Program-made: the position numbers and the translations under genes
In this document: in pieces, positions 1 to 60,000 of the stretch
Position numbering within the stretch: position 1 is the stretch's first letter
Layout: every line of letters starts with the position of its first letter
NCBI GenBank assembly: GCA_964187785.1
Contig: OZ076409.1
Location: 6,822,001 to 6,882,000 of the forward strand
Source: Amphiscolops sp. MND2022
Lineage: Eukaryota
Direction: 5' to 3'
Length of the DNA stretch: 60,000 nt
The notes under the pieces: model-generated
The model's database searches: none
Seen by the model: the letters and a program-made list of their open reading frames with translations, nothing else
What the model was told of the DNA's origin: nothing

Positions 1-322
1 ATGTTTCATATGAAATATCAATTCAATGTGGAATAAACATTAGACATTAGTGCCACCTCTGTGAGTGGACTTAAAGTCACTTCGACCACACCAATACAGT
101 ACATCGCTTAACTCACTTTGGATTTATGTAGTTTTTTAAATGATTTTACTTCATGTATTTATTGTACAACCTAGTACAGTACAACGTATAATTAATTCGT
201 CGAAAAGATTTAAACGAATCAATCAATTATCGAGAATGTGTATTGAAACGTGTTCAACTGGTACAGTGCTATAGTCTAGATGACGCGTTGTCCAATCCTA
301 TTTATTAACCAATTACATGTAG

Positions 323-1030
323 TGTAACGACCGGCTAGCGACGCACATCTAGGAAGAGGGACAATGCCTAGGATGCTTAAACAGGAGACCGTTGTCTTAC
401 TACATACCTAGACATTGGTTTTTGATCCCAAAATGGTCTCCTAGGGGACTTTTCTATCGTCTAAGGAGGCTTCTCTAGTTAGAGCTCCGAAGCACCGCGC
501 CGGCACTCTCAAAGTCCGGACACGCCCCACAAGCCTGTAAAAACATTCCCTAGTGCTTTTAATGCGTTCCTACGACTTCCCGCATACTTCCGAGGTCCAA
601 AAAGGTGTCTAACTGAAATACATTATATTGAGTGAATGAGGACTGAAATGGAGACCTACTAGGTGTAACATTATCCAAATACTCAGAAAACAGTAATAAA
701 CACGGGGATAAGTCCCAATTACTTTACAGTCCATCGTCGTTCGTCGATTTTCTGCCTCTGGCATCATTCTTCATCATCGGGCACTTCTTCGGAGAGATGG
801 CACAACACCCCGATCCGCTTGTTCTTTTCTTCTGATCTCTTTCACTTTTCCCTCGCATTCTTTTTTTGATATTTTTCCACGTGCTCTCTTCTTTGCTCTG
901 TCTTCGCGTGTCTTCTTTTTTTGTTCATGTGCTCGTACATGCCAGGTCGGCCATTTTGATTGTTCCATTTTGATATCGCACATTTCGAATTTTTCATCGA
1001 AATGTTGTCATGCCGGTGGCAGACGTTACA
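323..1030. mobile_element. Solo LTR, family B (same family as the LTRs at 24333-25067 and 28638-29364)
   Basis: Starts TGTAACG and ends CGTTACA. The first ~400 bp closely match 24333 onward. Flanked by tag...tag. Confidence 0.8.
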
Positions 1031-1331
1031 TAGCTTTTCGCATCTGAATGTTTTCGTGGTGAGCATATTACCAGAGTAGATGAACTCATTACTTTATATC
1101 AAACAATGTAAACAGTTGTTTTATCTAAAAGCTTGATTTCATTTGTGGCTTGTGAGACATGAAACCCATTTCGTTTGCTGCATAACGTAATGTCACTCGT
1201 TGCTAAATATAGAAACCTATGTAAATTGAATTAGGGCAACCAATAACAAGCGTGACGTCACTTTTTTGATATGGATCTATTTATACTTGTGACTTACCTT
1301 TTAGGCCATTATGATTCTCTGATGACGTTAA

Positions 1332-1795
1332 TTTTAGTCGGCATTTTGATTATTGAAAGAGATCGACTATTACAGTCACTCGTTTGTTTTCTTTGAGACA
1401 AAATTGAAGCGACGAAACTTTTCTTCAGTTGTTCAACTAAACGAATACATGGGAAACGCATCTAAGTTATTGCAAAGGGTCCGTTCTTTCAATTGTTACT
1501 TTTTAAACATTACACACAAACCCGGGCGAGACTAAAGGCTCCCCCTTCTCAAATTTTCAGGCGCTTTTTTTCAAAAAACATTGTGTCTTCAAAGCGCCTT
1601 CTTCGATTTTGTTGAAGTCCCCCTCGTAAGATCCAAATTTAAATTTTTGACGTTACATCCGAACTATAAAGCTTTTTAGTAAATAGGAGACGGAGGTTCG
1701 AAAATGAAGTTTTCACGAAAACGACCTACGCATGTTTCAAATCTGAGCTGTTTGAGCCTCAGATATAGTGACGACTTCAGACGTTCCCGTCTTTT
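1332..1795 (+). mobile_element. Helentron-like (HINE/DINE-type) non-autonomous repeat, decayed copy
   Basis: 5' TTTTAGTCGGC and 3' ...gacttcagacgttcccgtctttt match the copies at 31288, 48349 and 34671. Confidence 0.6.
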
Positions 1796-2914
1796 TTGTA
1801 ACATTACATGAGTGCCATGCCCTGTAGAGTATATATCACTCGGACGTTGAGTCCGCATGGCTGAACTTGTTACGACCACATCTAATGACAACCTTTGCAT
1901 CAACCATTCCCTGTTTTGTTGTGACTTGTGTTTTCGCATTTTGTTTAATAACTTGTGAATCTGCTATTAATTTGTTAAGTTGAAAAACCAATTTCATTAG
2001 GAAAGATAAAAATTGTGGTACCGAAAAACATTTTATTCAAATTTTTGGAATTGTTTCCTGAAATACTGCAAAGAATCGCTTGGTTTCATTACAACGACGG
2101 GTTATAAAGAATGTATCTTCCATTGGTATGATCACATCATGAACAACATCAGAACCGCCCTCCGAATATACCAAGTTTAGTCCCTGGAAGCAATGTATGA
2201 TAGCAGAATAAATGAAACCTTGAAGTCTTCATGACTAGTCAGGATATATCAATTGATAACACTCATATTAACAATCAAAACAAACCCTATTGGGGGTTAC
2301 ATGTTTGTTGATCGGGCGAAGGTTTCCTATTATTATCTGTAGGTTTGTTCTGATAATTATAATTAACAACTGAAGTTTATTACAAACTTGTCATCGGTAA
2401 ATACGATTACATTCACGGGTTATGAGGTGTCGTTTATACGATATATAACAACTTGATCAAAAAGTTTCCCGGGTTGCGACTTTGTTCAACAAAAGCTCAT
2501 GCGTTCAATTTTTCTGCAATAAATATGAAATTTTGTTCAAGAAAAGTGCTTGAAAACAACCAAGTTTTATTGAACTATCCAATAAGGTTGAATAAATTAA
2601 TGTAGAGTGGAGAATATCTCAGTGTTCAGCGGTGTCTCGTGTAGCAAACTTGACTTTTGGTGGTTTCAAGTCCCCTAGGACCACAAGATTTGAACCTTTC
2701 AGTTTTAATTTTCTCCCGGGAAAAAAATGTTGCTACTTTCCAATTAAAAATCCGATTTTGGAATCCTTGCTATACTATACATCCTACGAGCTATATTTGA
2801 GAAAACAAGAACGCACACTCAAATCCCATCGCAGTCCCATAGAGCCCCATATAAACAAAGGCATCCACTGGAATACAGAAATTCCGAGGAAAAAGATTTA
2901 TAGAACTCGTCATC

Positions 2915-3370
2915 GGGAGCGGGACAAAACAGCCGATTTTCAAAATAGGACAAAACAGCCGATTTTTGAAATAGGACAAAACAGCTGATTTTAAAACAGT
3001 ACAAAGTCCGAAAGAATAAAATAAATTTTTCAATTTCCCCTAGTCAGCTATGTTCTCATACTCCTAGTGCCCTAAATGCAGGAGCGAAGCGAAGCGGAGC
3101 GACGTGCCATATGGCCATGCCTCAATGTTGCTACTTGGCGAAGGGAGCGAAACGACCGGGCCATACAACAAATATGCTAAGTATTTTTGAAAATCAGCTG
3201 TTTTGTCCCGATTCAAAAATCGGCTGTTTTGTCCCGTTTTGAAAATCGGCTGTTTTGTCCCGTTTTGAGAATCGGCTGTTTTGTCCCGTTTTGAAAATCG
3301 GCTGTTTTGTCCCGTTTTGAGAATCGGCTGTTTTGTCTCGTTTTAAAAACGGCTGTTTTGTCCCGCATCC
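2915..3370. mobile_element. Foldback/Mutator-like MITE with inverted arrays of a 26-bp unit around a ~140-bp core
   Basis: GGACAAAACAGCCGATTTTCAAAA units on the left and their reverse complement on the right. Flanking direct repeat CTCGTCATC (2906-2914 / 3371-3379; 8-9 bp depending on terminus). Confidence 0.8.
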
Positions 3371-3557
3371 CTCGTCATCTTCAAAATTTAGAATTTCTTC
3401 GACTTGAAGCAATGAGATAAGACATTAGCAGCTTCTAAACTTGCGTAGTATAGACTATTGTAGATAGGCTTGAAAAAACTATCGAAATTCCTGGTATTTT
3501 TAGTCGACGCTTCCATAGAAAACGCAGACTATACTGGTGGATTTCGTAAAGACCAGT

Positions 3558-4115
3558 TTAGTCACTGTAAGAGCCACGTCCCGTGGTGTCTCTCAAATCA
3601 CCAACGGACCGCGAGTCCTTTTTCAATAATTTTGTTTTCAAGCCGGATGAAATTTCCCTATTTTCCTGACTGCTAGGGGACATGCTAGCCTCAGTGTCCC
3701 TGTTCCCAGAGGAAGACATTGAACTCACAATATTTTGAATCTCTGGTAGCACCTTTTCTGATATGGCAGTACTGATTGCCCTATTTATTTGACTATGTAC
3801 CATGGCCATCATGGAATCCATTTCTTGAGACAGTCTAAGATTAAATTCATTTGAGAAAGTTTCAAAAGACTGCCTGACATCGTTCTGCCTGTATTCACTA
3901 TTCTCATGGGAGAAGTTTCTATATTCATCCCTTTGGTACAGATTAGCCTCACTGTCACTACGAACTGAAGATTGTTCAATTGCTTCAGTTAATTCTCTCT
4001 CTATGGGATTTTCACTCCCATTACCTAACATTACGTCCAAGTTGTCCATGTCGGACATCATGTCCATTTCTCTAGACTTTCTAGTTTTCGCCTTTTGACG
4101 TCTCGTAGAAGGCAT
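3558..4115 (-). CDS. Copy of the Gag N-terminus carried in the 3' LTR (frame intact, runs off the LTR end)
   Basis: MPSTRRQKAK...RGSY matches the N-terminal Gag encoded in the 5' LTR and stops just beyond the element boundary. Confidence 0.7.
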   Translation of the reverse strand: MPSTRRQKAKTRKSREMDMMSDMDNLDVMLGNGSENPIERELTEAIEQSSVRSDSEANLYQRDEYRNFSHENSEYRQNDVRQSFETFSNEFNLRLSQEMDSMMAMVHSQINRAISTAISEKVLPEIQNIVSSMSSSGNRDTEASMSPSSQENREISSGLKTKLLKKDSRSVGDLRDTTGRGSYSD

Positions 4116-5310
4116 GAGAGATTGTTGCAAGAGGAAAGAATTTAAATTGAAATCTTTAAGCTTGCAAATTAAAATTGTATTCGGTATTATAACAGCGAAC
4201 TTGACTGTGACTATTCGTATGAAGATTATGTCCCCAGGACCACGAGTCCCGGTTATTTATAATCAACTAAACATGACATGCACAAAAGTGGTAGTCATCA
4301 GTCTAATTTTAGCAACAGGTATTCTAAAAATAGACACAACATACAACGTGTCTTTACAAATATATTATCGTAATACTAAAATTAGCAACAGGTATGACGT
4401 AATTGATTCACGTGCTTCTACATATATGAAGTAGTTTCGTTCAAAGATGCACATGTGCCCCTTCAGGCCATTCAATTAAGTTTCAGTAGCAACACTTCAT
4501 GTAAAACAATACATACTAGATCATATGAAATAAATACATGCAAAGATGGTATGTGAACATTGAGCTGTCCTTTATGGCCTTTTAAGATACAAACAGCTCG
4601 TCTTGACTTTCTATCCAGGAAGTTCTGGAAAATAAGAGAATACAAAAGAGGGGGGGAAAAGGACTAATGGTCCTTTTGTAAACAAGGTGACAGATCTCCA
4701 ATCAGAGTAAATATACCGCTTCTGAGATAGTACATTATCAATTTCAATATACGCACTTCTTTTAATCTAGTTTGGACTCAGTGTCCACGCGTCCCTATAT
4801 AGTACAAGAGTAGCGTCGTTGTGGTGGCGAGTGGCCCTTGAGTCCTTTAATTTAGAATACAGCACAAAAGCGAGCAAATGAACAATGCACTGTGATTGGT
4901 TGAGAAATTGGATGGACAGCGCGTCTAGCGAGACAGGAAAGGAAACATTTGAACTCGTTTCCTTTACCTGTACGCCTTGGTGTCCAATTTCTCAGCCGTG
5001 GTATATATCTATCACTGTTATACATGTATTAATACACTATATTCAATTTTCAGCTACATACTTTACATGGTTAATTCCGGATAATTATTCCAAAGCGTTT
5101 CAAATTTCATTAATATAAAAGCCCCGAATAAAATGATATACTTACATAAACATATGCGAAATCAATCACAATAAGATAAGTCTATAGTTTGTCTTCTTAG
5201 ACTTTTGGACTAATAGTCCATTTCTCAGTTCATCGGGAGGGTACCAGGGAGAGTATTGTAGTTGTAGCCGACTGAGTACCAATTGCCATCGCAGGCGGCA
5301 GCCCGCGACA
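3566..5310 (-). repeat. 3' LTR (1745 bp)
   Basis: Direct repeat of 17640-19383 with about 10 differences by eye. Termini TGT...ACA. Confidence 0.97.
4774..4900 (-). promoter_or_regulatory. Putative LTR promoter (CCAAT and TATA); the twin lies at ~18847-18973 in the 5' LTR
   Basis: Minus strand CCAATCA at ~4893-4899 and TATATAG at ~4795-4801, upstream of the gag ATG. Confidence 0.45.
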
Positions 5311-6043
5311 CTCCCCCTGGCATAAGTAGAAAGGCGTTTGCGTTCATGCCATCTAGGAATGCTCTCCTCCTTGCCTGAGTCTCAGCTAAAGTCTCTCCTA
5401 CAGTTACTGTCCTGTCCAGATATTCGTTGACGGTCTCTTCTTGAATTTGTCTGACTGATTTCCCGCATACCACGCAGTCTGAGTAGTTGACTAAGGAGGG
5501 TGGCTCAGCAAGGACCATCTCGTCGAAATGACTTGCCACCGCTTCCATTGACGTGTTCATGGATGATGGTGAATCGTCATGAGGCTCACATGGGTATTGT
5601 AGACCTCTGTCCTGTTCAGGCGGAGACAGCGGGGTGTCCACCTGCGGTACTAGATTTCGGCATATATTTATGGGGTGATTAGATTTGATCCTGTTGTCCC
5701 GACTTACAGGCCCATTTCCCCTTGCCAAGTTGAAGTACTTCTCCCCAAAGGTAGGAAATGGTGGCACATTTGGCCTGGGTGTCACAGGTCTTTTCTGCTT
5801 TTGACCGGCTGAAGTTGAAGGAATTGATATGGGCTCCGCAAGTTGTCTCTCAATGCATTTGGCCATGAGTCTAATCTCGTCTGATTCGTCTTCGGACGAC
5901 AGGTACAAGTCTTCCACAGACCACCCACAATTCGAGTCCATCGCTTCCTCTTCGTCGCTAGAGATGTATATGATTGCCGGTTCCCCTTCTGATCTTGCTG
6001 CTCCGATGAAGTCCATCGGGAAAGTCTCGGAGATGTCTGACAT
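5225..6043 (-). CDS. Accessory ORF (272 aa) overlapping the PPT and 3' LTR; acidic SIM-like N-terminus and a CxxC motif
   Basis: Uninterrupted ATG ORF with IIYISSDEEE and CVVCGKSV...VNEYLD. Codons for PGGVS span the PPT/LTR junction. Confidence 0.7.
   Translation of the reverse strand: MSDISETFPMDFIGAARSEGEPAIIYISSDEEEAMDSNCGWSVEDLYLSSEDESDEIRLMAKCIERQLAEPISIPSTSAGQKQKRPVTPRPNVPPFPTFGEKYFNLARGNGPVSRDNRIKSNHPINICRNLVPQVDTPLSPPEQDRGLQYPCEPHDDSPSSMNTSMEAVASHFDEMVLAEPPSLVNYSDCVVCGKSVRQIQEETVNEYLDRTVTVGETLAETQARRRAFLDGMNANAFLLMPGGVSRAAACDGNWYSVGYNYNTLPGTLPMN
5311..5318 (-). promoter_or_regulatory. Polypurine tract
   Basis: Minus strand AGGGGGAG immediately before the TG of the 3' LTR. Confidence 0.85.
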
Positions 6044-7318
6044 AGCTCGGATTTTGAAGATTTTCTTTGCAATTTTGATTGTTTTCCTGTTGGAATTTAA
6101 ATGTTGTTGAAATCAACTGATTTTCAGCGGAGAAATTGAGATTATGGCGATCTCAGTTTCCTTCGACCACGAGTCTCTTCGTTTCTCCTTTCCCGGGTTT
6201 TCATATTTCCCGGAAAGTAATTCTTCAATAACAGATTCCGCTTCTCTTGTTCTTTCATCATGCCGCCAAGACACTTTGTAATTGCCGACATCAGTTTTAT
6301 TGACTATCATCAGCTAAGCTAATACTTCTAAGTTAGGAGAGTTACCTCAAGTGTTTATTAACACTCATCAGGCACTTGAAAGACTCAAGGAGGTAAAGTT
6401 ATGGCAGTCAGCCACGCCGGCCTTCATCGGTATGATCAACCAATAAGATTGCAGCAAAATTTCTCCCAAGTTAAAATGGCCTTTCAAGGTCGCAAGTCCA
6501 TATAAGGAATAATATAAAATGACCTTGAAAACGGAATAAAATAAAATAAGAAAAAATAAAATAAAATCATGGAATAATTTTGCAAATAACAAAGTTTTCG
6601 AAATTAATGGAAAAAGTAGATATCGCTGGCAGACTTTATCCACATATCTCCATAAATTGTAAATACTTGTAAATTTGACACCAAATTGTATAGCCACGAA
6701 CTCCAATCTTGACATCTTGTCACATCGCCAATTCTTCTTTCAATTCTTTATCATTCAGTTGTACTATTCACTTCTTGTATTATCCAGTATTTAATCACCA
6801 CATTTACTCTACATCGTATTTAATCCATAGTTAGTTTGAGTCTACAAGTCGTTTTTATTTATATATTTCTTTATATCTCCATCCCACTTTCATCTTCGGA
6901 CTCAGCGTCCACACGTCCCTAATCCTACGGATCTGTAAGGAATACTCTGACTAATCGACATCCAGTCCAGCTTGGTGATCTTAGTCAATTTCAACATCCC
7001 CAACTTCCTTCACACATACGGTGCAGCAATTTTTCACCTTCATCGCGACATACTACTTCACAAGCCGATTTGTATCTTTGCGAGGATCTACTGATATACT
7101 GCCAGTACCAAATTCCAAGTAAGTAGTTGCTCTTCTTTTGTTTTGAATAGAGATTAGGCTTGATCAGGGCTTTAATCACTTTCATCGACTTCCTGTCCAC
7201 ATAACACAAGTGTTCACAAGTGTTCAAACAAATCAACTTCCGGAAGATTTTTAAATGCGGTAAAATGGATTTTAATTCAGGAAGGTTCCCGCTTGATTTC
7301 CTCTCTTTTTATTTAGAC

Positions 7319-10300
7319 ATGTCGTCAGAGAACGTTGTTGAAGAAGCTACTACCATACCTCCTGGCACAGAGGGACAAGAACAGTCAGCAAATCCCCTCC
7401 CTACCGTCGTCAGCTCGACACAAGTCATTCCCCAGGAGACTTTAACCCCCAGTCCATCAACAGAAGAGAGCGTCAGTGCATATGTAGAGCGCACATTACA
7501 AGAATTAGGGCCCCAACATGAAGTTTGCTTCAACCCGACCATTGAGGCCGAATCGACAGAGCCAACTCCGGAACAGACTATACCAAAGGCATCTGTCTCG
7601 GATGCAATCGACAAGCTCATTGAAGGGAATGAGGGCCAGCCAGACGTATTAGTGGAGACTGAAACTCATAAAGAAGAAATGAGTGAAGAGGGCCAATTTA
7701 AGCTCAAAGCAGACTACTTCCAAACTGATACTAGCTCGGTAGAGGAGCTCTACGATAGTGCCGGGGCGGATACCACGACTCGTAAGCTCACATTTATAAC
7801 TTCTGGGGTTGCTGATCCAGAGGAGGAGGGACAAGAAGATCTGAATACAGGCCGTCTAGCTGAGACATCCAGTGTTGTTACTCGCGTACGACAATCGAAG
7901 GAAAAGACTGGCCTTACTGTCCCTGGTCGAGCATTGCTTAAGAAGTATTTCAATGAGGCCCCACCGGTTCACTTGCCTGTTGGGCACCGAACCCTGGCTC
8001 TTAGTGAGCCACAAGTCCATGCATTACTCAAGGTTGTCTCAGATGAAGCCGTTTCGTCGTCATTGCACACGATGCATTCACTGGTCAATGAAGCTCTCAA
8101 AGCCGGCAGTAGGATGAACAGGGAATGGGCTGTACCCGGAGGCTCTCGGGGTCCCCGTACAAATTCTGAGAGCTCGGCAGAAGACACATCCCGGGGCGGA
8201 CACACTACAGATGACTATACAAGTGGGGCTTTAAGTTCCGATGACGATTTCATCACCCGGCGACCCACACTTCCCCAAGTGTCGACGGACAATCAGGCTA
8301 CTTCGACTGAGGCAGTTACGTCCAGTGAAATGATCCCTAGTCCGGGGTTTACTGCCTCTGACTACAGGCCGTTATCCCAATTGTGTGCCCCCCAATCACC
8401 CGAGGGTCCCAAAAGACCCGTTCGAAAACGCAGGAAGGTGGCTGGATCTACAGGAAAAGTCATGAAAGAAGCCTATTTCAAAGGCATAAAATGGACCAAA
8501 ACCTTCGTGACCGGCCCCTTGGACCCAGAGCACAATAAACACAAATTTTATTGCCAAATCTGCAAGTCCAATATCTCTATGTTCTCAAAAGGGGCCAGGG
8601 AAATCGTGAGGCACTACCAGTCAGAGTCGCACCTTCGAAAAGACCAGCGCTGGAGGTACGAACACCTACGGCTTGTGGACCCGGTGACTGGCCAAGTGAG
8701 ACACGAAGTCCGGGGCAAAGACGGACGAGTCCTTACGCCAGTTGAGTTGGAGAGGGAAAAACCCCTTTTTGAGAACGCCGTTTTAGTTGACATAGGGGAC
8801 AAGCACCCCTTTTACGACGACTACATTGCCGGAACAACCGCTACGCCCAGCTCTGAAGAAATTAGAATTTGTACTCAGATTTCCCTGGTTGGCCACTTCG
8901 TCCCTCAGTGCGGAGACGTCCTGTTACTCCAGACTTTGTGGAACCAGATTGGCATAGCAGCTAACTACAAGGAACCATTTTCACCTCTCGAGTGGGGCGC
9001 TACCACTTTGACCGTAAGTATTCTTTCCTTTCTGACTTCGTCATCGTCGTAAGGTTTCCAATTGTCGTCGTCTCATTTAGTCCTTTATATTTCAGACTAT
9101 CTTTCACCACATTTTCCTCTGCGGAATGAGCGACAATTGTGTCAATCCGTTTCTGGAAGGCAGACACTTTGTGTACCGTTCGTCTCATGCAGTACCGCCT
9201 CGCCAGCGACCATGCCGCTGGACTGTTGACCGCAATAGCGCGCATCTTCTCATTCTGTACAGTCAGTACAGCCGCAATTGGTCAGTGTGTCTTGCTGTCC
9301 GTCGGAACTCATTCCCATTTTGGAACAGTCGGGCTTGCTAACGAAGAAAGGAATTCAATACCCATTTAGATTTGATACATTTTCTTTGCCCAAGCTCATG
9401 CATCAGAAATGGGGAAGCGTCTTCGGAGGGATCAACTTTTTCTCTCAACTCCGATTCTTAGTCACATTCGTAGATGGCTGTCAGGACGAGATCTGGGCCA
9501 CTCAGTCTCCTGAACTTGGCAAGGTAAATATAATCATATCTGTTTTGGCGGGTGGACTAATGGTCAGATTTCGCTCCCAAGTAGTTCTTTCGTTTAGGCA
9601 ATTTCAACTTGTTCTCTGGAAATCACATCAGTTCCTGCAATATGTTCCGAGCTGCTGGCGGACTGGAGGGCGGTCCATGATTATATGACCAGAGTTGCTC
9701 CGACTCAAAAAAACCAGGGAGTGAGGCATAGACCCCAAAGTTTAGAGTGGAGCATAATTGGTGATGAGTTCTTTCATCTCAAACTCGAATTCTTTGGCCG
9801 AATTGTCCGTGATTGTTAGTTTTTTCTTTTCTTTCATGGACCAATTATGTGTATAAGCATAGTTACTCACATTCAAGCTCACGTAGGGCCATTATTGTCC
9901 GAACGGACTAGGGGTCTACTCATTTATCACCAGTATATTCTCAAAAGGTTCGTTGTTTTGCAGATACCAAGTGCTTCGAGGGCAGTCTCTCTCAGCGGAA
10001 AGACTCTGGCTTCCTTACATACCGCGAGTTACGGCAGTTCGTGCGGAAGCTCTGCTACAGATCCTTGCTTCCGAAACATTTGCCTGATGAGGCCGACTGG
10101 ACTGGGCTACACTCATTACAGGGAGAGTCGCTCACTCAGCTTTCGTCACGGGATTTCCTCAATCGGTTAAAACTTAAAGGAGACCTGGACGCAGCTTGTC
10201 GGGCAAGAGCCAAACGTGAGGCCGACGATCCCCAAAGTGTATACACTGATTCTGAAGCCGCAGTTGAAGCAGTTAAGGAAGAATTTGCCTCCAAGGCTCG

Positions 10301-11117
10301 CAGTTATCTAGTTCGCCTTCTGGAACGTTTCCTTGATGACATCAGCTTCAATTCTGACATCGTTAAGGGTATGAGTTGCTTTGACCCTGTGGTCCTCCTT
10401 TCCGTGAGCTTTGATCAAGCCGCTCTTTGTTTTTCTACCCTCTATTACTCCTTCAGCTTGCGAGGATGGGTGTCCAATACTCCCGAGACTGAGGCCCGGG
10501 ATGAGTACCTTGAGTTCGTGGACTTCTTCCGTACCAAGTACCACGACTTTAAAGATGTTCCAGAAACTTTTACTGACATGATTGGGTTACTGACTCCCAT
10601 GCCTGAGTTGAGGTCCCGCCGGCACTTGTTCCATTTATTCCAGTTGAGTTGTCTTTGCTTGACTTCCCAGATTCCCAAACTGCCAGCTATCAAGTTCCAG
10701 GGCGTAAATAGCAGTGATCCTCGCTGTCGATTGTCCAGTGTCTTACTTCCTGCTCAGTCCTATTTAGCAAACGTGGTTGGGTCAGTAGCTGTATGTACAA
10801 CTGAGGCTTATTTGGAGAAATATCGCAAGCTTAAGTCCAGATTCATCAATGGGAATGTTGCAGGCGACCCCTGGGTCCACATTGACAGTTTTGGCAAGGC
10901 CAATTTCCTTAAGACTCTTATTTCCGGTCAGAAGGCTTTGAAAGATAAACCTCGCTCTGCTAGTCGGTCACCTTCGTCTTCGGTATCCAGTACTGGATGT
11001 CAGCGGCGTAATCGCAGTCCAATCAAAGATAAGAAAGGAGTGAAGTTTGGGGCTGTCTCCTTTTCTAAAGCACCCACTGCCAATGATACTCTGTTGCCCG
11101 GGAGTTCTAAAGACTAA
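7319..11117 (+). CDS. Antisense spliced gene, hAT-transposase-derived zinc-finger protein (exons 7319-9013, 9096-9523, 9598-9814, 9964-11117; exon 2 frameshifted in this copy)
   Basis: GT-AG introns with matching phases (0, 0, 1). BED-like finger CQIC...RHYQSESH, NLS KRPVRKRRK, and hAT-like segments LLADWRAVHDYM, LKLEFFGRIV and SDIVKGMSCFDP. Confidence 0.7.
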
Positions 11118-11331
11118 ATGTACATAGAGTACATTTGTTTCATATTCTGTCAACTTGTATTTATCATATTATCTCGTTTGTTGAAATTTCTTGAGTTTAT
11201 TTGTAGTATTTCTTGATGTCTAGTCTTCTTGATTTTTGTTTTCATTTGTATCAGTTGGGAAGTCCAGTGAAAAAATAGTAAGAAAATCAAGTAGTCTAAA
11301 AGGCTATCTGGACGTTAATTTACATATCTAG

Positions 11332-14300
11332 TTAATATCTGTATTCGTCAGTGAAGTTGGGGGTTGGGTTAGGTCGAAGATTGTATTTCCCTCCTCTAGG
11401 GCTAGAGTTTTCTTCATTTTTTCCATTTTCCGATATTCCGGGCACGGTAATATCTGCGCCCCTTTTTGGAACGTTTCCGTCATCATTTAATTCATTAGTG
11501 ACGTCATTTTCATTTTCCGTCCCAGTAGTCGATTCATGTGGAGGGGACGGCGCGTCACGGCTGCTAGCCGGTCTCGGCCTTATTTCATTCTCGTTGACGT
11601 CATTTGCATTTTCCGTCCCAGTAGTCGATTCATGTGGAGGGGACGACGCGTCACGGCTGCTAGCCAGTCTCGGCCTTATTTCATTCTCGTTGACGTCATT
11701 TTCATTCATTGTCTCGCTGCTGTCATTCTCGGTGACGTAATAGTCGACTTCACCATTCGTGGCGTCCTGCGGCAGACGCGTGGCCGTGTCTGGCCAATCA
11801 TTTTTCTTCGGCTCGAACAGCTCGTATTCAAAGTCTGCTTCCCATGAAATGGTATACAAATCGTCTTGCGGTATTATTATTTCTTCATCAGGCTGTAATT
11901 TTTCTTCTTTGTATTTGTCTTCTAATGGAGTATTAGGGACAAATTTTTTGAGCCTTATCCGGTGCAAGATTTGCGTTTTATTCGTATTTAAACGACGCAC
12001 TATATAATTGTTATTTGGTAGAGTTTTTTGAACGACAAAAGGACCAATCCATCGGAAGTCCCTGAATGGTATTTTAGATCCTTGACTATCTGCTTTCGGT
12101 TGGAGAACAAAACAGTAGTCTTTCTCCTGTAGCGGAGCCGCCTTGGCCTTGCGGTCGTAGTACTCCTTGTACTTTAAAAACGACTGCATAATATTCTTTT
12201 TAGTTTGATAAATGAGGATTTGCGTCCTCTGCTGCAATTCTTCCGCGAATTCAGTCGTTGGTAGGAAATTTTTGTTAGGATTATTCCCAAATTTGTGATC
12301 CAGGACGTTATAGGGAATTCGGCCATGAAAGACTTTGCTAGGCTCACAACCAATACTAGCATGGTAAGTGGTGTTATAGTTAAGCACAGCTAATGGTAAA
12401 AATTTGTGCCATTGACGACGGTATTCCCCTGAGGCCATCTTTAGGTTGGTTTTTAAAGAGGCGTGTGTCCTTTCGAGTTTACCAATAGTTTGCGGATGTT
12501 TAGTAGTGGCACACTTCAATGTGATCCCCAGTATTGCAGTAATTTCTTCTAAAATTTTTGATGTAAATGCGGATCCCTTGTCCGTGATGAGTGTTGTTGG
12601 CAAATACGAATGTTTCGTCATGATGTCAATTATCACCTTGGCTACGTTTGCGGCTGTTGCCTCAATTAGTGGGTAGGCGAATAAATATCTTGAAAATACA
12701 TCTATTGCCGTCATCACCGTTTGGTATCCGCCGCTAGTTGGTAAATTTGGCAGTAAATCGATTTGCATGGCATCTTCTGGGCCTAGGTCCCATTCAGGTA
12801 AATTCAGTAATTCTGGGGTGATTACCGTGTTGGGGACCCTTTTGTCCTTGGCACATGTTTCGCAGCCTTCTACCCATTTTTTGACGTGTTTTGCAATTCC
12901 GGGGTAGTAGTATTTTTGGCGAATTTCCTGTAGCATCTTAGAAATGCCCGGGTGTCTATGTGCCGTGCCATGTATTGCTTGTAATAATTCTTTGAGCAAA
13001 TGCTTTGGCAATAAGATTTGATGATATTTGACCTGTCCGGTTTCATCGTAGTTTTGCCGCGTCACTATCTCGTCTTTGAGGACTATTCGATCTATGTTGT
13101 TCAAGTAATACTTGTATCGAATATCCTGTTGAAGGATTTCTTCAGAGTATTCTTCTTTTTGAAGTTTCGCCCTTAATTGGAGGAGAATCGGGTCTCTGGA
13201 TTGTTCAAGCAGTATCTGAATTGTTCTTCTTAATTTCTGCGTGAAATTAGTAATCTCTTCGACGGTATTTTCTGATATAGCGTCAATTTGGATTACTGTC
13301 TCAGGGACTATGAGGCTCTTTTTGGAATGTTGTTTCCGTTTCCAAATCTGTTCTTCTGTTTCGTTGTCCTCCTCAGTGAAGAAAATTTGCTCTTCCTCTG
13401 ACACGCCGGCTGATTGGACATTGACCTCGATCGGTCTAGTTTCTACGTCCTCTCGTATTTTCAGGACCAACTTTTCAGTAGGGTCCATTTCCATACGGGA
13501 CAAGTAGTCTGCCGCTGTATTGTTTTTGCCTGGAATGTGAGCTATAATGAAGTTGAATTGAATGACAAAATCACAAGCATTCCAGAGAGGCGGTGGAATT
13601 ATCTTTGTCTGGAAGAACCTTGTGACCGATTTGTTATCTGTAAGGATAATCACGGGTTGAGGTGTTCCCCAGAAAATTTGTCCAAACTCCTTGAATGCAT
13701 AATATATAGCTAGGAATTCCTTTGCATATATCGACATTTTGAGTTGAGAAGGCGTGAAAGTTTTGGATCCATATGCAATCGGCGCATAGGACTTTTTAAC
13801 AGAAGTGTATTTCTGATTTGGGTCGTCTTCGGTCAATATGGCGTAACCGGCTGCTGTAAAACTTGCGTCAGTCATGAGGACCAGTTGTTTGTTCGGCAGA
13901 GGTTGTTTCAACGCCAATTGACTACATCGGTCTAAATCGCGGTTGATCGCATTAAATTGTTCAACTAGCTCTTGCGTGACTAGTACTTTTTCATCCTTTT
14001 TGAGCAATTGGAAGAAGGGAACTAGTTTTTCGGATAGCCTTGGAATATAATTCCTGTAGTAATTGAGGAAACCAAGATAGCGTTGTAAGGCCTTCTTGGA
14101 CTTTGGGAATTTCGTCTTTTCCAATAAATTGACGATTCTTTCTTTTTGGGGCTTTACGCCTTCAGGTGTAATGGTTCTCCCAAGAAAGTCAATTTCAGTA
14201 GCGCCGAAATGGCACTTGTGCATGGACAATTTCAATCCTGCTTCTCTGATACATTGGAACGTTGCTCTTAAGTTGACGATAAGCTGGTCAGCGTCTGTCG

Positions 14301-16503
14301 CCGCGACACCGATATCGTCCACATATTGAGCACATTGGTCTGCTTTTATAACACGATCCAGGTATTCCCTCATGAAACTGGAGAAGGCCGACAGGGCTCT
14401 ACTGAGTCCTTGGGCCAATCTTCTATATGCAAATGTCCTGCTGGCGAAGTTGAAAGCTAGCATTTCAATCGATTTCTGGTCTGCCATAGGAAGGCAATGA
14501 TAAGCTTGGGAACAGTCGAGTTTGCAAAAGAGCTTTTTGCCTGCCATATGTTGCGCCGCATCCGTCAAGGTGCTGACTGGGTGGTTGTTATTGACGTAGT
14601 CATCTGAAATCAGATTATTGATTTTCCGTAAATCCAACAACAGTCTCAGTTTTCCATTGGGTTTTTTCTGCGCAAATATTGGACTGGCGTACTTCGAGAA
14701 TGGTAATGTTGTTATAATCCCATATTTATGGAGTAATGCCAGTTCGACCAATATGTCCTCTTTGAGGTTGACCGGAGTAGGTAGGCTCTGACTGTAGGCA
14801 GGCGACTCGTCCTTTGGGGTCAGTTTGACCGTAAATTCCTCATTGACGCCAATATCAAATCTGTGGCGTGCAAAGATGTCATGGAATTCCACTAATAGAG
14901 TTTCTATTTGTCTGATTTCATGTTGTTGTAACATTGAGTCCTTCCAATCAAAATTGCTGAGGAATTTTCGACGAGATTCCGCATCGTCGTGCGGGTTGAG
15001 TTGTTCTAAACTTTGCAGGTTTCGTAATTCTTTGAGAATTCTTTGTTGTATTGGGGTATGGGTCGTTTCGTCCCCTGGGTTTTCAGGCGTCGGGAACCAA
15101 TATTGTTCGTATTGGTCATTATTTCTGTTAGCTTTAAGAAGGCTACTAATATAATAAATAGCGTCGTCTTCATTTTCATTCAGTAAGTGCCAGGTGGACA
15201 CTGGGTCTATTGGCCTGACGTGTTTCATCTGTTCAGGGGTCATCACTGAAAAGTTTGCAATGTGCATCCCTTTCTTTATTTTATAGGGTTGATCAGTGAA
15301 ATTGTTGACGTGTATTCTCGTAGCCCCTTCATGTAGTGTGACTATGGCGGCACAGAAGGTTATGTCGCCTTCCTCGTGCAGAAGATCGCTGGGTTGCAAT
15401 ATGCCCGTAACTGCATTTTCTGCGTAAATTTGTGATTGAATGGGTATGACCACATGGTCATTGGGCGGAATTGTGACATCCTCAGGATTGAGGATGGGTT
15501 CCAAAACATTTGAGTATTTATGGTCAGCCGTCTTGAGTTGCATCGAGAAGTAGGGAAAGTTGAGTATACCTTGGCGCATGTCCAGGACAGTGTGGTTCCT
15601 TTGAAGGAATATTAGTCCAATTATGGGGCTTGACAGTTTTTCCATTACAATGAAAATTTCGTGAAATTCTATGTCGCCCACTTCGAATTTTAGTTCGACT
15701 GTGCTCTTTGGAGTTTCTAAGTCTCCATTTGCGACCATTATTTGGAAGGATGGGGCAGGACCTTCTTTTACAATGGATTGGGGGGCCAACAGGCGTATTT
15801 TCCTGAGGTCTGCCTCCGGGATTGCACTGGAGTGGGCTCCAGTGTCTATCAGGCCATCTAGAGTTAATTCCCCAAAGTCCATTGGGAAATAGAGCATTCG
15901 TCGTTTGAATTAAAGTCCAAGGTTTGTTGAAAGGGGAACGTATGGTAATTCTCCTTCCTTGGTCACTAGGAGGTGTAATAAGGCTGTCTCATCTAAAAGA
16001 CTATTAGGAGCCTTGTGGTCCTCCTGTGTGTGTATGGCGTCTACTTCTTGTATAGTTGCCTCAAAGTTCGGCTGCCAAAGATCAATGAGGGCCCGAGACA
16101 GTGTGTTGTCTTCGATGTCTGGGTCGTCCTCGTCGTCAGTTGGAGGGTAATATTCGTTTCGAAATTGTAAATTTATTTTGTCATATAGTTTGTCGTCCCA
16201 GTACGGGTCTTTGCCATACTCGGGGTCATAGTATTGAGGGTTATAATCTTCGACAGTTTGTAAGGGTCTAAATTGAGTTTCGGAGTCGTTGTAATTGCTA
16301 TTCCGTCGATATAGGTATGGGTGATCACTGTGAATGATATATTGAGTTTCTTTGCGGGCGTCGGCCATCTGCTGCTGCCAGACAGTCGATGGCATCCCTG
16401 TGGTGTCGTTTTGAGTTTGTTTATATGTAATGTTTGCAGGGTCAGATATGACATACTGTCGTACTGACATCTTGTTACATATTTGGAGTCGTGGCGAAAT
16501 TAG
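11332..16503 (-). CDS. pol: Pol polyprotein (protease, RT, RNase H, integrase) with an in-frame nonsense codon at 15910-15912
   Basis: LIDTGA protease, QYVDD RT, TDAS/TDNK RNase H, H-H-C-C plus D,D,E integrase (IDLL, TDKG, LER), GPF motif. ORFs 15910-16470 and 11332-15897 share one frame. Confidence 0.96.
11499..11708 (-). repeat. 96-bp in-frame tandem duplication in the integrase C-terminal tail
   Basis: TGACGTCATT recurs at 11499, 11595 and 11691. The peptide NDVNENEIRPR.ASSRDA.SPPHESTTGTEN occurs twice. Confidence 0.9.
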
Positions 16504-18188
16504 TTTTTTGAGTCCGTTTTACGTGAGTTTGATTGGCTTGAAGATGCAGTTTCAGGGTTAGTTGACTTTTTGGACGATTTTTCATCGCCAGAGGTGTCAT
16601 CAGCCTTATCCTCAGGACGTGTCCTTTTGGGTCGTAAATGTGCTCCAGCCCCTTTCCAGCATCTTTCAACAGGGTGATTTTTCTTTCCGCAAGTAGGGCA
16701 TTCTGGGTATGTAGGACGTTGGGGCTTTTTGCCATTTTTGTCCTCCAGTTCTTTCTTCTTCTTCAATTTAGGGCAGCTCTTATAGAAGTGGCCTGTGGCT
16801 TTACAATAAGAGCATTGTGCGTCCTTTTTAGTATTTATGCCATTAGAGAGCAAATTGTTGTTACTGGAGGACGCAGAGGCCATTGTAGCGATTGGCAAAT
16901 CGTCTTGACTCTTCTAATGCGTTGAGTTCAAGCTCTCTTTCAAGATGAGCGACGATTTCTTCATATGTCCCGTTCTCCAGGCGGGCCATATTGACAGATC
17001 GTTTCAATTTTGGAGGCAGTTTTGCGTATAATAAGCTGTCGATCATGCTTTTTGCATTTTCGCCGAAAGCTTTTTCTGCCCCCTGGTTCAGTTCTTCCAA
17101 GAAATCCGGCAATTTCATGGTATTCGGATCGAAAGTCAGCCGATGCCATTTGTGTTTTGCCGTTGCTTGGGATTCCGGTTTGACGTATTTTCTCCGGAAT
17201 ATGATTAGCACATCCTCGAGTGTTTGGCGGTTAATTGAGTTTATGTTCCTGAAGGTCTGCAGGGCCCCTTTTCTGAGCAATGAGTGAAAATGGTTTATTT
17301 TCATTTGCTCTGTCATGGCCGGTTGCATTTTGATCATTGTGTGGAACAAATCTTCAAAGAGTTCGAATTTCTCACTCTTTCCGTCAAACGTCATAGGTGT
17401 CGTTTGGACAGGTCGGATAGTCATCGTTTGGGGTTTATTTTGCAAATTGACTAGTACATCAGCCAATCTATTGAGCGGGTCCTGAGGCGGCTCTTTGACC
17501 TCTGGTTCTGGTGCTGGCAGAGTGGTGTCCAGAGAGACATTGTGGTTAGATTGCTGTCTCTCTAGGTTCGGGATTGAGTGGATTCGTCCAGTGAGAAATT
17601 CAGGTATAGGCTGTTGGGCTTCGTTAGCTCCTGTCACCATGTAAGAGCCACGTCCCGTGGTGTCTCTCAAATCACCAACGGACCGCGAGTCCTTTTTCAA
17701 TAATTTTGTTTTCAAGCCGGATGAAATTTTATATTTTCCTGACTGCTAGGGGACATGCTAGCCTCAGTGTCCCTGTTCCCAGAGGAAGACATTGAACTCA
17801 CAATATTTTGAATCTCTGGTAGCACCTTTTCTGATATGGCAGTACTGATTGCCCTATTTATTTGACTATGTACCATGGCCATCATGGAATCCATTTCTTG
17901 AGTTAGTCTAAGATTAAATTCATTTGAGAAAGTTTCAAAAGACTGCCTGACATCGTTCTGCCTGTATTCACTATTCTCGTGGGAGAAGTTTCTATATTCA
18001 TCCCTTTGGTACAGATTAGCCTCACTGTCACTACGAACTGAAGATTGTTCAATTGCTTCAGTTAATTCTCTCTCTATGGGATTTTCACTCCCATTACCTA
18101 ACATTACGTCCAAGTTGTCCATGTCGGACATCATGTCCATTTCTCTAGACTTTCTAGTTTTCGCCTTTTGACGTCTCGTAGAAGGCAT
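16500..18188 (-). CDS. gag: Gag, broken by two 1-nt frameshifts (~17731 and ~16906)
   Basis: Three overlapping ORFs join into one protein with a capsid-like region (FDGKSEKFELFEDLF) and two CCHC knuckles, CSYCKATGHFYKSC and CPTCGKKNHPVERC. Confidence 0.9.
16503..16509 (-). promoter_or_regulatory. -1 ribosomal frameshift slippery site A AAA AAC (gag-pol)
   Basis: Minus strand TCA AAA AAC TAA ends gag. The -1 frame continues open into MSVRQYV... of pol. Confidence 0.8.
17628..17639 (-). promoter_or_regulatory. Primer-binding site TGGTGACAGGAG (tRNA-Leu-like, tentative)
   Basis: TGG directly after the CA of the 5' LTR. Complementary to a tRNA 3' end CTCCTGTCACCA. Confidence 0.8.
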
Positions 18189-19383
18189 GAGAGATTGTTG
18201 CAAGAGGAAAGAATTTAAATTGAAATCTTTAAGCTTGCAAATTAAAATTGTATTCGGTATTATAACAGCGAACTTGACTGTGACTATTCGTATGAAGATT
18301 ATGTCCCCAGGACCACGAGTCCCGGTTATTTATAATCAACTAAACATGACATGCACAAAAGTGGTAGTCATCAGTCTAATTTTAGCAACAGGTATTCTAA
18401 AAATAGACACAACTTACAACGTGTCTTTACAAATATATTATCGTAATACTAAAAATAGCAACAGGTATGACGTAATTGATTCACGTGCTTCTACATATAT
18501 GCAGTAGTTTCGTTCAAAGATGCACATGTGCCCCTTCAGGCCATTCAATTAAGTTTCAGTAGCAACACTTCATGTAAAACAATACATACTAGATCATATG
18601 AAATAAATACATGCAAAGATGGTATGTGAACATTGAGCTGTCCTTTATGGCCTTTTAAGATACAAACAGCTCGTCTTGACTTTCTATCCAGGAAGTTCTG
18701 GAAAATAAGAGAATACAAAAGAGGGGGGGAAAAGGACTAATGGTCCTTTTGTAAACAAGGTGACAGATCTCCAATCAGAGTAAATATACCGCTTCTGAGA
18801 TAGTACATTATCAATTTCAATATACGCACTTCTTTTATTCTAGTTTGGACTCAGTGTCCACGCGTCCCTATATAGTACAAGAGTAGCGTCGTTGTGGTGG
18901 CGAGTGGCCCTTGAGTCCTTTAATTTAGAATACAGCACAAAAGCGAGCAAATGAACAATGCACTGTGATTGGTTGAGAAATTGGATGGACAGCGCGTCTA
19001 GCGAGACAGGAAAGGAAACATTTGAACTCGTTTCCTTTACCTGTACGCCTTGGTGTCCAATTTCTCAGCCGTGGTATATATCTATCACTGTTATACATGT
19101 ATTAATACACTATATTCAATTTTCAGCTACATACTTTACATGGTTAATTCCGGATAATTATTCCAAAGCGTTTCAAATTTCATTAAAATAAAAGCCCCGA
19201 ATAAAATGATATACTTACATAAACATATGCGAAATCAATCACAATAAGATAAGTCTATAGTTTGTCTTCTTAGACTTTTGGACTAATAGTCCATTTCTCA
19301 GTTCATCGGGAGGGTACCAGGGAGAGTATTGTAGTTGTAGCCGACTGAGTACCAATTGCCATCGCAGGCGGCAGCCCGCGACA
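17640..19383 (-). repeat. 5' LTR (1744 bp)
   Basis: Direct repeat of 3566-5310, followed on the minus strand by the PBS. Confidence 0.97.
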
Positions 19384-19739
19384 GTCACACATTTTTACAA
19401 ACACTTCAATATCTACAAACTTTTACAGGAATGAATCTACAAACTCTTATAGGCAAGAATGAGTGTCACTTGACCAAGATGAGTGTATTGCTGGGAATTA
19501 CATGCACGTGGGTTCGAATCCTGCGCTGGACCAGAACTTTCTAAGCTGCAATAGTAGATGGGAGACCAAAGGGTCCCCTTCACTTTGGAAATTAATATCG
19601 GCTTGGAAGAATCATTTTGCATGCGTAAAATGCCTCCTTATGTGTTTTTTAACATTGAGACTTTGTTCCGAACGGACATTCAAAAAAAAACATTTTGCTC
19701 TTTTTGAACCCTGAGCGGCTTGGATACCGATCTGTTTGA

Positions 19740-19975
19740 ACACTCGGAGAAAAAAAGAATTTGAATGGTCTTTTAGCAATAGCTTACTGTCGAACTATCC
19801 TCTAACGACATTCTTTGAGAAACACCATCGTCAGAACATACAATTGGATATATACGCCTGACCTAATGCCCAATGACTTGAAATCTTTGTCAGAATCGTC
19901 AGTTAAAAGTGTCATAACAAACATTGCTATCAATTTTATCTCAAACAATTCTGAAGTCTTCAATGTTTACTCTAG
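19740..19975 (+). pseudogene. Decayed 3' fragment of a LINE ORF2
   Basis: LRNTIVRTYNWIYTPDLMPND resembles VEHTLIKGYNWLLQTDLMPGN at the end of the LINE at 52222-52974. Confidence 0.5.
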
Positions 19976-20099
19976 TGTTTCGGATTTCCCATGTGGCTCA
20001 TTACTTATCCAATGAATCAAAATAGGTTTCACCTGGGAAATGAGTTGATTCTCAGTGCGAAAATAAAATTTCGAGCTGAAAAACTTTTTTCGCCCTTTT

Positions 20100-20270
20100 G
20101 ATGTTCATTAAAATTACATATCCTTGTTGTAACTTTTTAACGTCAACAAGACGCCCAGGATATTTTCCGCACTGGGATATTTTTCGCTAAAAATGTAACG
20201 CTTCATCCCGGGTTCGAACCCGTGACCTCGTGTCTACCAGGCAGACGCACTACCAACTGAGCCAAAATAA
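20100..20270 (-). mobile_element. tRNA-derived SINE head / tRNA pseudogene
   Basis: Minus strand A box TGGCTCAGTTGG and B box GGTTCGAACCC at tRNA spacing, but the acceptor and anticodon stems pair poorly. Confidence 0.65.
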
Positions 20271-20446
20271 CTAATTTAAGTACTAACTGAAGTGGGTGGA
20301 GATCGTGGAGATTTGTCAGAATTAGTAAAGAAGACGCAACACAGATTATGATTTTCCTCCCCCATTCGCAAATACATTTGTGGGCGTGGAAAATAATAAT
20401 TAAACTACTCTTTTCAATTCATTTTTGAACCGTTTTGGGTTTGCAG

Positions 20447-23400
20447 GTCTTTACCTGATCTTCGATGTCTCGTGTCATCGGTTCCTGGACATTTTCACGA
20501 CGATAGCTGTGTACCTGCACTTGTTCGGGGTCATCGTAATTCCCGCCTTCTGCTGTGTGTCGTTCGTCTGGTTCAGGGATCACGAAGACCAGGACGAAGA
20601 TGACACAGAGGTCAGGGGTCAACTTCGGAAGAACGGAATAAATTTAACTGAATAAGATAGAACGCTTTGTGATTGGTGGAGAACACCCCCTTCATATCAA
20701 TTTGAGACATTTGATTGGTTTAGATCTAACTCTGTTAGACCTTATTCCGCTTTCTAGTCAACTTCTACGAAACTTTGATAATTATAATAAACTGAAATAA
20801 AAACGAAAACGTGTTACGGTGATTTTATGACCGGATATCAAAATGAAGTTTTCACACATTGATTTTAGCATGTTTAGCGAAACTAAAACGTTGTTATAAA
20901 AATTTTTGAAATTAACTGTGATTCCTGGAACAAAATAACCAATAACACAGCAACCATGTGTTTATTCCGGTTTCGTTGGACAACGGTAAAAAAGGACATC
21001 TGCCAGAATTAAAATTGTATTTATTTTCAAAGATACTTTTTAGGATTGAAACTTTTCTTATCAGCCGGCCTCAAACCATTTGAACATAAATTTAAAATGC
21101 TAATTGGAATCCGGTATTTTGTGTTTCTTTGGAACAAACACACCAAAAAACGCGTCGCAGTGATGTTTTTCGAAAACGGCGCGTGGTGATATTTCGAATA
21201 TGGATGACTTCTGACCGTGGTACCATCTAACGAATTTGGCGTCTTCGGCACCGTGAGACGAAATTTATTATTGTCTACACATTCCTGTTAATTTTTTTTC
21301 GCATTTTCTCATAAACTCTCCAGCGATGATTTTGCCAGTCTTTTTTGGAATTAAAGAATGGAGAGACTAAGTTATATTGTGATTTTAGGTCAAGATCGGG
21401 TAAAAACAGTTATTACATAATTTTAGGTCAAAGTGGGGTCAAATCGTCATTTTGTGACTTCATAGGTTAAGATCGGGTCAAGTTTCTCCCCCGAGAAGTG
21501 CTCTTACCCCACCTACCCGGTGCCTGGATTGCGTGACTCAGGGTCCAAATATGGGGGCAGTAGCAATGGTGGACCCAGCAACCAATCAAAACGCGTTCCT
21601 GTTGCCTCAGAAAACGAGACAAACCCGTACACACATCAAATTAGTAGCTTGACTTACGTGGTAGGTTTCTAAATAGGTTTCTAAAAAATAGCTACCAAAG
21701 AACTCTGTGATTGAATAAATCACTTGAAAAAGTGTTTTTAGTTGGCGCTTTTTCCTTTTAAGGAAAAATGCCCGACACTTACAGAGACCTTTTTTTCACA
21801 CTCATTGGTCCACTTTCTACAGAAACTACTAAAACTACTCAGGCCAAGTCCGGCCAATGCAAACTTACTGCAAAGGGCCCCCTTTCATTTTTTTACTTTT
21901 TTAACCTAACCTACAAAACCGGACGAGACTTAAGGGCTCCCCTCTTGATTTTTTTCGGCACAAACTAGTGCCGAAAAAACTGAAAAAGGAAACCCTTTGG
22001 TCTTGAAAACGCTTTTTCCTAACCGAAATATTTAAACGATCAAAGATTCCAAAAAAAAGTACAATTCCAAAAATAATACTCAAATTCGTTTCCAATTCAA
22101 GTATGATTGGTAGACCTTTCACTGTAACGTCCAGCAGTCGGCGAACGAAAGTTACAAAATTTCGATGAAAAATTCGAAATGTGCGATTCGAAATGGCCGA
22201 CCCGACAGGTCGACCGAAAATCGTAGAAGATTATTATTCACTTAATATAATGTACTTTGGCTGAACACCATTTTTGGACCTCGGAGGTATGTAGGAAAAA
22301 CGCAGAAATCCTAGGATTTGTTTTTACAGGCTTGTGGGACGTGTCCCGACTTTGAGAGTGTCGGCACGTCGCCTCGGAGCTCTAACTGAGGAGCCTCCTT
22401 AGACGAATGGAAAAGTTCCTTTCAGGAGACCATTTTGGGATTAAAAACTAATCTCTAGGTTGTAGTAAGGCACTGGTCTCCTGTTCAAGCAATCTAGGCA
22501 TTGTCCCACTTCTATGATGTGTGTCACTAGCCTGACGTTACACATTATCCCTTTAACTACATCCTCTAGACACTTTAATTTTAATCTATAGTAGACCTTT
22601 TAACTATATCACGTAATGAACACAAAGTACAGTTTTTCATTCAAGTTTGTTTACTAACAAATTGTTAGTACTCTAGACCGAAACTCGGCAGTGGCTAGGA
22701 CGAATGAACTGTATAACAAGGAGTACCCTCCATTCAATTTTAATTTTAGCCTCCCTCGTGTTTGGATGGACCCAGACCAGGCAGAAGTATGAGTTTGGGA
22801 AGCAGCGGGGAATTCTATGGAGGCAATATCCCAGCAGTTGAGGAAACTCCCGCCAAAAGCCCCGCCCGTTCCAAGAGCCAGCTGGCATTGAGACCTCGCT
22901 CCAAAACCGAGTCTCAAAAACCGCAACGAGTGGCTCTTTCGAGTCAACATTCTGGGACGAGAACTTACGAGAACATTCAACGCGGAGGCGCAAATCCCAC
23001 TGCGAGCAAGGGAAAGTCGGAATTCGTTCACGTGAGAACTCCTGACAAGTCTATCCGCTTCAAAATTCCTTCGGAACGACCACAAGGTAAGCCAACAGGA
23101 CCATTTCTCTCACCCCCAAACCCAAAAATATTTATTCATCTCTTTAAACAATATTGTTTTCCCAGAAAAAAATTATGTAAATAAAAAAAATCAACCATAA
23201 ATTTAAAAAAAAATGGATTTGATTGATTTTTAAAAAAATTGGATTTTAATCCATTCATGATCACTGTTTTATTGCCAGGGTATGATGCGAGTTTTGTGCC
23301 ACCGGAGAACAGAAATCGCATTCCAGTCACCAACTACCAGACTGGCATTCTCAAAGACTCCGCCCACTCCTCTTCCTCCTCAGTTCTCCCCATGACGTCA

Positions 23401-23634
23401 CCCAATGGAGGCGGGGGCGGGGGCAGTTTCAGAAGTGTCTCCCTTCTCAGCCGAAACTCACCCATCAAGAGTCTTCCCGAAGGGCGCATCAAGAGTCTTC
23501 CCACACCCAGAGGCAATCCAGAGGAACCGACGAAACGGGAACCCCTTCTGAGCACGTTCGCCAGTTCCAGCAACCGGAGCGAAGATGAGTTGTTCCAGCT
23601 CAAAACCGATGTCGAGTTACAGTCCAATGTTTGA
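20447..23634 (+). CDS. 3' exons of a host membrane-protein gene (20447-20610, 22750-23086, 23279-23634), possibly a 7TM receptor tail
   Basis: Canonical splice sites with matching phases (0 then 1). Hydrophobic helix IFTTIAVYLHLFGVIVIPAFCCV, Ser/Pro-rich tail, C-terminal class I PDZ ligand QSNV. Confidence 0.7.
22123..22542. mobile_element. Internally deleted solo LTR of family B, in inverted orientation
   Basis: TGTAACG...CGTTACA termini. Reverse-complement match to 323-630. Flanks cac/cat. Confidence 0.75.
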
Positions 23635-24332
23635 TGACGTCATTACAGCTGGTTTAGGCCACAGTTTGTACACCGCTTATCAGCGATTCTGCTAGATTGT
23701 CCAAACTCAAAATTTCTACGGAGTTTTATGGTGAATTTTGGAATATTTCAGCTCTTACCTATATAGAACCCACACAATATGAGAAATTCTAGTTTTTTCT
23801 TGCAAAAATCGAATGAAGTTACTATTCGATTTTGAAACATTATTGAATTCAAACATTTAATAGATTGAAGAACAAGTTTTCCAGCGAAATAGCGATTTTG
23901 AATTTGACGGTTTAGAGATTAGCAATGTCAAAACTCTGGTTTAGGCAGACTTACAGAAAACTGGAACTGTAACTGGAACTTTCGGTTGTTATCTCAGAAT
24001 CGAAAAAAAAGTTCTTGAGTGCGAAAAATTGGAATTCATGCTCGGAATTTTTTAAAGATATCGTATCTGCCATAGCATTTTGTTTTGATAATAAAGTGAT
24101 ATTGAATTTGCTTTTGACCGTAGAACGTCTTGTATTTGCAGAAACATGAGTTTGCATAGTTGTTTGAAGATTCAGTTTGTCCAGTGTCACATATACTCAC
24201 GCCACTTAAAAACGAAGAGGTGTTGAGCAGTAAGTGTGAAAACTTTGGAGGCTAAGATTCAGCATTTCCAAGTTTAAACAAGTAAATCGTATCCAAAATC
24301 TCCATCAAACCAATGCGAAGTTGAACAAGCTC

Positions 24333-27300
24333 TGTAACGACCGGCTAGCGACGCACATCTAGGAAGAGGGACAATGCCTAGGGTGCTTAAACAGGAGACC
24401 GTTGTCTTACTACATCCCTAGGCACTAGTTTTTGTTCCCAACATGGTCTCCAAGGGGGACTTTTCTTGCGTCTAAGGAGGCTCCTCTAGTTAGAGCTCCG
24501 AGGCAACGCGCCGACACTCTCAAAGTCCGGACACGCCCCACAAGCCTGTAAAAATGAATCCTAGGTTCCTAACACATACATTCCTGCCACCTCCTACATA
24601 CTTCCGAGGTCCAAAAAGGTGTCTAACTGAAATACATTATATTTGGGTAATAAGGACTAAAATGGAGACCTAGTAGGTCAAACATCATCCAAATACTCTG
24701 TAAACGGTGACAAAACACGAGGATAAGCCCCTATAACATTACAGTTTAGGATTGGTCATCAGTTTGGCCTCTGGCATCATTCCTCATCTTCGGGGCAAAG
24801 TGGTCTCATTTGGCATTTTTCTGCCTAAACACTGTCTTTTTGCTGTCAGATGGCACAATTCCTGATTCTCTCGCCTTCTGGGTGATGACATGTCTGATAT
24901 TCACGTTACTGGGTGGGGTGGGGGTGCTTTTTTCCTATTTTGCTTCCTCTACGGTTTTCGTACCTGTCAGGTCTGCCATCTTGAATGTGCTTGTTTGATA
25001 CCGCCCATTTCGAATTTTTGATCGAAATTTTCAAAAACTTCTGCAACGTCCCTTGCCTGACGTTACATCCTCCCCGGGCCGTTCACATCCCCCGACAGAG
25101 GAAGTTCACATCTTGGTTGCCACCATCCAGTGATCCAGTGATACTGTTGCAACATGGTACGTCAGGAATCTAAATGGAAGTCTATGCCCAAAAACACGTT
25201 ACTGCACAAAAACATGAATTTTTGCCAGCCTAGCGGGCTTCATTGGATTCCACACCCACTGACTCCTAGCAATGGAATACTATTAGCAACTTTAGACACT
25301 TAGCATTGTATTCAAAACGTTTTCAAACTTTTTTTCGCACCAATATGACTAGCACTTTGTGTTACCGCATCTGTATTAGTATAAAAAGCACTTATCAGAA
25401 CATATTTGGCATTGGCCGGGGGCCCACGTGATAGATTAGGTTTTACAAAGTGCACGATAGCACTTAAAAGCGAAAAACAAAAGTAACAGCTGTGGTCTTG
25501 CAAAAGGTTCGTAGTTCATGGTCAACAGAAACTGCAAAATAAATAGCACCAATGGGCAAAACAGAGCTCAAAAATTCAAAATATCATCAAAAGTGAGGAT
25601 CCATTCTGTCTATTGTGTTAGCAGTGTATGTTCAGATAAGGTATCGTCTAGGTAGTACAAGCACCAGTGTATATGCAAGAGATGGAAATAAACTGCTTCT
25701 CAAAAGGATGACAATGTCAATAGTGATAACAGAGCAAATCCAATAAAGGTCGAAAATCAGGCATTATAGATCATGAAAACAGTCTTTGGCGTTAAAAACA
25801 AGTTCCAGAGCAGTCATTCTAGTTCTAAAAGAACGGCCGTTGGCCAAGCAGTTCTCAGAGCTTCGAAGCTCCAGGTGTTTCATCATGCTTGGTGTTGATT
25901 TCTCTCGGGAGAGTACGTGTACTCCCCGGGCCAATGTCTTGTCCGTTGCTTTCACATCGACATGGTTCACACAACTGTGGTGTCGAGAACCGAGGTACAC
26001 CTCACGCATGAATCGAGCAACGAACACTGATTTTTTGAGAAACCTGCTTGGCTACAGATATTAGATTGTCTGAAAAGTCAGTTTGTCACTCATGATGCCC
26101 TGTCTCTGGAGAGCACCAGTAATGACGTAAAAGTGATCAGGGACTGGGAATAGGCCTTGGGGTTAGTAGGAGGGAGGACACTGAGTTTGAAGTAATTTTT
26201 TGCCTTTATGACTGTAGTACGATCAGAAAAAGCGTTCTTTTTCAACTATGGTGTTCACTACTGTACTTGTCGTTCTGTTTTGAGACGCACTGCGTTCAAA
26301 GTCTGAACCTACAAAAAAGCCTATAAACAAGCTCCAGCACCCACAGGGTACACAGGGCACCAAGCAAGCGTGTTCACAACGGATAACTTACACTTAGGTG
26401 ACTTTGATAGCAGTCAGGAGGCGAGTTTCGATTTTTGGTTTTTCACCTCTATGTGTCGTAGACCGTTTTCTCTGAGACCCGAGATCTTAGGGTCGGTTTA
26501 GCACTAATCAAAGTGATTCAGCAGGACCTGGTGAGCGTGCCTAGTTTGCTATCGAGGTCGTTTGGGCCCTCACTGGCACGTACATTGACAAAAAGTGTGC
26601 GATTTGTCTCACAAAATTGCAAAATCAACAATTTGTTCGTCAACAGGCACCTCCAGGGAAAGTCAAATTCAGTTCTAGCGCTGCTAGCGACCTGAAAAGT
26701 TCACACCGTTTATTATACCAGCTAAATAGTTTGGAATTAACCTCCGATTGCCCCAAAACTGACTCTGTGAGTGTTGCGGTCACCTCACAATGTTCACTGA
26801 AAAATTGACTAAGTCGTGAAATTCACAAAAATTGGTCAAACTCGCCTTCTAGGCGTCCTAACTACCTGCAATTTTGTATGCGAGCGTAGATTATGCCCTC
26901 GTAGAAAAAACTACGGCGGCGAGCTGCTTGGAGAATTACCTGGTGATTCGGTTCGACAAAACCTTGATGTACCTGAGGTACCATTTGTTCGGGTCAAATT
27001 TCACAAAAATGTCAATTTCTCAGCTTTGGCTAGCCACTGGCTGCTCAAATTGGACAAATCGCCGGAAAACTTAGGTGCTGGGATACCTTGGAGATATCGC
27101 GCTAGGCTCAACTAAATTTCCGTTTTTTTTGCAACTTTGTGCACTTTTTGAGCAAAACTGTGGCCAAGATTTTTCCACGAGTATCAACAGTAGCGTCACC
27201 AAAATTACGCTACTAGCGCAATTTTTTACGCTCTATACGATGGTGCAAGCCGATTTTGGCTCTTCTTGTTAGGAGAGATTTCCACTCATCGAAAAAACGT

Positions 27301-29364
27301 GGTTGCCGAATTCCCAAAATGTCGCGAAAATAGCACGTTTTTGACTATTTCTCGGCAACCACTGCTTAGAATCACTCACGGTTTTCTGCGTTAGCAATCT
27401 TACACTTTATTATAACAAAAATTAGGCAAGCGAAACCTGGTAGATTCCAAACAGGGTCTCTTAAAAAATTTTCAGATTGCACTTTTACACTATCGGAACA
27501 GTACTGAAAATACGTATTTTCGCCAAGAACTTGCTGTTTCTTTGTTCTCAGGCGTTTCCATTGGTTCTATCAGCAACGTAGGAAGGTGTGACACTTTTAT
27601 TTAGGGGACTGGGTGATTTCAAAATTTAGTTCAGTTTCAATAACACTCAGGCTTATGGGGGTCCTCCACTCAGGTCTATTTGTAACAAAAGAGAAGCACC
27701 GATAAAGTCTCAATTTATATGGGGGATCGCTAGAAACCGTCTTGGTAGTAGTGTTTCGTACTATTACGCTCTACAATAAAACTTTTGGGCCCCTCGAAAA
27801 GCTTGCGGACTGATGCCCAAGGCTTCGCCCTGGCCAAATTTGGTCGAAACGGCCAAATTTGACGATTTTTAAACAAAAATTGCTAAGTTTTTCGCGTTTT
27901 TCAGAATCTTAGTCCAACAAAAGAATTTGTCCCCGACCTATTAGGTCTGTTGGAACGTTTTTCTAATATACCTACTGGCCGTACTCAATTCTACAAATTT
28001 TTGACTGTCAAAATTGGACAAATTGAGATTTGAGCCATGAATGGTGTTATTTTCGAGGTTTTCGCGCTCAAATTTTTCAACAACTGGTTTGAACCACCTT
28101 TGGGTATTTTTTCTAGTTAGTTTATGTGGGGTTGGGCCTGGGAATACGCTTTTTGGGCTGTTAAATACAAAGGGAAACGAAATAACCCAGCTAACGTCGT
28201 AGATTCGGCAGTTGGAAGGGACGCAGAGGCTATGAAGTGAAAGACCTTACGTCTTGCGCTCAGCTAGCTGGGGCCTTCACAGGTTGTCCTCGCAGTCCCT
28301 GTACCTTGCCAATTAGCTGAAAAGAAGCTGAAAACCCGTTAAAACACGTTCCGGATAGGCCGGAATAGTTCTTTCAGCAAGTACGGTTAAGGCAAAAGGG
28401 GTACACCGTCTGAAACTGTATATTTCGAGCTTTTGACCGCCTAAACATGCATGAAACGCAGGAAAATTACAAATACGAAGCCCAAATGGCCTGGCAAAGG
28501 CAATGAAAACAGTCTAGGACCCTCCAGAAAGCTTCTCCTAGATGCGGACCTAACAGGGCCGAAAAGCAGGAGTTGCTCCTAGTCTGATGCGGAAATGAAA
28601 AATCTCCCCATGTGGTCGCCATAAAAACTATTCCAGATGTAACGAGCTGCTAGAGACGCACATCTAGGAAGAGGGACAATGCCTATGGTGCTTAAACAGG
28701 AGACCGTTGTCTTACTACATTCCTAGGCACTAGTTTTTGTTCCCAAAATGGTCTCCAAGGGGGACTTTTCTTGCGTCTAAGGAGGCTCCTCTAGTTAGAG
28801 CTCCGAGGCAACGCGCCGACACTCTCAAAGTCCGGACACGCCCCACATGCCTGTAAAAATGAATCCTAGGTTCATAACACATACATTCCTGCCACCTTCT
28901 ACATACTTCCGAGGTCCAAAAAGGTGTCTAACTGAAATACATTATATTTGGGTAATAAGGACTAAAATGGAGACCTAGTAGGTCAAACATCATCCAAATA
29001 CTCTGTAAACGATGACAAAACACGAGGATAAGCCCCTATAACATTACAGTTTAGGATTGGTCATCAGTTTGGCCTCTGGCATCATTCCTCATCTTCGGGG
29101 CAAAGTGGTCTCATTTGGCATTTTTCTGCCTAAACACTGTCTTTTTGCTGTCAGATGGCCAATTCCTGATTCTCTCGCCTTCTGGGTTATGACATGTCTG
29201 ATATTCACGTTACTGGGTGGTGTGCTTTTTTCCAATTTTGCTTCCTCTACGATTTTCGTACCTGTCAGGTCGGCCATCTTGAATGTGCTTGTTTGATACC
29301 GCCCATTTCGAATTTTTGATCGAAATTTTCAAAAACTTCTGCAACGTCCCTTTTTGACGTTACA
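24333..29364 (-). mobile_element. Non-autonomous LTR element (LARD-like); LTRs at 24333-25067 and 28638-29364
   Basis: Two ~730-bp direct repeats with TGTAACG...CGTTACA ends. PPT GGGGAGGA (minus strand, 25068-25075). Possible PBS TGGCGACCACA (28611-28621). No recognisable gag/pol. Flanks ctc/ctc. Confidence 0.85.
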
Positions 29365-29370
29365 CTCAAA

Positions 29371-29811
29371 TTTTAAGTCGGCGCTTCATGAGGTGAAACG
29401 GGACTATTGTAGTGACTTTTTTTCAATCAACACGAACTGGTAAAATAGTTCTACAAAAGTTCTACGAAATTTTATGGTGTCAAATTGAACCATTTGGCCT
29501 AGCGAACAGAAGCAAAAACGGTTTTCCTTTTATTCCTCGTAACATACAATACTGGGCGAAACTAAAGGGTCCCCGAAATGTTTTTATTGTCTTCAAAGGG
29601 TCCCCCTTCAATTTTTTGATGTTTTGCGACAGAATGGTTTTGAAAGTACCGAAAGGGTAACCTTTTAGCGGGCCAGTTCGGTCGTTTGGGTTTTTCATAA
29701 AAAGTCTTTCGAAACTATTTTTGTAAGTTTGATACTTTGAGTTTTTTGACACTTTGATGTCCTTTTGCTATTTTTGAGCCCTATATGTGGCGGCGATTTT
29801 TGCAGTTTTCC
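29371..29811 (+). mobile_element. Helentron-like repeat, decayed copy
   Basis: TTTTAAGTCGGCGC start and tttttgagccc...ggcggcga end as in the other copies. Confidence 0.55.
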
Positions 29812-31287
29812 AACAGGTAGCTGTGATAAATTTATTGAAACGAGATGTTCAGAAAGGTTTCACAGTTTGCCAACCATGACTTCCCATTTACGCGCTGAAG
29901 ATTTCACGTACTCCAAATAGACTGACAATTCAACTGAATAAAAAGATCCATGCATATTTTTACCCTTAATGTGCCCATATTTTTAGGAAGAAGTTGTTTA
30001 ACGAAACGGGACCGTCTAAAGTCGGCGCTATACCTGAGGCTCAAAAAGCGCAACGTTTTGAAAATATGCCCAGGACGTTCTTATCTACGTTCTTGTCTAT
30101 GTTTTTATGTCAGAAAACAGTTTCAAAACATCCAAAGATGCATTTCGTGCTTGGAAAACGCTTCAGAAGTTCAGAAGTAGTGTGTTGAAACAAATGCGAT
30201 CGCTTTTTTTGATCCTACGCCTCTTCCTTAGTAAAACGCATTTTAGTTCCGATATAACGTCAAAAATTCGGAACTATATTTTGAAATAGTCTCATTTTGA
30301 AACAGTCTCATAGTGCCGAAAGATTTTCTAAGATCTATTTGCTCCGTGAACAGAAAAGAGCCTAAACGTGAAACTGCTGGAATGTAGGAAAAATTGACTT
30401 CAATTGGAACCTAGAGACAATCTGGTTCAAGAAGCGCATTGATTCTGCAAATCGACAGCTGAATGAATAGTTGGTCTTTATTCAACTTGTTGAAATGTTT
30501 TGGACCTCAAAAAGTTCCAAACTTTAAGGAAACAGTGCTGTGATTAGTTCAAAACATTTCAAGAAGTTTCTACTCAATGAGACTCAGGAAAACAAGTAGA
30601 ATTACTCTTCGTTGAATTAACATGCAAAATGTTATCAACCTTTCAACCATTACCGTTAGTTAACAATATTTAAAAGTCAATTTCGGCGGTCTTCCAAGAA
30701 TTCCAGATGTGTTCAAATTGTCACACAGTTTGAAGGTAGGTATCAATCATTCCGTATCATCATCTTCTGCTCCCTAAATGGTAATTCTCAATTAACATTG
30801 TGCAAACCAGTTTTTGTGGAATTTCCAACATAACAGAAGTTCTTTTCGTTTTTGGAAAAATTGGAAACGGTTGAAATTCAGCTTTCGAATAAAACTAAAA
30901 GTGCAAAAAATATTGTTACAAAACCTGGTGTTTTTCAATTTTTCCTTTGGAATACCTGGAATTTTTTAGTATCTGAAATTCTGTAGATAATCTCAAAAAT
31001 TCAAGAATCAAAAGGTTGAAAAAAGTGGCACCCGAAGTCTAAACCGTTGAAAACGAAAATTTGCCCGTTTTCATACAAACTCTCATTAGAGAATCGAAGG
31101 TCTTTGGCGAACGATTCGTTTTGTTTCCTTTTAACAAAAATTTATATCAATTGGCGTTTCACTCGAAAAAACTGGTTCCACCTCCGAAACACGATTTTAG
31201 ACAATAACCATTGGAAAAAATAAAAAAAAACTTTTCGCGGGTTATTCGTATTCTAAGTTACCTAGATGAGTTCTCCCAAAAAGTCAA

Positions 31288-31774
31288 TTTTTAGTCGGCG
31301 CTTTTATTAATAAAAGAGCCCGACTATTACAGTCACTCGTTTTTTTCAAGACAGACTCGAAGCGGCGAACGTTAAAATTAAAGTTCAACTACTAATTACA
31401 GTACTACTAAAATACTGGCAGCGCATTTAAGATACTGCAAAGGGCCCCCCCTTTCAGTTAGTACATTTTTATCGTAACCTACAAAACCGGCCGAGACTAA
31501 AGGGTCCCCCTCTTTTGATTTTTTTCGGCACTGTGCGACTTTTTTTCGAAAATTTTTTAATGTCTCAAAGGGTCCCCCCTTTGAATTTTTTGTTATTTTG
31601 CAACAAAATGCATGTTTATAAATCAAAAAAGGTTCCCCTTTTACATTTTTCGGCACTGTGTGACATTTTCCGAAAGAGAAAAATTTTCGAAAATTTCAAG
31701 TTTTTTTCCAAAAAAATGTTTTGCGCTTTTTGAGCCTTAGATATAGCGCCGTTTTTAGACGTTCTCGTCTTGTT
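31288..31774 (+). mobile_element. Helentron-like (HINE-type) repeat
   Basis: TTTTTAGTCGGCGC 5' end; 3' gcgccg followed by hairpin agacg-ttct-cgtct and TTGTT. Confidence 0.7.
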
Positions 31775-32341
31775 TGAGAGAAAACTCAGCGAATGTTTTA
31801 ATGTCGTCATTTTTTTCAATTTTTATCTTTGATAAAGTCAACGCCATGCTGCCTTTCCATGGACCCTGTGATGGAACATGAAACGGAATTGGTGAAACAG
31901 TCTATGCTAATTGCTGCCCCAGTTGAATCTACTCGGAAGTTTTTCGTTCTGTTTTCACGCATTATTTTTAAGACAAAATATGGGAATTTTGTTAGCATGC
32001 TTGCAAAACCTTCGTAAGATGCATTCTTCCACTATTTCAACAAAAATTGAAAATATTTCCACTTCTTCACGGACTCGATCACTGTTTTCACAATTCATTT
32101 TCTTAACTATTCAACTTATGTAATAACCGTTATTCAAATTGAACGTTGAAGATTAAAATAGTTTGCTAGAAGATCTCAGAAGCTCAATAGAGCTAAAGAA
32201 ATGTATTGATTTCATATTTGCACGCCTACTCTCAGAACTTTTTACATGTCTTTGTAGGTTACCAAGCTAATTTTCCATGATTTTATAAAACTGTCAAAGA
32301 AACGTCCATGCATTGAAACTTCACGGATTTGATTTAAACTC

Positions 32342-32790
32342 GGGAGCGGGACAAAACAGTCGGTTTTCAAAATAGGACAAAACAGCCGATTTTCAAAATA
32401 GGACAAAACATCCGATTTTAAAACAGTACAAAATCGCCGATTGGTAGAAAGAAAGATCGCCGATTTTGTGAATGCGTAAGATTAACAGTCAATAAAATCA
32501 TTATCATAACGTAGTCAGCTATGTTCACATACCCCTAGTGCTCTAAATGCAGGAGCGGAGCGACGTGCCATATGGCCATGCCTCAAAGTTGCTACTTGGC
32601 GAAGGAAGCGAAGCGACCGAGCCATACAACAAATATGGCTCTTAACAAAACCTCTTAAATAAATCAAGTTCCACACATATTGGCTGCAACAGCACTCATT
32701 TTGTTCCGTTTTGACAATCGGCTGTTTTGTCTCGTTTTGTAAATCGGCTGTTTTTTCTCGTTTTAAAATCGGCTGTTTTGTCGCATATCC
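32342..32790. mobile_element. Second copy of the 26-bp-arm foldback MITE
   Basis: Same arms and same central core as 2915-3370. Confidence 0.8.
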
Positions 32791-34670
32791 TTAATTTCAT
32801 CAAGCTACCTATAAAAATTGGAGGCAATGCTGCGCTGCAAAGTTTTGCAGGTTTCATTAAGACGCTGTTCTAATTTTGAAAGCAGCTGAGACCTTAATCA
32901 ATTTTACCGCGATTTCAATGCAAATAAACTTCAGTCACATCATGTGTTTCAAAGTAGCGTCATATTCAGCGCGCTATTTGACTAATGTGATTACATAAAA
33001 CACTCACTTGAGAAACTTACGCGTGAAACCAAAGTGATTGCAGCGGTGAACAAGTGGAAATGTCTCCAGTTTTAATTCAAGCAGTGGAGGCTGCATTGTA
33101 ATTCTACAAAATGTTTCCGAGCAGGCTCCCGGGATTTGTTTTGTTTTGTAAAAAAATTAGCCTGCATTTTTCCATGCAGCATGTAAAAAGTTCACGCAAT
33201 CTCGACTAGGGTAGTAATAAATTGTTACCGAACTCAAAGTTTGTGTGAGAAATATTAATTCTCGAGTTAGGAGAACAGTGATTACGTCATCGGAAATCGT
33301 TCCGAGTAGTAAGATACCCTAATTTTACTCAGCGGGCATCTTATCAAGGAGGTTATGTAATTTGTTGCTTAAAATTAGTCGTATGAGAATCCATCAGAAA
33401 CCTTCATTAAAATTTTCATTAAAAAAACCTTCATTAAAAAAACCACATAAAGATGAAACACGTCATGAAATCTCAGAAATTGTTCAAAACTAGTACTGCG
33501 AAATTGCAAATCTTATTGAAACAGATTGAATATGAGAGTTTGTGTACACAAATTAAAAACTTTATTGCAAAAAAGGTCGTTTCATGAAATGTGGCGCAAT
33601 TGGTGGTTTCAATAGCTGCTAAAAAATGACCAAATTGTCAAATCTTCCATTGATTTCCATGAAACTTCAAGTAAAGTTTCGCAAGATCCATAGTCTAGGG
33701 TGAGGCCCGTGCCCCTGCCCGTGCCCGTGGCCCGTATCAATGCCCGTACGCCCGTACAAAATTTTAGGCCCGTATATTTATAAAACATGCCCGTACATAC
33801 AATTAACTTATTGATTAAGTAATGCGTTTTGGGATCAAAAAACGTTTCTAAGAAATGCGTAACCCATACATTTCTGAGAAATTTCATTTCATTGCTCCGA
33901 AGTCCAGTCGAAAGGATTGGAAAATGTGGCTTTGGTTGCACAAAGTCGAAAATCGTGGATTTTGAACGATATTATTGCTTTGAATTTGTTTTATACCGGT
34001 GAATTGGACTTGTCCGATGAAACCTTCAGAAGAACTTCTGTTTGGTTGAATGCAATCAATGTTACTGGATTCGAAGAGTATGCAGCTGACAGAGAATTTC
34101 ATGGACCATAGTGAAGGCTAATACTCCATCAACAAACAGTGAAAAGCTAACTGAGCGACTATCATTTTTTCCCAATAAATTAATTCAAATTTAGTGAAAA
34201 GTTTACAAAACGCCTGAAAGGATTATGTTGAGATATGAATAGAAATGCCATTAGTAATTACCAGAAGTAAAAAATATTATCTTGTGAAAAAGGAGGACCT
34301 TTTACAGGGAATGATATCAAGAGAGTGAAAAACTAACGACGCTCTCTCTGCAAGAGATTCGCACTTCCAAGAAGACTTCCCGTCTGATGATGAAACATCA
34401 CATTTCCTTAAACAGGATGGAATAGTTTGAGAGCACCCGTCTAATTCTCATGACACTTTTTTGAAAAACAACTTGAATTAATTTCAAATTTGAGTAAAAC
34501 TATAGCTTGACGGGTTTCGTTGAAAGTGTATCTTGTTTTTTTTTCATCCAAAATCAAGTAAAAATGAGTAACGTACGTAGGCTACTTTAGTGACTTTTCA
34601 CAATTCACACCGAAATGACATAAAGCGATCCGAAGCGTAATGCACTTGCAAAAAATTACTTATAGATAGT

Positions 34671-35028
34671 AACAAGCCGGGAACGGCCCAAGTCGGCGCC
34701 ATATCTAAGGCTCAAAAATAGCAAAAGGACTTCAAAGTGTCAAGTATTCTCTTCTACAGTACCCACATGAGGAAAAAATTGAAAAAAAAATCGTTTTTTT
34801 CATTTTTTTGTCCCTGGGAAGTCGCATAGTGCCGAAAAATGTAAATGGGGATCTCAAAAAAGCCTAATTAACCTCTATCTCAAGTGCCAATAGAAGTTGT
34901 GTGGCATTTAGTGTTAGTTCAAGTCAGCTTATAAAGCTTACAAAATCTGTCACTTCGTTGGTCTTAAAAAAAGAAAGAAAAGTCACTACTATAGTCTGCG
35001 TTTTTCTACGAAAAGCGCCGACTAAAAA
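34671..35028 (-). mobile_element. Helentron-like (HINE-type) repeat, reverse orientation
   Basis: AACAAGCCGGGAACGGCCC hairpin, AGTCGGCGC / GCGCCGACT subterminal inverted repeats, A-rich ends. Confidence 0.7.
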
Positions 35029-35422
35029 CTAGCTTCTTTCATGCTAAAGCATTTCAACTTCAGAATGACAACATCTCTAACCTATCCCATTAGCGAAGTC
35101 AATTAGCAATTGAAAAAAAAACTAACTGCGATCTCTGACTAAACCTCCTGTGCCACAACAGCCCCGCGTTGGACCTGAAAAAAAAACAAAATAAATTAGA
35201 AATTGTTATGAAAGTATAACAAAACTTCTTCCGTCTTCTGAAACTATCAATGGCTGGTTTGCACAGCAAAGTGCACCAACTTATTCTTGATGAGTCAGCT
35301 GCCCTGAAAGCAACAATGACACCTGTTTTCCCAGCTCTGCTTCTGAGAAAACTCATTTTAGACTTCAGCAAATACCGTGGCTACGTAGCATGCTGTAAAC
35401 TATTTGTTCAGTACAGATAGAA

Positions 35423-38400
35423 ATTCCCTGTGTTTCGAATTTTCATTCAAGTTTCCTGAGAGGAAGCAAATCTGGAGAAATACTGCTGTACAGAAAATAA
35501 TCAGCGCATCTTGAAAACATTGTTCATAAAAACTGAAACTCGAGGAAAATGGGACAACTGATCACGATCGATCCACCAAAAATTATCCTTGGTGCCGTGC
35601 TATCTTGATACTTCTTTTGCGGTTTTTCGAATTTCCTGAGGAAATAATGGTGGCTTCATTGGATGAAAGAAGTAAACCCGGAATGAACCCAAGTCGGCGC
35701 GCATCTCAAGGTTCAAAAACAGCAAAGTCTTTTAAATACGTTCAGGACTTTCTGGAAGAAAAACATTATACTCCTGACAGTTCCGAAAAACACCCAAAGA
35801 GCGAATCTTGACGTTTTTCCTAACTGAAAAAAAATCAAGAAAACCAAAATTGAATGAATTAAAAATAAGGTCAACTTTGATACTGACAGTTGCTCGAGCA
35901 ATGGAAATTCAATTAAACTTGATCACTCGAACCAAAAGTGTGAAAAAAGTCAAGCTAAACCTTCCTGATATCATATCAGAACCCAAAATGTCTGTTGCAA
36001 TTTTTTCTCCTGTGAGTAAATCACCGGTTCTTTTCCAACCAATTCTTTCGATACTAAGCTCCGAAAATTTTTCTCCTTACTCCTTATTTTTTGACCAGCC
36101 ATACGTTTGTGAGATCATTTGTTTGGTAAAACATGGCTTGAATGTACCGTAGAAACGAAAAAGAGTGGACAGAATCAAAAAGAGGATGAAGTTAAATGAA
36201 GTTTGAAAGTTTAGAGTTTTCTGACTAAGCGGCATGGGTAATCATTACCAGTGAATTAGGTCGCTTGAAAGCAAAAGTGACGAAATATCCGAGGAAGCGC
36301 CGACAGCGAAAGCGACGACAGCTAAAGCAACGATTGAGATTTGCGCTTGCCTGATTGTTGAGAAAATTCTAGCTATTTTGGTAACAAACTTTTTCCAACA
36401 ATTAAAGTGGCATTTTTTAATACAGAGCGTTTTTCACCCGACACCAGTGCTGTTGAAGATTTGTGTTGGCGCATGACATCACAATGATCGCGCAGTAATT
36501 ATTAGTCCACTTGGCACAGTGGATCAGTCTTTGCCTTCGAACCAGCCTGCGCCAGATCGAATCTGCGACAGTGCTCTTTTTTGTTCCTTTAATTCTTTGA
36601 CCTTTAATTTGGCCTTAATATGGATCAATCACTTTGCTTGACATTAAAAATATTGCTCATTTCATGTATTGTATTTACAATCCATTGCTCACTATTGTAA
36701 ACGCACACATTTAAACAACCCGTTAGGGATCTTTTTGTTGCCATGAGCTGTAAATGTGCCATTATGTTATTCAATAACCTGTTATTGACCTGTCATCTAA
36801 CTCTAACTCCTTGAGATCAATACCGTTCATTCACACCGTCAATAAACGTTCTCAAATATAGAATTCTTGCCTTGAGTCAAGACCCAAATCGCAATAGTTT
36901 GAACTCTATCTTTGAATTCCTTTAATTTTCTGAGTTCGAACGCTTTCTTGAGTTTCCCCGTTGTAGCTTGAGCGCTTCCCCGAAACAATTAGCCTTTTGT
37001 GGTAGCTTGTTGACCAAGGGGAGTAACAGATCGAAAATTTACATGTTGTTGAGAAATTGCAGATATTGAAAACCTAAATTTGCTGAGCCAATTGTTTTCC
37101 CGAAAAGCGCTGCGTAAGCGTTATCTGGTGAGTCATAAACGCAACAAGCGATCAGCGTGGTTTTTGGTAAACCCTACACTATGGCATAAAAAGATAGGTA
37201 CCAAAGGTTATTTTTTGAAAGGAACATTTTTAACAGAAATCATTACTTTATTCAATCAATTTAGCAGTTTAGTATGCAATTGCTACGCCTTTCACCCTTT
37301 CCGATTATACTTTCCATAGTGTGATAATCCTCTGCATCGGATTCTTCGTTTGAATGTATCGTTACGTCTACGTGTGATTCGTATTGGAATAATGGTCTTG
37401 CAGGGTGTTTTAAGACCTACATTTTCGAAGCTCGAAGAGGATAATCGCCATTTTCAGAGTCTGAAATTTTGTTTTTAGATGCGTGAACTCCTATAGATCT
37501 ATCATTTCTGGACCCCGAAGGTTGTGGATCTTGTATCTCATTAACATCCGACCTGGGATTTGTCACTGTCGATGCACTTTTGTTGTGCTTCATTTCTTTC
37601 AGAATCGCTTCTAGTTTGTTATCCATTTCTTCTCTCATTTTCTCTATTCTTTCAGTATTTTTCCGTTCATTTATCTGCGTCCAAACTTGTATTTCATCAC
37701 TTATCTGGCTGGGTTCTCTAAGTTGGTTTTCCTAGTTAGGTTTACCTAAACTTTCTTGAACATCCATATTAGAATTATTCAATGTTATTTTACTTGTTTC
37801 TAGAACTCGTCCCTAGTTCCATTCACTTCTCTGTCGGGGGATAGGCTTGCTAGTCTCCTCGACCTTCGATTTCTCTTATTTCCCATTTCACTCAGTGGAA
37901 AACATTTTATGTTTGCTGGGGAAGAATTTGAAATATCTTTCGTATTCGAAATCCAGACTTGGATGAAAACAGTGAAAATGATAGAAATGTTAGCAATGGT
38001 TTGAAGAAATTGTATCAACTGCTCTTGATGGGAGTTATTTCGTTGTGTACCCCATTTACAGATCCTCTTTTCCAAATTCACAGAAGAATGACAAGCATTT
38101 TAATGAATATCATAGAATCCTGGAAAACCAAAGAGAAAATAACGTCAGCTTTACGTCATTCTATTTATATCGCTCCCACAATGATGCAGATGTGACTAAC
38201 TGGTCTTAAGACCCTAGGAAAACACTGCGAGATGATATATTAAACACCACAATTGCTGTTTGATGATGTATAAATACATGACAATCGAATACTGCACTTT
38301 TAACTGGAAAATGTATGTTACCGCATATACGTTATATCTTGAACCGTACGATGACGTATGACTCCTATGAACAATATTATCAAAAGCGAACAAAAAGATA

Positions 38401-41400
38401 TTTACATTACAATTCATTTCGTATGATAGCTAGCAGATTTATTGTAAAAAGCGTATGATGCCGGATGTCCGTCACAATTCAAGCCGCATGATCATGTATG
38501 ATGATAATGATAAAAACGTATGTTACCGCATATACTGATCATCTAAAAACGCATATTAACGCATACTCAAAAACCGCTTGGTAACGCGTAAAAATTCAAA
38601 ATTTATTTTACGCATAATGGCGTATTTTCATAACGTCTTTTTGTGTATAGTGACGCATTTTTGGTATTTGTAAAGCGCTTCTTGATGCTTATTCAGTGTC
38701 CTGATTTCAGCACGATTACGTATATTGAAAAACAAAAATCACAGATTAATCATGCTTATGTAATTTTCAGCACATGTTGCATTTATGAATGAGATTCAAA
38801 TCAGTCAAGCAGCTTTGAAGTACTTAGAAACCAGTCCTAAAGGAGAATCATCAAAAAGAACAAACAAGTAATTTACATGACAAGGCAAAAATATCATCAG
38901 AATTAGTTTTAATGGGGTTTAAGGTGTTTATTTACTGATTTCTTCAGGTGTTCCTTTTTCACAGCTGACTACGGAGCCATCGCATCTCGAGGGACGCGAC
39001 ACATAGATTCATATTGTTTTGCTAAAGTCTCTTATTTCACCTTTTCCTGCATTTCATCACTTTTCCCCTAAACCACATATCTTCAGTGTCAATAGGAATT
39101 TCAACACAATAGATGAAAACAGCAAAAGCAAAAATCTTCAAGATTAGAAAACGTAACATGCTCTCAGTTAAAAAGTTTTACTAGTGAAAATTCGGTCAGA
39201 ATATCTTTTGTTTTCTCCAAATTGTAGTTTTTGACCTTCCTGATGTGTTCAATGGCAAAATTTCGTTTTTGCTTTTTCATTCATTCCCTGTGTTTTGAAT
39301 TTCCATTCAAGTCTCCTCAGAGGAAGAAAATCTGTAGATCTTCAGCATCAACAACGCTGGAGAAATTCTGCTGTACATAAAATAATCAGCGCATCTTGAA
39401 AACATTGTTCGTAAAAACTGAAACTCGAGGAAAATGGGACAACTGATCACGATCGATCCACCAAAAATGATCCTTGGTGCTGTGCTATCTTGATACTTCT
39501 TTTGCGGTTTTTCGAATTTCTTGAGGAAATAATGGTGGCTTCATTGGATGAAAGAAGTAAACCAGGAATGAACCCAAGTCGGCGCGCATCTCAAGGTTCA
39601 AAAACAGCAAAGTCTTTTAAATACGTTCAGGACTTTCTGGAAGAAAAACATTATACTCCTGACAGTTCCGAAAAACACCCAAAGAGCGAATCGTGACGTT
39701 TTTCCTAACTGAAAAAAGAATCAAAAAAACCAAAATTGAATGAATTTAAAATAAGGTCAACTTTGATACTGACAGTTGCTCGAGCAATGGAAATTCGATT
39801 AAATTTGATCACTCGAACCAAAAGTGTGAAAAAAGTCAAGCTAAACCTTCCTGATATCATATCAGAACCCAAAATGTCTGTTGCAATATTTTCTCCTGTG
39901 AGTGAATCACCAGTTCATTTCCAACCAATTCTTTCGATACTAAGCTCCGAAAATTTTTTCCTTACTCCTTATTTTTTGACCAGCCATACGTTTGTGAGAT
40001 CATTTGTTTGGTAAAACATGGCTTGAATGTACCGTAGAAACGAGAAAGAGTGGACAGAATCAAAAAGAGGAAGAAGTTAATAGAAGTTTGAAAGTTTAGA
40101 GTTTTCTGACTAAACGGCATGGGCAATCATTACCAGTGAATTAGGTCGCTTGAAAGCAAAAGTGACGTAATATCCGAGGAAGCGCCGACAGCGAAAGCGA
40201 CAACAGCTAAAGCAACGATTGAGATTTGCGCTTGCCTGATTGTTGAGAAAATTCTAGCTATTTTGGTAACAAAAATTTTCCAACAATTAAAGTGGCATTT
40301 TTTAATACAGAGCGTTTTTCACCCGACACCAGTGCTGTTGAAGATTTGTGTTGGCGCATGACATCACAATGATCGCGCAGTAATTATTAGTCCACTTGGC
40401 AGAGTGGATCAGTCTTTGCCTTCGAACCAGCCTGCGCCAGATCGAATCTGCGACAGTGCTCTTTTTTGTTCCTTTAATTCTTTGACCTTTAATTTGGCCT
40501 TAATATGGATCAATCACTTTGCTTGACATTAAAAATTTTGCTCATTTCATGTATTGTATTTACAATCCATTGCTCAGTATTGTAAACGCACATATGTAAA
40601 CAACCCGTTATGGATCTTTTTGTTGCCATGAGCTGTAAATGTGCCATTATGTTATTCAATAACCTGTTATTGACCTGTCATCTAACTTTAACTTCTTGAG
40701 ACCAATACCGTTCATTCACACAGTCAATAAACGTTCTCAAATATAGAATTCTTGCCTTGAGTCAAGACCCAAATCGCAATAGTTTGAACTCTATCTTTGA
40801 ATTCCTTCAATTTTCTGAGTTCGAACTCTTTCTTGAGTTTCCCCGTTGTAGCTTGAGCGCTTTCCCGGAACAATTAGTCTTTTGTGGTAGCTTGTTGACC
40901 AAGGGGAGTAACAGATCGAAAATTTACATGTTGTTGAGAAATTGCAGATATTGAAAACCTAAATTTGCTGAGCCATGTTTCTTTCCCGAAAAGCGCTGCG
41001 TAAGCGTTATCTGGTGAGTCATAAACGCAACAAGCGATCAGCGTGGTTTTTGGTAAAACCTACACTATGGCATAAAAAGATAGGTACCAAAGGATATTTT
41101 TTGAAAGGAACATTTTTAAACAGAAATCAATACTTTATTCAATCAATTTAGCAGTTTAGTATGCAATTGCTACGCCTTTCACCCTTTCCGATTATACTTT
41201 CCATAGTGTGATAATCCTCTGCATCGGATTCTTCGTTTGAATGTATCGTTACGTCTACGTGTGATTCGTATTGGATTAATGGTCTTGCAGGGTGTTTTAA
41301 GACCTTCATTTTCGAAGCTCTAAGAGGATAATCGTCATTTTAAGAGTCTGAATTTTTGTTGTTAGATGCGTGAACTCCTATAGATCTATCATTTCTGGAC

Positions 41401-43172
41401 CCCGAAGGTTGTGGATCTTGTATCTCATTAACATCCGACCTGGGATTTGTCACTGTCGATGCACTTTTCTTGTGCTTCATTTCTTTCAGAATCGCTTCTA
41501 GTTTGTTATCCATTTCTTCTCTCTTTTTCTCTATTCTCTCAGTATTTTTCCGTTCATTTATCTGCGTCCAAACTTGTATTTCATCCCTTATCTGGCTGGG
41601 TTCTCTAAGTTGGTTTTCCTAGTTAGGTTTACCTAAACTTTCTTGAACATCCATATTAGAATTATTCAATGTTATTTTACTTGTTTCTAGAACTCGTCTC
41701 TAGTTCCATTCACTTCTCTGTCGGGGGATAGGCTTGCTAGTCTCCTCGACCTTTGATTTCTCTTATTTCCCATTTCACTCAGTGGAAAACATTTTATGTT
41801 TGCTGGGGAAGAATTTGAAATATCTTTCCGTATTCGAAATCCAGACTTGGATGAAAACAGTGAAAATGATAGAAACGTTAGCAATGGTTTGAAGAAATTG
41901 TATCAACTGCTCTTGATCGGAGTTATTTCGTTATGTACTCCATTTACAGATCCTCTTTTCCAAATTCACTGAAGAATGACAAGCATTTTAATGAATATCA
42001 TTGAATCCTGGAAAACCAAAGAGAAAATAACGTCAGCTTTACTTCATTCTATTTATATCGCTCCCACAATGATGCAGATGTGACTAACTGGTCTTAAGAC
42101 CCTAGGAAAATACTGCGAAATGATATATTAAACACCACAAATGCTGTTTGATGATGTATAAATACATGACAATCGAATACTGCACTTTTAACTGGAAAAT
42201 GTATATTACCGCATATACGTTTTATCTTGAACCGTAGGATGACGTATGACTCGTATGAACTTTATTATCAAAAGCGAACAAAAAGATATTTACATCACAA
42301 TTCATTTCGTATGATAGCTAGCAGATTTATTGTAAAGAGCGTATGATGCCGGATGTCCGTCACAATTCAAGCCGCATGATCATGTATGATGATAATGATA
42401 AAAATGTATGTTACCGCAAATACTGATCATCTAAAAATGCATATTAACGCATACTCAAAAACCGCTTGGTAACGCGTAATAATTCAAAATTCTTTTTACG
42501 CATAATGGCGTATATTCATAACGTCTTTTTGTGTATAGTGACGCATTTTTGGTATTTATAAAGCGCTTTTTGATGCTTATTCATTGTCCTGATTTCAGCA
42601 CGATTACGTATATTGAAAAACAAAAATCACAGATTAATCATGCTTATGTAATTTTCAGCACATGTTGCATTTATGAATGAGATTCAAATAAGTCAAGCAG
42701 CTTTGAAGTACTTAGAAACCAGTCCTAAAGGAGAATCATCAATAAGAACAAACAAGTAATTTACATGACAAGGCAAAAATATCATCAGAATTAGTTTTAA
42801 TGGGGTTTAAGGTGTTTATTTATTGAGTTTCTTCAGGTGTTCCTTTTCCACAGCTGACTACGGAGCCATCGCATCTCGAGGGACGCGACACATAGATTCA
42901 TATTGTTTTGCTACAGTCTCTTATTTCACCTTTTCCTGCATTTCATCAATTTTCCCCTAAACCACATACCCTCAGTGTCAATAGGAATTTCAACACAATA
43001 GATGAAAACAGCAAAAGCAAAAATCTTCAAGATTAGAAAACGTAACATGCTCTCAGTTAAAAAGTTTTACTATTGAAAAAATTTGATCAGAATATCTTTT
43101 GTTTTCTCCAAATTGTAGTTTTTGACCTTCCTGATGTGTCCAATGGCAAAATTTCATTTTTGCTCTTTCATT
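35423..43172. repeat. Tandem duplication of a ~3.9-kb unit (35423-39282 and 39283-43172)
   Basis: Colinear, high-identity copies; duplicated ORFs such as 35605/39490 and 37800/41687. Confidence 0.95.
37290..37890 (-). pseudogene. Decayed ORF, possibly a Gag N-terminal relic of another Gypsy family (duplicate at ~41170-41775)
   Basis: Basic start MGNKRNRRSRR and helical REEMDNKLEAILKEM, organised like the MPSTRRQKAK...SQEMDSMM Gag start. Multiple stops. Confidence 0.35.
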
Positions 43173-43236
43173 GCTGCTAATCGAAGGAACGAAAACAGAC
43201 AACTATCCTAACTTTCTGTGTCAGTAATCATTCAAA

Positions 43237-44418
43237 CACATTATGGTATTAAAAAGATAGGTCCCCAAAAATTTGACCGACTTCTTAACTCTGCCTGAAT
43301 TTCAAAACTTCAAAACGGAAGTTTACATTGTTCAAACAGTTCAAAGCTTACAGTTCAAACGTTGTTTTTCTTCTCATGGGAAAGCGAAAATGGCTTGGCT
43401 CTCATTTTGTTTTGCCAAATTGTTTCAATAGAAAGTGTTGAATTATTTTATCGAGAGATTCAAGAGAAGCTCAAAACTAAATCAAAATCTACAGTTTCAA
43501 ATGCCTACTTACGTTACAAAAGAAGAAGAATGTTAAAAACCCTACTGGCAGGCCAAAAAACTTACAGAAAAACACAAAAAGAAGCTCGTAACCGATGTTT
43601 TAAAGAATCCCATGATGAGTTTGGGAAAATGAGAGTATACTTCTTTAACCCATTCTCGACCGAGAAATTCATTTCGAGGTAGACAGTTCGAAAGATTTTG
43701 AGGAAACACGGAATTAGAAGCCGGATTGCAGCTCAAAAGTTAAATTCAAAGCGCGAACACAAGATTAGTCGTCAAAAATGGTGTAAATTGATGAAAAATA
43801 GGCCTTTCAGTCACTGAAAGAAAATGGTCTTTACCAACAAAACTCGCGTAAGATTATCAAGTCATGGGATCGAGAGAGTTTTAAGAAAAAATGGAACAAG
43901 GTACAAGGTAGAAAACTAGAAAGAAAGTTAGCAGAGAAAAAAACGCTTATGTTTTGGGAAGCAATACGTTTTGATTGCCGCAAACTTCTTATTGAATGCT
44001 CGAACAACTTGAACAGTGATGAATATCTGAAAGTTTTGCAAAAGTACCGAGAAAATCTTTTTTTTTGATTACATAGTTTATCAGCAAGACAACACCCCTA
44101 TCCATAAAGTGAAGAAAATTATGGACTATTTTGCTGAAAACAGCTGGAAAATCTTGGATTGGCCTGCATTTAGCCCTAACCTGAACCTCAATGAGAATAT
44201 GTGGGCCATTATTAAAGAACAATTGCGCAAACAATCAGTTTCGTGAGAAAAATTAGAAGAAAAAAGACTGGAAATTTGGAACAATATTGATCAAGAAACT
44301 GTAGCAAATGGATACTAAACTGCTACATTGATTGAATAAAGTATTGATTTCTGTTACAAATGTTCTTTTCCATTTGTGGTGGAAACCCAAGTGGTACCTA
44401 TCTTTTTACACAATAGTG
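43237..44418 (+). mobile_element. Decayed Tc1-like (DD34E) transposon
   Basis: Fragments VRKILRKHGI, KMVFT, LMFW, QQDNTPIH and LDWPAFSPNLNLNENMW. Imperfect TIRs around AAAAAGATAGGT, with TA at the right end. Confidence 0.85.
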
Positions 44419-45160
44419 TAGGTTTTGTTAAAAACCGCGCTGATCGCTTGTTGCGTTTATGACTCACCATATAAGGCTTAAGCTGCGCTTTTCGGGAAAA
44501 AAACATGGCTCAGCAAATTTAGGTTTTCAAAAGCTGCAATTTCTCAACAACATGTAAAATTTCGATCTGTTACTCCCTTTCGTCGACAAAATACCACAAA
44601 AGACAAATCTTCAACAGCACTGGTGACGGGTGAAAAACGCTCTGTATAAAAAATGCCACTGTAAATGTTGGAAAACTTTTTTTACCAAAATCGCTAGAAT
44701 TTTCTCAACAATCAGGCAAGCGCAAATCTCAGTCGTTGCTTTTGCTGTCGTCGCTTTCGCTGTCGGCGCTTCCTCGGATGTTACGTCACTTTTACTTTCA
44801 AGCGACCTAATTCACCGGTAATGATTGCCCATGCCGTTTAGTCAGAAAACTCTAAACTTTCAAACTTCTATTAACTTCTTCCCTCTTTTTGATTCTGTCC
44901 ACTCTTTCTCGTTTCTACGGTACATTCAATCCACGTTTTACCAAACAAATAATCTCACAAGCGTATGGCTGGTCAAAAAATAAGGAGTAAAGATAAAATT
45001 TTTCGGAGCTTAGTATCGAACGAATTGGTTGGAAAAAAACCGGTGATTTACTCACAGGAGAAAATATTGCAACAGACATTTTGGGTTCTGATAGGATATC
45101 AGGAAGGTTTAGCTTGAATTTTTCACCCTTCCGGTATGAGTGATCAAATATAATCGAATT
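44300..45160 (-). repeat. Inverted partial third copy of the tandem unit
   Basis: Reverse complement of ~41165-40885 joined to ~40345-39810. Confidence 0.85.
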
Positions 45161-45366
45161 TTAATTCGAAAATGGGAAATATATCCTTCATTTCGCTCAT
45201 TTCTTGCGGTCAGAAAAAAAAGTAAAGCTATAAAACTTTATTCGAAACTTTTCGGGTGAGTATATAAAATTTCTCGGAGTTTAGTGTCGAACGAATTGGT
45301 TAAAAAGAAACCAATATCGTTTTCAGAATCTCTTGATCGTAACTTTTTTTAAATGAAAATGATTAC

Positions 45367-46005
45367 CAATTTGAATACATTCAGCGTAAGTAAGTGATTT
45401 TTTGTGAGTTATGAAAACGTTTGAAATTTTAAATGATTGTTTGTGTTCGTCCAAATCAGTTTCAAGTTTGATTACAGATTTTTTGGAACCTACAAAATGC
45501 AAAAAAGTTTAATTAGCGGCTCTTCTCTGTTTTTCCCACCACCCAAACTTTTGAGATTGATATTCTTTGAAAATTTCAGATTAGCCTAAATAAAAGTAAA
45601 TTCTTTCATAACAGGAAGTTATCGTCTATTAGAATATTTTTGTTTGACAGAACACTTTTAACGCATTTTGACTATAAGTATGTTTGTATCAACTGCTTTT
45701 TTGTGACTCAAAACAGGAAGCTGTTGAACTTCTTATAAAACTGCGTGAATTCACAAGGAAAAAACTGTGAACGAAGTTTGTATCTGGCTTCTAAACTGTC
45801 ACCACACAAGTAAATTTAAAATTAAAGGTTTCTGGCTGGTAATCAAATCTTTTTGCTATAATATTATCATTAATTTCAAAACAAAATTGGTGGTGGGTGT
45901 TAGAAAAGATCCTAATTAGCACTAACCTCCGTGAACGCTGGTATTATCGGTGAAAAGCGCCATCAAGATGAATGAAACAGCCAAGACTTTCCAAATATGG
46001 TTCAT
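45367..46005 (-). CDS. First two coding exons (46005-45927, 45489-45367) of a probable secreted host protein
   Basis: CAAAAATG start and signal-peptide-like MNHIWKVLAVSFILMALFTDNTSVHG. GTTAGT donor, CTAAT...TTTTGTAG acceptor, and an open phase 1-1 second exon. Confidence 0.55.
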
Positions 46006-46410
46006 TTTTGTCAGAATTAAGTAGTAGTAAACTACGATATGCTTAATTACAACTGAATGATGCGGAAAAACACTGAAAGTGAATTTTACTGTTTCTCGAG
46101 TATGTCCCATCTGAAACTGAAGTGGATAATTTGCCAGATGGAAAGTTGGCTGAGAAATATGTGTATATGGATTTGTGCTTTGAAACGTTGTAATGAAAGG
46201 TCACTCAGCGTTTCAGGAAATGTTTTCGACAAAGATTCCTATTTTCTGGAACGACAAAATCGATGAAAATATATTAATGCTGGTCTTTTCAAGAACATTT
46301 TCGGCACTGATAGGAAGTGCATAACCAATTTTTTCAAGCTTTTTAACTACCGAGTTTTGGCACTCCGAGTTGAAACTTTTCTATGTTTGAATTTTTTTCT
46401 ATGTTTTTTC

Positions 46411-46607
46411 GGATCTTTTCTGTTAATCCCCCCACCAATTTAATTTCCCCAGTTAAGCGTTCAAGTGAAATTATCATTGAATTAATAGTAACAACCAATC
46501 AAAGTGCAGTATTTTGTACCTCTAACTGCAACTGAAACTCATCGCTGATAGTGGTGGGGAATTAAAATTTCCGTGCTTACTGTTGGGGGATTAACAGAAA
46601 AGGTTCC
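46411..46607. mobile_element. ~200-bp MITE (uninterrupted copy of the element split at 56373-59385)
   Basis: TIRs GGATCTTTTCTGTTAATCCCCC / GGGGGATTAACAGAAAAGGTTCC. Confidence 0.75.
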
Positions 46608-48348
46608 TTTTTCTGTTATCCCCCTCCCTTACGTAAAATTTGACGACTCTCTTCCTTTTTTGACATAACTGATACAGGGACTGCAAATACACGCCGAATC
46701 TGCTAAGTGAGAGAATGCGATGCAACTTCTGCAACTCGTGTGGAAATTGCTTGAACCTTTTGTATGTATTTCAATGTTACCAGCAACGTTTTTTAAGATT
46801 TTCTAAAAGTCTTACCGAAACTTTCATGCAAAAATATTCCCATGTTGTATTCGACTTTCATCAAGCTGCTTGAAAAATTCATCAAAGTTTTGGCGGCAAT
46901 TTCAAACCTTGAAATTTTGCAGGTTTCAATACGAAACAGTTCTGATTTTGAAAGCAAAGAAGTTGATATCAGTTGAGACGCAAATTAAACGCAAAATAAC
47001 ATCAGTCGGGTAATAATTTGCAAATAACTTTTGAATTACTGCAATTGTTTAGCCTCCATTTGAGAAGCGATGATCACATCAGAAAAGTAGTTGAGAAAAC
47101 AAAAAATGAATACAGAGTGATTGTGTCGGTAAAGAAATTGGATTCATTTTCAAATCTAAATGCAGTAGTGGAGACTGCAGTTTAATTCTACAAGATTTAC
47201 CACTGGAACCTTACTGAATCTTGTAGGTTTTATAAACAACCACCCTGCATGGAGGACTGTGGTATGCAAAGAGTTCCAGCAGTCTCAACTAGGAAAACAA
47301 ATAACCTTTTTAAGTGTCGTAAAGTTTGCGTTTGTCAATAGGCCTAATTTTCCATCTAGGGGGAAATAACAGAAATCAACCATTGGATTTCTGAAAATAA
47401 TTGGAAAAGGAATTTTGACGGTTGCATGTTGAATTCTCAAACTATACGAAAAACTCCTAGGTTGAAACCTTCTAAAAACGAAGTCAAAACATTGATTGCA
47501 TGATTCGGCCTTCCACTTTACGGAACGGTTCGCGCCCCTACTGGTCAGGTTGCTTAAAGAATAGCCGCTGGACCATTAGCGGCACGTCGCTTCGCTGCTT
47601 TAAGAGCACTATCTGTGAACGTAGCTACTGGAGGTTCACTAATTCAGGAGATTTCGGTCGAGGAGAATTTAACTTTGGAGTTTTCAACTTGATGATTTTA
47701 AGCTGGTGATATACCAGCTTGGTGATTTTGAGCTGGTATTACTTTTGACGGTCATTATTTTTTCACTGAAGCTGGCGACTTGCGTTGATTACATTTGTAG
47801 CACTAAATTTTTGGTAGAGTTTGTGCTGAAGATCGGACATGGCTAATTCAAAACTAGGTAAATGTACATGCTGATAGCACAGAGGTAAAATGCTGGGCTA
47901 GGCTATACAGAAATTCACGCTGAAAGACCATTAAATTTCACACTTCCGTGTCACGCTAATTTCTGTCCAATTTCACTCTAATTTCGACATGCTGGGCTGT
48001 TAACAATCAGTTGATATTAGATCGCATCACGATCTTGCCTAATGCTACAAAAATGTTCCACAGGTGGCACACAGCGGAAGCTGCAGATGCCAATTCCATG
48101 GTCCGTTGGTGGGATTTGGGTGGTTCATCGGAGAACATTGATAGATAGCCGTCGATTGCCAAAACTGATCACAATTCAGAGAGATTGTAACAATGAGTGT
48201 TGACCAGAAAACTTTCAAAATATAACTCTGTTTTTCGAAACCAAGCAAAAGAGTGAAAATTATTGGTTATTCAACAAAATTCAATAGTCCATCACGCAAC
48301 AAACAAGTGAATCTTTCTGACCTATAGTGTCATTACTACTGAATTGTG

Positions 48349-48770
48349 TTTTTTAGTCGGCGCTTTTATTAATGAAAGACCCCACTTGTTTTTTCTTTTT
48401 TCTTAAGACAGACTCGAAGCGACGAACGTTAACATTCAACTAAAGGAAACTAAATACCAGAGAAACGCAACGGTCCTCCCTTTCGTAAACGTAAACCTAC
48501 AAAACCGGACGGGACTAAAGGGCCCCTATTTCGATTTTTTCGGCACTGTGCGACTTTTTTTCGAAAAGTTTTTTGTCTCCAAAGGGTCCCACATTTGGTT
48601 TTTTACTTTTTAAACTTAGTCTACAAAACCGAATGAGTGTAAAGGGTCCCACCTTTCGGTTTTTTCCGACATTGCGGTTTTTTCTATAACTTTTTTGTCT
48701 CCAAAGGGTCCCCTCTTCGATTTTATTTGAGCCTTAGATACGGCGCCGACTTGAGACGTTCCCGTCTTGT
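48349..48770 (+). mobile_element. Helentron-like (HINE-type) repeat
   Basis: AGTCGGCGC (48355) and GCGCCGACT (48743) subterminal inverted repeats, then hairpin GAGACG-TTCC-CGTCTT and GT. Confidence 0.75.
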
Positions 48771-49159
48771 CTTGGTTCTAGGGAAGAGTCGTACGTTCAG
48801 GTCGTCGTTATTTCTCGTTAGAACCCGGCAGATATTTTACCAAACAGGATGGATCATGTCGTTGTGTTGTTTGCTTTAAAACCCAAAGCCTTTCTTCGCT
48901 ACCTCCTCTGAAATTTTCCTAAAATCGTTCAGGATTGTTCTCGAAGGAATTGGTTTCTGAACAGGTTCCAGGAAGATTTCGGTAATTATACCATTTCAAG
49001 GCAAAACTAATCAAAACCTCGTACTCATTTATCAAACTCAGATCAAATTTAAACAAATAGTGAAAAGTAAAATGGATTTAATCAAAAGGAAAATGAGTGG
49101 AACAAACCGTAAATCTCAGATGGAATTAAACAAACCTAAATGAAAGTAACCAGAGTTGA

Positions 49160-50240
49160 CACTGAATACTTTCTCGCACAAAACAACCTGGCAAATACGT
49201 GGTGGCGTGATTGTACCAGGATGCACATTTGCATGGTGTGACTACCCTCGAATTTGAATTGATAATGTCTTTATTTGTTTCAACTCGATAAGCTTTGAGA
49301 GTCCTTCCTTGCAGTTGTTGATCCGTTGGCACTATGATATCCTGCTTTCTAATTGCTAGAGATTTCTGTTTTGCTCGTTTTCAACAACTGATAGTTTTTC
49401 TGTCATATTTGAAAATGGCGGAAATCGGGTTAGTTACTCCAAAATGAAGTTACCGGGGACATCTTGATCAGGATTCGGACCTGGGGCCTCGCATTATCAG
49501 AAACGCATATGCCAGATGCTTCGATATATTCCATGATCTCATTGCCTCATAGGACTTCAAAGAAACGGGACAAACGCTCAGGAGTCATACCGCCCGAAAA
49601 TATTTGATAGTGAGATAATCCATGAGTACTTGATACCGCAAGGCAAATTATGATATTCGGTCCACGTTCCCCCTACTTTCCGATAGGTTTTTCCTCCCTT
49701 CCTCGAACGTCCTTGTATGAATATTCACATCAGACTCATCAATGAAAAACTTGTTTCCAATCACGGCATGTGGACCCATAAGCCAGAGTGCATTCTTATT
49801 TCGTTCTTCATTAGGCGCAATTATTTTCGCTTTGCCGGCTCATCCGAGGGGCACTTTCATTGTAAGGAGACATCCATATAGAGCGTACGATAGCGCTTGG
49901 TAGCTAAACATGGGCTTCTCTGGACATGCGTGGTGTATTTTGGCGTTAAGTTCTCTTGAGGCTAACAGGGGATACTTTGCATAAACTCATTTGCTTTATC
50001 TACGTACCGGTCCAATTTTCGGTAAGCGCTTCTTCCTCCCCTCCTCGATATCTGTTATACGCGGAACCTTTGCGAATCGTGCTATATGCAGTGGTTTTAG
50101 TGGTTGGAAGAATTGCCGCTATCTGTATGGAATCTTTGTTAGCTTCGTATGCATTAACAATCCGTTTCTTATCTTGTTGCGAAATTCAGGAATATGGTCG
50201 AAGGCACGAGACTCAGGAAGCAGGTGCTAATCACATCTTG
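49160..50240 (-). pseudogene. Decayed IS630/Tc1-type transposase (not in the ORF track as one piece)
   Basis: Minus-strand fragments: HTH-like RISQQDKKRIVNAYE...TTAYSTIR...RGG, FFIDES (~49740), RGPNIIICLAVSSTHG, DNARP (~49495), RFPPFSNMTE and CASWYNH. Confidence 0.7.
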
Positions 50241-51109
50241 GAATCAGTACATTCAATTCCAAGAACATTAGAGATACCAAGTTGTAATATTGCCACATTG
50301 TAGTTAGACGCTAATGACTGAACTGAACACAGTAGAAAGGAGTCCTATTACCTAATTACTTTCTTTCGGAACGTGGATTACCCGCTTTTGAGCTGCGTAT
50401 CCAGCCACGCTGTGTTCAATTGTTGCCTTCATGTTCAGATATCACTACCCCTAAATCTTTACATGCACGAAAGAGTTGACGTTGTTTTTCTTGGCCCTCT
50501 TTTCAAACGCGGGGCTCCTGGACATGCAAAATGCCGGGTACCTTTAGCAGCAACAGACTGGCATAAATCAGAGAACATCAAGAAATGCGCAGCCCCTATC
50601 AACGTGACATTATCACAGAGGAGGCAAAAGGGGGGGGCTATTGGCAGACGAGGGCCCGTCCCGTGCATAAAATCCCATCCTTTCAGATTTCGCCAAGCTG
50701 GCAATTCCGACGCTGGCGGCAGCTTGACGTTACATAATGTACGCCCTCCAAATGGGTTTTCAAGAGAAATATTTTTCAGGTGCCCCGTGGAACCATTTTC
50801 GTCTCTTTTTCAAACGCAACACTTTTAAAGGACCATGTGTCGTATCCCCCCCAAGCGGCCGCGGGGGAAATATAACACAAGGCTTAAATACCATTATGTC
50901 GACATCGTTTGCGTAGGAATTTTGGTCCAACAAATTAATTGATGTCGACATAATCCTATCCATTACATTGACTGTCAGTTAAAAGTTGCTCATTAGATTT
51001 TAAATTTCCGTCGAAATAGGGGCCAAATTGTACGATTTTACCTTGTTTTAAGCGTGAGTTTCTGCTATTTGGGACACTAGAATCACAAGAAGAAACAAAT
51101 TTTTCCAAA

Positions 51110-53260
51110 AATGGATAAAATGTCCAACTGAGGAAAATAGAATTTTTTATAAAAAACAGAGAAACATGGTGACAACATTGATAAAAAACGCCAAACGCCA
51201 GAGTAATTTTGATAGATTAGGAGAGAACCCAAGTGCAAAAATGATTTATCGAAACTTGAAGAGTCATAGGAGGTGTAACCAACCAGCTGTAAAGTTGCCT
51301 GATTTGGAAAAAGTTAATCAATTTTTCACATCCATAGGATCAAAATTAGCCTCGTCTCTTCCTCCTGCGCATCACAAATATGAAATCGATAAACTTCAAA
51401 ATTCTATGGTTTTAAATTACACGAATGAGTTGGAAGTTTCTAAAATAGTTGGAAGTTTAAAAAACAAGAAAAGCAGTGGTCACGATGGTATCAGTAACGA
51501 AATCTTGAAATGCTGTTCTCCAATAATTGAAAAATATTTGGTGCGAAGTTTTAATGACTGTATTGAAAAACAAGTTTTTCCTGAATGTCTGAAAATTGCA
51601 AAAGTGTTACCGCTTTTCAAGAAGGGTGACGAAAGTCAACCAAGTAATTACCGACCTATAAGTCTTCTGAGCTCCCTGAGTAAAGTTTTCGAAAAACTCC
51701 TGCACAAACGAATGGTCAAGTTTTTCAACAAAAACAATCTGTTTACCCCAGTGCAGTATTGCTTCAGAAAAAAATCATCATGCGCACATGCAATAGCCGA
51801 AGTCACTGACTTCATCAGAGGTGAAATTGATAAAAAATCAAGTGGAATTTCCTGTTTTATTGATCTACAGAAAGCTTTTGATTCATTAGACCATGGAATA
51901 CTGTTAGCAAAACTGAGTAACTATGGATTCAGAGGCCCTATATACAATATAATGGTTGACTATCTTTCAAACAGATCACAATATGTATATGCGAACGGGA
52001 ATCGGGGTGATATTGCCAAAATTACAACTGGAGTACCACAAGGGTCAGTTCTAGGTCCCTTCTTGTTTCTCGTATATATCAACGATTTGCCCCAGATCCT
52101 TGGAAACGATAACAAGATGGCACTTTTCGCGGATGACACATCCATAATCTAGTCTGGAAAAACGAATTGTAACATGCAAAACGATTTAGAGTAAATTTGT
52201 GATCGGTTCAATTATAACAAAATGTCACTGAACACCTCGAAATGTGAAACCATGTCATTTGGTAACAACTATCAAAATACGCTCACAGTTCAAAACGAAG
52301 CCATGCCACGAAACACATGCTGTAAGTATTTGGGTGTGTTGATTGACTCGAAGTTGACTTACAGAGATCATATTATTTACGTTGTAAAGAAGCTCAATAA
52401 ATTTTGCGGCCTGATATATAGAGTTCGGGATATCTATCCAATAAAATGTCTATTGTTGTTTTATAATGCGTATGCTAAGTCTGTAATTTGCTATGGACTA
52501 TTGGTTTATGGGAGAGCGGCGAAAATGAACCTTACCAAAATTGAAATGGCACAGAGGAGAATTATCAGAGCTATTTTATTCAAAAAGAAGTTTGACAGCT
52601 TGCAAAACATTCTGCACCAAACCACTTTAAATACAGTTTTTGAATTGTTCATTCAGGATGTATTTCGAGAAATCTTTAATCAACTGAGATCTAATGGTAC
52701 ATCGCAACTTTCGAAACTCATTGCTGAATGGAAACAACGAAAAACGAGAGGATCGATAAAAGGCCTCTTACCAATCCCCTACAGCCGAACGAAAAGTAAA
52801 TCGAAGTCAGTTGAGCATACACTCATCAAAGGCTACAACTGGTTATTGCAAACGGATTTAATGCCTGGTAATATCGAAACCATGACCCAAACGCAAATCA
52901 AAACGTACCTGAAAAATCTAAATAAGCTATATATTACAGATAGTAGTGAACTTTTTGCTTTGTTTTTCCAATGATAAGGTCAGTCGCTGAAATTGAATCA
53001 CAGCCGAAAAATTTATTATTCACATTAGTTGATCAATAAAGGATAAAAGCTTTATTGTGTGAGATAAAGAGACTTCTGAAAAAGGAAGGTTAGATATGAG
53101 TTGGTCTGAATTTGGTTCTCTCTTATACAGGGCAAAAACTCGAAGAGCTGATTATGCTCCTTTTTTGTCCTGCTTGAACGTTTATTTTAGTCTTTTCATA
53201 ATTATGTTGGATTATGTAATCGTTCAAGAAAAATAAACTTTCAAACTTTCAACTTTCAAC
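51110..53260 (+). mobile_element. 5'-truncated LINE (CR1/L2-like group) with an interrupted RT ORF
   Basis: NYRPISLL, FIDLQKAFD, GVPQGSVLGP, LFADD and KYLG motifs. Stops at 52150 and 52192. 3' AATAAA followed by an (ACTTTCA)n tail. Confidence 0.92.
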
Positions 53261-54013
53261 TATTATCAAAAAATTAGGGTAATTTTTTGCTTCAGGTGTC
53301 GAAACAGTTGTAGAGACAATCATCTAATTATTTACATCATATAATATTCTCATCAGTGAAATATTTATGATGATACTGTTTTAGTAATTAATTTGTTCTC
53401 AATTAAGTTTCCATAGAAATATTTCACGTAAATTCAAAAAATTATTCTCCTTTTTTAATTCTCCTTGAAACTCATTTGAGAGAAAATTAATTGCTAAAGC
53501 ACCATCATCTAGAAAAGTGTGCTGGAAAAGGAAAAGTTCCCCATTGTCTTCGTGATGCTTCAGCTTTCCTCTATTTTTAGAAGCTTTTGCCAAACCAATT
53601 GAAAAATTATAAATTATATATCAAACTTCTTATCATTCAAGCTTCTAACCTAATTAAGATTGTTGATTATAGTTTGAAAAACATTAAAAAACACGGGTGA
53701 AAATGTGATTAAAAGCTGTGGACTTAGATTGTTATCAAACAGACTTCAACGCTTAGTGTGGTATTCTAAACCTTGACGCAAATTGGCAGCTGAAACATCT
53801 AAATGCACAAGACTAGTTTTTCAGCGCGTAGTTCAGAAAGAGTCTGAATAATGTTTTGTTCAATTGAAGTAATAGAAGAATTCGGCTCAGGTCTTACTTC
53901 ACTAAGATGCTTTTCGCAGTGAATTTTCCAGATGATATCTTTTTTGAAAACTCTCCATTCTTTTCTGTTACAACCAAACCCCCCCCGCCAAATGTTTTCA
54001 AAATTAGTGCAAA

Positions 54014-54091
54014 TTTTTGGTTTTAGTTTCAAGTGTATTTATGATAATATTTAAATATTATCATAAATACACTTGAAACTAAAACCAAAAA
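54014..54091. repeat. Perfect 78-bp palindrome (39-bp arms, no spacer)
   Basis: TTTTTGG...ATATTT|AAATAT...CCAAAAA is self-complementary. Confidence 0.95.
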
Positions 54092-54688
54092 CCTTCAAAA
54101 TTAGATGTATTCCCAGATTGATAGTTTGGGATCCGGGTATAGACTTTGATCACACTTTCCTCCATATGAAGTCACGCATTCTTGATTTAAAAATCGACAA
54201 CTTCCTGTTTTGTGACTCACAAAAAAATCAATTCAAAGATGATCACAGTCAGGATGTGTGAAAAATGTTTTGTTCAAACAAAGAACTCTTCCACTAGGAT
54301 TTTATTTTCTGTTATGAAAAAAGATTCCATTTTTATTTGGGCCATTTTGAAAATTTTTGTAAAATTCGCCCAAAAATTTTGATGGTTTGCAGAAAAAAGC
54401 CAAACTCTCAAGCAATTATAAATGGTTTTAATTCAATGCAAAATCTGAGTGACTGACTGGCACCTAGAAACAATGTGGCTGGCTGCGCAAATTAAGAAAT
54501 GCGGTCTGTTTATCTAATGCATTTTAGCTAGTTGTCAAATATTTCATATTGAAACTACAGACGAAGCACAAACACGTTTTCTACTGCATTACAACAAGAT
54601 ACACGTGTCGTGTCGTTAAAACATTATTCAACATTTGTGTATTCACAGAGCATCAACTTTGTGGCTGCTGGGGTTTACAAAGTGAGTA

Positions 54689-56272
54689 CCCGTACTGAGA
54701 TCCCATCGCAGTTCATCGATGGCCATCGCAGTCCCATGGGGCCCATCGATGGCCATCAATGGTCCATCGATGGGCATCGATGAGGTTTTTCTAACGTTGA
54801 TCCCATCGATGGGTCATCGATGGACCATCGATGACCCATCGATGGAAATCGAAATTTTCGATCACAAAAATTCGTTCGACTTGCCCGTGTTCAAAATTTC
54901 AACAAAACTCTGGCCATTTAAGTTTTTCATTCAGTCTATTTAAACTTTGTTTGGGATTTCGAGGGTGCCCAAACATTTTATTCAGAAATGAAGTTATACA
55001 TAGTTATCCATATTATTTACCTTTGTGAAAAACCGGATTCTGTTGATTTTCCAGATAAAACGTCCAAATTTTTTGATACAAGAACGTATTTTCAGAGTCA
55101 ATTTTCTGCATATTTCAGATATGTTTTCTTCTTACAAGCAGATGGTTTTCTCAGCAATGGAAGCTTGATTCCGTCGCATTTTCATGCGCATAATTGCAAT
55201 TCTGCCAGGTTTTTTTCTGATTTTCCAGATAAAACGTCCAAATTTTTTGATACAAAGACGTATTTTCAGAGTCAATTTTCTGCATCTTTCAGATATGTTT
55301 TCTTCTTACAAGCAGATGGTTTTCTCAGCAATGGAAGCTTGATTCCGTCGCATTTTCTTGCGTATAATCGCGATTTTGCCAGGTTTTTTGATTTTCCGGA
55401 TAAAATGTCCAAATTTTTTGATACAAAAACGTTTTTTCAGAGTCAAGTTTCTGCATCTTTCAGACCTTTTTTCTTAAAAGCAGATGGCTTTCTCAGCAAT
55501 GGAAGCTCGATTCCGTCGCATTTTCATAGGTATGATTGCAATTTTGCCAGGTTTTCCTGATTTTCCAGAGAAAACTTTCAAATTTTTTGATGTAAAAACG
55601 TATTTTAAGAGCAAAATTTCTGGTATCAGGTCAAAATCGTTTAAGTTAAAATATCCTAGACCTAAATCTCCTAAGCTAAGATCTCCTAGACCTAAATCTC
55701 CTTTATCATAATCTCCTAAATTCGAATTTATAGTTATTTCAAGTTGGGTTCGAAAACTTCGTTCTTTTGAAGTTTTGGTGTTGTTTTTGAATGGAGCCCA
55801 ACTAACGTCCAATGTCGATTCTTTTGGTTTTTCATCGATTATATTTATGTGGATGGGATTTTTTAGAGAACCTGCTCGTTGCTAGTCGTGCTAATGTCAA
55901 CTGTTTTTTATTTGGCCAGCTGAGACTGTAAAAACGGGTTTTTCTTTGGTCCTGATTGGTTTTTCTGAAGGACCTCGGTACATATCCAACATTGGTTTTA
56001 CAAACCTTTCACGTTTTACAAACAATTCAAGGACAAGGCTCCGATATAAGTGATTTTCAGGCTCGAGAAAGCTTGCTCAGGCTCAAAAGGAAATGAAAGT
56101 AGGTTAAAATTAGATATATTTAACCCAAAAATGCTCCACAACTGCCCCCATGCGCTGGGCGATAATTCAAATCCCATCGATGGCCATCGATGGTCCATCG
56201 ATGCCCATCGGAAAAAGTTGCGATGGCCATCGATGGGCCCATCGATGGGATTGAATGGAGTCTCAGTACGGG
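54689..56272. mobile_element. Non-autonomous TIR element (CACTA/EnSpm-like CCC termini, TA TSD)
   Basis: TA|CCCGTACTGAGA...TCTCAGTACGGG|TA with subterminal CCATCGATGG arrays at both ends. Confidence 0.8.
55044..55620. repeat. Minisatellite, ~170-174-bp unit x ~3.3
   Basis: TGATTTTCC(A/G)GA recurs at 55044, 55218, 55389 and 55558. Confidence 0.9.
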
Positions 56273-57362
56273 TACCTACTGAAATGTTCAATGTTCTAGA
56301 GCTTTTATCCTCGACAGTGATTTCGTCCTCAATTGAGGACATCTATTTTTTCGCAATTATCAAAAAAATTACGGATCTTTTCTGTTAATTCCCTCCCCCT
56401 CACAGTAAGCGCGGAAATTTTAATTCCCAACCACTATCAGCGATGAGTTTCAGTTGCAGTTAGAGTTACAAGGAGGCGAAAATTCATTGAGTCGAAATTA
56501 AACAAAAGTATTCAGAGCGTCGAAATAAAAATTAGCTATTCATCGCGTCGAAAAACTCCATATCAGCGATTATTTTCAGGTTATTATTTGAAAAGGTTAG
56601 CATATTTGTTGTATGGCTCGGTCGCTTCGCTCCCTTCGCCAAGTAGCAACATTGAAGCACGGCCATATGGCACGTCGCTCCGCTTCGCTTCGCTCCTGCA
56701 TTTAGGGCACTAGGAGTATGTGAACATAGCTGACTACGTTATCGTAATTAGTTCGATGCTGAGTAGCACACAAATTCAACAAATTAATTCTCTCCTATTT
56801 CAATTTTCAACCAACCAGAAGCGTTCAATAATTATTTTTCGGCGCGATGAATAGCTTGCAAAATTTCGACGCTTTGAATATTCGACGCTTTGGGAATCCG
56901 CCGAGTTACAAACAGGCGTGTTCAAAAATAATTATGGGTAAGAATAATTATAATAAATAAAATAAAAATAATTTATTTTTACACTCAAATTAATAAAAAT
57001 AATTATTTTTGGACCTATTAGAATAAAAATATTTATTCTTGAGATAACTGAAAGTAAGAGCATTTAATTCAACATATCGTCAGCCAATTAAATTTGAGCT
57101 GATTTCTTGAAATACCTTTGTCAGGTACCTGGTCTACTGTCTCAAAAGGTCGAAGAGTCCATTAAAAAAGCCCTGTCGTCGCGTTTTGGCCTGATTATGG
57201 ATGGCTAATTTAAGTCTTTGTTGTTATCTGTTTTTCGCTGCGAATAAAAATTATTTCAGCAATAAAAATGGTGAAATTATCTATTTTTTCCAGCTTGAAA
57301 ATATAATAATTTACTTTTAAGCAATGATAATATTCGAATAAAATATTGAACACCTCTGCAGA

Positions 57363-57652
57363 TGCCATGATCTTGACAACCGTTCCATGTATCATGTTTT
57401 GCCATGATCTTCACAGGGGTACCATGGTTAACCATGATTTAGCAAGATTAACCATGATCATGGCAAGCGTTCCATGGCTTCGAACACTGGGGTATTTTGT
57501 AATGTACCATGGTTACAAAATACCCCAGTGTTCGAAGCCATGGAACGCTTGCCATGATCATGGTTAATCTTGCTAAATCATGGTTAACCATGGTACCCCT
57601 GTCAAGATCATGGCAAAACATGATACATGGAACGGTTGTCAAGATCATGGCA
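57363..57652. repeat. Near-perfect palindrome, 140-bp arms and 10-nt spacer
   Basis: 57363-57502 is the reverse complement of 57513-57652, with one mismatch seen. Confidence 0.95.
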
Positions 57653-58475
57653 AGATAACCATGGTAAGACATGTGAGCTGCTTTTTATTGTATAATTTAT
57701 TCTTTTCACAAAAATATTCTTGTCGTCTCCAATTTCCGAATAAGCCGTTGTGATAACTTCAGACATAACCTTTATTTATCGAAAAAAGTTTTTACAACTG
57801 GAAAGTATCCAACACTTCTCAAAAATTTGCACCCATTGACCGAGTTATGGTACTTGAGAGTACGGCATTGTTACTACTATCATAATTTATCATACAAAGC
57901 ACCCAGGTTTTCGATCTTTGCGAATCTGTGCAGATTCGAAGAAAAATGACCTTCTCAGAAACACAATAAAAACCCCACAGCAATGTCAAACGAATAATAA
58001 AAATGTTTAAAACCCGAGAGAAATCTCATTTATGTCAAAATGATGAAACATTTTTCTGCAGCAATCTGTACAGATCTGTAGAGTTTTGCAGATCTTTACA
58101 GATTCAAACAATGACCAGTAAATTACTATAACGTATTCCTAGTTACCAAAAAAATATTAAAATTACTCCAACAAACCATGTCCCCGAAATATTACAACAA
58201 TAACACTTTATCAACACATCTACCAACCCAGAAGGTTGCCACATGTCAAATTTCATCCGTCAAAACGAAGTCAATAAGACATACGAGCTTCTCAAAGTTC
58301 AACAACTACTTCTGGAAAGTTCAAGTGAAATGGATAAATTACGGTGTATAACCAATACGGCGCATTCTCCAGTCACCAAAACAACTGTGATGGGGACAAA
58401 TTTTCCTTCTCGAGAATTTTGAGTGATCGAGAGTATCAACTGACTAACCCTTGGTCAGCTAAAATAGTTGATGAA

Positions 58476-58542
58476 GTAGTTAAAGAAGTCCAAAAATGCA
58501 GTATATTGCCAATATACTGCATTTTTGGACTTCTTTAACTAC
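58476..58542. repeat. Perfect palindrome, 33-bp arms and 1-nt spacer
   Basis: GTAGTTAAAG...TATTG C CAATA...CTTTAACTAC. Confidence 0.95.
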
Positions 58543-60000
58543 CTCTTTAATCATACTTCTTTAACACTTCTTTAACCAGTGGTTCCTTAGAAGCTGCCGA
58601 AAAACATATTTCTGCAAAAAATCTTTAAAGAAAATCTGCACACTTCTGTGAAGATCTTGCAGATCTGTATGGATCTTCAAGATTATTCAGTGCAACGATC
58701 TTTGCAGAACCCTGCAGAAAAATTCCTGCAGATCTGCACAGATCTGCACAAACCTGGGCAAACTCCGAATCAAGTTATTGCAACTTGCGGGTTGGCTATA
58801 TCGGTGTGAAAACCATCTTTTCTAGCTATGATTGGTTAATCTTGCTAAAACCTCACCTATTCAGGTAACTGTTAAAATTACTGAAATTCGAGAATGCAAT
58901 AGAAACTAGTGCAATAAAAATGAATAGAATTAGAAAATAAGAGTTACCAAAAAACGGAATTTATTACCATGGAACCCTTGTCAAGAACATGGTTAATCGT
59001 GGCATCCTTGCCAAGATCACAGTTAGCCTTTGCACGATCTTCCATGGCCATGGTATCCTTGCCAAGATCATGGCAAGATCTTGGCAAGGCTAGCAAGGAA
59101 CTTGCCATGGATCTTGGCAAAGATACCATGGCTTCGAACACTGGGACTGCGATTTGATTGGTTGTTACTTTTAATTCAATGATAATTTCACTTGACCGCT
59201 TAACTGGGGGGAATTAAATTGGTGGGGGGGGGAGTTAACAGAGAAGGTTCTAGGAAATTACCCCCAAGGAACTTACGCCCAAGGAAATTGCGCCCAAAGA
59301 AATTACGTCCATACGGAAATTACGTATTTCCCATACGGAAATAATTTCCTTGGGCGTAATTTCCGGACACCAACAGAAAAGATCCAAAATTACGAAACAC
59401 AAACATAGAAAAACAAAAATTTGCCTTTATGATCGGGGTGAGTTGTTAACTAGGGTGATATTAACTAGGGCGAGTTGTTGATTTTTTTTGTTAGTTGTTC
59501 CGAGTCACGGGCAAAAAACTAACTGAAAAAAAGAGAAAATTTGCTGAAAAGTCCATTTCAAAAAGTTGCTTTTCCTCGACAACAAGGCCACATTTTGCTA
59601 AGTTACTGTCCCACTCTAGTGAGACAGTAGGCAACCATTGAAAACGCAATTGGAAGCTTTTTTCAATGAAGCTTCAGTTATGAGTGCAACCGGAATTTGG
59701 TTCGTCAATTCCTGACAATTTTTCAATTTCTCTGTCTACTGTCGAGGTTATAGTTTCACGCATGTTACAAGAAGCTTACAGATCGAGAAATAGTTATTGA
59801 AACGTGGAACGTACTCCAACAGAAAACAGCGATTTTTTTTCGGACATAGTGGAGGGGTCTCGGGAATTTTTTTTTGAAATTGCTTGGTTGAGGTGTTTTT
59901 TTGGTCGGCACTTTTCAAGAAAAGTGCCCGACTCTTACAGTGGGTAGTTCTTTAGACGCGTAAGGTACACTTTATTGTTCATTTGTTCAACAACTTGAAC

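Follow-up and report, generated by a model that had tools for sequence, protein, structure and literature searches.

The locus described here raises the question of whether an open reading frame that runs through the polypurine tract (PPT) of a retrotransposon and ends inside its 3′ LTR is a true gene, and, if it is, what its product does for the element. The window (the whole stretch of DNA analysed, 60,000 nucleotides) carries on its minus strand a Ty3/Gypsy retrotransposon of 15.8 kb (3566..19383), whose order is 5′ LTR, gag, pol, an extra stretch of about 6 kb and 3′ LTR. The 5′ LTR (17640..19383, minus strand) and the 3′ LTR (3566..5310, minus strand) both have TG...CA termini, as read from the sequence of their ends, and are 99.2% identical to each other; a 5-bp target duplication, GTCAC, flanks the element at 3561-3565 and 19384-19388. 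The pol frame (11332..15909, minus strand) encodes, by Pfam, protease, dUTPase-like, RT, RNase H and integrase domains in the Gypsy order. The dUTPase-like domain lies between protease and RT (pol residues 142-224; Pfam E of 1.5e-4, at the cut-off), and the integrase tail carries a 96-bp tandem duplication at 11499-11690. Elsewhere in the window are a MITE-like element with 26-bp tandem repeats and long inverted arms in two places (2913-3371 and 32340-32790), a second pair of 735-bp direct repeats (24333-29364; 96.6% identity) related to 323-781, a 3.9-kb tandem duplication (35423-43172; 96.4%), and broken LINE-like reverse-transcriptase frames, judged from translation (51058-52974, plus strand).

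The frame in question, designated ORF X, is located at 5225..6043 on the minus strand, in the sense orientation relative to pol, and encodes 272 amino acids from its first ATG without any stop, as originally predicted. Since the TG of the LTR starts inside codon V245, 27 full codons plus the stop codon lie within the 3′ LTR, in good agreement with the first estimate of about 28. The PPT (AGGGGGAG, 5318-5311, minus strand), with near-frozen synonymous sites, indeed falls within codons P242-G243-G244-V245, as expected from the claim that it encodes PGG, but the conservation of PGG tells nothing about the X protein because codons 242-246 are under DNA-level constraint (pS only 0.08). PGG was thus rejected as a protein motif, being confounded by the PPT; one remote lineage (P0269/P0270) has PAV at this place, encoded by CCCGC(A/T)G, and still reads into the LTR. 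The view that X is not env also held: the maximum 19-residue Kyte-Doolittle mean is 0.86, giving no transmembrane helix, and no Pfam env match was obtained, by which Env and an env-like ORF3 are ruled out. Both LTR junctions of the element are protein-coding, as had been noted, with X at the 3′ LTR and gag at the 5′ LTR. The gag ATG (18188) is inside the 5′ LTR, a copy of this start being carried by the 3′ LTR, and the gag frame spans the 5′ LTR/PBS junction, although in the window copy it is broken near 17712-17745; about 183 gag codons are within the LTR (18188-17640).

The X frame is not a peculiarity of this copy. A search of its own genome gave 142 scored matches from 7149 candidates, with 59-100% identity, and 119 of these have no internal stop by hand count. 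Five queries from the X family gave at least 142, 141, 137, 147 and 148 scored matches, respectively, these counts being lower bounds on lists that may overlap, and starting from relatives only about 30% identical, further large lineages were reached within this genome. Altogether, hundreds of genomic relatives keep both frame and position down to about 30% identity, and the members of remote lineages at the loci examined cross the same LTR junction. A profile search identified 459 cluster representatives at E<=0.001. Among the relatives, P0167 (none at E<=1e-60) and P0226 (none at E<=1e-40) are without a close match in the genome of the window, and the best match of P0094 therein is 45%; the X family therefore likely occurs in other species too. 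As to names, all 87 and 111 homologue matches are ENA-sourced only and nameless, and ten X clusters that were looked up carry none; Pfam gave no match for the window X at E<=1 (best for any member, E of 0.11), and the ESM Atlas gave no usable match. No RNA carrying X was among the records listed. No description of the family was found in the literature covered, which lay for the most part outside subscription papers, Repbase-type records and supplements.

Selection on X was estimated by pairwise Nei-Gojobori analysis of 49 of the 50 copies fetched, one having been dropped for a stop. For the 21 diverged copies the dN/dS was 0.135 and for the 29 young ones 0.13, the ratios being rough for distant pairs, where dS is near saturation. 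By region, the ratio was 0.115 for residues 1-55, 0.05-0.06 for three cores (residues 56-70, 101-143 and 186-241), 0.20-0.25 for the linkers, and 0.16 for residues 247-272, inside the LTR, where LPGT.P is kept while synonymous sites are near saturation. The conservation of X across family copies, proposed as a check of the original prediction, is thus confirmed: X is a real, non-env accessory gene under purifying selection, fixed at the PPT/3′ LTR junction. It fits what characterizes the additional 3′ ORFs of Ty3/Gypsy elements, a location between pol and the 3′ LTR with presence and selection in most copies.

The coding constraint of X reaches 10 codons beyond the ATG on its upstream side and sets in at an ATT (6073), a feature hitherto unnoticed. 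In the window the in-frame extension IAKKIFKIRA (6044..6073, minus strand) precedes the ATG, and its likely AUU start (6073-6071) lies in a conserved C-AAA-ATT-G context, which we take to be Kozak-like. The in-frame motif I-A-K/R-K/R followed by two hydrophobic residues, often continuing as x-x-R-Y/F, is present in every major lineage and was found above the ATG in 70 of the 79 open frames from 88 loci, the I-A-K/R-K/R anchor being absent from the other nine, and also in all three further loci that were picked independently. Among 27 lineages of under 88% identity, pN was 0.68 at codons -8 to -2 and 0.15 at codons +1 to +5 (pS 0.82), in which the low pN at codons 0 to +3, like the G at position +4 of the context, is built in by the choice of the anchor by pattern. 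The candidate start codon is ATT in 22, ATC in three and ATA in two of these lineages, while codons are used more evenly at three conserved Ile columns in the body of X. It is preceded by C at -4 in 23/27 and by A at -3 in 27/27 lineages; codon -1 (AAR) shows conservation too, and may reflect either the context or a Lys.

An in-frame ATG upstream of the candidate start was detected in only one of the 27 lineages, and in five lineages neither ATG nor AG is present between the nearest upstream stop and the candidate start, so that an N-terminus supplied by splicing is excluded in these five. An origin of the extension from splicing is accordingly not supported, candidate AG being found in all three phases. 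The overlapping plus-strand ORF (5829-6110) is likewise not supported as the cause of the conservation, for the least-interrupted antisense frame has stops in 21/27 lineages and Arg is kept through AGA/CGA changes. What marks a non-AUG-initiated gene, namely constraint that starts from a near-cognate codon, a strong context, and no upstream AUG or acceptor, was thus found for X. From these patterns, X probably initiates at the AUU (6073) to give a protein of 282 aa, with leaky scanning to the AUG located 6-13 codons below in nearly all lineages. The AUU-started protein would begin with a basic amphipathic N-terminus, an extension of 6-13 codons, followed by acidic sequence. Upstream of the start, a candidate internal core promoter (6115..6149, minus strand) includes CGCCAT (6149-6144) and TCAGTT (6120-6115), which we take to be YY1-like and Initiator-like, respectively. 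Since similar motifs recur about 30-80 bases upstream of the start in many lineages, they suggest that an internal promoter drives X.

X is arranged head-to-head, 1.2 kb apart, with an antisense partner gene that was absent from the original prediction. This intron-split gene (7265..11117, plus strand) has a zinc finger and hAT-transposase-like exons, the hAT link being a lead only (score 0.89), and Pfam and PDB profiles left the hAT identity unconfirmed; its exon 2 is broken near 9130 in the window copy. The antisense exons were found at 36 of the 40 X loci examined (17/20, 13/14 and 6/6), and, in the reverse test, X was present at 19 of the 20 loci picked by an antisense exon, all of one clade. 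For comparison of the three segments we used the 27 rows, from the 40 loci plus the window, that have X, integrase and antisense segments together. The deep clades of X, of integrase (by a quick tree) and of the antisense gene agree with one another. X goes with the integrase clades; the antisense gene has been swapped between near-identical backbones, as indicated by seven discordant pairs among the 27 rows, the window element included. X and the antisense gene are thus paired at most loci, yet with these seven swaps they travel together without strict partner fidelity, and the swapping argues against a tight interface between the two products. The window element is itself a mosaic, for its X and integrase are 94% and 97% identical to locus L031 while its antisense gene is 48% identical to L031 and 98% to L044. 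Its antisense start is common to 9/29 near-identical X copies, indicating that the recombinant itself has spread. Between X and the antisense gene lies a hydrophobic ORF of 115 codons in the sense orientation (6368-6715, minus strand) with no Pfam match, and similar frames occur in L031, L032, L036, L040 and L050.

The LTRs carry repeated copies of the palindrome GGAC-N5-GTCC, which are candidate sites for a dimeric DNA-binding protein. Six are located in the 3′ LTR (3606, 4053, 4237, 4661, 4774 and 5207) and the same six in the 5′ LTR, while only one is present between X and the antisense gene (6898) and one in the rest of the window. The two half-sites occur only with the 5-base spacer, and the sites at 4774 and 6898 have a 22-base context in common. 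Among 39 loci, the palindrome was detected in the counted LTR zone of 23 and in the intergenic zone of 13; it is rare in two remote lineages.

The N-terminal half of X is acidic and disordered, with interspersed hydrophobic residues and a short amphipathic helix at residues 54-69. The two motifs of the original prediction are both present, IIYISSDEEE at residues 24-33 (5945..5974, minus strand) and CVVCGKSV...VNEYLD at residues 190-210. The former is a SUMO-interacting motif (SIM)-like segment with CK2-type serines, located in a region predicted to be disordered (pLDDT 41-45 over residues 1-50), and its pN is 0.105 with pS of 0.82. Its retention in the family was borne out, the strict pattern (three of four V/I/L plus at least five D/E/S on one side) being found in 29 of the 32 frames that are open among 34 loci, where 200 shuffles of each frame gave an expectation of 0.55, an enrichment that overstates independence because the 29 matches share ancestry and shuffling breaks natural acidic runs. 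The P0269/P0270 lineage reads VIYISS(S)DEE at this place. In another lineage (L059-L063) the first SIM core is lost, and four of the five members have instead the acidic-then-hydrophobic DDDIQV[L/I], which aligns with a weakly modelled helix of the window X and, judged from the model, may or may not be a replacement SIM. A SUMO gene is present in the host, and the predicted complex of X residues 12-58 with SUMO from a related record, run without an alignment, scored 0.02, a value that speaks neither for nor against binding.

The C-terminal motif gave a different outcome. In UBZ4 fingers, CxxC is followed after about 11-12 residues by HxxxC, giving C2HC ligands. The assignment of X to UBZ4 could not be upheld, for the His position is Tyr in 81/89 and Phe in 4/89 sequences, the fourth Cys is missing, and X reads NEYLD in place of N-x-HLD. 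The spacing after CxxC in X is 14 residues. UBZ4 was also rejected by pattern, none of the 134 CxxCG-bearing proteins (among 228) matching CxxC-x(9-15)-H-x(2-4)-[CH]. The profile search and structure prediction proposed for residues ~185-235 gave a confident hairpin, with no Pfam match at E<=1 and no significant structural match. The first model of the whole protein was poor (pLDDT 49); AlphaFold2 with 89 sequences predicted CxxCGK (190-195) followed by a two-helix hairpin (197-235; together 5339..5476, minus strand) at pLDDT 88-97, with confidence limited to residues ~190-230 and the remainder poor. The best E of a PDB profile search was 1.1, Foldseek against the PDB and viral libraries gave no match at E<=0.001, and the best VIA-align Z was 5.7 over 45 residues, to generic hairpins. 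C190 and C193 are invariant in one alignment by selection, and C190 is kept at 90% in an unselected alignment. Upstream of the hairpin, HPxxxC (123-128) and DTPLSPP (136-142) (5618..5677, minus strand) supply a conserved Cys and proline-directed S/T-P sites (C128 in 65/72, S140 in 74/84 and P141 in 78/84), and T/S-P-x-S-P-P (137-142) is among the best-kept elements of X; other conserved candidate ligands are H172 (75/88) and C251 (71/79).

Starting from the observed frame and fixed position of X, the selection on its protein, the retention of the SIM pattern and the antisense pairing, we propose tentatively, at slightly less than even confidence, that X is an accessory protein acting in the nucleus, where it would bind SUMO under phospho-regulation and either counter silencing or activate the element. 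Transcription of X would start at the internal promoter that separates X from the antisense gene and end in the 3′ LTR. Translation would begin at the AUU in its strong context and also, through leaky scanning, at the AUG located 10 codons further down, yielding two isoforms, of which only the longer has the short basic amphipathic segment for targeting. With its acidic, disordered N-terminal half X would bind SUMO through the CK2-type phospho-SIM, while CxxC and the helical hairpin, perhaps with C128, H172 or C251, could make up a small interaction module stabilised by zinc. DNA specificity would come from the antisense hAT-like protein, for instance at the LTR palindromes, and the link to the SUMO-dependent chromatin machinery from X. 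In Drosophila, piRNA-guided transposon silencing needs SUMO and a SUMO ligase (10.1101/533091), and CK2 phosphorylation is reported to raise the SIM-SUMO affinity of PML (PMC4276917). Against the SUMO-binding proposal, the SIM is a short pattern that many acidic disordered proteins carry, and no X homologue of known function was found. The fullest form of the proposal is a two-gene anti-silencing module driven by a bidirectional internal promoter, in which a disarmed hAT transposase would bind the LTR palindromes and a SUMO-binding adaptor, started at AUU and fused into the LTR, would intercept the SUMO-dependent formation of heterochromatin; it is rather unlikely to hold in every part.

The same acidic N-terminal half could belong to a plain trans-activator of the LTR or the internal promoter, comparable to foamy-virus Tas and HTLV Tax, in which the apparent SIM would be the hydrophobic-acidic patch of an activation domain contacting the general transcription machinery. 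Such a role, which we hold to be possible though doubtful, would suit the disorder, the amphipathic helix at 54-69, the zinc-knuckle-like core, and the 3′-terminal place of X head-to-head with a predicted DNA-binding gene. The exact order of a hydrophobic core followed by SSD/E is, however, kept down to about 30% identity, and activation domains usually need a looser order of motifs than this. Trans-activation and SUMO binding are compatible and can both hold. That X is a mere by-product of cis-acting DNA constraint at the PPT/LTR, with no functional protein, draws on the near absence of synonymous change at codons 242-253; at other places amino acids, LPGT.P in the LTR among them, are retained with synonymous sites close to saturation, and the frame persists across lineages about 30% identical, so that dN/dS already largely refutes this explanation and makes it extremely unlikely.

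The conserved N-terminal extension bears on two other explanations. X might act, as Nef does, as a cytoplasmic or membrane-associated adaptor, its linear motifs rerouting host proteins and its AUU-started N-terminus targeting a membrane, an organelle or the particle. Motif-rich disorder is a property of Nef, and it is shared by X; the basic amphipathic character of the extension agrees with targeting, and non-AUG extensions generate targeting signals in yeast (PMC6582344). We nevertheless consider an adaptor of this kind improbable, as X has no Gly-2 for myristoylation, its extension is only 6-13 codons with acidic sequence next, and no sequence or fold link to Nef was detected in the PDB sequence and structure comparisons, in which only the hairpin was well modelled. 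The extension also includes AKKLF, ARKLF or ARRLFG, which resemble the RxL motif of cyclin docking, and X with its S/T-P sites as CDK targets might be a cell-cycle factor that times retrotransposition in dividing stem or germ cells. ARKLF, ARRLFG and SRKLF occur in the P0269/P0270 lineage, and few columns of X are conserved better than T/S137-P138 and S140-P141, but the required Leu is Ile in 11/22 and Leu in only 8/22 lineages, and we regard cyclin docking as quite improbable.

Should the fullest form of the proposal hold, an animal retrotransposon would encode its own protein suppressor of silencing, the isoforms of which are determined by non-AUG initiation. Explicit transposon-encoded counter-defence is very rare: a review lists three cases, and plants are the source of those shown (PMC6719617). 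In an animal Gypsy clade, a protein that is selected, present in high copy and has a retained phospho-SIM pattern should offer a direct and cheap way to find out whether SUMO-dependent silencing is attacked by animal retrotransposons. The AUU start, which is deeply conserved, would provide a clean natural example of an LTR element with non-AUG initiation, of a type that AUG-based annotation misses, and the overlap of X coding sequence with the LTR indicates that a Nef-like genome layout arose outside the retroviruses.

From Ty3/Gypsy elements, extra ORFs located after pol and before the 3′ LTR have been described, including the sense aORF-3S and the antisense ORFs of Grande, RIRE2 and Retand TRP28; they resemble X as conserved coding sequence at this place in most copies, with a regulatory role proposed (PMC7264820, PMC11963269, PMC6431247). 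X belongs to this known kind, but differs by its animal host, by sense and antisense genes arranged head-to-head, by reading through the PPT into the LTR, by its likely AUU start, and by having neither a transmembrane helix nor a Pfam match. The nef gene of HIV/SIV is likewise a sense accessory ORF over the PPT and U3, and its product has a largely disordered N-terminus with short motifs. The analogy drawn originally is, as then stated, purely positional, X overlapping the PPT and U3 at codons 242-272. Only 27 codons of X are in the LTR and an internal promoter is likely, unlike in nef, and X starts with MSD (AUG form) or xAKK (AUU form), without the myristoylation Gly; Nef was absent from the PDB sequence, Foldseek and VIA-align rows listed, X being well modelled at the hairpin only.

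At the motif level, in the SIMs of PML, Daxx and PIAS1 a hydrophobic core comes first, and after it stand serines and acidic residues that make a CK2 context. The likeness of X to these phospho-SIMs (PMC4276917) is limited to the motif. For the proposed function the nearest parallel is with VANC21 and VANC6, the anti-silencing proteins of Arabidopsis VANDAL DNA transposons (PMC6719617). As described there, VANC is, like X, an accessory protein of an element with many copies of a short motif (for X, six GGAC-N5-GTCC per LTR), and a family-specific relief of silencing is proposed for both; the effect has been shown for VANC, from plant DNA transposons, whereas the role of X is putative and maybe split over two genes, and no homology between them was detected. 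For the mode of initiation, ORF I of rice tungro bacilliform virus, also a reverse-transcribing element, is known to start at AUU with leaky scanning to AUG (PMC5902531); in that virus, according to this source, a ribosome shunt comes first and the ORFs that AUU and AUG open are separate, while in X they would give two isoforms of one protein.

Follow-up and report, generated by a model that had tools for sequence, protein, structure and literature searches.

A predicted spliced antisense gene as a probable accessory part of an abundant Gypsy retrotransposon clade in Amphiscolops sp.

Descriptions of LTR retrotransposons usually present them as gag-pol machines; the accessory genes that give retroviruses their complexity are thought to be rare in LTR elements. 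Among the antisense genes of retroviruses, HBZ lies on the minus strand in the 3′ part, has a spliced form, is transcribed from the 3′ LTR, and encodes a small nuclear bZIP protein. PMC11963269 mentions HBZ and similar antisense genes in deltaretroviruses (HTLV-1). Antisense accessory ORFs are described for plants and fungi in PMC11963269, PMC4408406, PMC7264820, and PMC8365987. In plants, the Gypsy elements of the Retand/Tat/Grande group are described as carrying additional antisense ORFs with TRP28 (PF04195) or PMD (PMC11963269, PMC4408406, and PMC7264820). In the fungus Botrytis cinerea, brtn is reported as an additional antisense gene of the Boty-like (BcGypsy1) Ty3/Gypsy elements (PMC8365987, citing Zhao et al. 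2011, Virology 417:248).

The window analyzed here is a stretch of 60,000 nt from Amphiscolops sp. MND2022 (contig OZ076409.1, positions 6,822,001 to 6,882,000), and the gene under study occupies window positions 7319 to 11117 on the plus strand. As described for brtn, it is an extra gene opposite the gag-pol of a Gypsy element that is common to a whole subfamily; brtn is fungal, whereas the gene here, in a genome of 1.07 Gb, a non-fungal size, encodes a protein of approximately 1,183 aa with one C2H2 finger, a distinction drawn from descriptions. It shares with the Retand/Tat/Grande ORFs, as these are described, the antisense orientation, the position between pol and the 3′ LTR, a long spacer from pol to the 3′ LTR, and a suggested nucleic acid–binding regulatory role. 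An own promoter would be a further likeness to Grande, going by the title of a cited paper. The gene differs from the Retand/Tat ORFs in protein family and host group, and neither TRP28 nor PMD was matched in the Pfam search at E ≤ 1. The main texts of PMC11963269 and PMC7264820 do not contain the word "intron," and the gene here has three introns. Like HBZ, it is predicted to be a spliced coding gene on the minus strand of the 3′ part of a retroelement, with a product that would act in the nucleus; unlike HBZ, it appears to be transcribed from an internal promoter, at 2 kb from the LTR, and its protein is far larger and unrelated. The literature search, in which subscription journals were thinly covered, found no paper on this protein or on an intron-bearing antisense gene of a Gypsy element outside plants and fungi.

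Host element and layout of the antisense gene

The gene was originally predicted to lie in a Gypsy retrotransposon, and the LTRs, target duplication, and pol domains of this element were all located. It spans 15.8 kb (3566–19383, minus strand). The 3′ LTR (3566–5310) and the 5′ LTR (17640–19383) are 99.26% identical over 1752 columns and end in TG..CA, and the element is flanked on both sides by the 5-bp target duplication GTCAC. On the element strand, the purine run CAGGGGGAG, a candidate polypurine tract, adjoins the 3′ LTR, and a sequence beginning with TGG, a candidate primer-binding site, adjoins the 5′ LTR. The pol frame (11332–15909, minus strand; PR, dUTPase-like, RT, RNase H, and IN) contains gag-asp_proteas (aa 17–104), RVT_1 (415–580), RT_RNaseH (672–770), Integrase_H2C2 (968–1023), and rve (1044–1139), and the same domain order was found in the sibling copy L031. 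The paired LTRs, the target duplication, and the order PR-RT-RNase H-IN identify the host as a Ty3/Gypsy LTR retrotransposon.

The gag region (15910–17745, minus strand) contains a DUF1759 domain and CCHC knuckles and is split over three frames in the window copy. An ORF at 3558 to 4256 in the 3′ LTR runs on into gag in the 5′ LTR copy; the corresponding internal ORF of the 5′ LTR (17712–18329) is out of frame with gag in the window copy. A sense-strand accessory ORF of 295 aa, ORF3 (5225–6112, minus strand), extends with its last ~85 nt into the 3′ LTR. ORF3 matched no Pfam family, and it is kept in the family: 133 matches were scored at 62 to 100% identity, mostly stop-free and co-located with copies of the antisense gene.

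The antisense gene lies between pol and the 3′ LTR, with its stop codon (TAA, 11115–11117) 214 nt from the pol stop (11332–11334); the two genes are thus tail-to-tail, as had been claimed. Exon 1 (7319–9013, 565 codons) encodes the acidic N-terminus, a basic cluster, a C2H2 finger (aa 412–438), and a conserved region after the finger. It is followed by intron 1 (9014–9095, 82 nt), exon 2 (9096–9523, 428 nt), intron 2 (9524–9597, 74 nt), exon 3 (9598–9814, 217 nt), intron 3 (9815–9963, 149 nt), and exon 4 (9964–11117, 383 codons plus the stop), which encodes a predicted conserved all-alpha domain and then a low-complexity tail. All three introns have GT-AG borders. The start codon is ambiguous, with in-frame ATGs at 7265 and 7319, and neither AATAAA nor ATTAAA was found within 300 nt downstream of the stop.

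The window copy itself is defective. The intron phases had been thought to match; however, the total of the exon lengths proposed earlier, 3,494 nt, cannot be divided by 3, and exon 1 read on into exon 2 meets a stop at 9339 to 9341, so exon 2 was rejected as an open frame in this copy. Compared with its siblings, exon 2 of the window copy lacks 65 nt after 9135 and carries 4 additional nt at 9257 to 9260 and 3 at 9343 to 9345; the 65-nt deletion and the 4-nt insertion account for the loss of the frame. The deletion is private to the window copy (1 of 20 distinct close copies), and 17 of 19 sibling copies align gap-free over 656 nt. Outside the antisense gene, gag has lost its frame, and pol is separated by an in-frame stop (15910–15912) from an upstream frame that seven siblings keep open.

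Conservation, splice model, and selection across copies

The tail-to-tail layout was found in all 16 fetched copies, which represent subfamilies A and B and intermediates and are 82 to 99% identical to the window copy in pol and 44 to 98% identical in the antisense protein. When the four-exon model was mapped onto 11 copies, it was stop-free in six, with products of 1,183 aa (L021 and L024) or 1,209 to 1,210 aa (L029, L031, L033, and L036), and broken in the other five. GT-AG borders were present at 32 of 33 introns. Exon lengths were steady (exon 2, 486 nt in 9/11 copies; exon 3, 217 nt in 11/11), whereas intron lengths drifted among relatives (82–89 nt for intron 1, 68–74 nt for intron 2, and 149–156 nt for intron 3). 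In addition, the in silico junction of exons 3 and 4 aligned without gaps with the contiguous ORFs P0016 and P0071, two homologues lacking intron 3; these homologues bear on the intron 3 junction only, and introns 1 and 2, like the splice model as a whole, rest on comparison of copies. By this comparison, the three introns are predicted to be spliced at the borders named in the original prediction, giving 1,183 to 1,210 aa in intact copies. The conceptual product of the window copy, for which approximately 1,160 aa had been suggested, ends after 646 codons.

The dN/dS values of the antisense gene were 0.104 (L031–L036), 0.097 (L021–L024), and 0.124 (L029–L033), and those of exons 2 to 4 were 0.015 to 0.09. 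For the copies sampled, the comparison proposed with the original prediction found the gene at the same position, with the same introns and with dN/dS well below 1. This purifying selection across subfamilies shows the protein to be of importance to the element. The nonsynonymous difference between subfamilies A and B was 0.31 for the antisense gene versus 0.082 for pol, and the antisense protein thus appears to change about four times faster than pol, although pS for the same copy pair was 0.58 for pol and 0.22 for the antisense gene, a mismatch that implies recombination and makes a simple comparison of rates less reliable. Retroviral accessory proteins likewise change fast.

The family is large. 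Exon 4 has 32 close copies in the same genome, 31 of them without a stop, as well as about 65 matches at 56 to 57% identity and further deep families at 31 to 42%. In this genome, each of three different queries yielded over 7,000 candidates at first look and more than 100 matches that were scored, and in public data 463 cluster representatives were found at E ≤ 0.001, in clusters at 50% identity that are all unnamed. A search with exon 4 for longer homologues returned none. When the best 150 of 25,833 candidates for rve (PF00665) were compared by eye with the exon 4 coordinates, no pair was seen, a sampling too thin to inform.

These data bear on another possible origin, in which a DNA transposon became nested in one element by a single insertion, or a host gene was transduced and travels along as a functionless passenger. 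The broken state of the window copy and of 5 of the 11 mapped copies would fit such an origin, but the identical layout in all 16 copies across subfamilies and the purifying selection within and between subfamilies speak against it. Neither TIRs nor an 8-bp TSD bracket the gene, as had been claimed, which also argues against an insertion. The best inverted pair (6998–7019 / 11341–11362; 22 nt, 77% complementarity) was rejected as TIRs because its right arm lies inside pol and its flanks are unlike. The absence of TIRs and a TSD is expected around a domesticated gene. A one-off insertion is thus contradicted and the gene is a fixed part of the family; taken together, we consider the insertion or passenger explanation extremely improbable. 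The region is probably an accessory gene that belongs to the Gypsy lineage rather than an insertion into one member, and by sequence comparison it appears to be fixed in a clade that is very abundant, with the same layout in subfamilies A and B and the intermediates.

A conserved noncoding block lies directly upstream of the gene (7150–7318, plus strand). Subfamilies A and B share 79% of its positions (131/166), whereas their identity over the opening 170 nt of the coding sequence is 36%. ETS-like cores are located at about −130, −82/−79 (ACTTCCGGAAG), and −41 and are kept in five of the six copies checked. A bacterial-type promoter scan of 6000 to 7400 gave chance-level results, its model being unsuited to a eukaryote. 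Since no other DNA in the area is as well conserved as this ~170-nt block, and ETS-like motifs lie in it, the gene probably has its own internal promoter there; the block is a putative internal promoter or 5′ UTR.

Protein features and the question of hAT ancestry

The first 380 aa of the protein contain 59 D+E versus 35 K+R and are rich in S, T, and P, and a basic, NLS-like cluster (KRPVRKRRK) lies upstream of the finger; the long acidic N-terminus noted originally and a basic cluster of NLS type are thus borne out. The finger, CQIC-x16-H-x5-H (C-x2-C-x16-H-x5-H), begins at aa 412, and both the finger and the basic cluster are kept in all five sequences covering them. The finger had been described as BED-like. 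Its presence and conservation were confirmed, but zf-BED was not matched in the finger region at E ≤ 1, and the only matches were sub-threshold C2H2 families (ZN292-like, E 0.0014, with 19 bits where the cut-off is 27, and KIN17). After the finger follow ~770 conserved residues, the last 330 of which form an all-alpha domain in the predicted model. An AlphaFold model of P0196, which covers the finger and exon 2, had a mean pLDDT of 39.4, too low to be usable. Intact copies would thus encode a large zinc-finger protein whose exon 4 domain is without a recognizable fold relative.

The original prediction held that the protein derives from a hAT transposase. On this reading, a catalytically dead transposase, with a BED-like finger, an RNase H-like core, an insertion domain, and a C-terminal dimerization region, was taken over by the retrotransposon. 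Some leads point to it. When P0196 residues 60 to 440 (finger, rest of exon 1, and exon 2) were used for a language-model look-up, the named clusters that came back were all hAT-derived (DUF4371, FAM200-ZBED5_RNase-like, ZBED1_RNase-like, DUF659, and zf-BED), with sub-threshold scores of 0.79 to 0.85 against a tool line of 0.9. An alignment with Hermes, at noise level, points the same way. The low-confidence model of exon 2 shows a strand-strand-strand-helix arrangement, which is how an RNase H-like fold begins, and the domain order and spacing seem by eye to resemble hAT. The likeness to the hAT/ZBED/FAM200/DUF4371 proteins comprises the N-terminal C2H2 finger, this predicted start, and a big helical part.

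The sequence, profile, and fold searches did not support the claim. Pfam searches at E ≤ 1 with exons 1 to 4 of two subfamilies, 29 exon 4 homologues, and 17 exon 1/2 sequences matched no hAT-related family, and nothing beyond weak C2H2 fingers was found in the antisense protein. The hAT dimerization domain (PF05699) was matched in none of the 29 exon 4 homologues at E ≤ 1 (hhalign, 0.4%), and the same model matches 150 times above cut-off elsewhere in this genome. Likewise, no Pfam match at E ≤ 1 was obtained for the RNase H-like core of hAT, with its CxxH and RW motifs (DUF4371, FAM200-ZBED5_RNase-like, and ZBED1_RNase-like; hhalign, 0.7% and 0.2%). When hhalign was run against six full-length hAT transposases from this genome, the probabilities were 0.4%, 0.7%, and 0.2%, on shallow alignments (Neff 1.5–4.2). 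HMMs of exons 2 and 4 searched against 249 ORFs of 18 hAT loci found no transposase frame above the reversed-sequence control, and PDB sequence and profile searches yielded nothing relevant. Foldseek, run on the exon 4 model, which is a good one, gave no match at E ≤ 0.001; the best hits (PDB, E 0.42; BFVD, E 0.035) fall in the range of noise given for helical models, with residues past ~234 barely covered, and the ESM Atlas returned no usable match for exon 4. As no alignment to the hAT core was obtained, the D, D, and E positions are unassignable and no DDE residues are identifiable. The protein thus differs from hAT in having no sequence, profile, or convincing fold similarity and no PF05699, TIR, or TSD.

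Weighing both sides, we regard a hAT origin as possible but doubtful. This reading concerns the origin of the protein and is compatible with the accessory-gene explanation. The fuller proposal combines the two: a dead hAT transposase, with a finger, an RNase H-like core without catalytic residues, and a helical C-terminal half, would be the spliced antisense accessory gene of a large, old Gypsy clade with an ETS-type promoter and would act, perhaps with ORF3, as a DNA-binding factor for targeting or anti-silencing. We consider this combination unlikely; if true, one mobile element would have domesticated another.

Proposed role and significance

Introns that are antisense to the genomic RNA survive retrotransposition, which is an established principle. 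As the gene lies on the strand opposite gag-pol, its introns are antisense in the genomic RNA, where they would stay unspliced and be copied into each new insertion. The gene would be transcribed from its own promoter in the block before the ATG, and intact copies would make a protein of 1,183 to 1,210 aa with an acidic, disordered N-terminal third, an NLS-like cluster, a C2H2 finger, and a helical C-terminal domain. From this composition and the one zinc finger, we tentatively suggest, with nearly even confidence, that the protein is a nuclear nucleic acid–binding factor acting in trans for the element; its effect might be to activate transcription, to counteract silencing, or to steer integration.

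Alternatively, the protein could restrain the element, either by repressing it in a self-limiting way or by controlling its copy number, or the active product could be the antisense transcript, through dsRNA formed with the genomic RNA. The layout by its nature entails antisense transcription that overlaps the genomic RNA, and regulatory roles for the plant antisense ORFs are proposed in reviews (PMC7264820 and PMC11963269). However, a role of the RNA only fails to explain a dN/dS of ~0.1 over 1,183 codons or the kept exon lengths, and we judge restraint by protein or transcript improbable.

With the gene read as an accessory part of the lineage, an abundant Gypsy clade would have as a fixed component a large antisense gene that contains introns and is under purifying selection, and this gene would provide a natural case of introns preserved through retrotransposition by their orientation. 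Its product would represent an unannotated protein family without a recognizable fold and a candidate element-encoded regulator of transcription or of escape from silencing. Annotation pipelines are likely to call these exons host genes or to leave them as unknown ORFs.

Host element and lesions of the window copy

Self-comparison of the window revealed a direct repeat pair at 3561–5310 and 17633–19383 (99.26% identity over 1752 columns), in which TG...CA termini set the true LTR ends at 3566–5310 and 17640–19383. GTCAC was present on each outer flank of the pair as a 5-bp target duplication; on the inner sides, a purine run adjoined the low-coordinate LTR and TGG... adjoined the other. Between the LTRs, a minus-strand pol of 1,525 codons contained protease, a dUTPase-like stretch, RT, RNase H, and integrase (Pfam), and the gag region upstream of pol contained DUF1759 and CCHC knuckles. 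The paired LTRs, the target duplication, and the pol and gag content identify the element as a Gypsy-type LTR retrotransposon of 15.8 kb in minus-strand orientation, with 3566–5310 as its 3′ LTR.

Reading of the pol ORF placed its stop codon at 11332–11334 (minus strand), and a 6-kb stretch separates this stop from the 3′ LTR. On the plus strand of this stretch, a 565-codon ORF started from ATG 7319 and a 401-codon terminal ORF ended at 11117, 214 nt from the pol stop, in agreement with the tail-to-tail arrangement of the original prediction. The exon model proposed there held in part: its exon borders worked in intact siblings, whereas its middle exons failed in the window copy. The intron phases said to match did not do so in this copy, as the exon lengths totaled 3,494 nt, which is not divisible by three, and exon 1 read across intron 1 reached a stop at 9339–9341; the conceptual product ended after 646 codons. 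Comparison with siblings showed that this failure was due to 65 nt missing after 9135 and to 4 and 3 extra nt at 9257–9260 and 9343–9345, respectively. Among 20 distinct close copies, only the window copy had the 65-nt deletion; 17 of the 19 siblings were gap-free over 656 nt (exon 2 and its introns), and the others had one 2-nt and one 3-nt gap. An in-frame stop at 15910–15912 (minus strand) parted a 202-codon upstream frame from pol and was absent in seven siblings (fetched copies L022, L029–L032, L034, and L035), which had a single ORF of 1,660–1,720 codons there. The window copy is defective, although its LTRs are nearly identical.

The dUTPase-like domain (pol residues 142–224; ~15240–15485, minus strand) lay between protease and RT and scored exactly at the Pfam cutoff (22.0 bits) in both subfamilies of the element, A and B. 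This arrangement is found in bdelloid rotifer and basidiomycete elements and has been termed rare in retrotransposons (PMC5408684). The C-terminal tail of pol contained a 96-nt tandem duplication (11499–11690; copies 97% identical), which gave a repeated 32-aa acidic/Ser/Pro segment. A long ORF was observed within the LTR (3558–4256 and 17712–18329, minus strand); since the frame of its 3′ LTR copy matches the sequence that runs on as gag past the 5′ LTR, gag seems to start within the LTR. In the 5′ LTR of the window element, an indel puts this start out of frame. A sense-strand accessory ORF of 295 aa (5225–6112, minus strand), with its last ~85 nt inside the 3′ LTR, was oriented head-to-head with the antisense gene. 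It showed no Pfam family and no transmembrane-looking stretch, and acidic Ser-rich stretches followed hydrophobic runs (IIYISSDEEE, LYLSSEDESDE). A search of the genome scored 133 matches for this ORF (62–100% identity, most stop-free), which were spaced from antisense-gene copies as expected, indicating that the two are co-conserved.

Other repeats were also observed. A 26-nt tandem array lay close to the outer edge of the 3′ LTR and had an inverted counterpart 190–290 nt upstream (3159–3366 and 2920–2996). Direct copies at 24333–25054 and 28638–29352 (4,305 nt apart, 97% identical) resemble an LTR pair from another, shorter element; the same repeat family had a partial third copy at 323–1006 (82–94%) and an inverted piece at 22310–22543. 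Adjacent ORFs of 364 and 259 aa (51058–52974, plus strand) resembled, by eye, a non-LTR (LINE-type) reverse transcriptase. The integrase core model gave 25,833 first-look candidates in the 1.07-Gb genome, indicating a very high retroelement load.

Conservation, splicing, and selection across the family

The genome (1.07 Gb, 1,929 contigs) was searched with the last exon, and 103 matches were scored out of 7,637 first-look candidates. Thirty-two had 97–100% identity (31 stop-free), one had 86%, four had 73–75%, one was partial, and ~65 had 56–57% and were nearly all open. In the 10 kb around 16 copies drawn from every identity group, exons 1 and 4 always shared one strand, with Gypsy pol opposite and tail-to-tail, placing the gene at the same position in 16/16. 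Nei–Gojobori dN/dS values for three within-subfamily pairs were 0.104, 0.097, and 0.124, all below 1, and those of exons 2–4 were lower (0.015–0.09). As the original prediction had stated, no TIR or target duplication surrounded the gene: the best inverted pair was 22 nt with 77% complementarity, its flanks were unlike, and its right arm was inside pol. Together, the lack of bracketing repeats, the 16/16 layout, and the selection signal rule out a one-off insertion or passenger.

The exon borders of one intact close copy were projected onto 11 copies. Stop-free products came from six, namely two subfamily A copies (1,183 aa) and four subfamily B copies (1,209–1,210 aa), and the remaining five had frameshifts. 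GT–AG ends were present at 32 of the 33 introns; exon 2 was 486 nt in 9/11 copies and exon 3 was 217 nt in all 11, and intron lengths varied (82–89, 68–74, and 149–156 nt). Two distant public homologues, P0016 and P0071, are single ORFs without intron 3 and aligned gap-free across the in-silico exon 3–exon 4 junction of subfamily A; therefore, of the three junctions, that of intron 3 is fixed independently. The database ORFs P0194–P0196 read through intron 1 in frame. Comparison of the copies thus indicates, at the family level, a genuine gene with the proposed splicing pattern.

Between copies L029 and L033, pS was 0.58 in pol and 0.22 in the antisense gene, a difference that points to within-element recombination between subfamilies. 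In L031 versus L036 and other pairs, introns differed less (p 0.23–0.33) than flanking-exon synonymous sites (pS 0.49–0.59), which may reflect constraint on short introns or genomic RNA, or method bias.

The antisense protein, its upstream block, and its ancestry

The acidic N terminus proposed earlier was found, together with a candidate for the proposed NLS: the first 380 residues contained 59 D+E versus 35 K+R and 30% Ser/Thr/Pro, and an NLS-like basic cluster (KRPVRKRRK) lay upstream of a single finger, C-x2-C-x16-H-x5-H, starting at residue 412. The finger is of C2H2 type, but its BED-like assignment was not borne out in Pfam, which gave sub-threshold C2H2 matches only. All five sequences covering the region kept the finger and basic cluster. 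Between subfamilies A and B, the nonsynonymous difference was 31% in the antisense protein and 8% in pol; by this estimate, the protein changes at roughly four times the rate of pol, purifying selection notwithstanding.

An exon-4 HMMER search of 1.84 billion representatives gave 463 proteins at E ≤ 0.001 and 268 at 1e-10. The best 150 of the 463 were all at most 418 aa and are thus exon-sized ORFs, and none of the 10 homologue clusters looked up had a name. One of these 10, P0025 (31–32% identity to subfamily A exon 4), matched the window's own genome at 100%, with over 100 copies there in several subfamilies, and a further own-genome set showed 36–42% identity to P0016; on this evidence, the protein family is old and very diverse within one genome.

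Between subfamilies A and B, identity was 79% (131/166) in the 170-nt block preceding the ATG and 36% in the first 170 nt of coding sequence. The upstream block, a putative internal promoter or 5′ UTR, contained ETS-like cores at about −130, −82/−79 (palindrome ACTTCCGGAAG), and −41; all three were kept in 5/6 copies checked, and one copy was without the −41 core. The start codon is uncertain (7265 or 7319) because of a conserved second in-frame ATG at 7265 in good context. No AATAAA or ATTAAA was found within 300 nt after the stop.

Descent from a hAT transposase, as originally proposed, received no support from Pfam, PDB, hhalign, or HMM tests. At E ≤ 1, Pfam gave sub-threshold C2H2 fingers only (exons 1–4 of two subfamilies, 29 exon-4 homologues, and 17 exon-1/2 sequences); the PF05699 model had 150 matches above cutoff elsewhere in the same genome. 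PDB sequence and profile searches gave nothing relevant to the protein. Against a profile of six full-length hAT transposases from the same genome, hhalign on shallow alignments returned probabilities of 0.4% for exon 4, 0.7% for exon 1/2, and 0.2% for exon 2 by itself. When 18 hAT loci (249 ORFs) were searched, the exon 2 and exon 4 HMMs did not exceed the reversed-sequence control and matched no transposase frame. A low-confidence finger-plus-exon-2 model (mean pLDDT 39.4) showed a strand-strand-strand-helix run. In a language-model lookup of the same region, which gave a remaining pointer to hAT, all named clusters were hAT-derived (DUF4371, FAM200-ZBED5_RNase-like, ZBED1_RNase-like, DUF659, and zf-BED), at scores of 0.79–0.85, a range that the tool grades as leads only. 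We consider hAT ancestry of the protein possible and rather doubtful.

Known antisense genes and the proposed role

Consistent with the original prediction, a hallmark of plant Retand/Tat/Grande elements is the presence, in the interval from pol to the 3′ LTR, of additional ORFs in antisense orientation, which bear TRP28 or PMD domains (PMC11963269, PMC4408406, and PMC7264820). The position is the same, whereas the present gene has three introns; "intron" does not occur as a word in the main text of PMC11963269 or PMC7264820. Boty-like Gypsy elements of Botrytis have an antisense gene, brtn (Zhao et al. 2011, as cited in PMC8365987). Among retroviruses, deltaretroviral HBZ is an analogue. The architecture is therefore already known, and the literature searched yielded no published description of the present protein or, beyond plants and fungi, of a gene of this kind. 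New are the protein family, its size, the three introns, and the host lineage, with brtn compared by description only.

Judging from the genomic copies, the conserved, intron-bearing antisense gene belongs to the element and is under selection. Retrotransposition spares introns that lie antisense to the genomic RNA, and the three introns would be kept in new insertions in this way. Transcription would start from the conserved upstream block. The product could be a repressor, or the antisense RNA itself may be the active agent, although an RNA-only role is at odds with the codon-level constraint. In the most likely role, the product would be a nuclear, nucleic-acid-binding protein that acts in trans for the element and may promote its transcription, protect it from silencing, or direct its integration.

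Follow-up and report, generated by a model that had tools for sequence, protein, structure and literature searches.

Judged from the predicted proteins of its relatives, the N-terminal third of Gag encoded within the LTR is a real, conserved and unusual architecture, which is seen here in a broken copy. This copy lies in the window, i.e., the whole 60,000-nt stretch of DNA analyzed, and very probably belongs to a Gypsy-type family whose ~562-aa Gag, encoded by a single ORF, would start about 550 nt before the LTR end. The first-pass annotation had proposed such a start, with Gag being read through the terminal CA of the LTR and the PBS. This applied to the relatives, in which the LTR-initiated frame was open through the PBS, but not to the 5′ LTR of the window copy.

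Self-comparison combined with exact mapping of the ends delimited a 15,818-nt LTR retrotransposon on the minus strand of the window (Table 1), the two LTRs of which were direct repeats with 99.2% identity over 1755 aligned bases. About a dozen differences between them most likely arose after insertion and were therefore not used in the test of selection described below. With regard to classification, the structural features of Ty3/Gypsy elements (Metaviridae) were present, namely the LTR ends, the 5-nt TSD (GTGAC), the PBS and the polypurine tract, and so were the corresponding order of pol domains in Pfam (protease, residues 17–104; RT, 415–580; RNase H, 646–770; integrase, 968–1139) and a Gag with capsid and CCHC nucleocapsid, recognized by sequence matches only. 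The capsid-like domain corresponded to a Pfam DUF1759 match (about 17388–16996) that begins at Gag residue ~268, the CCHC knuckle matches in Pfam were weak, and the Atlas neighbors of Gag at 0.92–0.94 bear Ty3_capsid, Retrotrans_gag and zf-CCHC. At the 3′ end of gag, the heptamer A AAA AAC, which we take to be a −1 frameshift motif, overlaps the pol frame and suggests −1 frameshifting at this point. All 120 RT relatives listed were unnamed. No tRNA genes were found within the 60,000-nt window, and no Rfam matches were found in its positions 3000–20000.

Because of the DUF1759 match we also considered BEL/Pao, whose members are characterized by a Peptidase_A17 protease, a single gag-pol ORF and three knuckles. 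This affiliation was rejected, since no Peptidase_A17 match was obtained, gag and pol are in separate frames and two knuckles are present. Ty1/Copia was rejected as well, given that the integrase lies downstream of RNase H and not ahead of RT. A dUTPase domain was also observed between protease and RT (pol residues 142–224; window ~15240–15490, minus strand). According to the available text of the respective papers, a dUTPase occupies the same place in planarian Burro (PMC6431247) and in the bdelloid elements Juno, Vesta and TelKA (PMC5408684), which share with the element described here TG...CA LTRs, a PBS, a polypurine tract, a CCHC gag, the order PR-dUTPase-RT-RH-IN and extra ORFs behind pol; they differ in that an LTR-encoded Gag was not found in the available text of either source.

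Table 1. Features of the LTR retrotransposon, with positions in the window.
Feature	Position	Strand	Remarks
5′ LTR	17640..19383	-	1744 nt; TGT...ACA ends
3′ LTR	3566..5310	-	1745 nt; TGT...ACA ends
TSD GTGAC, upstream copy	19384..19388	-	
TSD GTGAC, downstream copy	3561..3565	-	
LTR-encoded N-terminal third of Gag, 5′ LTR	17640..18188	-	Frame broken by a frameshift near 17730
Same Gag frame, 3′ LTR	3558..4115	-	Open over 183 codons and past the LTR end; 184 aa
Conserved block 1, residues 1–35	18084..18188	-	Basic N-terminus
Conserved block 2, residues 76–135	17784..17963	-	Long helix; predicted parallel in-register homo-oligomer
PBS	17622..17639	-	Starts with TGG, immediately behind the terminal CA; M-V-T-G-A-N in the Gag frame
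Internal part of gag	16500..17639	-	Capsid-like domain and two CCHC knuckles; break near 16900
pol frame	11332..16518	-	Protease, dUTPase, RT, RNase H, integrase
Polypurine tract	5311..5322	-	Precedes the 3′ LTR
Candidate promoter TATAAAT	18328..18334	-	No ATG between promoter and Gag ATG
Alternative promoter/polyA pair	18834..18874	-	TATATAG at 18874, AATAAA at 18839
Candidate polyA signal AATAAA	17857..17862	-	Within the codons of Q109-I110-N111

The LTR holds 183 Gag codons plus one base, which amounts to about 32% of its length. As noted in the first-pass annotation, the start MPSTRRQKAK was observed at 18188 on the minus strand, inside the 1744-nt 5′ LTR, and the junction reads TAC A/TG GTG ACA GGA (the slash marking the LTR end), so that the terminal CA and the PBS fall within the Gag frame Y-M-V-T-G. 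That the frame of this ATG crosses the boundary of the 5′ LTR proved incorrect for the window copy: owing to the frameshift near 17730, it is out of frame with the junction and stops at 17714–17712 after 158 aa, and the Y-M-V-T-G frame forms a separate ORF (17745–16861). Likewise, the ~183 Gag codons attributed to both LTRs were found open in the 3′ LTR but broken in the 5′ LTR. In the 3′ LTR, the frame runs from 4115 to one residue into the flank, with its stop at 3560–3558. Its openness exceeds chance expectation: over the coding part of this LTR, the Gag frame contained 0 stops and the two alternative frames 11 and 26, and in the upstream 1195 nt of the same LTR, the three frames contained 26, 16 and 26 stops.

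The break in the 5′ LTR frame and a second one in gag near 16900 imply that Gag cannot be made from the window copy. Moreover, pol carries an in-frame stop at 15912–15910 that is absent from an intact 1689-aa relative. The window copy is a dead member of a Gypsy-type family, and for this reason the proposal of an LTR-encoded Gag was judged on the family.

Further frames were observed inside the element. One of 295 codons (5225–6112, minus strand; first Met at codon 24) crosses the polypurine tract and extends 86 nt into the 3′ LTR, so that the other LTR end is coding too; its product is acidic and proline-rich, with one CxxC and no Pfam match. Behind pol lie three antisense frames (7205–9052, 9239–9688 and 9912–11117, plus strand), which we take to resemble a captured, spliced BED-finger/hAT-like gene. 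The first of them contains a CxxC...HxxxxxH motif with a weak C2H2 match, and no env-typical transmembrane stretch was found in these antisense frames.

The relatives analyzed are predicted proteins. Protein searches return open frames only, so intactness is overstated, and cluster sizes (up to 168 members) do not translate into genomic copy numbers or counts of host genomes. With the 183-residue LTR peptide as query, 192 longer proteins (322–2000 aa) were retrieved. Among the 120 matches listed, the peptide was covered to 99–100%, 93 proteins were 550–575 aa long, 108 started with MPSTRRQK and 117 carried the VTG junction motif. A profile search yielded 255 matching proteins among 8000 scored candidates. 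When 50%-identity representatives were searched, 645 matches were obtained, with identity down to 37% among the 150 listed. The profile search reached six Gags of 460–575 aa that are 41–46% identical over the LTR part and have the junction, as Y-M/I-V-T-G, at residue 188. Of ten distant proteins inspected, eight formed clusters of a single member, and hence no full-length Gag was seen below 41% identity.

Both the length and the start of the LTR part were uniform in this collection. The residues ahead of the junction numbered 183 (89 proteins), 181 (61), 187 (15) or 182 (1) in 166 full-length Gags beginning at the LTR Met, i.e., the length changes were whole codons. When the 212 capsid-core proteins with either the LTR part or a start at the PBS Met were inspected, 206 began at the MPST-like Met, five at later Mets of the LTR part and one at the PBS Met; a further 13 capsid-bearing pieces had no LTR part. 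Searches for the DNA locus of a relative in metagenome contigs, genome contigs and phage records, and in viral contigs with the capsid part as query, returned none.

The junction was reached in 242 of 349 proteins examined; in 163 of them the Gag sequence continued past it, and in 79 it was replaced by an unrelated tail. The expectation that LTR ends read out into flanking DNA was borne out by these 79 relatives and by the 3′ LTR frame of the window copy; 3′ LTRs and solo LTRs are indistinguishable in protein data, and the read-out tails pool both. A promoter together with an open frame in every solo LTR, as the annotation proposed, is a prediction. The xAC A end of the LTR leaves an A as the first base of the next codon in any read-out. 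Of the 79 first tail residues, 76 belonged to the set encoded by such codons, namely I, M, T, N, K, S and R (24 of 61 codons expected; P = 3e-27), and the same set of residues was found at the next three positions in 34 of 74, 31 of 74 and 30 of 73. The three misses were P0096, P0100 and P0331, and P0256, which was counted as a match, seems to have an internal junction that was mistaken for a tail. In line with the xAC prediction, the last LTR residue among the 242 proteins was Y 204 times and H 27 times. The codon phase at the junction was kept down to 39% identity. We therefore regard the overlap as a conserved feature of the clan, not as the chance property of a single family. At the level of predicted proteins, these comparisons show that the frame, the phase and the length of the LTR-encoded part of Gag are kept across subfamilies.

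We also analyzed conservation along the LTR part. In nine high-copy representatives, the capsid region was 93–100% identical and the LTR part 42–88%, with residues 1–35 being the most conserved segment of the LTR frame (70–97% identity). In a substitution test on six close representatives, with pooled pairs whose events are not independent and a single-base expectation as the baseline, mean BLOSUM62 values were +0.57 for residues 1–35 vs −0.21 expected (P = 0.002) and +0.47 for residues 76–135 vs −0.16 expected (P = 0.013). Residues 36–75 and 136–183 did not depart from the selection-free expectation (P = 0.89 and 0.51, respectively), and the mean for the whole LTR part (−0.21) was near the neutral value of −0.23 to −0.31. 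The proposal under study depended on selection acting on this frame; at the protein level, signs of it were found in the two blocks, the linkers being neutral-looking. The rough probability of a stop-free frame was 2e-4 for the most distant pair tried, from two high-copy subfamilies, and 0.05–0.06 for three close pairs.

These results bear on the position at which Gag translation begins. Translation of Gag could start mainly at the ATG that the terminal A of the LTR forms with the PBS, yielding a 379-aa protein, with the LTR frame representing a minor longer isoform or a separate regulatory protein, a reading that we consider improbable. Such a product would keep the capsid and the zinc knuckles, given that the capsid-like domain is found from residue ~268 onwards, and in the available part of PMC10309623 most Ty3/Gypsy Gags are described as beginning with the CA domain. 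Although 167 of 171 full-length proteins have the junction Met, this residue follows automatically from CA and TGG in phase, and its conservation therefore says little; the junction Y/H-M-V-T-G is fixed by the needs of the DNA (terminal ACA, TGG of the PBS) and not necessarily by those of the protein. Furthermore, 8–14 in-frame Mets lie upstream of the junction Met in the nine subfamily representatives, and a main start at the PBS is at odds with an LTR frame that is most conserved at its very start and holds its phase with the capsid frame to such low identity. Less credible still is an untranslated by-product, i.e., DNA constrained in cis (packaging, priming, promoter) that is open and in phase by chance: half of the LTR part does have a neutral-like substitution spectrum, protein databases retain open frames and the junction residues are dictated by DNA signals, but only whole-codon indels occurred among the 166 full-length proteins, changes in the two blocks were conservative, a confident amphipathic helix with an invariant core was predicted, and the stop-free frame lies beside stop-rich alternative frames.

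With Gag starting inside the LTR, the LTR part would constitute a matrix-like front end ahead of the capsid and the zinc knuckles, in the order basic tip, variable linker, parallel coiled coil bundling Gag, second linker, capsid and knuckles. The basic tip may serve RNA, membrane or nuclear targeting; in the six relatives inspected, its first 16 residues had a net charge between +5 and +7. AlphaFold2 predicted residues 56–135 as one helix, with pLDDT 94–98 over residues 81–130 and low confidence elsewhere (mean 65.5, pTM 0.30). Three copies of residues 66–140 were predicted as a parallel in-register bundle with a score of 0.55, compared with 0.01 for the best control, in a three-copy job that lies outside the two-copy calibration, ignored the alignment and does not fix the number of chains. 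The runs shared at least 77% of contacts, with a partner pLDDT of at least 74. The closest pairs in the predicted bundle include I110-I110, I114-I114 and V122-V122, and I110, which occupies a core position, was the sole invariant column among 25 aligned relatives.

In the calibration, 21 of 30 solved microbial homodimers attained the score mark, as against 0 of 23 single chains; the corresponding figures for eukaryotes were 17 of 29 homodimers and 0 of 30 single chains. Only one of seven eukaryote pairs without an older solved relative passed, so the pass obtained here may reflect memory of coiled coils. The modelling supports self-association of residues 66–140, and we lean slightly towards a coiled-coil role of the LTR part. 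For the LTR peptide, no fold match at E ≤ 0.001 was found in PDB or BFVD and no Pfam match at the curated cut-off, and its best Atlas match was 0.76. When PDB was searched by sequence with an intact relative, nothing beyond weak matches to zinc knuckles and Gag was obtained.

Use of the Gag ATG requires that the coding part of the LTR lies in R or U5, and thus a strong-stop DNA of more than 550 nt. In the mechanism that we propose, the RNA would start upstream of this ATG, most simply behind the TATAAAT at 18334, which would give an ATG-free leader of about 115 nt, and the coding part would lie in R/U5, so that minus-strand strong-stop DNA would copy the codons into both LTRs at each replication. 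The gap between the last upstream ATG and the Gag ATG is 159 nt (chance probability 0.054). A start behind the TATATAG at 18874 would place 12 upstream ATGs ahead of Gag, a leader that would need splicing or internal entry. The 3′ LTR counterpart of the AATAAA at 18839 is ATTAAA.

In order to compare both parts of Gag, the LTR part was clustered at 88% and the next 330 residues at 95%, separately, and clusters of at least two members were considered. A single internal Gag cluster was joined to six different clusters of the LTR part and, conversely, a single cluster of the LTR part to three internal ones; P0005 and P0088 were 75% identical in the LTR part vs 99.4% internally. From these pairings, it looks as if LTR exchange, or a much faster LTR turnover, swapped the N-terminus of Gag. 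Because this domain sits in the LTR, either process would replace it as a module and leave the capsid almost unchanged. In addition, the LTR peptide was observed fused in frame to the Gag of a foreign element (913 aa) or to RNase H-integrase (645 aa) in the proteins P0116 and P0096, apparently as LTR ends inserted into other retroelements.

A 3′ or solo LTR might moreover act as a small gene for a truncated Gag with a flank-derived tail, i.e., a dominant-negative brake that rises with LTR number and is escaped by LTR exchange; this scenario is speculative and, in our opinion, rather unlikely. The truncated Gag would comprise the basic tip and the coiled coil without capsid or nucleocapsid and, if expressed, could co-assemble with full-length Gag. 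If true, LTR exchange as an escape from the brake would explain why identity among subfamilies is so much higher in the capsid (93–100%) than in the LTR part (42–88%).

Among known systems, yeast Ty1 has a coding PBS, and its GAG overlaps the LTR by about 40 nt, or some 13 codons. The family described here resembles Ty1 in both respects; Ty1, however, is Copia-type with a short overlap, whereas here the overlap comprises 550 nt, 183 codons and a whole predicted folded domain. LTR-overlapping ORFs are also found in retroviruses, such as MMTV sag and HIV nef, which lie in U3 and are read from the 3′ LTR side; a coding LTR is common to both situations, but the retroviral ORFs differ in their U3 location and do not encode Gag. 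Control of copy number by a truncated, self-encoded Gag (p22/p18) is described for Ty1 in the available parts of PMC4551931 and PMC10911583. By analogy, a truncated Gag scaling with element number could block particle assembly, although p22 is the C-terminal half produced from internal AUGs, whereas the candidate here is a predicted N-terminal third produced from LTRs. The part of PMC10309623 mentioned above also deals with C. elegans Cer1, a Gypsy element in whose Gag a large N-terminal domain precedes a CA-like one; that text does not place this domain in the LTR, and the likeness is by description only. In the literature consulted, which was accessible in part, no Gypsy element was found described in which Gag overlaps the LTR over a long distance, and the available parts of PMC11302176, PMC1142308, PMC3118150, PMC3601003, PMC7175516, PMC10085805 and PMC3630058 contained nothing bearing on an LTR-overlapping Gag.

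Other repeats were present in the window. Two 735-nt repeats (24333–25067 and 28638–29364), 96.6% identical, 4305 nt apart and with TGTAAC...GTTACA ends, are LTRs of a second family, representing either a non-coding element or solo LTRs, with no clear shared TSD; related pieces lie at 323–781 and 22236–22543 (inverted). A dispersed repeat with 26-nt tandem units and inverted arms, MITE- or foldback-like, was found at 2913–3370, 32340–32790 and 56577–56736, one copy being 200 nt from the downstream end of the Gypsy-type element. Positions 35423–43172 hold a tandem duplication with a 3.9-kb unit (96.4% identity), a partial inverted copy of which lies at 44301–45161. Furthermore, a tandem array of about 174-nt units (55039–55644) and a near-perfect palindrome (57363–57652; 140-nt arms, 99% complementary, 10-nt spacer) were observed. 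Three consecutive frames at 50322–52974 (plus strand), the middle one with an RT match (E = 7e-28), are probably a broken non-LTR retrotransposon.

This family would depart from the usual organization of LTR elements, in which the repeats are non-coding and the coding sequence is confined to the interior. A third of Gag would be copied along with the promoter, pass through strong-stop DNA and stay in any solo LTR, and the evolution of the promoter would thereby be coupled to that of Gag; read-out from the LTR would also make in-frame protein fusions easy. If LTRs of this kind are masked as non-coding, Gag would be annotated 183 residues short, and dating by LTR divergence would take in sites under protein selection. 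Finally, the family may offer a natural test of whether a truncated Gag limits copy number outside yeast.
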